A DNA stretch of 64,000 nt from Mobula hypostoma (Eukaryota), in NCBI RefSeq assembly GCF_963921235.1, contig NC_086108.1, positions 69,690,001 through 69,754,000 on the forward strand. Reading direction: 5' to 3'. This document shows, in pieces, positions 1-64,000 of the stretch (position 1 is the stretch's first letter; the number at the start of each line of letters is the position of its first letter). The notes beneath the pieces are model-generated. The model did not search any database, was not told where the DNA came from, and saw only the letters and a program-made list of their open reading frames with translations. A program made the position numbers and the translations under genes.

Positions 1-119
1 ATTTTATCCACTACATTAGCTTTACAGCTGATGATCTGATTCTCTCTTGCAGACAGTCTTATGAGCCGGTTGAGCAACTAAGAGGTAAAGAAGCAAGTAA
101 TCACGAGAATAAGCTAAAT

Positions 120-700
120 TAATACGGAGTTGGCGTCACCGTAAATAGTAAGCGTGTAAACCTGGCCACTTTAAAAAAAAGCTCTCTGTCAACGATAAAA
201 TCTGCGTCTCCTCCCCTCGGCTCAGTTCTTTTCCCAATGAGCAGGCGGCGCTGACGTAGTGGTCGGTTTGTTATCATTCCCTGAAGATGGCGTCGATCAT
301 GGAAGGGCCGCTTAGCAAGTGGACCAACGTTATGAAAGGATGGCAGTACCGCTGGTTCGTGCTTGACTACAATGCGGGCCTACTCTCTTACTACACGGTG
401 AGTGGATTGGAGGTGAATTAGTGGCCTCCGGGGTGAGGGAATGGAGTGGAAGCCGTAGCTCGCTTGTCACCATGCAGGTTTTTCTCTATCCCCACCCGTT
501 CGCCTGTACGGCGGACTGCATTCGTGTATCACACCAACTTAGACGGCAGGGCGAGGAAGGGCCCAGCCCCCGGTGGGATGCAACGTGTGCGTGAGAGACG
601 GCGCAGTTGTCCAATCGCACTCCAAGTTCGTGAACATGGCTTGTCAACTAAAAAAGGCTAGCAAATGAACATACAGTTAATGGGCGGGACTTCTACTTTA
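120..700 (+). promoter_or_regulatory. CpG-enriched promoter / first-exon region of OSBPL9
   Basis: CpG-rich relative to the introns. CRE-like TGGCGTCA 131-138 and TGACGT 252-257; CCAAT 234-238 and 611-615; YY1-like AAGATGGCG 284-292 overlapping the start codon; GC box GGGCGGG 682-688. Confidence 0.65.
287..397 (+). CDS. OSBPL9: Oxysterol-binding protein-related protein 9, coding exon 1 (start of PH domain)
   Basis: Hand translation [37 protein letters not shown] matches the ORP9 N-terminus. 111 nt, followed by the donor GTGAGT at 398 (phase 0). Confidence 0.97.
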
Positions 701-1533
701 AAGGGTCAGGCTGGTAGGTGAGAGTAGGTGAAATAGCTTTAGGATAGTCGAGTGGCCTGTAAGGTGGTGGCTTTGTGGAACAAAAGTACGAGTTTTTTCC
801 CCCACGGCTGTGCAAAATGCTCTGCAGAGCACGGTAAATCCACACTATCAGGTAGAAAAACGATAGGTACACTTTGCAAAAGAATGTAAAACATTCTAAT
901 GTTGTCTGCTGTCCATTGAAGAGTGTCCGTTGCACCGAAATATTTGTTAAACCCTGTTTCCTTTGTTTATAAATGTTCGATGCATTTCACTAATTCTACA
1001 ATCAAAAACTTTGCTAACTATTTATGACAAAAGTATTGTTATATAACTTAGTGTTATATACTTGAACATTTATCTAATTTGTAACAAAATTCATTACATG
1101 TGGACCTGGAATGGGAAAAAAATGCCCTCAGACATTTCAGTAAATTCACGCCATTTTGAAATGTTAAAAAAGAAGTGATTTCATTTTTCTGGTATTGCTG
1201 CTATCCTTGTGTAACATGCAGTCACAATACTGGATAGTTAAGAGACAAATAGCCTTGTTAGCCTTATTTTAAATGAATCCACTTTACTGCTCTTCAGCAT
1301 TGATTAAATTGGTAGGTTGATCCTTTTTCATTAGATGATGTTAGGTGAACATGATTTTAGAATGCCTATCTCTTCACTCGGTGGTGAATCTTTGGAGTTC
1401 TTTATTCTTGTGAATTTGGTTGACAGGTTGGAGATATGTCTCTACCAAAGGAGGTGAAAGGTTATTCTTCCCTCCACTAGCCTGCAGGTCACCCTAAGGC
1501 AAGATGTAGCTCCTGCTTAGCATCCCTGCCGGG

Positions 1534-2315
1534 CAACACATACAAAATGCTGGAGGAACTCAGTAGGCCAGGCAGCATCTATGGAAAAAAGTACAGTTGA
1601 TGTTTCAGGCCGAAACCCTTCGGCAGGACTGGAGAAAAAAGCTGAGGAGCAGACTTGAAAGGTGGGGGGGGGGGAGGGGAGAGAGAAATGTCAGATGATA
1701 AGTGAAACCTGCAGGAGGTGGGATGAAGCAAAGAGCTAGGAAGTTAATTGGTGAAAGAGACAGAAGGCCATAGAAGGGGCAGGGGAGCACCAGTGGGAGG
1801 CGATGGTCGGGCAACAAGATAACATGAGAGAGGGATAAGGGGATGGCAAATAGTGAAGGTGGTGGGGGGAGGGGGTTGGAGGTATTACTGGAAGTTTGAG
1901 AAATTGATGTTCATGCCATCAGGTTGGAGGCTATCCCAACGGAATTTCCCGTCCCCTTGTCCCTCTCTCATGTTATCTCCTTGCCTGCCCATCACCTCCC
2001 TCTGTTGCTCCTCTCGCCCCCCCTCCCCTTCTTTCTTCTATGGCCTTCTGTCTCTTTCACCAATCAACTTCCTAGCTCGTTGCTTCATCCCTCCCCCTCC
2101 AAGTTTCACCTATCGCCTGGCGTTTCTCTCTCCTCTCCCCCCACCTTTCAAATCTACTCCTCAGCTTTTTTTCTCCAGTCCTGCCAAAGGGTTTCGGCCC
2201 AAAATGCGGACTGTACTTTTTTTCCGTAGATGCTGCCTGGTCTGAGTTCCGCCAGCGTTTTGTGTGTGTGTGTTGCTCAGATTTCCAGCATCTGCAGATT
2301 TTCTCTTGTTTGTGA
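1534..2315. mobile_element. Penelope-like element remnant: inverted pair of terminal repeats
   Basis: About 1534-1850 is the reverse complement of about 1945-2270. The centre encodes the PLE C-terminus LQPDGMNINFSNFQ* on the minus strand. Each arm has a degenerate hammerhead motif. Confidence 0.85.
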
Positions 2316-2887
2316 TTTGACCCCTCCCACTGGTCTAGGACACTTGAAGCCATGGGAGAGGGTGATGGATGATCATGTTAGCAGCTAATATACATGACAA
2401 TTCCTGGTTATGTGACCACTGATGCCAGGCAGACAATCTCTGAAGAGTATTGATAATGTCTGGGATGCTCACCTTGTAATGACACTGCCTAAACGAAAGC
2501 AATGGCAAGCCACTTCTGTAGAAAAACATAGTCATGAGACCATGATCACCTATGTCATGGCACAGCACATAATGATGATTATAGCTAATGTCTGAAACTG
2601 GGATTTCTAGATTTCTGGATATTAAAGAAATTAAGTTTTACTAGATAGGTCAGCCTTGATCTTGTTGGAAGGCTAAGTTGGTTTGGAAGACTGCTCCAGT
2701 TTTTTGTCTTCCCTCTCTGTAGAGAGTGAGATTATTTTGGCCTTTTAAAATATGAGTAATCACTATATATCAATGCAGTTTCCTTTACTCTTTATTTCTT
2801 TAGAACCTTTCATTGATAATTGTCCCATGTTGTGAAAAAACATCTGTTTGCTGTTCATTTAATTCCATGCTTATGAGTATATAAATA

Positions 2888-4203
2888 TAGTGGATTCCAA
2901 TTAATTGGGCATTGGTTAATTGGGGCAGCTGCTTATTTGGAACAACTCTTAAAGAGCAAAAGCTATTTGAGAAAATAACTGGAATTCCCTTCATTATGCC
3001 ACTTAGTTGGGATGGGAGACTGTTGCTGAACAGTTTCCAACTAACATCAGTGGTGTGCACTGGTGTGACTGTGAGACACTACACCATACTTAGAGTGAAT
3101 AGACTTTTAAATAGACTTAGTTGCATGTGTTTGATTTTTATCACTGATGTTTGGTGAGAAATATGCAGTAAGGCAATTCAGAACTGTTTTCCTCACAGTG
3201 GTTTCAAACATTTGGGCTTGGAGATGCCAGAAATAGCGGGGAGTGAAAATGAAATAATTTCACTACTTCAAGTTAGGAGCAACATTTGAAGGTATCAACA
3301 ATCATCTTGAAGTTTAGAATGAAAAAGAAGATTTAAAGGTTGCAATCATCTAAAGCATTGTACAAAGGCACTCCATTATCTTCACTAGCTGCCTGCACTG
3401 ATTTTTGTTTATTTGCAGTCAAGAATGTGGCAGTGCACACTGTATGAATTCCTTTGTCAATAACTAATATAGTTTTATGGTACAGTAGAGGTTTTGGTAG
3501 CATTCTGTTTTTTCTGTATTACATTTAAGTACATAAATTGTTACTCAGATAAACAGTTTGTATTTTTTTTTATATCTTTTCTAATTGCCTTGCCTTGCGC
3601 CCTTAACTCCTGGTGGAGTCGTCAGGGCGCCGTCATGACAAGCTTTGCACCAGTCTGTTCCATCTGTCGTGGTTGTGTGCCAGATCCTGGGTCACTGCAA
3701 ATGTTTTCCCTGTCCATTCTTTAATGTTGTCCATCCATCTTTTCCTCTGTCTACCTCTCCTTTTCCCCTCCACAGTTCCTTGTAGAACTGTCTTTGCAAG
3801 GTCACTGGATCTTGTTACGTAGCCGTACCATCTCAGCTTTCTTTTCTTCACCGTTGTGAGAAGGTCTTCATGGGGGCCAATGTGGTGCTGGATGGTCTTG
3901 CGGACCTGCTCGTTTGTGATGTGGTCAAGTATGAGATGCCCAAGATGTTGCGATAGCATCTCATTTCCAATACCTGCATCTTCCTCTGTAGCTCTGCTGT
4001 GAGGGTCCATGTCTCACATGCGTACAGGAAGATGGAGAACACCAACGCACGCAGGAATCTGATCTTGTACTTCATGATGATGCTGCTGTTCCTACACATT
4101 GTCTTGAGTTTGGTTATCTTTGTAATTGCTTCCCTAAAACTTAATTGGGGCAGTTACTTACTTGGGCCAATATGTACTGGCCCCAATTACCCGGAATCCA
4201 CTG
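2888..4203. mobile_element. Tigger/pogo-like non-autonomous DNA transposon, split by an RTE
   Basis: Imperfect TIRs tagtggattccaattaattggg / cccaattacccggaatccactg, flanked by TA at 2886-2887 and 4204-4205. Confidence 0.7.
3589..4114 (-). mobile_element. RTE-clade LINE, 3' fragment
   Basis: Frameshifted ORFs LRALVFSIFLYACETWTL...EMRCYR and KKRKLRWYGYV...GKRRGRQRKRWMDNI; (caagg)n tail; imperfect TSD of about 15 bp (tatcttt[t]ctaattgc / tatctttgtaattgc). Confidence 0.85.
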
Positions 4204-6029
4204 TATTTTTAAAATCTTCATACCATTGAACTACCATGATGACTGTTAATAACAGTGGTTTTACTTTGCATGATTGGACACTGTCCTACCATTGATTTTG
4301 TATGAGAGGGCCCTAACTGGATCTGTAGTAAATAATGAAGTACTAAAGTATTCGTACTTCAGAGTGAAAGAAATTCTATTTGTTGGAGGCAGGTCCCCTC
4401 ACAACACTGAAGTATTTAGATGACGGTTTGAAATGTAATGGCATATAGGCTATGAATTGAGTACTGGAGTATGTAATTTAGTATAGATTGACCAGCATGG
4501 ATATGGTGAGCCAAAGGACTTGTTTCCTTCCTGCGTGATTTTATTTGTCCTAACACTTGGAGCTATCCAAATGATAGGTGATAGAATCGGGTATGCGTTT
4601 GTGTGAATTTTAAGTGTTAGATAATTATGTGTCTTGAATAATGCTTCAGTGGGAGACAGGATTTCTACTGTGCAATGGCCAAAGGAGGGAGCTGAAGTTG
4701 GTACTGTCACAGGTGCTGGTACAAGAAAAGATGTAGTCAATGAAAAGGAGAGATCAGTAATGTGGTCCATTAATTTTTAATTAATGCACAGAATTGCCAT
4801 TGGGTAATGAAGGCTATTGTTTTGCTTTCTTGCTCCTGAAGTGTATGATTCACATTTGTCATAAACAATTTCATGTTTTCATGTAACTTTCATCAAATGC
4901 CTGCTTGAATTATACAAAACCTTCAGTGTGCCTCCTGACTGTGATCTCCTTCATGTATTGTTCACAGAGCTATATACTGTGTTTCAACTATGCTCAGAAC
5001 AGTTTTCATTGTTTTGGCTACAGTAAGGAAGGGAACATTTAGCTTGCTGAGTCTATACTAGTGATGCATGCATGACATAAATCTGTTGGTCTCCTCATGT
5101 AACCTGGTGATTATTTTCTTAGTAGTACTTTTTTTTTTAAAGTGGTAAAGTTGAATCTGACTCCACTATTATTCCTGGCAGTATGTTCCAGACCTAAAAT
5201 ACTGTGTTCATAAATAAGTATCTTCTTTCTCATGACTTAAATGGCCAATCACTACATTGGGAGAGGTGACTGATGCCTCGGTTAAGAAAAATATTATCCC
5301 CACACCCAGTCTATCAAATGACCTGCAAGATTTTTATGTTTCAATAGATCATTTCATTTTTTTTTTGAAGTGTATTGGCCTGGTCTGCTTAATCTCTACA
5401 TCTTGTGACAAACATGCAAAGCCTGGGATCAATCTGGTGAATCTTCAAAACATTTCTCCTTCCCTGGGGAGGAAAGCCAGGCCTGTTTATAATATTTCTG
5501 ATGTGGTTTAAATAATTGGAGCCAGCTCTGTCTCTTGATTTCAGATAGTCTTAGAATAAAGGCTAACAATCGGTTTGCATTCAAGCAACACACAGAAAAT
5601 GCTGAAGGAATTTAGCAGGCCAGGCAGAATCTATGGAAATAAAAGTACAGCCAACGTTTTGACCCAAAACATTAACTGTACCATCAGACTGAACCCATGA
5701 AAACTACCTCATTATTTTGCACTCTTTTTGCACTACTTATTTATTAAAATTTCTTTTGTAACTTGTATTGTTGTAATGTACTGCCCTGTACTGCTGCTGC
5801 AAAACCACGAATTTAACAATGTATGTCAATGATGACCACCCTGATTCTGATTCTTCTCTGAAATTGGTTTAAGGATTAACAAAATAGTTGTGAGATTGTT
5901 AATTTGTGACAAACGTTTCATGTTGCAAACGACTCCATGTATGTTTTCTAGCCTTTTCCATTTGGAGTAATTGTCCATAAATATGTGCATTTTATAAGTT
6001 AAATATTTTCCAGATACTTTCAGAATCAT

Positions 6030-7160
6030 TGGCATCTGTTGTTAAAGTTGTTGCTATGTGCAGTGGTACATTGCAATACATAATAAAAAGAGTAAATTAT
6101 AGTAAGTATAAATATATTTAAAAGGTTAAATTAAATAATGAAAAAAGGAGGGGAAAAAGTAGTGAGATAGTACTCGATGTATATTTAGAAATCTGATTGT
6201 GAGGGGAAGAAGCTATTCCTGAATCATGTGTGTTCCTTTAGGTTCCTATACTTCCTGCTTGATGGTAGCAATGAGAAGAGGATATGTTCTGGGTGATGAT
6301 TGCCTTTAATAATGGATGCAGCCCTTTTGAAGCATTGCTCCTTGAAGATGTCCTGGTTGCTGGGGAGGCTAGTGCCTATGATGGAGCTGACTGAGTTCAC
6401 AATTTTCGGCAGCTTATTATGATCCTGTGTAGTGTTTCTCCCCACAACGACTCCTCATGCCAGACGGTGACGCAGCCGGTTAGAGTGCTGTCCACAGTAC
6501 ATCTGTAGAAATTGGCGAGTGCCTTTGGTGACATACCAAATCTCCTTAAACTCCTAATGAATTGCAGCCACTGTCGTGCCTTCTTTGTAACTGCATTGAT
6601 ATGCTGGGCCCATGATAGATCTGCAGAGATGTTAACACCCAAGAACTGGTTGTATGCACCCTTGTCTTACTATTTCTGAAGTCCACAATCAATTCTTTGG
6701 TCTTACTGACGTTGAGTGCAAGGTTGTTGCTATGACGCCACTCAACTAGCTGATATATCTTGCTCCCCTACGCCTTCTCGTCACCATTTGAAATTCTGCT
6801 AACAACAGTTGTGTTGTCGGCAGAATTATAGATGGCATTTGAGCTGTGCTTAACCACACAGTCATTTGGTGTAGAGAGAGTAGAACAGTGGGCTAAGTAG
6901 ACATCCTTGTGGCGTGCAAGTGTTGATTATCAAAGGTGGAGATGGTATTTCCAATACACACAGACTGTGGTCTTCTAGTGAGGAAGTCAAGGATCCAGTT
7001 TCAGAGGGAGGAAGGGAGGTACAGAGGCCCAGGTTTTCGAGCTTTTTCATCAGAATGGTAGGAATGATTGTGTTAAAGAATGAGCTGTAGTTAATAAACA
7101 GCTGCCTGACATATGTATTAGTATTGTCCAGGTGATCAAAGGCCAATGTGATTGCATCAT
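6030..7160 (-). mobile_element. Rex1/Babar-like LINE fragment
   Basis: RT remnants YVRQLFINYSSFFNTI, PQGCLLSPL, GVNISADLSW, FYRCTVDSTLTGC. Confidence 0.8.
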
Positions 7161-7402
7161 AATTCAAAGAATTTTCGACTGGCGATACGGTCAGTAATGG
7201 GAACTGGACTGGAACAGCATAGTGGCATGTTGTTCCTGTGACTCCGTGGGTTTTCTCCGGCATCCCAAAGACTTGCCAATTGAGAAGTTACGTAGCCACT
7301 GTGTGCAGCATGGAAGCAGGCCCTTCAGCCCAACTGGTCCATGCTGACCTAGATTCCTATCTAAGCTTGTCCCATTTGTGTTTGGCCCCTATGCCTCTAA
7401 AC

Positions 7403-8623
7403 CAGCGGTCCCCAACCACCGGGCCACGGACCAGGGCCGGGCTGCAAAGCATGTGCTACCGGGCTGTGAGGAAATGATACGATTTGGCGATAGGAGTCAG
7501 CTGCACCTTTTCTCATTCCTTGTCATGCCCACTGTTGATCCATTACGCATGCGAGGTCATTACCCGCGTGTCATCCATGTTAGCACGGGAAGGAGATCAA
7601 CTCCTCAAGCTTGCAAATGATGGCGGGCAGAAAAGTATGTGCGACATAGCATCTCTGCTGGCATTCTGGATCAAAGTCAAGACTAAATATCCTGAGATAG
7701 CCACGAAAGCACTGAAAACATTGCTTCCATTTCAAACATCATATCGCTGCGAAGCGGAGTTTTCTGCAATGAATGCAACAAAAACTAGATTGCGGAATAG
7801 ACTGGACATAAGGAACCCCCTTCGAATATTGCTGTCTCCCATCACCCCTCGATAGGACCGTCTTGTTGCAGGGAAACAAGCCCAGGGCTCCCACTGATTC
7901 AGCGATATTGGTGTGTTGCAATGATTTTATATGTTCATATGGGGAAAATATGTGCTGTGTGTTTAATATCCAAACGTTACTTAAAATGTTATGATGATAT
8001 TGACTTACTTATATAACCATATAACAATTACAGCACGGAAACAGGCCATCTCGGCTCTTCTAGTCCCTGCCGAACGCTACTCTCACCTAGTCCCACCGAC
8101 CTGCACTCAGCCCACAACCCTCCATTCCTTTCCTGTCCATACACCTATCCAATTTTTCTCTAAATGATAATATCGAACCTGCCTCTACCACTTCTACTGG
8201 AAGTTCGTTCAACACTTACTTCAAGCTCCCCTGTCCTCCCCTGATAATTGACTTATCACTATATTCATGCGAGGAAAATGTGCGCTGTGTGTTTAAGGTT
8301 AAATTCGTTAGATAAACCCTTTTAGAAACCAAACTGAGCCACTTATCACCTATATTCTGGTCGTGATTAACACCCCCTGCCCCCGAACAGAATCGCCAAA
8401 GACGATTTGCAGGGAAAAAAAATCAGCAGGTACACGCATGCGCACCAGTGCCCGCGCAAGGCTTCATGGTTATTGTAGTCTTTTTCTGGGTAAACACAAC
8501 GTATTTGACTGCTACTCTTGTCCGTTCGCAACCCTACCCCCCCCCCCCCCGGGGTCGGCCGGTCCGCAAGAATACTGTTAATATTAAACCGGTCCGCAGT
8601 GCAAAAAAGGTTGGGGACCCCTG
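7403..8623 (+). mobile_element. Buster/Charlie-type hAT internal-deletion derivative, inserted in an old CR1 3' end
   Basis: TIRs cagcggtccccaacc / ggttggggacccctg; 8-bp TSD ctctaaac (7395-7402 and 8624-8631) with central TA; hAT dimerisation-domain remnant FWIKVKTKYPEIATKALKTLLPF...TKTRLRNRLD. Confidence 0.92.
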
Positions 8624-10114
8624 CTCTAAACCTTTCTTATCCATGTACCTGCCTCAACTACTTCCTCTGGTAGCTCATTCCAAATACTGAGTGCTCTTTG
8701 GGTGGAATAAGTTGTCCCTCAGATTCCTATTAATTCTCTCCCCAGTCACCTTAAATCTATGCTTTCTAGTTGTTGATTCTCCCAAACCGGGGGGGAGTGG
8801 GGAAGGACAGCACACATTCATCCTATCTAAGACCATCATAATTTTATAGAACTCTCTAAGATCACCCCTTATTCTCCTGCGCTCCATTAGGAAAAGTGCC
8901 AACCTGCTCAACCTCTCCAGTACTCAATCCAGCAGTATCGTCCTAAGTCTCATCTGCACTCTTTCCATGTTAATGAAATATTTTCTATGGCAGGGTGACA
9001 AAAACTGAACAAAACATTACAAACATGTACTGAATGTTACCTTGTACAACTGCACTTAATATCTCTGCTTCTATACTCATTGTCCTGACTGGTGAAGGCC
9101 AGCATACCAAAAGCTTTAGTCACCATCCTGTCTGCAAACCACTGTCAGGGAGTCATGTACTTGTATATCTAGGTTCTTCTGTTGAACAACATTCCCCAAA
9201 CCTCTATCATTCATTGTGTGATGTCCTGCCTTTATTTGTCTGCCCAAATGTGTAGACCAGTAGAATCCAGGAAAGTTGAAAGGAAAGTGTGGAGAATAAA
9301 AATGAGTTCAACACACGATTAATGTACATGTACAGTTGATAATTGCGTGAGGACTAATGATTTGAAGGGCCTGTTTCTATGCTGTATTTTGCTTTGACTC
9401 TCGAGACTAGGATTAAAAATACTATAGTCTCGGTTGTGTGTGGGGGGTAGTTTGCACCTTCAATATGCTTTTATGATTCAATTTTTTTTTGTTAATCACT
9501 CTAAAACCTTCATTTGAATTTATCAAAAATGTATAGTCTCCAGTCTCTTGGCAAAAATGGGTTGAAAGTACACAAGAATTAGTTGATAAATCATTTGTTT
9601 AACAATTTGACAAAGATTGTGATTGCATTAGTATCAGGTTCAAGTTTATCATTCAACCATACAAATGTATGCAGTGAAATGAAACAGCATTCCCCTAGGG
9701 CCAAGGTGCAGAACACAGTACAGTAGATACAATCGCCACAGTACATAGCACATAGTACACATAGTTACGATAGCGCATACAGTCACACATAAAATATTAC
9801 TAGCCCATGTCCCGAGTGCCATGGCCTGAAGATTGATTGTGAATGGGATGTTGTCCTGCAGTCAGGTTTCCGCAAGAACAAGCATGTGGCAATATCCTCA
9901 TCTTGTGCAAATTCAGATGAGCACAGTTGCACCAACATGGGGACCTGGCCCTTAACCCAGCACCGATTCCAGGGCCTCTGTTCTCTCCCACACCACCTTC
10001 TCTCCTATGTGGCTGTAACAGAATAACGCCACAGCATGAGGGCCTGGTACATGCAACAACAGAGGCTGTGCATCTCCCTGCCATTAGTCTCACTAATGAA
10101 CTGATGAACAGGAG

Positions 10115-10660
10115 TTGGTTACTGCCTGTTACACCGCTGGTGTAGGGCATCAGTGAAGGTCCTTCATCTCTGTCCTTGGCCATCTTCTCTGTTGTGCCCC
10201 AGGTTTGGTTCAGGGTCCTCATTTCTGCCTCTATGGTACAGCACCAAGTTGTCTTTGCTCTCCCATTTTTCCTCTGTTCTTCAGGGGTCCAATGAAGTGC
10301 TGTCATGATGATGGAATTGGCCTTTCTTCTCATCATGTGCCCAATCTATCACAATGCTTGCTCTTGACTCTGAAGGAGTAAGGTGTTGTTGGAGATTTTT
10401 CTTGGCTGGAAAATTCAGAGGTTCATGATGTGGAATGATAGCCTGGCAAGCTTGTTCTGCCAGGAGCCAGACTCGTAAAAGAGTGTGGACATAATACACC
10501 TCTGGTACTGCTTTACCTCGATGTGGACATTGTACTTGGTTGATCCTGATATGTTGCTCATTGATTTGAAAACATTTCTAACTTTGCTGAATCTGCACTG
10601 GATATTGTCCTTGGTCCCACCATCCTGCCGAATGTTGCTGCCCGGTAGGTAAATCTTCTG
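10115..10660 (-). mobile_element. Degraded RTE-like LINE, 3' fragment
   Basis: ALHWTPE...GRAKTTW...TW...AKDR C-terminal motif. Confidence 0.65.
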
Positions 10661-11164
10661 GTGCAGGATAAGTCGACACCGTATGCTTTATCAGGAGGAG
10701 GAGACTCTACATCGGTGGTTCCCGGGCGAGGGAGTTATTCAAGATTTTTGTTGGCGGGGGGGGGAGGTGGTAAGCGGTACCATAACTTGAGGCATGAGAC
10801 CTGGCCAACTGTTAGTAGAGCAGGCACTTCCCCCAAAAAAAGGTGAGGTACTGGAACATGGAGAACCATGTGCAGGTGGTGAGCACTTGTTATCACAACA
10901 TTTCTGAAACTTGGCAATCTCATCTGACCTTGCCAACCAAACAGATGTTATTGGGGATATATAAATCAGCAAACAGGGTGCCCAACAGTTCCCCTTGAGT
11001 TGCAGTATGGAACGAGTTCATGCAACTTAACAGTTGGTAAGTCAAGTACACCCTCTCAACTTTCTCTACAGATCTACGGAAAACAGGTTGTACAACAATA
11101 CAACGCAGGCTGGAACCAAACAGTGAAATAGAGCCAATCAATGAACCGGCCAAACCTGAGGATT

Positions 11165-11310
11165 CCCACTTTCAAATCTCTTGCTAGCTCTTCTTTCAGT
11201 TAGTCCTGACGAAGGGTCTTGGCCCGAAACGTCGACTGTACATTTTCCTGGAGATGCTGCCTGGCCTGCTGCGTTCACCAGCAACTTTGATGTGTGTTGC
11301 TTGGAATTGC
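11165..11310 (+). mobile_element. Penelope terminal-repeat fragment
   Basis: Near-identical to the terminal portion of the PLE copies at 30195 and 47740-47920. Confidence 0.85.
11202..11237 (+). ncRNA. Minimal type-I hammerhead ribozyme motif, intact core
   Basis: agtc-CTGACGA-a-gggt(cttg)gccc-GAAA-cGTC-gact: helix I agtc/gact, CUGANGA core, helix II, GAAA, palindromic ACGU in place of helix III; predicted cleavage after C11233. Confidence 0.75.
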
Positions 11311-11419
11311 TCTTCAGGTGTTCAAAGCACCACCGTTGGGTATTATGGTCAATTGTGCTAACTGGAATAATATAAAGGTAGCTTGTCGAGCATTTAAATA
11401 TTAAATACACAGCACGCTC

Positions 11420-12570
11420 TACCTCTGATCCTCTGAGGATTGGCTCATGGACCTGTGGTTTCTTTCTCCTGAAGTCAATAATCAGCTCCTTGATCTTGCT
11501 GGCATTGAGTAAAAGGTTGCTGTTATGACACTACTCAGCCAGATTTTCAATTCCCTCCTATATACTGATTCATCACCATGTTTTATTTGACCTACGACAG
11601 TGATGTCATCAGTAAACCTCTCAAAATGCTTAATCAATGTGGGTGTAAATGCTGTTGGGCGATAACCATTGAGGCAGGTCACTATGCTTTTCTGGGCACC
11701 AGTATAATTGAAGCCGCCTTTGAAGTAGGTGGATATCTCACACTGCCTTAGCGAGAGGTGAAAGATCTTAGTGAACACTTGATCAGCACAGGTCTTTAGT
11801 ACTTGGCCAGATAATCCAGTTGGGCTGAAAGCAATGAAGATGGACAAACAACCAATGTGCAAAAGGCATCAAACTGTGCAAATACAAAAACAAAAAAAAA
11901 CTAATAATAAATAAGCAATAAATATCAGCCCTGCTGAAAGGTTTTAGCCTGAAACATCAACTGTACTTTTTCCCCACAGTTGCTGCCTGGCCTTCTGAGT
12001 TCCTCCAGCATTTTGTGTGCGTGGCTGGGATTTCCAGCATTGCAGATTTTCTCTTGTTTGTGAATAAATACTGAGACCTTGACACAGAGAGTCCTTGCCT
12101 TGAGTCCATAGGTTGTGGGGATAGTTAAGTGATGGGGCAAGTGAGGTTGAGTGAACTTATCTCCTCTGGTTCAAGAGCCTGATGGTTGAGGAGTAATAGT
12201 TGCTGCTGAACCTGGTGGTGTTGGTCCTGAGGGTCTTGTACCACCTTCCTGATGGCAGCAATGAGAAAGGAGAGTGCCCTAGAAGGTGGTAGTCCTTTAT
12301 GATGGATGCTACTTTCCTGCAACAGCCTTCCTTGTAGATGTGCTCAATGGTGGGGACGACTTTAACTATGATGGACTGGGTTATGTTCACTGCTTTTTGT
12401 AGGCTTTTGCATTCAAAGGCATTAGTGTTTCTTTACCAGGCCATGATGCAACCAGCCAATATATTCTCCATCACTCATCTGAAGTCAAAGTTCTATATAA
12501 CATGCTGAATCTTTGCAAACTTCTAAGAAAGTAGAGGCACTGCTGTGCTTTCTTTGTAATGGCACTTACG
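11420..12570 (-). mobile_element. Rearranged Rex1/Babar-like LINE fragments with an inserted Penelope tail (about 11926-12063)
   Basis: VLKTCADQ, YRPTAFT, FTDDITVVG, HSPFSLLPSGR motifs. Confidence 0.75.
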
Positions 12571-14791
12571 TGGATTGTCATCTGTTATTTGTTCTCTGCA
12601 AGTCAACCTTTCATGGTTGTCATTAGTAATTTAATTGTAATAATATGCTTGCTTTGGTGCTGTTTGGTAACATGATTGATCTTTCAAGCCTGACACATTT
12701 TATTACTGCCTGTGTAATGAATGATTAGGCTTGGGACCTGCTGAAGTTTCTACATTATTATAGAGTTATGCTGTTAATTATAACAAGTAATAAACAGTCT
12801 TTAAGCCTTGTTGTGTAATACTTTGCACATTACTTAGCAGCTTAAAAAAAAAGTCATTTACCAAAATGTGTATTGTTAGTATGTTTCATATCAAATAACA
12901 CATTTTTCATAAACCCAAGAAAGGATAAAATGCACAGACAACAATTTTTCTTATTCAGGAGCTAACACTGTTAAAAACAATAATTTGCATTTTTTCCTTT
13001 GTTTTTTAATATTTACCTGTGAAGAAACTGGATTTAATCCCTGTAGAAGTACACTGGATATGATCTTCATGTTTCAACATCAGAAGAAACCCAGAAATCT
13101 GATCAACCATGTTGCGTGTCTTTTTTTTCATCTTAGAAAAACTTTTAACTCAGCAGATCAGTGTGGACTTCTCAAATCTTGATGCCCTAAAAATACATTT
13201 CTGTCCTGTGTCTGCACATGATGTTAGACAAGTTGTGGTGGATCCATTGATAAGACAACAGACTGTCCGTCAGTGTAGACAAGTATCAAGCAAGACTGCT
13301 CATAATGACAAGGTTTTTCTTGTTCTTTCAGCAGAATTCAATCTGTCACTTTAACAAGCTTGTCACTGGGTTGCAGTTGATTTGCAAGACAAGTAGGGAA
13401 ATCATTCAATCCAGAACAAAGGACGTTATAATCTCAGTTGTTTAGCTGCAATATGCAGGCAACATTTGAATCTCATGGAGACTGAGCTCAAGTTGTGTTG
13501 ATTTGCTTACTGAAGCATATGAGATGCACAAAAGATTACTGCCAATCTGTTTGTGCTTCCCCTAACAATTGGCTCCACAGTTGGCTCTTGGAAAATGTAC
13601 CCCACTTCCTGTCCTTTGGGTAGGTGGGGAGTTTATTATGGGGAAATATTGCCTGGCAAAGGTATTCATTACAGTTGAAATTCACATTTAGTGTGTCACC
13701 ATGGGCTTTGAGTGATAATTGAAGATATGACTTCCAAGCATAAAGCTCCTGGCTTACAGTGCAGCAGCAAACCCTGTTGTTCTCGACGGTAGCAATCTTT
13801 AGTTACAGGAGAGAAAGAGCACAAATAATCCTATAAATCCAGGATAAACAAACGCATATCAGCATCCACCTCCAGACTAGTGTTCCCAGCATCTAGTTTT
13901 GCTGTGGCTTGTATGATCATGCCAAATTGTTTGTGTCCAGAACTAGATTCCCAAAATGGCTTCTTTATGCTGAGCTCCATTGTCTATCTGGTAATTTGTT
14001 ACCACAGGAGAAACAATTGAAGAATATTGTTAAAGTATTGCTGAAAAGGTGTAACATGCCTATCAATTTGTAGAAATCCCTGTTCAAGTTGATGTCAGCC
14101 AAGAACATTTGGAATTATGGAGAAAGGTAGAGCACATGTGAAGGTAGCTATCTACTTGCCAGTACCTTTTAAATGCTTTTTAAAATGGCTGTTGCAGGTC
14201 TCGATTGCTCTTGTCAGCCATGTTAGAGCCCACGGAAATAGTGGGATCTTGCTTCCATTTAACACTAAAGGGGCTATTTAAGAAGAATAAAGATAGTATT
14301 TGAATTTACAAGTCAAAGGAAACTCGGGGGCATGCAATTTCGAAAAGCATAGATCTAGATATGAGATTTGGAGTCGTTGCCACAAAATGGACCAAGATTT
14401 TGTGCATGACTTGGAGTTGATGCAAGGCTACTGCAAATTTTGACAGGGCGTTGAACAATATCCTGGCTCTGGGCTACATCAGAGTTGAGAAATATGTTGA
14501 AAGGATATTGCACAATGTGTGCTCTGGTTATTGCAGTTTGTTGGTAATTTTTTCATAGCCTTTTAGTTTGGAGAGGAAATCCTGTGAAATGAGTGACGCT
14601 GTCCATATTTTTGCTGTGTATGGCTATTGAATGATGGAAGTTGTTCAGATCAGGATGCATATTTGCACAATGACTTTGTAATATATTTGGTAAATCAGCT
14701 GATCAGTTGCCCATCCTGTTTAGGAGAAATTATTTGTTGCAATACATCACATTTTTCTTTTGCTGTATTAGACTGTAAGACCATAAGATAT

Positions 14792-14979
14792 AGGAGCTGA
14801 ATTCTCCCATTCAGCTGATCCAATTTTGCTCTCGGCCCCAGTCTCCTGCCTTCTACCCATATCCCTTCATGGCCTGACCAATCAAGGAGCTGAATTCTCC
14901 CATTCAGCTGATCCAATTTTGCTCTCGGCCCCAGTCTCCTGCCTTCTACCCATATCCCTTCATGGCCTGACCAATCAAG
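14792..14979. repeat. Perfect tandem duplication, 93-bp unit
   Basis: aggagctgaattctccc...gaccaatca occurs at 14792 and again at 14885. Confidence 0.9.
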
Positions 14980-15353
14980 AAACTATCAACCTCTGCCGTA
15001 AATATACATAAGACTTTGCCTTCACAGCAGCCTGTGGCAAAGAATTCCACTGATTCACCATTCTGACTGAAGAAATACACCCTCAATTTTGTTCTAAAGG
15101 ATGCCCCTTTATTCTGAGGCTGTGTCCTTTGGTCTTAGACTCTTCCACCATAGAGTGGATGTGGAGAGGATATTTCCCATCAAGGTCTTTCACTATTCCA
15201 TAGGATTAATGAGGTCACACCTCATTTTTCTGAATTCCAGTGAATACAGGATCAGAGCCATCAAACATTATTCATTTGCCATTCAATCCTGGAATCATCT
15301 TTGTTAACTTCCTTTGAACTCTCTCCAGTTTTAGCACATTCTCCTTGAAATTA

Positions 15354-15878
15354 GACATAGTCATACTTTATTGATCTCGGGGGAAATTGGTTTTCGTTAC
15401 AGTTGCACCATAAATAATTAATTAGTAATAAAACCATAAATAGTTAAATAGTAATATGTAATTTATGCCAGGAAATAAGTCCAGGACCAGCCTATTGGCT
15501 CAGGGTGTCTGACCCTCCAAGGGAGGAGTTGTAAAGTTTGATGGCCACAGGCAGGAATGACTTCCTATGACGCTCTGTGTTACATCTGGGTGGAATGAGT
15601 CTCTGGCTGAATATACTCCTGTGCCCAACCAGTCCATTATGTAGTAGATAGGAGACATTGTCCAAGATGGCATGCAACTTGGACAGCATCCTCTTTTCAG
15701 ACACCACCTTCAGAGAGTCCAGTTCCATCCCCACATCACTGGCCTTACGAATGAGTTTGTTGATTCTGTTGGTGTCTGCTACCCTCAGTCTGCTGCCCCA
15801 GCACACAACAGCAAACATGATTGCACTGGCCACCACAGACTCGTAGAACATCCTCAGCATCCTCGGCAGATGTTAAGG
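15354..15878 (-). mobile_element. Young Rex1/Babar-like LINE, 3' end
   Basis: ORF MLRMFYESVVASAIMFAVVCWG...ERHRKSFLPVAIKLYN; highly similar to 59496-59980. Confidence 0.88.
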
Positions 15879-18135
15879 GGCCCAAAACTGCTCACAATAC
15901 TCCAAGTGAGGCCTCACCAGTGCCTTATGAAGTCTCAAGGTTACATCCTTGCTTTTATATTCTAGTCCTCATGAAATGAATGCTAACATTGCATTTGCCT
16001 TCCTCACCACAGATTCAACCTGTAAGTTAACTTTTGGGGAATCCTGTACAAGAACTCCCAAGTCCCTTTGCAAATCAGTTTTTTGTATTTTCTCTCCATT
16101 TAGAAAATAGTGAACCTTTCATTTCTTCTACCAAAGTGCATGACCGTACACTTCCTGACACCATATTCCATCTGCCTTTCTCCTGATCTGTCTTGTGTCC
16201 TTCTGTAGCCCCTCTACTTCCTCAAAATTATCTGCCCCTCCACCAATCTTCATATCATCTGCAAGCCTTGCAACAAAGGCATTAATTTCATCATCCAAAT
16301 CAGTGACATATAATGTAAAAAGTATCAGTCCCAACATAGTCCCCTGTGGAACACCGCTAGTCACCAGCAGCCAGCCAGAAAAGGCTCCCTTTATTCCCAC
16401 TCCATGACTCCTGCCAATCAGCCACTATTTTTTCCATGCTAGAATCTTTCCTGTAATACCATGGGCTCTTAATTTGTTAAGCAGCCTCATGTGGCACCTT
16501 GTCAAAGGTCTTCTGAAAATCTGAGTACACAACATCAAACGATTCTCCTTTGTCTGTCCTATTTATTTCTTCAAAGAATTCTAGCACGTTCGTTAGACAA
16601 GATTTTCCCTTGAGGAAACCATGCTGACTATGGCCTATTTTATGATGTGTGTCCAAGTACACTGAAACCTCATCCTTAATCGATTCCAGCATCTTCCCAA
16701 TCACTGAAGTCAGGCTAACCAACCTATAATTTCCTTTCTCCTAAATAGATACCCCTATAGTGAATTTGTTCAAGAGGGAGCTGCACTACATGAGAGCGGC
16801 TTTTGCTGTGCCACAAAGAACAAGTGGCAGCTGAAAGAGGAGAGACTGAACAATAAAAGGACCCAACCATTAACCACAGTCACCACTAAGTCATGCCCAC
16901 ACTGCACCAGAATATGTTGATCCCAGATTGGCCTCTACAGCCCGCTGAGGACCCACTATTAGACAACCCCTTAGGAGCACATTATACCTGATCTGTGATT
17001 GTATACTACTGTAAAGAATGGAACAAGGTTGCATAGAAATGGGTACAATTCCAGAGATACAGGGAGGATGATTTCCTTGGTTGAGGAGAATGGAAATAGT
17101 AGCCAGCATCAAAGTGAGGCACAAGACATTCAGGATTGAGGCAATGTGAAATAGGTTGGTGACTCTTTGGAATTGTCTGTCCAGGAGGAATGTGGAGACT
17201 TGGTCATTGATTGCATTCAGAATTTTATTAAATAGAATTTTGGATATTAGTGGGATCAAGGGACATGACAATAGGACAGGTATTGAGTCAGAAGATCTTG
17301 TTGAGTAGACTTAGTGGGCTGAATGACCTATTCATGCTGCACTTGGATATTTTATTACTTGTGTATATTTTCTTACATTGTAGCAGGAGATAAGTGGCTA
17401 TGTTAGCTCTCAAATTATTCCCTTCCTCATTTCCCTGTAACTTTTTCTTTCTTGTGCCCAACGCAACTAGTTGTCCTGCAATCCATCCACACTGGGGCTA
17501 TTACGGTTTTAAATGTGATTGTTTTGTTTTAGTTGGAGAATTGTTTTTGTATGTGGAAAATTGCGAGATAATTTTAAAAAAAGTACCAGATAGAGAAATG
17601 TTTTGTAAGTGTATAAAAGTATCCTTCTGCTCAAATTAAGCTGGTAATAAGAATTTAAAATATCATGATTTCATTTGTAGTCCACCTTGTTTCTTTTTGT
17701 TGCTTTTGGTTTTACATCATTAGCTATTGTATATATGCTTGTGATTTGTTCATTTGGTGATTAATAATTTTTAAGCCATTGGCTTCTAGGAGTGACTATT
17801 TTCAACCCATGTATTTTTCTCCTGAGTGTCATAAAATGTGCCCCCCAGCCCCAACTGTAACATTTTGGATTTTTTGGGAGGTTTTTATTCTACACAAATC
17901 TATATTGCTTACTTCATGCTCCCTATTTCTAACAAAATTCAAGATTGGGCTTTTTTCCCAATAGTTCATTGGTTAATGTGCAATGAAAGTTATTTTTCTT
18001 CCCTTGTCAGAAAGATCATGCTTTGTAATTGGTTTCAGTATGTGAATTTGATCTGTTTTTTGTTATTGTATCTTAAAATCCGGTTCACATTACTTTTTTT
18101 TCTTCTCTCTCCCCCCCCACCCCCCCCCGCCCCAG

Positions 18136-18186
18136 TCCAAGGACAAAATGATGCGAGGTTCCCGAAGAGGCTGTGTCAGATTGAGG
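18136..18186 (+). CDS. OSBPL9: OSBPL9 coding exon 2
   Basis: Pyrimidine tract plus CAG acceptor; 51 nt encoding SKDKMMRGSRRGCVRLR; donor GTAAGT at 18187 (phase 0). Continues exon 1 in frame. Confidence 0.96.
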
Positions 18187-18819
18187 GTAAGTTTAATAAA
18201 TGCCACTGTTGGTACATATGTGGAATCATTGTTGATGTATCAAAATATTTTAAAACCTCAAGTTGTTGGATATTGGCTGTATATTTAAAATTTTCAATAA
18301 TTTCTGCTCAACATTCTTCATGTTGGCTTTGGTTTATCTTTTCTGTGAAATTGTTTGCTCCAAATTGTTGGCCAATTGATTTGACTTTCGTGCTCCGGTG
18401 AAAGCTAGTGCCTAACAAATTTTCTCCCATCTTATGAAATTCAGCGTGTCCCTGTCGACTCTTACCAATTTTTATGATGCACCATAGAAAGTGTTCTGTC
18501 TGAATGCATATCTACTTGGTATAGCAAGTGCTCTGCATAGGACTGCAAGAAACTGCAAAACTCTGCACAACTCTGCACATCATTGGACCAAACTCCCCCC
18601 TCTTAAATGTTAGAATTGATTCTTCACCCACTACTTCCACTGATTGCTCATTCCATAGTCACACCACCCTCCAAATGAAGAAACTGCTCCTCAGATTACC
18701 CTTAATTATTTCACCTTTCACCCTAAACCTATGAACTCTAGTTCTACTTTTACCCAACCTGGGGTAGGGGGGTAACCCTGCATACATTCACTCTATCAAT
18801 CCCCCTCAAATTTTGTATA

Positions 18820-19458
18820 CCATAAGACAAAGGAGCAGAAGTCGGCCATTCGACCCATCGAGTCTGCTCCGCCATTTTATCATGAGCTGATCCATTCTCC
18901 CATTTAGTCCCACTCCCCCGCCTTCTCACCATAACCTTTCATGCCCTGGCTACTCAGATACCTATCAATCTCTGCCTTAAATACGCCCAATGACTTGGCC
19001 TCCACTGCCGCCCATGGCAACAAATTCCATAGATTCACCACCCTCTGGCTAAAAAAATTCCTTCACATTTCTGTTCTGAATGGGTGCCCTTCAAGCCTTG
19101 AGTCATGCCCTCTCATACTAGGCTCCCCCATCATGGGAAACAACTTTGCCACATCCACTCTGTCCATGCCTTTTAACATTCGAAATGTTTCTATGAGGTT
19201 CCCCCCCCCCCCCATTCTTCTAAACTCCAAGGAATACAGTCCAAGAGCGGACAAACGTTCCTCATATGTTAACCCTCTCATTTCCGGAATCATTCTAGTG
19301 AATCTTCTCTGTACCCTCTCTAATGTCGGCACATCCTTTCTTAAATAAGGAGCCCAAAACTGCCCACAGTACTCCAAGTGAGGTCTTACCAGCACCTTAT
19401 AGAGCCTCAACATCACATCCCTGCTCCTATACTCTATTCCTCTAGAAATGAATGCCAG
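18820..19458 (-). mobile_element. Young CR1 3' fragment nested in an older CR1 (about 18600-20620)
   Basis: [19 protein letters not shown]...LERVQRRFTRMIP; same subfamily as 34880-35523. Confidence 0.9.
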
Positions 19459-21174
19459 TTTATAGGGACCTCTGTAAGATTGTCTCACCTTTCCCCTGTT
19501 GTTCTGCACTCCAGGAAATAAAGTTAACCTATCCTTATAACTTTGGTCATCAATTGTTGGCAACTTCTTTGTAAATTTTCTCTGTGCTCCTTTAATCTTA
19601 TTGATATTTTTCCTGAGGTAGGTGAGCAGAACAGCACACAATACTCAAAGGTACATTTTATTGTCAAAGTATGCATGTACAATACAACTCTGATATTTGT
19701 CTTCTCCAGATAGCTATGAAATACAGGAACTCCATGGGAGTTGTTGAAAGAAAAGACATAAACACCCCTGCCCCGTCATGAAAAAGAAACAAAACTCGTA
19801 AACCCCAAAGTCCCGTGCCCCTTCTCCCGCAGAAAAAACAGAGCGCCAATAACAATTCCCAACCTCCTGTCACTCACGGAAAAGAATAGAGACCGTAGCA
19901 TCCAAACCTCCAACTTTCCCTCTCGCACACAAACATGTTCATCCTCAGCAACATCTCGTACAAGTTAACATAACATCCCAACTCCTGTACTCAGACCCGA
20001 GGTAATGAAGACCAATGTGCAGAAAGGTCACTTTTTGACCCTATCTGCCTATGGTGTCAATTTCAAGGAATTGTGAATCTCTTGCCTGGTCCCTTTGCTC
20101 TACTGTACCCCTCAGAGCCCTACCATTCACTGTGCACCCTGGTTTGTCCTGCTAAAATGTAACACCTCACACTTGTCTGTATAAATTCCTTGTACCATTT
20201 ACTTTAACCCATTTCCCCATTTGGTTGAGATCATGCTGTAAGTTTTAATAACCTTTCTTGCTGTCCACTACACCCCTAATCTTGGTGTCAGCTGCACGTT
20301 TGCTGACCCAGTTTACTACATTATCATCCTAAATCACTAATATAAATGATAACCAATAATGGACCCAGCACTGATCCTCGCGTCACATCACAAGTCACAG
20401 TCCTCCAGTCAGAGAGACAACCATCTGCTTTTCCTGCTAAGCCAGTGTTGAATTCAAATGACTACTTTATCTTGAAAAGCATGCAATTCAAACTTCTGGA
20501 ACAGCCTCCCACGTGGGACTTTGTCTATATGGACTTTGGAAGACCTCTTAAATGTCCACTGTCTACTCTTCATCATCCTTCTTGATAGCTTCCTCCCTGA
20601 AAAACTAAGATTGGTTAGATATGGCCTACCTCGAAATATATACAATTCTGAAAAGGATAGATAAGATAGAGGAAGGAAAGTTGTTTCCACTGGTAAGTGA
20701 GACTAGAACTAGGGAGAATAACCTCAAGATTCGGGGAATAGATCAAGATGAGGAGAGACTGCTTTTCCCAGAAAACAGTGAATCTGTAGAGTTTCTTCCC
20801 TTGAAGCAGTAGAGGCTAACTTGATAAATACATTTAAGGCACAGTTCAATAGATTTTTGTATAGCAAGTGAGCCAAGGATTATGGGGAAAAGGCAAATTG
20901 GTGGAGCTGAGCCCATGGCCAGATCAGTCATGATCTTATTGAATGGAGGAGCCAGTTTAACGAGAAATGGGATATGGTGAGACAGGAGCAGAGGTGATTG
21001 GTAGAATGAGGAAAACTGAAGGTTAACAGGCAGGTTGAACCAGGTAGGGGAGGAGAGTGGTGGAGATGGGAGACAAAGATAGTTAGGTGTGGCTGAAGGT
21101 AAAGTGGGGGGGGGGTGAAAGGACAGGAAAAATATTGGTGGGAAGGTAAATGAAGGTGCGGATGGCTGCTGGAG

Positions 21175-21610
21175 TCACTTGATGTAAGTAAAACCAAGGA
21201 GCTGATTATTGACTTTAGGGGGAGGAAACTGGTGGTCCATGAGCCATTCCTCATCGGGGGTTCAGAGGTGGAGAAGTTCAGTAACTTTAAATTCCTCAGT
21301 GTTATAATTTCAGAGGATCTGTCCTGGGCCCAACACGTGTAATTATGAAGAAAGCATGACAGTGCCTCTTCTTCCTTAGGAGTTTGTGAGAATTTGGCAT
21401 GATGTCTAAAACTTTGACAAACTTCTATAGATGTGTAGTGGAGAGTATATTGACTAGTTGCATCACAGCCTGGTATGGAAACACCAATGCCCTTAAATGG
21501 AAAATGCCACAAAAAGTAGTGAATATAGCTCAGTCTATCACAGGTAAAGCCCTCCCAATCATTGAACACATTTACACGGAGTGCTGTAGGAGGAAAGCAG
21601 CATCCATCAC
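21175..21610 (+). mobile_element. Rex1/Babar-like LINE fragment
   Basis: KTKELIIDF and LTNFYRCVVESILTSCITAWYG motifs. Confidence 0.8.
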
Positions 21611-21616
21611 AAAATA

Positions 21617-23113
21617 ATCCGCAGATGCTGTTGTCAAAGGAATGCTCACAATGCGCTGGAGGAACCCAGCAGGTCAGTCAGCATCAGTTGAAAAGATTAG
21701 TTGACGTTTTGGGCCGAAACCCTTCGTCAGGACTGAAGGAAGAACTTTGGGGAGGGTTTGAAGAATGCTGGTAGTTGAAAAAAACAGTAATTTGAAAGAC
21801 AAAGGGTTGGGGGAGGGGAAGCAGGGAGGTGATTGGCAGGAGAACAATGCGCAGTAGTGGAAGGAGGCGGAACTATGAGGGAGGTGATATGAAATAAGGA
21901 TAGAGGAAGGGGGGGGAGGGAATTAACGGAAGTTGGAGAATTCTATGTTCATACCAAGGGACTGGAGACTACCTAGACGGTATATGAGGTGTTGCTCCTC
22001 CACCCTGAGTTTAGCCTCATCATGGCAGTAGAGGAGGCCATGTATGGACATATCTGAATGGGAAGCAGAGTTGAAGTGGGTGGCTACCGGGAGATCCTGT
22101 CTGTTGTGGTGGACGGAGTGGAGGTGCTCGATGAAGCGGTCCCCCAATCTGCGACGGGTTTCACTGATGTAGAGGAGGCTGCACCGGGAGCACCGGATGC
22201 AATAGATGACCCCAACAGATTCGCAAGTGGAGTGTTGCCTCACCTGGAAGGACTGTTTGGGGCCCTGAATGGTGGCAAGAGAGGAGGTGTAGGGCTGGGT
22301 GTAGCACTTACACTTACAGGGATAAGTGCCGGGTGGGAGATCCATGGGGATGGATGTGCGGATAAGTGAGTTGCGGAGGGATGGATCCCTGTGGAAAGCA
22401 GAGAGAGGTGGAGAGGGAAAGATGTGCTTAGTGGTGGGGTCCTGTTGAAGGTGGCGGAAGCTGCAGAGGATAATGTGCTGGATCCGGAGGCTGGTGGGGT
22501 GGTAGGTGAGGACAAGGGGAACTCTGTCCCTGTTGTGGTGGCGGGAAGATGGGGTGAGGGCCGAAGTGTGGGAAATGGAGGAGATGCGGGTGAGGTCATC
22601 ATTGATCACCGTAGAAGGGAAACCACAATCCTTAAAGAAAGATGACATTTGAGATGTCCTGGAACGGAAAGCCTCATCCTGGGAGCAGATGCAGCGGAGA
22701 CGGAGGAACTGGGAATAGGGAATGGCATTTTTACATGTGGCGGGGTGAGAAGAGGTATAGTTGAGGTAGTTATGAGAGTCAGTGGGCTTGTAGAAGATGT
22801 CAGTGGACAGTCTGTCTCCAGAGATGGAGACTGAGACATCGAGAAAGGGGAGAGAAGTGTCAGAGATAGACCAAGTGAATTTGAGGGCTGGGTGGAAGTT
22901 TGAAGTAAAGTCGATGAAATTGACGAGCTGAGCATGGGTGCAGGAAGCAGCACCAATGCAGTCGTCAATGTATCGAAGGAAAAGTTGGGGAGCAGTACCA
23001 GAATAGGTTTGGAGCACAGACTGTTACACATAACCAATGAAGAGGCAGGCGTAGCTGGGTCCCATGCGAGTTCCCATAGCTACACCCTTAGTCTGAAGAA
23101 AGTGGGAAGAGCC
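21617..23113 (-). mobile_element. Penelope-like retroelement, 5'-truncated (RT C-half, GIY-YIG endonuclease, terminal repeat)
   Basis: GVAMGTRMGPSYACLF, then one stop, then a 364-aa ORF with LRYIDD, LPFLD and VIYCIRCSRCSLLYISETRRRLGDRFIEH; hammerhead-like motif at 21699-21736. Confidence 0.93.
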
Positions 23114-23164
23114 ACTTTACCCTGCACATCTCCTTCATCACAACCAATTGACCTAAACTGCCCT

Positions 23165-23580
23165 TTCAGTTGAGGCAAAGAATGCTTGCACCACCTCCAA
23201 TTTGGACTGCTATATTTAGTACTCCCTGTATGGTCTCCTGTGTCAGTGATATGAAGTGCAAACTGGGTGACTATTTTGTACAGCACTTATGCTTTGAGAT
23301 CACATGTTATTGTGCACAATTATCTTTCCCATTCCCACACAGCCCTGTTTGACGTCTGCTTTCTCTACTGCCAGATGAGGGCCAACACAAAACTAGAGGA
23401 ATGACACTTCACATTCCACCAGGGTATCCGACAACCCAATGGCACAAATGTTGAGTCCTCCAGTTGGGTGTTCTCCTCATGTTTCCGCCCCATCTTTACC
23501 CCACTTCCCAGGCATTTGTTATCTACCTGGCCCTGTCTTTGAACTCCACCCTTAACCTGGCTTAACCTGCCTGTCATCGT
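23165..23580 (+). mobile_element. Old degraded Penelope endonuclease/3' fragment (resumes at about 24390-24495)
   Basis: Diverged similarity to the GIY-YIG C-terminus (ctctactgcc...aaactagaggaa...caacccaatggc). Confidence 0.55.
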
Positions 23581-23591
23581 TCATCCTTCCT

Positions 23592-24385
23592 TAGTACTCC
23601 AAAGAGCTGATTGTGGACTTCAGGAAGGGTAAGATGAAGGAACATGTACCAGTCCTCATAGAGGGATCAGAAGTGGAGAGAGAGTGCAGCTTCAAGTTCC
23701 TGGGTGTCAAGATCTCTGAGGATCTAATCTGGTCCCAATTTATTGATGTAGTCATAAAGAAGGCAAGACAGCGGCTATACTTTATTAGGAGTTTGAAGCA
23801 ATTTGGCATGTCAACAAATATGCTCAAGAGCTTCTATAGTTGTTCCATGGAGAGCATTCTGACAGGCTGCATCACTGTCTGGTATGGAGGGGCTACTGCA
23901 CAGGACCGAAAAAACCTGCAGAAGGTTGTAAATCTGTCAGCTCCATCTTGGGCACTAGCCTACAAAGTACCCAGGACATCTTTAGGAAGCGGTGTCTCAG
24001 GAAGGCAGCATCCATTATTAAAGACCTCCAGCATCCAGGGCATGCCCTTTTCTCACTGTTACCATCAGGTAGGAGATACAGAAGCCTGAAGGCACACACT
24101 CAGTGATTCAGGAACAGCTTCTTCCCCTCTGCCATCCGATTCCTAAATGGACTTTGAACCTTTGGACACTACTTCATTTTTTTTAATATGCCAGTAGTTT
24201 TGTTTTTGCACATTTTAAAATAATCTATTCAATATATATAATTGGTTTACTTGTTTATTATGTTTTATTTTATTTATTATGTTTTTTCTCTCTCAGCTAG
24301 ATTATGTATTGCATTGAACTGCTGTTGCTAAGTTAACAAATTTCACATCGCATGCCGGTGATAATAAACCTGATTCTGGTTCTGA
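23592..24385 (+). mobile_element. Rex1/Babar-like LINE, 3' portion
   Basis: FKFLGVKISEDL, KKARQRLYFIRSL, HPGHALFSLLPSGRRYRS; tail aataaacctgattctggttctga. Confidence 0.88.
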
Positions 24386-25334
24386 CTCCTATAATTCCCT
24401 GCTCCTCTTTATACTGGCTCTCTCCATACTGTCCTGAAATAATGACATCCCACCCCCCCCCCCCCAATACCTTGACCTTCTGAGTTCCTCCAGTAAATCT
24501 CTTATTATTTATTTCAATATCTTTTACCCATTGTAATTGTACCTGCCTCTAGCAGCTCTGTAGAATATTAGTGGAGGCTGCACCTTGAAGTTTGGATGAA
24601 TTTGGACGTCCTTCTTAAAGAACAATTCTCAGAGGGTTTGTATAACAAAAAGTTCACTTGAGTTGTGGAATAAGATATTGTTGCATGAAGAGATTGAAGA
24701 ATATCTGTACGTCATGGAGTGAAGATTGAATGTAATATCAATAAAACATCTTAAATTCTTAAAGGCCAGGACTGAGGAAATGTTACGAGGATATTTTTTA
24801 ATAGCTGCAACTAATGTCTGTGGCCTTGGAATAGTGGGTGGGGCATTTAGGATCAAGACGAGGAACAATATGTTCATAGATGTGAATCTATGATGTGAAA
24901 TGTAAATGTTTAATCTCTCATCAAGAAGGTTGCAGCTATTAGTCATGAGTTGTACCAGATCAATTGCTATGGATACTGTGGGATATGGGATAGCACAGAA
25001 GTTGTAGTTGAGCAAGATCAGCCATGCCATTTGTGAATGTTCGAGTATAAATGGTTATCTCTGTCCCCATTTCAATTCGATCCTTTGGATGCCAATGCAG
25101 CTCTTATTGTGACCCCCTTTGAGTAAATGGGTTTAAAGCTCTCCTTGCACCACCTCCAATTTGCTTCACTTTTTTTATTTTCAACTTGGAGAATGTAACT
25201 GTATGTTAAATGTAAATTCACAGATCACTTTCAGTTAGTATTTTTGGTTATAGTAATTTATTCAACCTTATTCATGACAAACTTCATAGGGTTTGTTCTT
25301 TTGAGGCACATTAATGTGCAAAAGTTTTTGTATT

Positions 25335-25472
25335 TGTGTGTGTGTATGTGTGTATATGTGTGTGTGTGTATGTGTGTATATGTGTGTGTGTATATATGTG
25401 TGTGTATATATATACACACACACACATATATGTATGTGTATGTGTGTATACGTGTATGCATAAATGTGTACA
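25335..25472. repeat. Compound (TG)/(TA)/(CA) microsatellite
   Basis: Alternating purine-pyrimidine run seen directly. Confidence 0.95.
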
Positions 25473-25559
25473 CAGAACCATTACATTTTTTAGCTCCTGT
25501 TCATTTGGTAAGAAGGTCAATATTGTACACAATAATGAAGATTGATATCCTTACGTTTG

Positions 25560-26770
25560 TTGGAACATAGGTCTGTTCTTATGCTGTACTGTTCTTTCAG
25601 CCCACAAGTTGTGCTAAACTAATTAAACTAGTAATTAAATGCTTAACTAAACAAATCCTTTTTGTGTACATAGTGTCCATATACCTCCATCTTCAGCACA
25701 TTCTTGCCCCTATCCAACAATTGGGGGCAGGGGAGTGGGAACCTTATTCACTTCTACCAACAACACTGGGAGTGCATTGAAGGCACTGACAACTCTAATT
25801 GAAAAATATCTGCCCTGCAGGCCCTTTAGTATGAGATATGTTAACCCCAGTGACAAAGGTGGCCACTCTCAATGTATGCCTCCCATAATCTTACACACTT
25901 TTATCAGGTAACCCTACTGTCTCTGCCGCTCCAGAGAAAACTGCCCAAGTTTATTCAACTCCTCCTCCATAGTACATGCCTTCTATTCCAGAAGGCATCC
26001 TGATTAACCTCTTCTACACCCATTCCGAAGCCCCTGCATCCTTTGTTTTATGGGGCAACTAGAATTGAATGCAATATTATAGATGGGACAAACCAGTTTT
26101 ATAAAGCTGCAACATAGCTGCTTTATTCTTTAACTTGGTACTTTGACTAATAAAGACAAGCATGCCAATGCCTTCATCCTATCAGTCTGTGCAGTCACCT
26201 TCAGGGAGCTTTGGATTTGGAAAGGGTATTGCCATGAACAGTGTACTGTTCCTCTACATTTGGTCTCCCAAAGTGCAATACCTTCCGCATGGCCAGATTA
26301 AATTCTATTTGGCACTTCACCCATCTGTGACTGGTATATATTCCTTACATAAATCTTTTACGTTATCCACAACATCACCAATCTTTGGTAGCATCTGTGA
26401 GTTTACCAACCAACCCACCCATCCACATTTTCATCCAGATAATTTGTATAAATAATAAACAGAAGTGTCTGCTTGAATCCCTGTAGTCACAGACCTCCAG
26501 CCAGACCAAGTCCCGTCAACCACTATTCTTTCGTCTTTGGGCAGGACAATTCTGAACTCAAATGGCCAATTCACTGTGGGTCCTATCATAATCTTTTGGA
26601 TGAGCCTTCCACCTTGTCAAACACCTTACTAAAATCCACATAGATAACATCCACAACTCTACCTTTATCGCCTCCTCGAAAGACTCAGTAAAGTTATTAA
26701 GACATGACTTGCCCTGCAAAAAGTCATGCTGACTGCCTTAATTTGGCCCAATCCTGATTTTCCAAATGCT
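25560..26770 (-). mobile_element. Old degraded CR1 fragment
   Basis: accttgtcaaacaccttactaaaatcca (DFSK-FDKV) and CR1-type 3' sequence. Confidence 0.7.
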
Positions 26771-27345
26771 TATGAACCCAATAAGGCGAGAGGAAATTCA
26801 GTTGGGAGGGAGAACAAAGCACCAAAGCTAAGGCTTATATCTGCTTTAAAATGAAGGATGGCAGAATGCGTGAGTTGATTCAGTAGGGCACATAGAAAAT
26901 GCTTAAAAGTGCTTTCATTTCTGACATGCTGATGCTCTGGCTCTTCTGGCATTGTCAGGCATTAGTTTCCCAGAAGTTCTGTGGTATGGTTCCATTTAAG
27001 ACTATAAAATATTTGAAGGACTGTGTTGGACAGGCTTTTGGGATTGTTCCAGAAACCTGAAGAATTGTGTTGACCTTCAGGATGTTGTTGCAGGAACCAA
27101 AAATGCCAGATTGGGTTAGAAGTCTATTTCCTTAAAAGAACCTTGGTTACTCCAAATATATTTTATAATAGTCTGTTAGTTCCATGATCATTATTAATTA
27201 TCTGTATCCAAGGCTGTAGACTGATGGAAGTGTTTTTTTCCCCCAGTACATTGCTCCCTATGTTTGCTTCAACTAAACTCTGGTTAAGTGTAGAATATTT
27301 AATAGCTGTGTAATATTCCCCTTATTTTTCCAGCATTGTGTAAGC

Positions 27346-27566
27346 CAGTGGTCCCCAACCACTGTATTTTGCAAAGCATGTGCTACTGGGCCGTGAGGAA
27401 AAGATGTGATTTGGCGATATGAAACTATATGAGTCAGCTGCACCTTTCCTCATTGCCTGACACGCACTGTTGAACTTGAACATTCCCCCCAACCCCCTGT
27501 CGGCCGGTCCGCAAGAATATTGTCATATTAAATCGGTTCACGGTGCAAAAAGGTTGGGGACCCCTG
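27346..27566 (+). mobile_element. 221-bp Buster-type hAT MITE, same family as 7403-8623
   Basis: TIRs cagtggtccccaacc / ggttggggacccctg; TSD gtgtaagc at 27338-27345 and 27567-27574. Confidence 0.93.
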
Positions 27567-30194
27567 GTGTAAGCATTACCTGATCAATGTTTTCTTTTAA
27601 AGATGTTATCTGAAAGTCCAAAGATATGTCCAAAGCCTCAATGTGAGCAATGTTCTAAGCTTTCGTGCTGGTGCCACTTAAATTACATGAACTTAGTAAT
27701 TTACATTACATTAAAAATTAATTTCCATAAAAGGAAATTCCATTTGAAATAAGAAAAGATATTGTTGACTTTCACTACTTTCTCATTAAAAGAGAAATGA
27801 GAGAGTAATGAGATTACAATTAAATCTCTGTATTTTGCATATTTTCCCCTAGACTATTGCAGATGCAAGTTCTAGTTCCTCTCCAAGCCACTAACTATTC
27901 CGGATAAAAATTGATGTTCCTTTGTCATTGGGGCTAAGACGTGCTACTCTCCATCCTGCATTGCAGGAATACTTTCACTAGAAGGAATGTGGTGATTCAA
28001 GAATTTGATTTATCGTTACCTATTCAATAGGAAATGAGGCCGGACAAAAAATGTTGTCCTTGCCATGCCCATAACCTTTAAACTATTTTTAAAAAATTAC
28101 CAATGAAGTTCAAGTGAAGGTTGTTATCATTTAACTATATGTGTACTGTTGAATGAGACAATGTTTCTCTAAAGCATGTAGAACACGTAACACACATGTA
28201 ATGCATAATAACTTAGGAAAATAAGGATAAAATCTACAGATGAATTATGCATAAATAAAGTAAAGGGCATTGAAGTGGACGTTTGAAATACTTGCATGTC
28301 AGGATATATCTGTGGTGAGAGAATCTAGAATTTCATATTGATCAAATATTGATGCAATTCAAGGAAAAACACTGTCTTTCAGTGGCAACTTCTGAATTCC
28401 AACCTAGAATTCAGTAGTTTTTCATCACAGACATCTCATTTGTTTTTGTTTCCATTCATGGTGCAGATAATTGAACTGAGGAATTTGATTATTTGATTTA
28501 AAGCAGACAAGGTTTGTAGACTCTGCTATGTTGCACAAGACATAATCAATTTGCTTCATTCATGTCTCGAGCAAGAAATTATTATTTTCTGTTGAAGTGT
28601 CAGCTTACTTTGTACTGAACGCATTATTAGTCTTCACAATTATTATGTTTACTTCTGTTACGTTGACTAATTACTTATATATGACTTGCACAAAAATGGT
28701 AATTTAATCTGTTTGTTTAGAAATCATCAGTATCAGAGGTATGTGAAAGATGTAATTGCCAAATGTAGTTTTATCTTCAGTTACAAGATTTAAGAACATC
28801 AGTGTTGGTCATCAATAATGCAATGAAATTCAAGGTCATGTCATTCCATTTTCATGAATGAATTAAATGTTAAATATTTTATATCGGAAATTAAAATTTG
28901 TTCTGTGTAACCTTTTGTATTCATCTTTGAAGGCTCTTTGTTATTTTCTACTTTATTGAGTAAGTGCTTATTCAAGGGGAGGTAGGAGGGAAGAACTGAA
29001 AGGAGGGTCTGTGTTAGCACTGAAGGAAGGAGAGACTGACATGACCAATAGATTAAGATACAATGCACAGGTATGATAATGGAACAAGGAAAGAAACATA
29101 AGATGGGTTGATAAGAGATGTAAATTGCAGCAATGGAATCGTTACTGATAGCAGTTGTCCAAATAAATTAGTATTAATAATTTCATATAATTATTGTCGA
29201 TTCAATGTTGAGTGTGTGGCACTTTAAATGTATCCACCTGAAAGATGAGGCGCAGTTCCTTGAACTTCCTCTGAGCATCATTAGAATGCTAAATAGGAGG
29301 GTGGGAGAGTTCAAGGGCAAGAGGGTTGGTATGAAGTGGTAGAGAGTTAACGTGACAGGAAGCTCTGATCGTGTTTGCAGACTGAACAAAGGTATTTCAC
29401 AGTAATGGTATTATAATTAAATGAAGTTCAGAGCTTAAAGAACAGATGCACCACTAACATGTATAGCAGCAAATGGCAATTACTCTCCTCTTGGCACAGA
29501 TTTGAAATCATTTAGCCATTTGAGCTACTCTTATACACAGTACTTGCTAAATGTAGAATTTTGTTTCTTAATGTTGATCATGGATTCTGCAATCCATTGC
29601 AAGTATTATGAGCACAAGCTGTTCCCTTACACAGAACAAAATGTGCATAATTTCTGAACAAGCTTAATTTACGTTACTACTGAGTATGTAACCCAGCCTT
29701 AATTTTTTTAGAAAGTTTATATAGAGCTGTGTGATATACTGGAGGATCCTTTAGCACTGATCAATGATAAATTAAGTACTGCTGCCTGAACATAACTGCA
29801 GGTCACCCGCATGTTTTGTATAGGAAACAAAGTTAAGATGGGGAACCACGCAACTCATAGAAAATCAGCAACGTTGCATAAAGTAAATGTTCTCGGACAA
29901 TATTTGACATTCCTTGAAACTCTGATTCTGAGTAAACCCATTCAGAAGAAATACTACTTTGAGTTAAAGTATGTGGTATTCTACATAATGAAAGCCATCT
30001 TTGGCATCCTCAGTTATAACACAGTCACAGAATTTCATGAATTCAATTTAAAGCAGGCCAAGGTAATTTACCAAATGCTGCCATACCCTTCGAATGTAAT
30101 CTGTATTGAATTCGGACTGATTTTATAGCTGTCCATGTGGTCCTGTTACTGTGCTAAATAGGGCAGACTAGGAAAACAATATAGAACAGCACAG

Positions 30195-31600
30195 ACAACA
30201 GGAATTCTGCAGATGCTGGAAATTCAAGCAACACACATAAAAGTTGCTGGTGAACGCAGCAGGCCAGGCAGCATCTCCAGGAAGAGGTACAGTCGACATT
30301 TCAGGCCGAGACCCTTCATCAGAACTAACTGAAGGAAGAGTGAGTAAGGGATTTAAAAGTTGGAGGGGGAGATCCAAAATGATAGGAGAAGACAGGAGGG
30401 GGAGGGATGGAGCCAAGCGCTGGACAGGTGATAGGCAAAATGGATACGAGAGGCTCATGGGACAGGAGGTCCGGGAAGAAAGACAAGGAGGGCAGTGGGG
30501 GGAGGACCCAGAGGCTGGGCAAAGGGTATATTCAGAGGGACAGAGGGAGAAAAAGGAGAGTGAGAGAAAGAATGTGTATAAAAATAAGTAACAGATGGGG
30601 TACGAGGGGGAGGTGGGGCATTAGCGGAAGTTAGAGAAGTCGATGTTCATGCCATCAGGTTGGAGGCTACCCAGACGGAATATAAGGTGTTGTTCCTCCA
30701 ACCTGAGTGTGGCTTCATCTTTACAGTAGAGGAGGCTGTGGATAGACATGTCGGAATGGGATGTGGAATTAAAATGTGTGGCCACTGGGAGATCCTGCTT
30801 TCTCTGGCGGACGGAGCGTAGGTGTTCAGCAAAGCGGTCTCCCAGTCTGCGTCGGGTCTCACCAATATATAAAAGGCCGCATCGGGAGCACCGGATGCAG
30901 TATATCACCCCAGCCGACTCACAGGTGAAGTGTTGCCTCACCTGGAAGGACTGTTTGGGGCCCTGAATGGTGGTAAGGGAGGAAGTGTAAGGGCATGTGT
31001 AGCACTTGTTCCGCTTACACGATAAGTGCCAGGAGGGAGATCAGTGGGGAGGGATGGGGGGGACGAATGGACAAGGGAGTCACGTAGGGAGCGATTCCTG
31101 CGGAATGCGGGGGGGGGGGGAGGGAAAGATGTGCTTAGTGGTGGGATCCCATTGGAGGTGGCGGAAGTTACGGAGAATAATATGTTGAACCCGGAGGCTG
31201 GTGGGGTGGTAGGTGAGGACCAGGGGAACCCTATTCCTAGTGGGGTGGCGGGTGGATGGAGTGAGAGCAGATGTATGTGAAATGAGGGAGATGCGTTTAA
31301 GAGCAGAGTTGATAGTGGAGGAAGGGAAGCCCCTTTGTTTAAAAAAGGAAGACATCTCCCTCGTCCTAGAATGAAAAGCCTCATCCTGAGAGCAGATGCG
31401 GCGGAGACGGAGGAATTGCGAGAAGGGGATGGCGTTTTTGCAAGAGACAGGGTGAGAAGAGGAATAGTCCAGATAGCTGTGAGAGTCAGTAGGCTTATAG
31501 TAGACATCAGTGGATAAGCTGTCTCCAGAGACAGAGACAGAAAGATCTAGAAAGGGGAGGGAGGTGTTGGAAATGGACCAGGTAAATTTGAGGGCAGGGT
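30195..31600 (-). mobile_element. Penelope-like retroelement, 5'-truncated, inserted in a CR1 3' tail
   Basis: HPALKFTWSIS...LPFLD, GVIYCIRCSRCGLLYIGETRRRLGDRFAEH; 11-bp TSD gaacagcacag at 30184-30194 and 31601-31611. Confidence 0.93.
30291..30326 (-). ncRNA. Minimal hammerhead motif in the Penelope terminal repeat
   Basis: Minus strand reads agtt-CTGATGA-agggtctcggcct-GAAA-tGTC-gact. Confidence 0.65.
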
Positions 31601-34600
31601 GAACAGCACAGTACAGGCCCTTCGGCCTCAATGTTGTGCTAACCCTTTAACCTATTCTAAGATCAATCTAATCCTTCCATTCCACATTCTTCTTTTGTCC
31701 ATGTGCCTACCTAAGATTCTCTGAAATGTTCCTAATATTTTTGCCTTTACCGCTACCTCTAGCAGCATGTTCCTTGCATCTACCACTCAGTGTAAAAAAA
31801 AAAGCCTACCTCTCATATCCCCCTTTTCTTTCCTCTAAATACCTAAAAGTTATGCCCCCTCATATTAGCCACTTCTGCCGGATGGGGGGGGGGAGGTGGG
31901 GAGGGGGGAAGTCTCTGGCTTTCCACTCTACTTCTGCCTTTTATCATCTTGCATATCTCTGTAAAGTCAGTCATCCGTCACCCTCCTCTTCAACCTATTC
32001 TCAATGCTCTCTAATCCAGGCAGCATCCTGTTGAATCTCATCTGTATTCTCTAAAGCAGGGATTTCCAATCAGGTGTCCACAGACCTCTCGCTTAATGGT
32101 TTTGGTTCATGGCGTAAAGAAGGTTGTGAACCTCTCTTCCAAAGTTTCCACATCTTTTGTATAGGGGCAACTCCAGAACTGAACACAACATTTGAAGTGT
32201 GGTTAACCAGAGTTTAAAGGAGGTGCAGCATTACCTTGCGGCTCTTGAACTCAGTCCCCTGATTAATGAAGGCCAATATACCTTAATCATCAATTAGTGG
32301 TGCAACTTTGAGAGACCTATGGATGTAGACCCCAACAATTTCCTCTGTTCCGTCATTCTGTTAAGGATCCTGTCATTAACCCTGTATTCTGCCTTCAAGT
32401 TTGACTTTCCAAAGTGAATCACTTCACACTTTTCCAGATTGAATTCCAATTGCAAAATCTCAGGTCAGCTCTGCATCCTAACCAATGACAACCTTCTACA
32501 CTTTCCCACAATAGCACCAACCTTCATGTCATCTGCAAATGTACTAGCCCACCCTTCCACTTTGCCATTGAAGTCTTTGCTAAAAATCACAAAGAGCAGG
32601 GGTTTCAGAACAGACCATGCAGAATACCACTAGTCACCGACCTCGAGACAATTTACTCTCTCTTCCGGTTTAAGGTGTTGCCTCTGAAGAGAAGTGACAG
32701 TTCACTGGTAGTTCAAAAGGCAAGAAATTCGACTACAAACATTACTAATAGCACCGTTTCTGAAGTAAATTGTGGTAAACTATCACTGCAAACAATAAAG
32801 AGGCAAGTAAAGGCGAAGCAAATTCAAGGGATGAGCTGTGCTGGTGCTTTGCAAAATTGAAACAGATAGAGTTGGAGTGAGCAATTTGGAGAGAAGCAAT
32901 TGAGGCAGAAGAGTTTCGAGGCCCATCCAACTAACCTGGTTGTGAGGTTGGATCAGTCTAAGCGCCGAGCTGATTTGGAGAGGTCAAGAATGGCTTCAGG
33001 CTGGGTGGCGTGGTCTAGGCCTAGAGTGTTTCACAGTAGCGGGACCCAGTTCCTAATGTAAGACACAATCTGCTATTTGGACAATTTAAACGCTGGCCCA
33101 GATAGACTGGAAAGGCAGTGTTTTGGGACCAGAGGCAAGAATCAGGCTGATTTCATTCACTGTCCTGTGATGTGCACTCCTCTCTCTGTGACACTGAGCT
33201 GTGAGACTGACCTGGCTCCTCTACTCCGTGTCTGTTAACTTCCTAGCAATTTGGCCCACTTATATGATGAGTGGGCTTTGGGCCCACTCTGGGCTGCTCC
33301 GAGGATTCGGATCTAAGGATTCAATTTGGTTTGGAATGCTGTGCTTGCTTCTTTTGATTGCATAATTTGTGTTTTTTTTTGTCTCTTTCTCTGTACATTG
33401 GGTCTTGGTCATTATTTTTGTTTTAAATTGGGTTCTTTCGGGTTTCTTACTTTGTGGCTGCCAGTAAGCAGACAAGTTTCAAGGCTGTATAATTTATACA
33501 TTTCTTTGATAATGTACTTGAATCTTGAATCTACAATCATTCTTTACCTTCCATGAGCATGCCAATTTTGAATCCTTGTAACCAAGTTTTCCTCCAGACT
33601 TTCTGAATAAGCCTACCTTGTATGATCTTGTCAAATGCCTGACTAAAATCCATATGCCTCACATCCACTACTTTGCCTTCATCAGTTTGTTTATTTCACT
33701 TTCCCAAAGAATTCAATCAAGTTGTGAGGCAGTCAGACTCTGCTTCTCCAAATACTCGTAAATCTTATCTCTAAGAATCCTCTCCAAAGAGGGGGAAATT
33801 AAAATAATATGTCTGTAATACAAGTTTAGCCATCATAAGCACTGTTTTGTAGATCAATCTGATCTTCTCTCTTGTGTTCTGCAACATGCTTCACTCCTGC
33901 ATCATCCAGAGTTTGTCACCTGATTCAGGTCTATACAAGTTAATATGAAGATAGAAATTGTGAGAAGAACCAAATTGGGAGGATAATAATAGTTTAGATA
34001 TCTAGAGGCAGGTACACTCATGAAGTTTAAGAGACTACTAGACAGGTATATGGAGGAATTTAAGGTGGGGGTTATATGGGAGGCAGGGCTTGAGGGTCGG
34101 CACAACATTGTGGGCTGAAGGGCCTGTAATGTGCTGTACTGTTCTATGTTCTATATGTGTTTTGCACAGGTGGATGTACTTGTTGACCTCAAAGCTACCA
34201 AATTAAAGCAGGGATAAGGATTATAAGGCATTTGGCGGTGTAACTTATTGAATTTATAGTGAGAAGCTATAGGTAATAGATTTCTAAATGAACCATGAGT
34301 TACAAAGGGAAGGACGGGCAACTGTGGGCCAGCTTAGCAAACAAAAACAGTTAAAACTAGAGACTGAATGGAGCATCAGGGTTTCAGTAAGTAGGTATTA
34401 GGTAAGATCTTGCTGGACCTGGACCATTCCTTGGCCCATGTACTAGCCTTTCATTACACTTGCCTTTTGTGGCCATATTGCCCCTAATGTCCTTGCAATG
34501 ATGTTGTAGCCTCTCTGCAATGAGGAGAGCAGGCTGCATGTAATAACTAGGCTTTGGGTAGTGGAAACTAATGTCCTTTACATGAATTCCCTTGACTGTT

Positions 34601-34879
34601 CGTTTAGCTGCTTCTGCTGTCAAAGCCTTGATCATTGTTTCTAAATAACTAGAAATGTTTAGAAATAATGGAAAGACATTTCAATAATCCTATTTTTAAA
34701 AACATATTACAAATTGTTAATTAACTTCTACAATATACTTATTAATGTTCACTTAATAAAAGCTTCTGACCTCTCCACTTAGAACTTGATGCAATCCTCC
34801 CAATGATTTCAGGAGCAGAACAGGAGATCAGATGTTCCTGCTGGAAATAAGAGCTTTGAAATTGCAGCTCAGCTATTAG

Positions 34880-37800
34880 ACCATAAGACAAAGGAGCAGA
34901 AGTCGGCCGTTCGGCCCATTGAGTCTGCTCCGCCATTTTATCATGAGCTGATCCATTCTCCCATTTAGTCCCACTCCCCCGCCTTCTCACCGTAACCTTT
35001 GATGCCCTGGCTACTCATAGATACCTATCAATCTCTGTCTTAAATACACCCAATGACTTGGCCTCCACTGCTGCCTGTGGCAACGAATTCCATAGATTCA
35101 CCACCCTCTGACTAAAAAAATTTCTTCGCATTTCTGTTCTGAATGGACGTCCTTCAATCCTTAAGTCATGCCCTCTCGTATTAGACTTCCCCCATCATGG
35201 GAAACAACTTTGCCACATCCACTCTGTCCATGCCTTTCAACATTCGAAATGTTTCTATGAGGTCCCCCCCGCCCCCCCATTCTTCTAAACTCCAAGGAAT
35301 ACAGTCCAAGAGCGCACAATCGTTCCTCATATGTTAACCGTCTCATTCCCGGAATCATTCTAGTGAATCTTCTCTGTACCCTCTCTAACGTCAGCACATC
35401 CTTTCTTAAACAAGGAGACCAAAACTGCCCACAGTACTCCAAGTGAGGTCTCACCAGCGCCTTATAGAGCCTCAACATCATATCCCTGCGCCCATACTCT
35501 ATTCGTCTAGAAATGAATGCCAGCATTGCATTCGCCTTCTTCACTACTGACTCAACCCTGAGGTTAACTTTAAGGGTATCCTGTACGAGGACTCCCAAGT
35601 CCCGTTGCATCTCCGACTTTGAATTCTTTCCCCATTTAAATAATAGTCTGCCCATTTATTTTTTCTGCCAAAGTGCATAACCATACACTTTCCAACATTG
35701 TACTTCATTTGCCACTTCTCTACCCATTCTTCCAATCTATCCAAGTCTCTCTGCAGACTCTCTTTCCTCAGCACTACCGGCCCCTCCACCTATCTTTGTA
35801 TCGTCAGCAAACTTAGCCACAAAGCCATCTATTCCATAATCCAAATCGTTGATGTACAATGTAAAAAGAAGCGACCCCAACACGGACCCCTGTGGGACAC
35901 CACTGGGAACCGGCAGCCAACCAGAATAGGATCACTCTGTTCCCTGCCAATCAGCCAATGCTCTATCCACGTATGTAACTTTCCCATAATTCCATGGGCT
36001 CTTATCTTGTTAAGTAGCCTCATGTGTGGCACCTTGTCAAAGGCCTTCTGAAAATCCAAATATACAACATCCACTGCATCTCCCTTGTCTAGCCTACTGG
36101 TAATTTCCTCAAAAAATTGTAATAGGTTTGTCAGGCAGGATTTTCCTTTAAGGAATCCATGCTGAGTTCTGCCTATTTTGTCATATGCCTCCAGGTACTC
36201 CGTAATCTCATTCTTGACAATCGACTCTAACAACTTCCCAACCACTGATGTCAAGCTAACAGGTCTATAATTTCCTTTTTGCTTCCTTGCCCCCTTCTTA
36301 AATAGCGGAGTGACATTTGCAATCTTCCAGTCCTCCGGAACCATGCCAGAATCTATCGACTTTTGAAAGATCATCGCTAATGCCTCTGCAATTTCCACAG
36401 CTACTTCCTTCAGAACACGCGGGTGCATTCCATCTGGTCCGGGAGATTTATCTACCTTTAGACTATTCAGCTTCCTGAGTACTTTCTCTGTCGTAATTGT
36501 GACTGCGCACACTCCTCTTCCCTGCCACCCTTGAGTGTCCAGTATACTGCTGATGTCTTCCTCAGTGAAGACTGATGCAAAATACTCGTTCAGTTCCTCT
36601 GCCATCTCCTTATCTCCCATTACAATTTCTCCAGCATCATTTTCTATCGGTCCTATGTCTACTCTCACCTGTCTTTTACTCTTTATATACTTGAAAAAGC
36701 TTTTAGTATCCTCTTTGATGTTATTTGCTAGCTTCCTTTCATAGTTAATCTTTTCCCTCTTACTGATCTTCTTGGTTTCCTTTTGTAAGGTTTTAAAAAC
36801 TTCCCAATCCTCTGTCTTCCCACTAATTTTTGCTTCCTTGTACGCCTTCTCCTTTGCTTTAACTTTGGCTTTGACTTCTCTTGTCAACCACGGTTGCATC
36901 CTTTTTCCACTCGAAAATTTCTTCTGTTTTGGAATATACCTGTCTTGCACCTTCCTCACTTCTCGCATAAACTCCAGCCACTGCTGCTCTGCTGTCTTTC
37001 CCTCCAGTGTCCCTTTCCAGTCAACTTTGGCCAGTTCCTCCCTCATGCCACTGTAATTTCCTTTACTCCACTGAAATACCGACACATCAGATTTCGGCTT
37101 CTCTTTTTCAAATTTCACAGTGAACTCAATCATGTTATGATCACTGCTTCCTAAGGGTTCCTTCACCTCAATCTCTCTAATCACCTCCAGTTCATTACAC
37201 AATACCCAATCCGGTACAGCCGATCCCCTAGTTGGCTCAACAACAAGCTGTTCTAAAAAGCCATCTCGCAGACATTCTACAAATTCTCTCTCTTGAGATC
37301 CAGTGCTGACCTGATTTTCCCAATCCACTCGCATGTTAAAATCCCCCACAATTATCATAACACTGCCCTTCTGACAAGCCTTTTCTATTTCCTGTTGTAA
37401 TTTGTAGTCCACATCCCTGCAGCTGTTTGGACACCTACAAATAACTGCCATCAGGGTCCTTTTACCCCTGCAATTTCATAGCTCAACCCATAAAGATTCT
37501 GCACCTTCCGATCCTACATCACCTCCTTCTAATGATTTAATATCATTTCTTACCAATAAAGCCATGCCTCCCCCTCTGCCTAGCTTCCTATCCTTCCGAT
37601 ACACTGTGTATCCTTGGACGTTCAGCTCCCAGAGACGCGCATCCTTTAGCCAGGTCTCAGTGATGGCCACAATATCATACCTGCCAATCTGTAGCTGTAC
37701 GACAAGATCATCCACTTTATTCCTTATGCTGCGTGCATTTAAGTATAACACCTTAAGACCAGTATTTGGTACTTTTGGCTTTGATTTCACTGTAACTTTA

Positions 37801-38301
37801 TTGCACTGCAACTCATCCCAATGGCTACAAATTTGCCCCATCACCTGCCTGTCGTTCCTGACATCTTTACTGCTCACTATCTTAGATTTATTTCTGTTTT
37901 CCCCTTCCTCCGCTCTGTCATTCTGGTTCCCATCCCCCTGCCAAATTAGTTTAAACCCTCCCTGACAGCTCTATTAAACTTTCCCGCCAGGATATTGGTC
38001 CCCTTTGGGTTCAGGTGTAACCTGTCCTTTTTGAACAGGTCATACTTGTCCCAGAAGAGATCCCAATTATCCAAGAATCTGAAGCCCTGCCCCCTACGCC
38101 AGTCTCTCAGCCACGCATTCATTTGCCTGATCCTACTATTCTTGCCCTCACTAGCACGTGGCACAGGTAGCAATCCCAAAATTACTACCCTGGAGGTCCT
38201 GCTTCTCAACTTCCTTCCTAACTCCTGGAAATCTCTCTTCAGGACCTCATCCTTTGTCCTATCTATGTCATTGGTACCAACATGTACCAAGACAACTGGC
38301 T
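34880..38301 (-). mobile_element. Long CR1 LINE: ORF1 esterase C-half plus ORF2 (APE and RT) with a few frameshifts
   Basis: ORF1 VHVGTNDI...DRLHLN (SGNH esterase); ORF2 YLNARSI, ITETWL, SSDHNMI, NYRPVSLTS, DFQKAFDKVPH; possible TSD tattag at 34874-34879 and 38302-38307. Confidence 0.95.
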
Positions 38302-39624
38302 TATTAGTGAGTAGATTAACCTAGGTAAAGGAAATTTAAGGTAAAGTGTTTTCAGTATACATGCAGAGATTACATATTTTCAGGAGGGCCACTTACCCCT
38401 GCTTGATTATATACAGAAATATCAATACTCTGTACTGCATTGTTAATATTTCACAGAAGATGATGATCACTGTTAAACAGAATGGTAACAAATGAATTTG
38501 TGACAATTGGCTTCAAATACTGTTCATGTGTATAAGCCTGAATTTGTGCTCTCACTGGTTCCCTAATTGACTTCTCCAATTTCTTCCTCCACTGGCTCTC
38601 AAGCGCAAGCTGACTTATCCTGGTGACAATCATTTGAGGCTTATAAATTCAGTAGCTTGATTTAACACCCTGACAGTAAGACTATTTAGAATAGTTGGCA
38701 TAATTCTTGCAAAAGCAATGGGTGAGTTTATATGTTGCACTGTATAATTCAGATTCTTTTTTGATGTCACATGTTTGAGGAGAACGAGCTTAAAAATATA
38801 ATTAAAAAGCAGATTATGGAAATTTGATACAAACCAACATAAAAATGGGTGCAGTGGTCAGGAGGTGTATGTAAAGCGAATATTTTGCATGCAAACTATT
38901 CAGGATTCTTTTGTTAACCCAGACTGTTTTTACTTGGTTTTTAACCTTTTATCTGTATCTAAAATTTATTTAAAATGCACGTTAACATGCTTCTATATAA
39001 TATTTGGTCATTGCAGTAAAGATGGAGTTACCCAGTATAAAAAATTAATGTATTTTTGATTAGCCAACCTTTGGAAACTGCTGTCTAGCACAATAATTAT
39101 TAACATTTTCTGAAAATGTATGTTATGTTAATATAGATCATCATTGAATGTCTGCCAAGAGCATGTGGGGGTGGGGGTGGGGGGGGGGGAAGAATGCTGG
39201 TGATCATTGGCAGAAACCTTGAATTCAGTGGGAAGTTTTCATATTTTTGTAATATTTAATTTTAAAAATACTTGTGCATAATTGCAGGAATGTTGATTAA
39301 TTTGTTCAGCTTTTCTTTTAAAGCTAGTGTTTGAAATGTATTGATTATGCTTTTATTGGTGACAAATGTGTTTATAAAATCTGCAGTGCATCTGATGAAT
39401 TTCTTGTAGCAGTGTTAAGCATTTTCCCTTTAGAAAACAAAATGCTTGCAAGTTTCAGATTGTTGGGGATTTTCTATAAAATCTCATGGGAAAGATCGAT
39501 GCATACTGTATGTTGTTTTTTGCATTGTTTGGATTCTCTCGCATTCGGGTTCTGAACATTACTGTGCAGTGAGCTGGTGATGTCACTGCTTGCTTCACCA
39601 GGCTTTTTGGTCTCTCTTTCACAG

Positions 39625-39703
39625 GGAGCTGTGATTGGTATAGACGATGAGGATGACAGCACCTTCACGGTCACTGTGGATCAGAAGACATTCCATTTTC
39701 AAG
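39625..39703 (+). CDS. OSBPL9: OSBPL9 coding exon 3
   Basis: Acceptor tctctctttcacag; 79 nt encoding [26 protein letters not shown] plus 1 nt; donor GTGAGA at 39704 (phase 1). Confidence 0.96.
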
Positions 39704-40276
39704 GTGAGAGCAGAGCGATTCCAACATGCATTTGAAGGGCTGAAAGTACTTTGATTGTGGAGATGTTGAATGAAAGCAGGCACTTGAAATTTTGTGCATG
39801 AATATGTATTTTAACAGACCATGTGAAGCATGCATGAAACTGAATATTCTAGAACTTGATTATTTAACAGGTTAAATACTAGGTATTTTGCAACTACATT
39901 AAAACCATGTTAAATGAGGATCCGTCTTCACCTGATTTTGGATACTATGTAAAAAAAAATAAAGGAGAAGTTATGAAGAGATCCTGTTATCTGTTTACAA
40001 TTTTATGAACTGCTTAATGCTCTTTTAACTGCTGCTGTACAGCCAGAGGACTGGCAGCACTGGCAGGGCAGTGACCAAGCCAAGCAGGGTTGTGCCTCAA
40101 CTGAGTACTGCAGATGTGCATTAACGGGAAAGCTGAAAGCAGCATTTGTCTTTAAGGTGGAGACTTGTGTTCTGCAAACCTACAATTTCTTCCACTGGCA
40201 TTATTTGTCTCTTCATTTATGTGCCATCATTGCATTCTCTTCCTGATTTTATTGCTAATTTGACCAGCTTTTTGTC

Positions 40277-40316
40277 ATGTTTCGTCACTGTATGCTGTGG
40301 TTCACCGGTAGGAAGG
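40277..40316 (+). CDS. Candidate alternative first coding exon of OSBPL9 (MFRHCMLWFTGRK, phase 1)
   Basis: gtcATG, 13 codons plus 1 nt, then AGG|GTAAGG. Same phase as the exon 3 donor; lies in DNA with no recognisable TE. No transcript evidence. Confidence 0.4.
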
Positions 40317-41751
40317 GTAAGGCATTGTCATTTCAATTTTCTTTTCTCACTTGAAATTTGTATGACATTGTTTAACATTTTCATTGAGAAAATCAGGACA
40401 TCTGGTATTAAGAAATAGCATGGCAAAACTATTGGGTTAGGAATAGTTGTAATTTAGAAAACTGTGCATATGGATAGTTTCCAGGTGTTTAAAAAGATGA
40501 GCATCAGTTTGAGTTGCTTTTTGGATATAACTTGCTCTTTTTATTTCCCTTGTTTAAATTATCATTGTTTCATTGCCTTGTTTTATTGATCATTACTGTT
40601 ATTATTACACTTCAGATTTCTCCTTCAGATGTATTGCATATTAGACCCAAGATCTGATTGGAAAAAGATTCGTGATTACTAATTTGGTTCCTGTCACAAG
40701 CGTTTCAGACTTGCAAGTGGAAATAGTAATGGGTCTTTGATTCTAATTTTAGCAATATTTATTAGAATGGTTAAGTTAATATTGTTTGAGGCAACACCTT
40801 ATAATTGTATTGAAAACTACAGCGTTTACTGCTTTGTAAATTCAGTGTAACAGAAGTAATTAATTTGTTAATCTCAATTACCAAATAAACAGCAAACAGT
40901 TGCAAAGCTGCAAGGATAAATACGTTCACTCTTTCCCAGTATTGCTGCAGTTGAAATACAAGGAAATTTATATTTTTATTCTACAAATTGGAAACTTAAC
41001 ATGTGAAATTACATGTGTTGCATTGGGGCAGATAATTGAAATAAAGTATTCTGCAAACTTCAAGAAAGATGTGAATACATTAAGGATAGTGTAAGAAAAA
41101 TGCACTCTTACTGAAAAGCTTGAAAGCTGGGAGAGCTTTACTGGAGAAGAGATTGGCAATGTTTCCGACAAAGGAAGTGTATAGAAGAGAGTAACAGAGT
41201 TAATATAGTGAATAGTTGACTACCAGTGTAAAAGATTTGAAGTTAGAAACAATAGGTACAAAATGTTCATGATTCAGGAGAAAGTATTGCCCAGAAGAGT
41301 GGTAGATATCTAAAATATTTTACCACAGGAAGTAATTCAGAGAAACTTTGAAAAGTAGATTGAAGGAGAATAAGCACTGGAGAAAATGGGAGGTTACTGT
41401 AATTGTGTATGGAAGTAGGCTTGTGTGGTGTATAAATACCAGTACCTTAGCATTTTAATTTCTAGCCAAGCATAATACATACTACTTCCATAAGATGACA
41501 AATACCACCTGTTTTCAAAGCAATAAAATTTAACCTTCTAAGCAGTTTGCCTTGTTCATTTAGCTGTTGAAAATTCGTTCTGGAGGTAACTTACTTTCTA
41601 CCAACTGCAAGTGTGCTTGTTAATATTTTGAGTTTGGTAAAACTTTGATTAATTCCAGTTTAGTTTCTTCAAACTGAGCATGAAACCTGACAAAGGATAA
41701 TGGAATGCTGACTTTTGTATCTAGAATGCAAGATGACGGGCAGGAGTGGTG

Positions 41752-42928
41752 CAGTGGTTCCCAAACCTTTTTGGGTTACTGCCCCATTGCCTCCCAGACC
41801 ATATCCCCAGCATCCCCCATCTCTTCCTGGCTGTTACATAAAACTATAAATTATTTTTAAATATAATTACAGTAAAATTATTTTCATCAACAATTTTAGA
41901 GTGCACATTAGTAGTCCAGATTTTCACTACTTTCTCCTTTCAATGAGATGGATGGGCTTGGTGCAGTGATAGCAGCTTCTCAACATCAGGCTGAGTGTCA
42001 ATCAGAAGGAATCTCAGATCCCACATACAGTAATTTGCAGTTTGCTTTGTTGCGTTGAAAGAAGTTCGGCAACTGTACTGACACTGCACTCCACTAAATA
42101 TGATGTTGGAAAGGCAATAAAGAACATCTTACTTTTTACAAGAAAGTAATAACCCCTTGGTGGCATCCTGTCATTGATGGTGCCCCATCTGTTGCACAAG
42201 CAAGAATGTTGGTGAGTGGAATGCCATTCCCTTTGAAAACATTGTTCAACAACCTGAAATATTGACTCCCCCATCGTATCAGTTTCTCGGCCCCTTGTAA
42301 ATAACAACTCGCTTTCATCTTTTATGAAGTAGATATAACCCAGAAGCCAAGGTTAATTTCCAGGCAAAGTTGACTGCTCCAACTGTAGAACAAATACTAT
42401 TGTCCTAAGTACATTGCACAATGTGTCTTCCACATTTTCAGATATTTCATCTATTTGTCTTTGAACAAAGTTGTCGCTGAGCAGAATCACTTTAATTATT
42501 TGGTCTGATGACTTATACAAAACTGTACTCAGAACCTCCCTTACTGCTGGCAGAATCAGCTCTCCTCCAGTTGCATGGGGATTTCCAGATTAGCAATAAG
42601 CATTGAAATGTTGTATGAAGCATGCAGAGAATCACTGTTTTGTTGTGAGGTGCTAGTAAACATGTTTTAAAGTGTTTTCTGTTTCTGAAATTTACACAAA
42701 GTGACTGAAGATAAGCCATAGCCTTGTTTGCTTGATCAGTGTGTTTCCTCTTCAAATGTTCAAGTAGCCTGGACAGTTTCATTGCCTCATTTGAAAAAAC
42801 TGTTTCACACAACAGACACATTGGCTGCTGTTGGTTACTTGGTGCTGATATAAATCCATTTTTCAGACACTCCACATAAAACTATCTGCACTTCTTTTTC
42901 ATTTGGTCGGTTTCTGCTATTTTCATGC
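41752..42928 (-). mobile_element. Degraded Buster/ZBED-type hAT transposase element
   Basis: TIR-like cagtggttcccaaacc at 41752; BED-finger remnant PMCLLCETVFSNEAMK..RLLEHLKRKH; ACATDGAPSMTG; IAFPTSYLVE. Confidence 0.85.
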
Positions 42929-44090
42929 CAAGGAGAATTGGTGGATGTTGTGTACTTGGTTTTCCGGTAGGCCTTTGGCAAGGTGCCACACATAATGCTG
43001 GTTGACAAGTTAAGAACCCATAGTATTATAGGAAAAACACTAGCATGGATTATGCAGTAGCTGATTGGCAGGAAGCAAAGAGTGGGAATAAATTGAGCCT
43101 TTTTTGGTTGGCTGCCAATGACTTGTGCTGTTCCACAGGGGTCTGTGTTGGGATCGCTTCTTTTTACATTGCATGTCAATGACTTGGTTAATGGAATTGA
43201 TAGCTTTAGGGCAAAGTTTGCAGATGATATGAAGGTAGGTGGAGGAGCAGGTAGTTTTGAGTAAGCGAGACGCTACAGGAGGACAGACAGGTTAGGAGAA
43301 CGGATAAAGAAATGACAAATAGAATACAATGCTGGGAAGTGTATGGTCATGATGTATGGTAGAAGAAATAAGAGTAGACTATTTTCTAAATGGAGAGAAA
43401 ATTCAGAAATCTAAGGTGCAAAGGGACTTGGGAGTCCTTGTACAGGATTCCCTTAAGGTTAATTTGCAAGTTGAGTCTGTGGTGAGGAAATGCAATGTTA
43501 GCATTCATTTCAAGAGATCTAGAATATAAAAACAAGCAATAAATGTTGAGGCTTTATAAAGTACTAGTGAGGCTTTACTTGGAGTATTGTGAGCAGTTTT
43601 GGGCCCCTTATCTAAGAAAGGATGTGCTGGCATTGGAAAAGGTTCAAAGGAAGTTCACAAAAATGATTCTGCGATTGAAAGGCTTTGATGGCTATGGGCC
43701 TGTATTGACTAGAATTCAGAAGAATGAGGGGTGACCTCATTGAAAACTATTGAATGTTGAAAGTCCTCGACAGAGTGTATGTGGAGTGGATATTTCCTAC
43801 TGTGGGAGAGTTAAGGCCAGAGCACACAGCCTCAGAATAGAGGGACGTCCTTTTAGAACAAAGATGAGGAGGAATTTCTTTAGCCAGAGAGTGGTGAATC
43901 TGTGGGATTCGTTGCCACAGGCAGCTGTGGAGGCCAAGTCTTTATGTATATTTAAGGCAGATGTTGATAGATTCATGAAGGAGATTGGAGCTGAGAGGGA
44001 GACAGAGCAGTCATGATGAACTAGCGGAACACACTCGTTGGGCCAACTGGCCTATTTCTGCTCCTAAATCTTGTGGGTCTTATGGTCTTA
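42929..44090 (+). mobile_element. CR1 3' fragment inserted into the hAT element
   Basis: [33 protein letters not shown]; tail ttatggtctta. Confidence 0.88.
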
Positions 44091-44656
44091 TTTTTGTTAT
44101 GAATTAACGGCCACTGCAATCACTATTGTTCAAGTCCAGCCTCAAGTGCTGTGATCAATGAAGGGAAAGTTATGATGTCATCATACGTCAGACAAATCCT
44201 GAAGGCAAACAAAGTGAGGCAGCAATATCTCGGTTGGGACTTTGGCTAGAGAGATACGGTCAAGACCATTCGAAAGGACATATTCTAAACTTTATCCCAT
44301 TGAACACCATACACTAACCATGAAGTGATGCAATTCCTGTGAATTAGTGTTCCAAAGGCTGGTTGAGAGTAAGGCAGGATTTGACCAGAGCACTTTTAAA
44401 GAACTGTTAAAATAAACTTAATGAAAACCAAGGCAGTAGCACTCCAATGTTTCATGGGAGAGGGTGGTCAGAAGTCAGTTATCTCAACCGAGGTTGTTGC
44501 TGCTGAAGAACCTATGAGCAGTATCCTTGATTTGACCATCCTCAACAATTTCACAAAAGATCTTTCATTATAATGTCAAGTATTCCATTCTTATCTCTTC
44601 AGTACTTTGTCTTCTGACACCCAAAACCTTACCACTTTCAAGAATGAGATGGATTA

Positions 44657-46310
44657 AGACTATAAGATATTGGAGCAGAATTAGGCCATTTGGCCCATAG
44701 TCTGCTTCGCCATTTTATCAAGGCTGATCCAATATTTCTCTCAGTCCCAACCTCCTGCCTTCTCCCCATAACCCTTCCTGCCCGGATCAATCAAGAAACA
44801 ATCAACATCTACCTTAAATGTACTTAAAGACTTGGCCTCCACAGCTGCCTATGGCAACAAATTCCACAGATTCACCACTCTATGGCTAAAGAAATACCTC
44901 TTCCTCTGTTCTAAAATTCACCACTCTATGGCTAAAGAAATACCTCTTCCTCTATTCTGAGGCTGTGCCCTTCGGTCTTAGACACTCCCACCATAGGAAA
45001 CATCCTCTCCACGCCCACTCTGTCAAGGCCTTTCACCGTTCCATAGGGTTCAATGAAGTCACCCCTCATTCTTCTAAGTTCCGCTGAATACAGGCCTAGA
45101 GCCAACAAATGCTCTTCATGCGACAAGCCTTTTGTTTAATCCTGGAACCATTTTTCTAAACCTGCTTTGTCCCTCTCCAGTTTCAGCACATCCTTTCTGA
45201 GATAAGAGGCACAAAACTGCTCACAAGTGAGGCCTCACCACTGCTTTATAAAGTCTGAATGTGACATCCTTGCTTTTATATTCTAGTCCTCTTGAAATCA
45301 ATGCTAACATCGCATTTGGCTTCCTCACCACAGTCTTAACCTGCAAATTAACCTTTATGGAATCCTGTACAAGGATTCCCAAGTCCCTTTGCACATCAGA
45401 TTTATGTACTTTCTCTCCATTTTAGAAGATAGTTTCTTCTATGAAAGTGCATAATTTTACACTCCCGTCGCTGTATTCATCTGCCATTTCTCTGCCTATT
45501 CTCCTAATCTGTCTAAGTCCTTCTGTGGCCTTCCTGTTTTCTCAAAACTACCTGGTCCTCCACCTATCTTCATATTGTCTGCAAACTTTGCAGTAAAGCC
45601 ATCAATTCCATCATCCAAATCATTGACATATAACATGAAAAGAATCTGTCCCTAAATAGACCCTTGTGGAACACCACTAGTCACTGGCAGCCAATCAGAA
45701 AAGGCTCCCGTTATTCCCGCTCTTTGCTTCTTGCCAATCAGCCACTGCTTTATCCATACTAGAATCTATCAAGTAATGCCATGGGCCCATAGCTTGTTAA
45801 GCAGCCTCATGTGTGGCAGCTTGTCTAAGGCCTTCTGAAAACCCAAGTACACAACATCAATCGATTCTCCTTTGTCTATCCTACTTATTATTTCCACAAA
45901 GAATTCCAACATATTCGTCAGACAAGATTTTCCCTTGAGCAAACCACGCTGACTATGGCCTATTTTATAACTTGCCTCCAAGTACCACGAAACCACATTC
46001 TTAACAATTGACAATCGACTGACTCCAACATCTTCCCACCCACTAGGGTCAGATTGACTGGTCTATAGTTGCCTTTATTCTGCCTCGCTCCCTTCTTAAA
46101 GAATGGTGTGTGATTTGCAATTTACCAGTATCCAGAATCAATCCAGAATCTAGTGATTCTTGATTATTATTAATGCCTGCATGATTTCTTTAGCCACCCC
46201 TTTCAGAACTCTGGAGTGTACACCATCTGGGCCATATGACTTGTCTACCTTCAGACCTTCCAGTTTCCCAAGAACCTTCTCCCTAGTAATGGTAACTTCA
46301 CAAACTTCAT
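44657..46310 (-). mobile_element. CR1 fragment
   Basis: LKGKSCLTNMLEFF, DVVYLGFQKALDKLPH; CR1 tail; internal 46-bp-period duplication at 44870-44953. Confidence 0.88.
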
Positions 46311-47301
46311 GATCCCAAATGGTTCCACTTGTTTGAAGGAGTGCTGCTCTGATGGTGCTTAATGCTACTTAGTTCAAAGTATAGGCCAGACCCCGGATTA
46401 AAAGTAGGATCCTTACTTTTAGATGTCTATAATTCAAATTTCACCATAAGAAAATGCACAAAATCACTCTGCATGGTAGTCACATCTCCACAGTGCAATG
46501 CATGGTTCTTAAGAGGCAATGGTATCTGATTAATGCTAAGAGGTTACATGTAAATGTTTTTTTTCCTAAGTCTTGTCTTCATTTAAATTTAGCAGTGTAT
46601 ATGGGAGCTCATACATGTGTATTGGGAGAGCTGGTAGCTTACTGTTAGTTACCACATCCAATACCCAGAAAATAATTTTTTTCCCCACCATCCAGTGTAC
46701 TCCTGCTATGAAACAATCTGCAAAATGCACTATAATCACTTGCAAAAGTGTTTTAATTGCATCTCCTAAATTATTGAACTCTACCACCATGGAAAGGCTC
46801 ATGGAAACACCCCAGGTTTTGTAGGTTTCACTCCAAGTTGCCCATTATCTTGACTCTTCACTCAGAAGCCCTAAATCCTTGAGCTCCCATACCTAACAAA
46901 TCTCTGGTAGCATCCTCATAAGAAGAAATGCAGTGTTTCCAGAATGTACATCATCACCTTAGGCAATTGGGTATGAGCAATAACTGCTGCCTTTCCCAAT
47001 GACCACAATATATCAAAAATGAATCTTTATTTAAAAATGATTTTGAGAATGTTATCTGGAGTGCAAAGGTTCAATTGGGGGTTAAATAAAAACTGGGTTT
47101 ACACAACATGAAAGTTTAAAGACAAAGTGGTGATTTAATTGAAAATTTCAAGAAATTAAGGGAATTGGTGAAGTGGGTAGCAGTTATTTCCACTGGTTAG
47201 GGAATTCTAGGGCTTGGTGCTCAATGTGAATATTAGTGCTAAATCTTGTGGAAGTGAATTTTGAACCATTCCTGAATGCGAAGTGTGTTAAACATTTGAA
47301 A

Positions 47302-47920
47302 CAACACACATCAAAGTTGCTGGTGAAGAGATTTGAAAGTGGGAGGGGGAGGGGGATGGAGCCAAGAGCTGGACAGGTGATTGGCAAAAGGGGTATGAGA
47401 GGATCATGTTGATGATATAAGGTGTTGTATTCCGTCTGGGTAGTCTCCAACCTGATGGCATGAACATTGACTTCTCTAACTTCCGCTAATGCCCCACCTC
47501 CCCTCGTACCCCATCTGTTACTTATTTTTATACACACATTCTTTCTCTCACTCTCCTTTTTCTCCCTCTGTCCCTCTGACTATACCCCTTGCCCATCATC
47601 TGGGCTCCCCCCCCCCGTCTTTCTCCCTGGGCCTCCTGTCCCATGATCCTCTCATACCCCTTTTGCCAATCACCTGTCCAGCTCTTGGCTCCATCCCTCC
47701 CCCTCCTGTCTTCTCCTATCATTTTGGATCTCCCCCTCCCCCTCCCACTTTCATATCTCTTACTAGCTCTTTCTCCAGTTAGTCCTGACAAAGGGTCTCG
47801 GCCTGAAACGTCGACTGTACCTCTTCCTGGAGATGCTGCCTGGCCTGCTGCGTTCACCAGCAACTTTGATGTGTGTTGCCTGAATTTCCAGCATCTGCAG
47901 AATTCCTCATGTTTGTGTTT
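47302..47920 (+). mobile_element. Penelope insertion: deleted inverted terminal repeat followed by a complete terminal repeat
   Basis: 14-bp TSD ttaaacatttgaaa at 47288-47301 and 47921-47934; FRLGSLQPDGMNIDFSNFR* ORF end; hammerhead-like motif at 47781-47816. Confidence 0.9.
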
Positions 47921-48173
47921 TTAAACATTTGAAAAGTTCTTTTGTAATTGACAATTGTTAACTTTAAGCCTGAGACGAATAAGCTTTTATCAATCAAAGG
48001 TATTGAGGAAGTAGGGTCTATTGAGTTAAGTTAAAGATCAACCGCAATGTAAATGAATCATTAAGTCTGTGGAATTGACAGTGTGCTAACTGGCCCCAGA
48101 ACCCAATTAAATTCCAGTTTAACCACAGCTAGTATAAACCCAACTCTAGCCCAAGGAGCTATAAATTTTATTT

Positions 48174-48330
48174 GCAACACACATAAAAGTTGCTGGTGAA
48201 TGCAGCAGGCCAGGCAGCATCTCTAGGAAGAGGTGCAGTCGACGTTTTGGGCCGAGACCCTTCGTCAGGACTAACTAAAAGACGAGCTAGTAGGAAATTT
48301 GAACGTGTGAGCGGGAGGGGGAGATCCGAA
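48174..48330 (-). mobile_element. Penelope terminal-repeat fragment
   Basis: Reverse complement of about 47720-47880; hammerhead-like motif at 48237-48272. Confidence 0.85.
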
Positions 48331-48659
48331 AATTTTTTTTATGATTTTTTTTTGCTAGATAATTTGACCTAGCCCAGATCAGAATCTGGTTTCTGGTTTG
48401 CAAATGCATCTCTGATCATTTAAATTAATATTGAAGACCCCTGACCCTATTATAATATACTCAACTTTTAAACTGGATCCGTGCCCCCAAAGCAGGAAAT
48501 CATTTATTTATGGTCTGACTGAGTCAGACAAACTGCAATTTGTTTCAAAGCCAGTTCACCCAATATCATTCATCGGCTGTGCTCCTGTTCTAACATAAAC
48601 TTTAATCAATTTGGTGGCAATGTAACTTTACTAGGAAATATTAAAATAAGACTGTTTGC

Positions 48660-51470
48660 AATTAAAGTATACAACCCTGAGATTCATTTTCTTGCAGCAT
48701 ACTCAACAAATCCATAGAATAATACCAATAGCAATATCAATGAAAGACTGCATCAACTTGGGCATTCAACCAGTGTGCAAAAGCCAACTATGCAAATATG
48801 AAAAAACAAAGAAACAATAAATAAATAAATATTTAAAACATGAGATGATGAGTTCTTGAAAGTGAGTCCTTTGGTTGTGGGAACATTTCAATGATGGGGC
48901 AAGGGAAGTTAAGTAAAGTTAATCACCATTGGTTCAAGAGCCTGATGGTTGAGGGGTAATAACTGTCACCGAACCTGATGATGTGAGTCCTGAGGCTCGT
49001 GTACCTTCTTCCTGATGGCAGCAGCGAGAAGAAAATAAGTCCTAGGTGGTAGGATCCCTAATGATGGATGCTGCTTTCCTGCAACAGTATTTCATGTAGA
49101 TGTGCTCAATGGTGTGGAGGCCTTTACCCGTGATGGACTGGGCCATTTCCACTACATTTTGTAGGATTTTCCATTCAAGGGCATTTGTGTTTCCGTACAA
49201 GGTTGTGATGCAGTCGGTCAATATTCTCTCCACTACACCTCTATAGAAGTTAGTCAAAGGTTTAGATGTCATGCTGTATCTTCACAAACTCCAAAGGACA
49301 GAGGAGCTGCTGTGCTTTCTTCATAATCGCACTTGTGTGCTGGGGCCAGGACAGGTCCTCTGAAATAATAACACTGAGGAACTTAAAGTTGCTGAGCCTC
49401 TCCACCTTTGATGCTCCAATGAGGACTAGCTCATGGACCTCTGGTTTCCTGCTCCTAAAGTCAATAATCAACTTCTTGGTGTTGTTGATGGTGAATAATA
49501 GGTTGTTGTTATGGTACCACTCAGCCAGATTTTCAATTTCCTTTTTATATGCTGATTCGTTACCATCTTTGATGTGACCTGCAACAGTGGTGTAGTTAGC
49601 AAGCTTGAATATGGCATTGGACCTATGGTTAGCCACACAGTCATAAGTGTTCAGTGAGTGGAGCAAGGGGCTAAGCACATAGCCTTGTTGGTGCACCTGT
49701 GCTGATAGAGATTGTGGAGGAGATGTTGCCAATTCTAAATAGCTGGGGTCTGCAAGTGAGGAATTTGAGGATCCAATTACATAAGGAAATATTGAGGCCA
49801 AAGTCTAGGAGCTTATTGATTAGTTTTGAGGAGATGTTGGTATCAAATGCTGAGCTGTAGTTGATAAAGAGCATCCTGATGTATGCATCTTTGCTGTCCA
49901 GGTGTTTTAGGGTTGAGTGAAGAGCATAGAGATGTCATCTACTGTGGACCTTTCTCTCCAGTAGGCAAATTGGAGTGGATCTAAGATGCTTCTCGGGCAG
50001 GAGTTGATATGCTTCATCACCAACCTCTCAAAACACTTTGTCACTGTGGATGTAAGTGCTACTGGGCGATTGTCATTAAGGCAGGTTACCATGTTCTTCT
50101 TGGGCACCGGTATATAGTTGAAGCCGCTTGAAGCAGGTGGGTACCCCAGACTACTGAAGCATGAGGTTAAAGATCTCAGTGAACACTCCAGCCAATTGAT
50201 CAGCACAGGTCCTTCGTACTTGGCCAGACCTCTCGGCTAGATGTTTCTCGTGGGTTCACCCTTTTCATGGTTTCATGGATTCTCTGCTCGTATGTCAGCC
50301 TCAAAGACTGAAATCATACGATTATTGGGGACTGTGGGAGTGCGTGATGCTTCCTCAGAGTTTTGATGGTCAAAGCTAGCATAGAAGGCATTGAGCTCAC
50401 CTGGGAACGAAGCCCTGCTGTCACCTATATCATTTGATTTAACTTTATAAGAGGTGATGGTATTCAAGAGCTGCCACAACTGTTGAACATCCTTTGATTC
50501 ATGTTTGGTCCAGATTTGCCACTTTGCCTGTGAGATGGCTTTCCAGAGATTGTAGCTGGACCTCTTCTAACTTTCTTGGTCACCACACTTGAATGCACAT
50601 CTCATGGTTCATTCAGGACTTTTAATTGGGGAAGACTCTGAATGATTTTGTGAGGACACACAAAAAAGCCCACGACAACCCATGGTGCATTCAATCATAT
50701 CCATAAATGAGTCCTTGAACACAGTTTAGTTAACTGACTCGGAATGCTCGGAAGCAATCCTGTAGCCACACCTCTGCCTTCTGCGGCCACCTCTTTGTTG
50801 TCCTCAGCTCTGGACATTTGCTGTTTAGCCTCTGCTTGTATGCAGGTTGGAGAAGTCCAGGGAAGTGATCAGATTTACCGAAATGCTGCCTGGGCATGGA
50901 ATGGTAGGCATTCTTTATCTAGTATAACAGTGGTCTAGTGTGTTTGGATGTCCAGTGTTACAGGTTATATGCTGATAGTTATTGGGCAGGATTTTCTTCA
51001 AACAAGCCTGGTTGTAGTCCCTGACTATGATTTGAAATGCATTGGGATGAACTGCTTCTTGTTTGGAGACGGCATCATGCAATATCTCAAGCACTTGATT
51101 ATAGTCAGCCGCTGGTGGTATGTAAACTGTGGTCAGTATTATGGAGGAGAACTTCCTAGGTAAATAGCATGCACTGCATTTGACCGTGAATTGTTCAAGG
51201 TGGGGGAAACTGCCACATCAGAACACCACCAAGAGCTTATCACGAAACACATACCCCCACCTTTTGCATTTTCTGAATCAGCATTTTGGTCCATATGGAA
51301 AATCGAAAAGCTGCCTTGAAAATCAAAGATCACTGTATCTGGTGTACTGGAAGAAAGCCAAGTCTCACTCAGATATAGAATACAACAGTCTCTCATTTTC
51401 CTCCAATACAGCAAACTTGCCCTCAAGACCTCAATTTTGTTTTCTAGCAATTACACATTTGCTAACAAGA
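48660..51470 (-). mobile_element. Long degraded Rex1/Babar-like LINE (APE and RT)
   Basis: LENKIE...CILYLSETWL (APE start), [44 protein letters not shown]. Confidence 0.88.
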
Positions 51471-52144
51471 TGGTGGGGAGGCCTCATCTCTCTCTGTTTC
51501 AGCCTGGCTTGGAGTCCCCTCCCATCTGCCTCACTTCAGCCATTGCAATGACCCTTTGTCTGTTTAAGGTACTGTACCTGGTCGCTGAGACCTTGAGACA
51601 ATTGTGAAATCTGTAGATCAGTAAGTTGATTTAGAACTACATTGCTTAGAGGGAAATTACCATGCTTCAGAATGAGTAATTGTAGAGTAATTGGAAAGTG
51701 GTATATTTAGAAGTATGTTTGGAAGTATTGTCTGCAGCCCACAGAATGTTGCTGTGGTTCATCATTGCCATCTCTCGATCTCCAGTGCAAGGCAAAGTAA
51801 AATATGAAGGGATTAGCAAAGAATATCTAGGTTCTTTTAAAATCATGGGCTTGCCAATGTGCAGCTAATATAGATCAGGTGCAAGATAAAAAGGACTTGG
51901 TGCAGTTAATGTGATGGAAGCAGGAATTTGGATGAGCTCCAGTTTTTGGGTGGTGAAAAGTTGGATCCAAGAAAATGTTGCAATTATCAAGGTTGGAGTG
52001 GGGAAAGGCATAGATGCATATTAAAGCAGCAGATAAGCTGAGAAAAATGTAGAGACTGGAAGTGATATGAACTAAGAGTGGTTTGTTCATGGCATGGAGG
52101 TGAAATTGGAACCAGAATTAGAATCGGGCTTATTATCACCGGCA

Positions 52145-52958
52145 TATAACCATATAACAATTACAGCACGGAAGCAGGCTATCTCGGCCCTTCCAGTCCG
52201 CGCCGAACGCTTACTCTCACCTAGTCCCACCGACCTGCACTCAGCCCATAACCCTCCATTCCTTTCCTGTCCAAATACCTATCCAATTTTTCTAGGGAAT
52301 ATCCTGTCAGGACCCAGATTCTTATCTTCTTTTATATTCCTTAAAAGCGCCAGTACTTCCTCTTCTTTAATCATCATAGATTCCATTACTTCCCTACCTG
52401 TTTCCCTTATCTTACACAATTCAATATCCTTCTCCTTGGTGAATACCGAAGAAAAGAAATTGTTCAGAATCTCCCCCCATCTCTTTTGGCTCCACACATA
52501 TCTGTCCACTCTGATTCTCAAGGGGACCAATTTTATCCCTCACTGTCCTTTTGCTATTAATATAGCTGTAGAAACTCTTTGGTTTTATTTTCACCTTACT
52601 TGCCAAAGCAACCTCGTTTTTTTTTAGCTTTTCTAATTTCTTTCTTAAGATTCTTTTTACGTTCTTTATATTCCTCGAGCACCTCATTTACTCCATGCTG
52701 CCTATATTTATTGTAGATATCTCTCTTTTTCCAAACCAAGTTTCCGATATCCCTTTAAAACCATGGCTCGCTTAAACTTTAACCTTTCCTTTCAACCTAA
52801 CAGGAGCATAAAGATTCTGTACCCTCAACATTTCACCTTTAAATGACCTCCATTTCTCTATTACACCCTTCCCATAAAACAAATTGTCCCAATCCACTCC
52901 TCCTAAATCCATTCGCCTTTCTCCAATCAAAAATCTCAACCCTGCATCCAGACCTATC
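52145..52958 (-). mobile_element. Internally deleted CR1 fragment
   Basis: KPKSFYSYINSKR, EILNNFFSSVFTKE joined directly to a CR1 3' tail. Confidence 0.85.
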
Positions 52959-55129
52959 TTTTATATCTTGTATGTCCTCTTGTATAGCTTTTCCCAAATC
53001 CTTGTCATACACTATCATGTGTTATGACAAATAGGATGCCAAGGTACTCAATGACCTAGAAAACTCTAGACAGTGGGATAAATTTGACAGCTAAACAACT
53101 TGTGTGGTATCTGTCAAAAATGGTCACTTCAATATTCCTGACGTTCAGTTGGTGGAAATTCCATCTCACCCAGGAGTGAGTATTAGGATAAAAACTCAAG
53201 AAATCTGAGGTAAGAAGAGGCTTAATGTGATAGTGATGAAGTGGAATTGCTCATAGCATATATATTCTTGAAGTTGCTTATACAAACCAATGAAAGGAGA
53301 AATAAGATAGCTTGGAGATGCTCCAAAGATGATGATGTACCCACAGAAAACAGAAGCCATTGCAAACCTTTGCTAATGAATGAATCGATTAGATTGGAAT
53401 TGTGTAACATTCTCAAAAAGGACATAGGTGCAAGTTCATGAAGGAATAGATAGAGGAATAAATGTTAAGGTATTTTGACATGGCTTAGTTTTGTTAACAG
53501 TTCTCACTTGGTTCTTTTTTGAAGATGTCATTAGTTGTAAAACCAGATAAGAGTTGTGTGAGGAGACCCAGATTAAATCCTTGGCAGGTGAATCCAATTA
53601 GGTCAGCCATTTTGGCTACTAAAACTAATCAAAGGCTAACTATTCTGTGGTGAATGACTCACTTGACTTTCAAAAGCCTATCCACCAGCTATAAGACTCT
53701 GATAGCTTTGTGCTATAATGCCCTACACTTGGCTGGGTGAATGGATATTTAACACCTGAGAAACACAGTATCACCCAGAGCAAAGCAGCCAGCTGTTCTG
53801 ATGGGCCATTCTTCACAAAATTGTGCATTTATTACCTCCATAACCCATGGGCCATGGTTATAGTGTGTATCATCCAGATGCACTGCAGCAACTTGTCATG
53901 GCCTCTTGTATAGCTTTTCCCAAATCCTTGTCAAAGAAGCAGGGAGGCTGAATGAGCTCCTCCATCTTCCTCTTCAAGTGAAACATCATCCTGGTTTTAG
54001 ACATTTTGTTGTGTTGTCATTGGTGTTTGGCCAAATTGTTGGTATTTCATAACTAATGACAATTTGATACATGGAGTTTAAGTATCCACGATAGCAGAGG
54101 AATTCAGTGAACCCCAGCATAAATTTAAAATCAATGAAAGGGATAATGAATGTAAAAGAAATATATTTGCAATAGAACATGCTGACTTATAAATGTTTAC
54201 ATAGTTCTACCATTATTGACTTCTCTCATCTTTTTGGCCTTGTGTCATTCACTTCAGCTTTATATATCCTATTTGGTTTCAAGCCTTCAAGGTCTCTTAT
54301 TGCTTGTTGAGCTATATTCCTTAATGCTTTCCATTTGAACTTGAAATCTGTTTTATATCATCCTCATGTACACAGGCCACTTCAGTTATCAGTTGAGCAT
54401 GACTATGCAGGAATATTTGTAGCTGTGAAGGTGATCGTTATTTGTGCAGATGTATGTATTTTGGATATCAACTTCTCAAAGGTGATTTGGAAATTACTGT
54501 ATACTTGTATAGCATACTCTGAACAAAAAAGAAGTTTGTACCTTGGTACTTTCTTTCCCCAAAAGCACTGGTCTGATATCGTTTGAATCACCTTAATGTG
54601 ATTTAAAAAAAAAAGAGTCTAAGTCTGAGAATTAAATCAGAATCAGAAATATTTAAATATGTAAATATTCACATTTCTAATGTTGATGGCCAAGTCCCTC
54701 AAAATTTTATTTAGATCCATCCATGAGCCAGTATTAACTTAGTGAGAGCAACAGGCTTTAGAGCTGCATCTCTGAGGCCCATTTGTTTGCTGGGAATTCT
54801 CTCTGGTGAGGGTCACAACATGATTATATTTTTGCAGTAAGTGTTAAACGGGGAGAGTATGGTGCTAATTCTGAGTGGTTGGCCCAGTCCAAGATGTCCT
54901 GTCTTCTTTCTGCTAGGTTCATCCTGTTAGCTTCTGTGAGTGACAGAGAATCCTTCATTCTGTAACTGTTTGATTTGTATCTAATCTGGTATCTGATGCT
55001 CTCCTGTATAATTTAAGTTTTTTTGATGTAGAATATCATAGTGTGTTGAAAACAAAGATAATTAGAGTTCAATCTTTGGTCTGTAAACTTATTTGCATGA
55101 AATTTCTGCCTTTTATGTCTTGACAGTTT

Positions 55130-56260
55130 AAAGTTCAAAGTAAATTTATTATCAAGGTGCATGCAGGTCACCATATACTACCCTGGGATTCATTTTCTCG
55201 AGGGCATTCATAGTAAGTACAAAGAAATACAATGGAATCAATGAAAATCTACTCAAAAACAAGATGGGAAGACCACCAATGTGCAAAAACCATGGGTGCC
55301 ATGGTAGGACAGTGATTAGTGGGGCACTATTACATCCCAGGACAACAGATTTCGGAGTTCAAATCTGACACCATCTGCAAGGAGTCAGTGTATATCCTCC
55401 TCATGGAATATGTGGGTTTTCTCCGGGTCCCTGCTTTCCTTCCACAGTCCCACAAATGTGAAGACTCCCACAGTATTGGGTAGGTTAATAGATAACTGTA
55501 AATTGTCCTGTGATTAGTTTGGGGTTAAATCAGGATTGTCGGACAGTGTGTCTCAAAAGGCCAGAAGGGCCTATTGCATGCTGTTTCGCTAAATAAAAAG
55601 ATGACGAATTATGTAAATACAAATAGAAAAGCAAAATAATAATCATATTGAGAACATGAATTGTAGAGTCCTTGAAAGTGAGTCCATAGGTTATGTAAAC
55701 AGGTCTTGGTTAAGTTATCCCCTCTGGTTCAGGAGCCTGATGGTTGCAGGGTTAAAACTGTTCCTCAACCTGCTGGTGTGGGACCCAAGGCTCCTGTACT
55801 TCCCTCCCAACAGCAGTAGTGAGAAGAGAGCATGGCCTGGATGGTAAGGGTCCTTGATGATGAAGACTGTTTTCCTGAGACGGTGCTCCTTGTAGATGTG
55901 CACAATAATGGGGAGGCTTTACCCATGATGGACAGGGCTGTATCCACTACTTTTTGTAGGCTTTTACATTTAAGAGCATTGATGTTCCTATACCAGTGTG
56001 TGATGCATCTATGGAAGTTTGTCAAAGATTTAGATAACATGCCAAATCTTCGCAGACTTCTAAGTGGAGGTGCTGCTGTGCCATTCTTTGTAATGGTACT
56101 CACTTGCTGCACCCAGGACAGATCCTCTGAAATGATGACACCAAGGAATTCAGCGTTACTGACCCTCTTCACCTCTGATTCCCTGATACGGACTGGCTAA
56201 TGGACTTCCAGTTTCATCCTCCCGCAGTAAATAATTAGCTCTGGTTTTGCTGACTTTGAG
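55130..56260 (-). mobile_element. Rex1/Babar-like LINE 3' portion, carrying a SINE in its 3' UTR
   Basis: FLGVIISEDLSW, HPGHALFSLL motifs; aagttcaaag tail. Confidence 0.8.
55294..55598 (+). mobile_element. tRNA-derived V-SINE (HE1-like)
   Basis: A-box-like tggtaggacagtg, B-box-like gagttcaaatc, V-domain gtgggttttctccggg...ccacagtcc, CR1-like tail gaagggcctatt...aaataaaa. Confidence 0.7.
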
Positions 56261-57795
56261 TTGTGGCACCATTTAGTCTTCCTAAATTCCATCACCATCT
56301 CCTTTGTCTTGCTAATGATTCAGCATGCACCATTTGGCGAAGTCCTCCACCAGGGCCCTGTAATCATCCTACCGTCCTCCCATGGTACACCCAACTATTG
56401 CTGAGTCATCAGAGAATTTCTGCAGATGTGTTGTATCAAAATTCCAAGGTATACAGGGTGAACAGGATCTCCCAAACTTCTGTAATGTGGATAATTGTGT
56501 TAGTTTCATGATGCAGGTAATATTTCCTATTTCTCAGTAGCAAGGTAATAGACAGAAGTTGGAACTTGTGTAGCTGAATGTTGCCATGGGGTGGGGTGAG
56601 TGGGCTGTGGCTGAATCAGTTCCACTTGAAAAGCAATGAAGTACTTCTGGAAGCTGATGCACTGTCACTCCCTGTGCCTCAACTGCTCTAAGCACTTAGA
56701 AATGCAAATATTTTTAAATTTCAAAGTGATTCAGGAACATTCAAATTGCATGCAAAGGTTTATAGTTGTGTCAATTATATGGAAGAAAATCAAAATGTTT
56801 AAATCCTATCCAGCTAATTACTGCTTATTGATTAGCGAAAGTGATTGAAGGTGTTTTCAGCAATACTTTAAAACAGCACTGCGCCAATAAACCTGCTTAT
56901 CAGCACTCTAAGTTTTACCAATTCTACTGTGTACCGGACCTTATTACAGCCTTGGTGCAAATAGAGGAGTTAAAAGTGATTACTTATGATTTCATTGATT
57001 AAGTGAAGCATTTGTTTAGCTTGAGTCAATGGGCATCAAGGCCAAAAATCTTACCTAGTTAGTCATAACTTGTTTTAAAATAAAGTAGTCATGATGTAAA
57101 GGTCAATCAATCCAACTCCAAGATACCACTGCAGTAGTTCACTTAATGAATTACTTACCACCATAAGGTCAGAAGTGAAGATAATCCGCTGATGATTATG
57201 CATTCAGTACGGCATCACCTTCCAAACCAGCAACTTTAACAACTAAGGAAGGCAAGGACGGCAAGTACTGGAAACATTGTTGCTCGCAGGATTCCCTCTG
57301 AATTGCAAGTTGTCCTAAAGTGGGAATGTATTGCAAATTCTTTTATACTCTCTACTCAACTGTGGAAATACCTTCATGAGAGATTTGCAGTAGTTCAAGA
57401 ATTCAGTTTACCATCAAGAAAAATTAATGTGCAGTAAATACTGGTCTTGCCTGTGATGCTGAGATTTTTAAAAGAAGAGGCTAAAACAAGTTTAAATTTC
57501 TTTACAAACCTGATCATAATTCACTCTTGGCCATTTCTCTCTATCCAGCTAAATACCTGTATTGCTCCTGCGCTAGGCCTATCATGATGACATGATATTA
57601 ATTGTTCAGATTGATTCTGCAGTGTAAGTGATGGGAACTGAAGCAGTTACACAATCTGTTATAAGTCTGAAGTTAGAACTTGTATGTGGAAGAAACATTT
57701 TGAATGACAGACAATTGAAGGACTTGTGCATTCTAGTCCAAATCACAAAGTTGCTATCAGTCAACTGAAGCTACTAACATATGAAGAGATAAATG

Positions 57796-58100
57796 CAATG
57801 GATTCTGGTTAATTGGGACACATTGGGACCAGTGCACTTTGGCCCAATTAAGTGGCTGCTTCAATTAGTCAGTTTCATGGAAATCATTTCAGCACGGACT
57901 AGAAGAGCCGAGATGGCCTGTTTCTGTGCTGTAATTGTTATATGGTTATATTAAAAAGCTATAAAAAAGGACAATCTGTGTAACAAATTGTGTACTTAAA
58001 TAAAATACAGAACAATTTAGGACTATACCATAGTGCTATAAAACTGTATTAGTTCCTAATAATTATCGACAGAGTTCATGCTGTGTACATAATGAACAAA
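57796..58100. mobile_element. Tigger-like fragment related to 2888-4203, with a short CR1 tail inserted
   Basis: caatggattctggttaattggg terminus and ggcccaattaag sub-terminal motif. Confidence 0.6.
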
Positions 58101-58105
58101 ATTGT

Positions 58106-58253
58106 CTGGTCAGGGAAAATGAGGAGGTGATAGGAGCTATAGGCACGTAGTCACACCAGGGTCTCGGGGAGACAGAAAAGTGGGTAAACAGTCAGGAGAG
58201 GGAAGGGCAAGAGTCATATACTGGAAAGTACCCCTGTGGCTGACCCCCCCCTT
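58106..58253 (+). mobile_element. CR1 ORF1 fragment, left half of an interrupted element
   Basis: VRENEEVI...VRRGKG...ESTPVA-like sequence that continues at 61037 as LNNKYSCLS. Confidence 0.65.
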
Positions 58254-58380
58254 TGTAAACAAATTCGTCTGACCAATAACCACACCACATACCGTTCTTT
58301 ACTTTATTCTTTCACCAGTTTATTTGTTCCAGCTCAGCCAGTGAGAAGCTCAGAGCCAAGCATTGGAGAGACAGAATCTA

Positions 58381-59495
58381 CCCCTTCTTCCCCCCCCTTC
58401 TTCCCCCCCCTTCTTCCCCCCCCTTCTTACCCCCCCTTCTTACCCCCCCTTCTTACCCCCCCTTCTTACCCCCCCTTCTTACCCCCCCTTCTTACCCCCC
58501 CTTCTTACCCCCCTTCTTACCCCCCTTCTTCCCCCTTCCCCTTCTTCCCCCCTTCTTCCCCTTCTTCCCCCCTTCTTCCCCCTTCTTCCCCCTTCTTCCC
58601 CCCCTTCTTCCCCCCTTCTTCCCCCTCTTCCCCCTTCTTCCCCCTTCTCCCCCTCCCCCCTTCCCCTCTCCCCCTTCTCCCCCTTCTCCCCCCTCTCCCC
58701 CCCCTCCCCTCCCTCCCCTTCTTCCCCCTCCCCTTCCCCCCCCCCCTCTCCCCCCCCTCTCCCCCCTCCCTCCCTCTCCCCCTTCCCCCCCTCCCCCCTC
58801 TCCCCCTCCTCCCTCCCCCTCCCTCCCCTCTTCCCCCCTCTTCCCTCCTTCCCTCCTCCCCCTCTTCCCCCTCCCCCCCTTCCCCCCCCCTCCCCTCCCT
58901 CCCCCCCCCTCCCCCCTCCCTCCTCTCCCCTCCCCCTCCCTCTCCCCCTCCTTCCCCCCTCTCCCCCCCTCTCCCTCCCTCCCCCCTCCCCCCTCCCCCC
59001 CTTCCCCCTCCTTCCCCCCCTCTCCCCCTCCCCCCTCCCCTCCCCCTCCTTCCCCCCTCCCTCCCCCCCCCTCCCTCCCTCCCCCCCTCCCCCCTCCCCC
59101 CCCCTCCCCCCCTCCCCCCCTCCCCCCCCCTCCCCCCCCCCCTCTCCCCCCCCTCTCCCCCCTCTCCCCCTCCCCCCCCCTCCCCCCCTCCCCCCTCTCC
59201 CCCCTCCCCCCCCCCTCCCCCCCTCTCCCCCCTCCCCCCCCCTCCCCTCCCCTCCCCCCCCTCCCCCCCCCTCCCCCCCTCCCCCCCCTCCCCCCTCTCC
59301 CCCCCTCCCCCCCCTCCCCCCCCTCCTCCCCCCCTCTCCCCCCCCCCCTCCCTCTCCCCCCTCCCTCCCCCCTCTCCCCCTCCCCCCCCCCCCCCCCCCT
59401 CCCCCCCTCCCCCCCCTCCCCCCCCTTCTCCCCCCCCTTCTCCCCCCCCTTCTCCCCCCCCCTTCTTCTCCCCCCCTTCTTCCCCCCTCCTCCTC
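58381..59495. repeat. 1.1-kb C-rich polypyrimidine low-complexity tract
   Basis: Almost exclusively C/T, in (C)nTTCTT, (C)nTCT and (C)nT units. Confidence 0.95.
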
Positions 59496-60720
59496 CGTTT
59501 TCATTACAGTTGCACCATAAATAATTAATTAGTAATAAAACCATAAATAGTAATATGTAAATTATGCCAGGAAATAAGTCCAGGACAAGCCTATCGGCTC
59601 AGGGTGTCTGACCCTCCAAGGGAGGAGTTGTAAAGTTTGACGGCCACAGGCAGGAATGACTTCCTATGACGCCCAGTGCTGCATCTTGGTGGAATGAGTC
59701 TCTGACTGAATGTACTCCTATGCCCACCCAGTAGTATGTAGTGGATGGGAGACATTAACCAAGATGGCATGCAACTTTGACAGCATCCTCTTTTCAGACA
59801 CCACCGTCAGAGAGTCCAGTTCCATCCCCACAACATCACTGGCCTTACGAATGAGTTTGTTGATTCTGTTGGTGTCTGCTACCTTCAGCCTGCTGCCCCA
59901 GCACACAACAGCAAACACGATAGCACTGGCCACCACGGACTCGTAGAACATCCTCAGCATCGTCCGGCAGATGTTAAAGGACCTCAGTCTCAGGAAATAG
60001 AGACGGCTCTGACCCTTCTTGTAGACAGCCTCAGTGTTCTTTGACCAGTCCAGTTTATTGTCAATTCGTATTCCCAGGTATTTGTAATCCTCCACCATGT
60101 CCACACTGACCCCCGGATGGAAACAGGGGTCACCGGTACCTTAGCTCTCGTCAGGTCTACCACCAGCTCCTTAGTCTTTTTCACATTAAGCTGCAAATAA
60201 TTCTGCTCACACCATGTGACAAAGTTTCCTACCGTAGCCCTGTACTCAACCTCATCTCGCTTGCTGATGCATCCAACTATGGCAGAGTCATCTGAAAACT
60301 GCTGAAGGTGACAAGACTCTGTGCAGTAGTTGAAGTCCAAGGTGTAAATGGTGAAGAGAAAGGGAGACAAGACAGTCCCCTGTGGAGCCCCAGTGCCGCT
60401 GATCACTCTGTCGGACACACAATGTTGCAGGCACACGTACTGTGGTCTGCCAGTCAGGTAATCAAGAATCCATGATACCAGGGAAGCATCCACCTGCAGC
60501 GCTGTCAGCTTCTCCCCCAGCAGAGCAGGGCGGATGGTGTTGAACGCACTGGAGAAGTCAAAAAACATGACCCTCACAGTGCTCGCTGGCTCGTCCAGGT
60601 GGGCGTAGACACGGTTCAGCAGGTAGACGATGGCATCCTCAACTCCTAGTCGGGGCTGGTAGGCGAACTGGAGGGGATCTAAGTGTGGCCTGACCATAGG
60701 CCGGAGCAGCTCCAGAACAA
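59496..60720 (-). mobile_element. Young Rex1/Babar-like LINE, 5'-truncated
   Basis: [52 protein letters not shown]. Confidence 0.93.
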
Positions 60721-61036
60721 GGAGGGAGAAGTTCCCTCCTTTTTCATTAGAAAAAGGAGGGAACTTAGTTCAGTGGTGCAAGACCGTAAGGCATGGTGTG
60801 TGTGACCTGTGTAAATCCAGCCCCCATATTATTCTGAAGGGACAGCTGTGAGTCATTAATCAAAACGAGCTGAAGGCAGATTCCTCAGCGAAGGACAAAC
60901 TTTGCACACTATCCAGGACAAACTTTGCACACTATCCAGAACAGAGCACCCACAAGCTGGAACTTAATTTTAACCAGATATTTACAAGAGTCCGAGAATC
61001 ATTCCTTACATCCCCCAATTCCTCAAAACTTCATCA

Positions 61037-62565
61037 CCTTAACAATAAGTACTCCTGTTTGAGCGATTGTGGGGATGACTTACGGCGGACTGAAAAGCTT
61101 GAGCATATAGATATTAAGAAAGAGGATGTGCTGGAGCTTTTGGAAAGCATCAAGTTGGATAAATCACCGAGACCGGATGGGATATACCCCAGGCTACTAT
61201 GGGAGGTGATGGAGGAGGTTGCTGAGCCTCTGGCAATGATCTTTGCATCATCAATGGGGATGGGAGAGGTTCTAGAGGATGGGAGGGTTGGTGGTGATGT
61301 TCCCTTATTCAAGAAAGGGAGTAGAGATAGCAATGGAAATTATAGACCAGTGAGTCTTATCTCAGTGGTTGGTAAGTTGATGGAGAAGATCCTGAGGGGC
61401 AGTATTTATGAATATTTGGAGAGGCATAATATGATTAGGAATAGTCAGCATGGCTTTGTGAAAGGTAGGTTGTACCTTACAAGCCTGATTGAATTTTTTG
61501 AGGATGTGATGAAACACATTGATGAAGGTAGAGCACTAGATGTAGTGTATATGGATTTCAGTAAGGCATTTGATAGGTACCCCATGCAAGGCTTATTGAG
61601 AAAGTAAGGAGGCATAGGATCCAAGGGGACCTTGCTTTCTGGATCCAGAATTGGCTTGCCCACAGAAGGCAAAGAGTGGTTGTAGATGGGTCATATTCTG
61701 CATGGAGGTTGGTAACCAGTGGTGTGCCTCAGGGATCTGTTCTGGGACCCCTTCTCTTCATGATTTTTATAAATGACCTTGATGAGGAAGTGGACGGATG
61801 GGTTAGTAAATTTGCTGATGACACAAAGGTTGGGGGTGTTGTGGATAGTATGGAGGGCTGTCCGAGGTTACAGGGGACATGAATAGGATGAAAAACTGGG
61901 CTGAGAAGTGGCAGATGGAGTTCAACCGAGATAAGTCTGAGGTGATTCATTTTGGTTGGTCCAATATGATGGTAGAGTACAGTATTACTGGTAAGACTCT
62001 TGGCAGTGTGGAGGATCAGAGGGACCTTGGGGTCCGAGTCCATAGGACACTCAAAGCTGCTGCGCAAGTTGACTGTGTGGTTAAGAAGGCATACAGTGTA
62101 TTGGCCTTCATCAACCGTAGGATTGAGTTCAAGAGCCGAGAGGTAATGTTACAGCTATACAGCACCCTGGTCAGACCCAACTTGGAGTACTGTGCTCAGT
62201 TCTGGTCACCTCACTACAGGAAGGATGTGGAAGCCATAAAAAGGGTGCAGAGGATATTTACAAGGATGTTGCCTGGATTGGGGAGCGTGCCTTATGAGAA
62301 TAGGTTGGGTGAACTTGGCCTTTTCTCCTTGGAGTGATGGAGGATGAGAGGTAACCTAATAGTGCTGAGTGCGTGGAATGGGCTGCCAGCAACGGTGGTG
62401 GAGGCGGATATAATAGGGTCTTTTAAGAGACTCCTGGATAGGTACATGGAGCTCAGAAAAATAGAGGGCTATGGGTAACTGCAGATAATTTCTAAAGTAA
62501 GTACATGTTTGGCACAGCATTGTGGGCTGAAGGGCCTGTATTATGCTGTAGGTTTTCTATGTTCC
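61037..62565 (+). mobile_element. CR1, right half (short ORF1 piece fused by deletion to ORF2 RT and 3' tail)
   Basis: [61 protein letters not shown]. Confidence 0.92.
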
Positions 62566-63896
62566 TAAAATCACTGCAGATACCTAGTGCATATAATGGA
62601 CTGTCTTCGTACAATGCAATCAAAGATTGCATCCTCCAAATAATTGCAATTTCATGCTGGGCCCAGAGTTTTTGGAGTCCAGAATGTGCTGCCTGGTAGT
62701 GTAGTGGAAGCAAATATTCTCATCACATTTGAAAAGGATCTTGGCAGGTACTTGGTTTCATCATGAAATGTTGACTGTACTCTTTTCCACTGATGCTGCC
62801 TAGCCTGCTGAGCTCCTCCAGCATTCTGTGTGTGTTGCAAGTACCAAAGGTTAGGAAACTGATGTGAGTAAATGGTGCTGGTATACTGTATATTGGTGCA
62901 ACATTCGGTATGGATATGGGCTGAAAGACCTGTTTCTGTGCTATAAAGCTGTTGTTATGTGGAACTTGTGTATTTTGGCTCTTCTATAGTAATAAGCATC
63001 ATCAGTGTTTAAGAAGGCAGCTCATCTCTGTTTCATCATGGCATTTAGAGTCCCAGGTGCATCAGGGATATGTGTCTCTTTTGCATCAGTGATACACGAA
63101 GCATGTGAACAAATAAAATTAAAAAAGTATGTGCTTCCTTGGTTGTAATGACCTGCAGGAAACCCAAAGGTGATGCAATTAAAAAAAAAACTATGGCTCC
63201 CCATGCAGCCTTCAAAGTTTTGGAAATTTCAGTTTGGAACCACTGAATTTGAAGGTTAAAAGATTCAAGGTACATTTGTAATCAAAGTATGTGTGCAGTA
63301 TACAACCCTGAGATTCGTCTTCGCAGACAGCCATGAAACAAAGAAAACCATGGAACTCATTCAAAGAAACAAAAACCTAATGTGCTTTTTTAAAAAAAAC
63401 AGATCATACAAATAACAAATAATGAGTGAAAAACAGAATATAAAACATGAAACAACAGAGGCATGGAAGCAGTCTACGAATATTCAGTTTAGTTTAGTTC
63501 AGTTCAGTTCAATTTAGCGCTGTGCCGTTCATTTGCTGCAGGCTGTAGAGCTAGCCGCCCTGGTCAAAATCATACAAAATAGCAATAAAAAAGAGTAACC
63601 AGAAACACACATAACATGAACTGCAGAGTACAATCCACCAACCGCATTTCGATTAAACCTTGCCCAAGATCCAAGACTCTGGCAATATTGAGTGAGACAG
63701 AGAGGGAGACCAGTCAAACGCAGGCAGATGGTGCTGAACACCTGCTCGTCTTCAGCTCTCATCCTCATAGACTTTAATCTTGCTCAATGCTTTATTCTGT
63801 GCGAAATGGGGTCGATCATGGTCTCAAACCCTGTCTCCAGGTTTCTTGGCCTCCTGGCTGCACACTCCACTCGAAGCCTCACCGAACTACCTAGGA

Positions 63897-64000
63897 CAGT
63901 GGTCCCCAAATCATGTGCTACCGGGCTGCGAGGAAACGATATGATTTCTGCACCTTTCCTCATTCCCTGTCACACACTGTTGAACTTGAACGCACGCAAA
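63897..64000 (+). mobile_element. Third copy of the Buster-type MITE, cut by the window end
   Basis: cagtggtccccaa TIR preceded by acctagga (nnnTAnnn); internal sequence matches 7403 and 27346. Confidence 0.85.

Follow-up and report, generated by a model that had tools for sequence, protein, structure and literature searches.

The window analysed here, a stretch of 64,000 nucleotides from Mobula hypostoma, contains a real minimal hammerhead ribozyme of a known class, which lies in a dead fragment of a Penelope-like element (PLE) and is very probably an inert passenger in its host gene. The motif, its host intron, its family membership, the copy number of the family, the location of the motif 3' of a reverse transcriptase (RT)-endonuclease frame and the lack of a competent partner in the intron are established.

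The hammerhead motif and its host intron

The motif (11202-11237, + strand, 36 nt) can be read directly from the sequence as a complete minimal type I hammerhead. Helix I pairs AGUC (11202-11205) with GACU (11234-11237), a fifth U-G pair being possible; the core CUGACGA (11206-11212) is followed by an extra A (11213) between positions 9 and 10.1; helix II consists of 4 bp between GGGU (11214-11217) and GCCC (11222-11225) with the loop CUUG, its G10.1-C11.1 pair being G11214-C11225; and GAAA (11226-11229) leads into C-G-U-C, of which C17 is 11233, the scissile bond being predicted from the sequence at 11233/11234. The palindrome ACGU (11229-11232) leaves no room for a helix III loop, and an intramolecular helix III is absent. 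A longer palindrome, GUCGAC (11231-11236), overlaps the cut site, and a non-productive dimer is possible.

A descriptor comprising the core, a helix I of at least 4 bp and a helix II of at least 3 bp matched the window twice (11206, + strand, and 30322, - strand), as against a single match in 300 dinucleotide shuffles; together with the sequence itself, this bears out the claim of an earlier note on this DNA that an intact minimal hammerhead is present on the sense strand. The folding energy of the 36-mer is unremarkable (z = -1.27). A search with hammerhead models, for which the earlier note had called, gave a divided answer: the descriptor recovers the motif, but Rfam models produced no match at the gathering score in the 64-kb window, hence no hammerhead family, and merely two matches below threshold, both unrelated, between 11100 and 11350.

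The host is an OSBP-related gene, of which the first coding exon (287-397, + strand, an exon call that includes the start of the PH domain), the second (18136-18186, + strand) and a further one (39625-39703, + strand) all have GT/AG borders. Since the three coding exons are all on the + strand, the motif is in sense orientation in the intron 398-18135. PH and Oxysterol_BP domains were detected in the gene, the end of which is approximately 198.6 kb from the start of the window. The location given in the earlier note, the sense strand of OSBPL9 intron 1, holds as regards the strand, the first coding intron and the OSBP-related gene; an upstream non-coding exon is possible. The paralogue is probably OSBPL9. 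PLE fragments in the host gene number 15 in sense and 17 in antisense orientation (5 and 3, respectively, with an intact core), giving no sign that sense copies have been purged, one gene being a small sample for strand bias. Elsewhere in the window, a low-complexity tract of 1.1 kb (58381-59490) is rich in C and extremely GC-skewed, and 7405-8620 is the decayed remnant of a hAT transposon, in which a weak match to Dimer_Tnp_hAT (7478-7852) falls below the cut-off.

The Penelope-like family and its copies

The motif lies within a 5'-truncated PLE end of subfamily A (11164-11308, + strand, approximately 140 bp), 89-92% identical over 137-145 nt to three other copies in the window. Its borders, some 70 nt ahead of the cut site and at about +70 beyond it, are uncertain by a few bases owing to microhomology. 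The fragment interrupts an older interspersed repeat (10760-11166, resuming at 11311) that is about 80% identical to its paralogues; in all 10 of the paralogues inspected (11 were retrieved), the sequence passes from the equivalent of 11166 straight into the match of 11311 onward, as expected of an empty site. A likely 7-bp target-site duplication, GGATTCC (11160-11166, + strand) on the left and GAATTGC (11304-11310, + strand) on the right, has arms identical at 5 of 7 positions and contains ATT. Two low-depth contig joints that skip the insertion were considered as an empty allele or insertion polymorphism and set aside, the host-repeat paralogues explaining the joints equally well. No tandem array was found at 11164-11308, which is a single fragment. 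A variant base 17 nt past the cut is common to three of the four full-motif subfamily A copies in the window (11250, 30278 and 47829); it occurs in 6 of 73 sampled copies, the window's three included, and may reflect local copying or a minor subfamily.

A longer subfamily A copy (30190-31646, - strand) contains a broken frame for the RT C-terminus and a GIY-YIG endonuclease (E = 8.5e-6), a 3' UTR and a hammerhead at 30326-30291, and by joining the hammerhead to the GIY-YIG frame it links the motif to a PLE. This attachment supports the earlier note's assignment to the minimal type I hammerheads of PLEs, a kind thought to act as dimers. Among 50 motif loci chosen by exact match, 25 align unbroken into the GIY-YIG frame, the rest being shorter or having inverted 5' parts. 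A related frame from the window used as a query against the genome yielded 229,737 first-look candidates; scoring was carried out on 112 of them, and a related motif was found on the same strand approximately 195-270 nt past the stop in 19 of 20 RT-endonuclease loci retrieved. RT was matched weakly, below the Pfam cut-off, by a stretch of 734 aa (E = 8.3e-6), and no PDB match was found for the protein of about 730 aa. A CX3CXXC linker (CKRKCYTC) precedes GIY-YIG in a sister-subfamily copy (P0001); such linkers (CX2-5CxxC) between RT and GIY-YIG mark the Neptune/Nematis PLEs and not Poseidon (PMC8557442), and by its linker the element appears to bear the mark of the Neptune/Nematis clade. No complete repeat-frame-repeat copy was found in the 32 ten-kb stretches examined. 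Another copy in the window (21601-23023, - strand), of subfamily B, has an open RT-GIY-YIG frame of 366 codons and a motif with G12A.

The family is very large. The 32-mer of the motif has 857 exact matches in the 3.48-Gb genome, its form with all CpGs intact has 4,891, and 91,243 copies, evenly divided between the strands and occurring about once in every 38 kb, differ from it only at five CpG positions. A sample of 73 copies was assembled by anchors outside the motif, leaving out the central matches of the exact-match searches (with the 32-mer, its CpG-intact form and the A6C lineage), and is enriched for tandem-unit loci; its median divergence is 5%, its core is intact in 58 copies, and core and helices are intact in 39. 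The earlier note's implication that an intact copy is rare is therefore wrong: an intact core is the norm in this family, of which the flagged copy is a typical and young representative. G8, a core position within a CpG, is lost in 6 of the 73 copies, compared with 6-10 at three CpGs outside the invariant core, and decays like other CpG sites. Non-CpG core cells vary in 10 of 730 instances, compared with 68 of 2,482 in the flanks, a difference that fits selection on source elements, with post-insertion selection possible too, in copies that are not independent. Inspection by eye of the first 100 rows of CpG-variant copies, all near the beginning of one contig, showed C11.1U, which retains a G-U pair, in 75 and G12A, in the same CpG, in 5. 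This bias, the constancy of the core and the helices shared by three subfamilies that are approximately 20-25% apart and differ in loop II and flanks (in rows already filtered for a portion of the motif) are consistent with selection acting on elements that amplify, again among copies that are not independent. The earlier note had named a lack of covariation in helices I and II across the family as counting against its reading; within this genome no covariation was found, only one of eight pairs being double-changed, a value equalled or exceeded in 197 of 500 shuffles (69 distinct rows from three subfamilies, pre-filtered for part of the motif, with helices that hardly vary).

Two relatives of the motif were also noted. 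A non-coding unit of 324-349 nt, comprising the motif region, the tail and a spacer of about 140 nt, forms head-to-tail pairs at L186:4733-5214, L200:4944-5455 and L190:4994-5556, with both cores intact in L186 and L200; units of about 340 nt number 2,476 first-look candidates. The sequence past the tail was at first a candidate for the start of the PLE frame, but it is the spacer of this short tandem unit and was not placed on a long PLE copy. The unit resembles a non-LTR retrozyme derived from a PLE end. The second relative is an older PLE lineage whose hammerhead core reads CUGCYGA, with C in position 6, and which has been amplified to 825 exact matches; among the first 100 of 3,155 matches to an upstream signature, 69 have C6 and 22 have A6 by eye. 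Copies of the A6C lineage occur in the window at 1593-1632 (- strand), 2177-2212 (+ strand) and 11927-11962 (+ strand), and also at L071-L095.

Ends of copies were examined for a trace of cleavage. The number of copy 5' ends at the cut site genome-wide (182) does not exceed the number at +7 by the same design (208) and compares with 163 at about -8 by a slightly different design; by eye, about 27 of the first 100 cut-site rows represent inversions whose joint runs through the arms of helix I, and 182 would thus rather be an overestimate. Among tandem-unit loci, 5' ends had seemed to gather close to the cut, but the genome-wide count did not bear this out. Copies run through the cut site, implying templates that were uncut or rejoined, which agrees with the finding in Anolis carolinensis that insertion requires no cleavage (PMC11167929). 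Among short copies, 5' ends concentrate at helix I's outer edge (17 of 141 lie at -34 to -30 from the cut) rather than at the cut site, and the arms of helix I serve as microhomology in many of the inversion joints. The 3' ends over 49 loci are bimodal, 25 at +50 to +75 and 24 at +95 to +116 from the cut site, and the fragment at 11164-11308 belongs to the first, proximal class.

These features can be compared with known systems. The minimal hammerheads of metazoan PLEs (Cervera and De la Pena 2014, PMC4209133) share with the Mobula family a type I core (CUGANGA, GAAA, UH), a helix I of 4-5 bp, an extra base between positions 9 and 10.1, G10.1-C11.1, a palindrome at 15.2-16.2 and no loop III, a position in the pseudo-LTR or terminal repeat of an element that encodes RT together with a GIY-YIG domain at the C-terminus, and a predominance of single dispersed copies from truncated elements. 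The two differ in the length of helix II (4 bp, compared with 7-8 bp in S. mansoni families), in copy number (91,243 very uniform copies, compared with about 4,000 in coelacanth and about 9,000 in Xenopus) and, as far as helices that hardly vary can show, in the lack of covariation within this genome. Poseidon_Ac of Anolis carolinensis (Frangieh et al. 2024, PMC11167929) has a hammerhead upstream of two internal RT starts, which produce a 30-40-nt tail, prefers ATT targets, as at the Mobula insertion, and inserts from uncut RNA; the two 3'-end classes of the Mobula family, about 35 nt apart, and its lack of a breakpoint excess at the cut are as in Poseidon_Ac, whereas its linker is that of Neptune/Nematis. 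Non-LTR retrozymes (PMC7229834; Li, Clavereau and Pollet, bioRxiv 10.64898/2026.07.22.740005) are tandem arrays of hammerhead-bearing units of about 150-400 nt to which the sister unit of about 325-350 nt corresponds, unlike the flagged copy, a lone fragment within the part common to the PLE and the short unit. The domesticated hammerheads of amniotes (RECK and others) are likewise type I, intronic and on the sense strand, but are low-copy, canonical, equipped with tertiary contacts and conserved at orthologous sites (PMC6155905), while the flagged motif is minimal, belongs to a young high-copy repeat and has neither a canonical fold with stable helix III nor a low copy number. The literature searched yielded nothing specific on this Mobula family or on PLE hammerheads of cartilaginous fish, the 2026 preprint including one chondrichthyan.

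Partners and folding of the intronic copy

Because each core of a dimer cuts the other strand, the flagged copy depends on a partner whose core is functional and whose helices match. The degenerate sense copy that the earlier note had seen about 720 nt downstream was located at 11927-11962, 725 nt away, within a decayed PLE end of subfamily C (11926-12063, + strand). The partner role offered for it does not stand: it belongs to another subfamily, has the core CUGCUGA (A6C) and ACAU in helix III, and would form three non-canonical pairs in the dimer helices, and its cofold with the motif (-17.7) is less stable than the two monomers (-19.3). No other core-intact hammerhead was found on the sense strand of intron 1, the lone additional CUGANGA...GAAA string (1642) being without helices; two other substrate-like strings on that strand are wobble-only and hence offer no matching substrate. 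About 73 kb separate the motif from the closest sense copy with an intact core, which is downstream, past exon 4, in another intron. With no competent partner in intron 1, the proposal that the pre-mRNA is cleaved after C11233 is left unsupported.

Folding of the lone motif is predicted to favour a decoy in which the core GACG pairs with its own CGUC, with probability 0.99 in a 38-mer and 0.49-0.79 in contexts of 250-650 nt. The active homodimer is predicted at -16.7 kcal/mol and two folded monomers at -25.8 kcal/mol. Taking such energies as proof of inactivity was rejected: the natural tandems, forced into the active dimer, likewise lie 20-27 kcal/mol above the minimum-energy fold, which indicates that the model undervalues the hammerhead junction and that the energies do not decide. 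Among related ribozymes, lone minimal motifs were uncut and dimers cleaved weakly (PMC4209133), and one of nine Xenopus dimers was cleaved (bioRxiv 10.64898/2026.07.22.740005). The four runs examined for expression, of six on record, consist of contigs, which reveal neither ends nor strand nor level and weigh neither way on cleavage.

Competing explanations and significance

The history that best accounts for the flagged copy would begin with the element's enzyme nicking an ATT-containing site in the older repeat, where reverse transcription would have started about 70 nt downstream of an uncut ribozyme and stopped after about 140 nt. In tandem transcripts of source elements, two motifs may pair through ACGU, each core cutting the other strand, probably with the aid of a PLE protein. 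In the lone intronic copy, G5-A6-C7-G8 is predicted to fold onto its own C15.2-G-U-C17 strand, and the copy would be spliced out and degraded uncut. Its core and helices are complete, and plentiful partners in trans are conceivable in the nucleus, which could speak against inertness.

Occasional cutting of the copy in trans, when it pairs with another PLE-derived RNA through ACGU and helix I or when a PLE protein is present, with the gene unaffected because splicing tolerates slow cuts in introns, is unlikely. Partners could be abundant: G8 and G12 both persist in 89 of the first 100 CpG-variant rows (by eye, from the beginning of one contig), or roughly nine-tenths of the 91,243 copies. Splicing still took place in transcripts that a hammerhead had cut within an intron (PMC2995048, citing Dye 2006 and Fong 2009), and the Poseidon hammerhead of Anolis cleaves when its PLE protein is present, though solely then (PMC11167929). 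Against such cutting, no RNA-seq reads ended at the Poseidon cut site (PMC11167929); in Mobula no unbroken full PLE frame was found among the 112 scored matches, the longest being 813 aa with a stop, and the protein is perhaps no longer made. The unfavourable energy of the homodimer also counts against cutting in trans. A stronger form of the earlier note's reading, in which the copy, paired in cis with that at 11927 or with some other neighbour, cleaves the OSBPL9 pre-mRNA and so regulates the gene, draws on the sense orientation, the intact core, the proximity of a related copy and the precedent of intronic amniote hammerheads, but it is extremely unlikely: beyond the mismatched helices and poor cofold of that partner, A6C strongly slowed Mg2+ cleavage in two other hammerheads, favouring Mn2+ over Mg2+ (PMC7151607), the nearest core-intact sense copy is in another intron, and the flagged copy is young and unexceptional in a huge family.

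It is likewise extremely unlikely that the motif resembles a hammerhead by chance, or that the family's ribozyme died long ago and persists solely as a protein-binding structure. The lack of covariation, of an Rfam match and of any breakpoint trace of cleavage would suit such readings, as would amplification of the C6 lineage, but they are opposed by the rarity of descriptor matches in shuffled sequence, by the presence of all the hallmarks described by Cervera and De la Pena, by the retention of helices among divergent, pre-filtered subfamilies and by the amplification of the tolerated C11.1U while G12A is rare. A grander possibility, that, of some 80,000 core-intact, compatible hammerheads, those on intron sense strands, the flagged copy among them, form a latent network, switched on in trans by PLE RNA or protein and cutting many pre-mRNAs together, is very unlikely.

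The single locus carries little weight alone, since the genome has tens of thousands of such relics, all equivalent, and their class was already described in 2014. The approximately 90,000 uniform copies in one genome nevertheless give power for testing intron strand bias and cleavage in vivo, and the natural tandems L186 and L200, with two intact motifs each, are ready-made dimer substrates. The amplified A6C lineage poses the question of whether a normal core is needed for retrotransposition.
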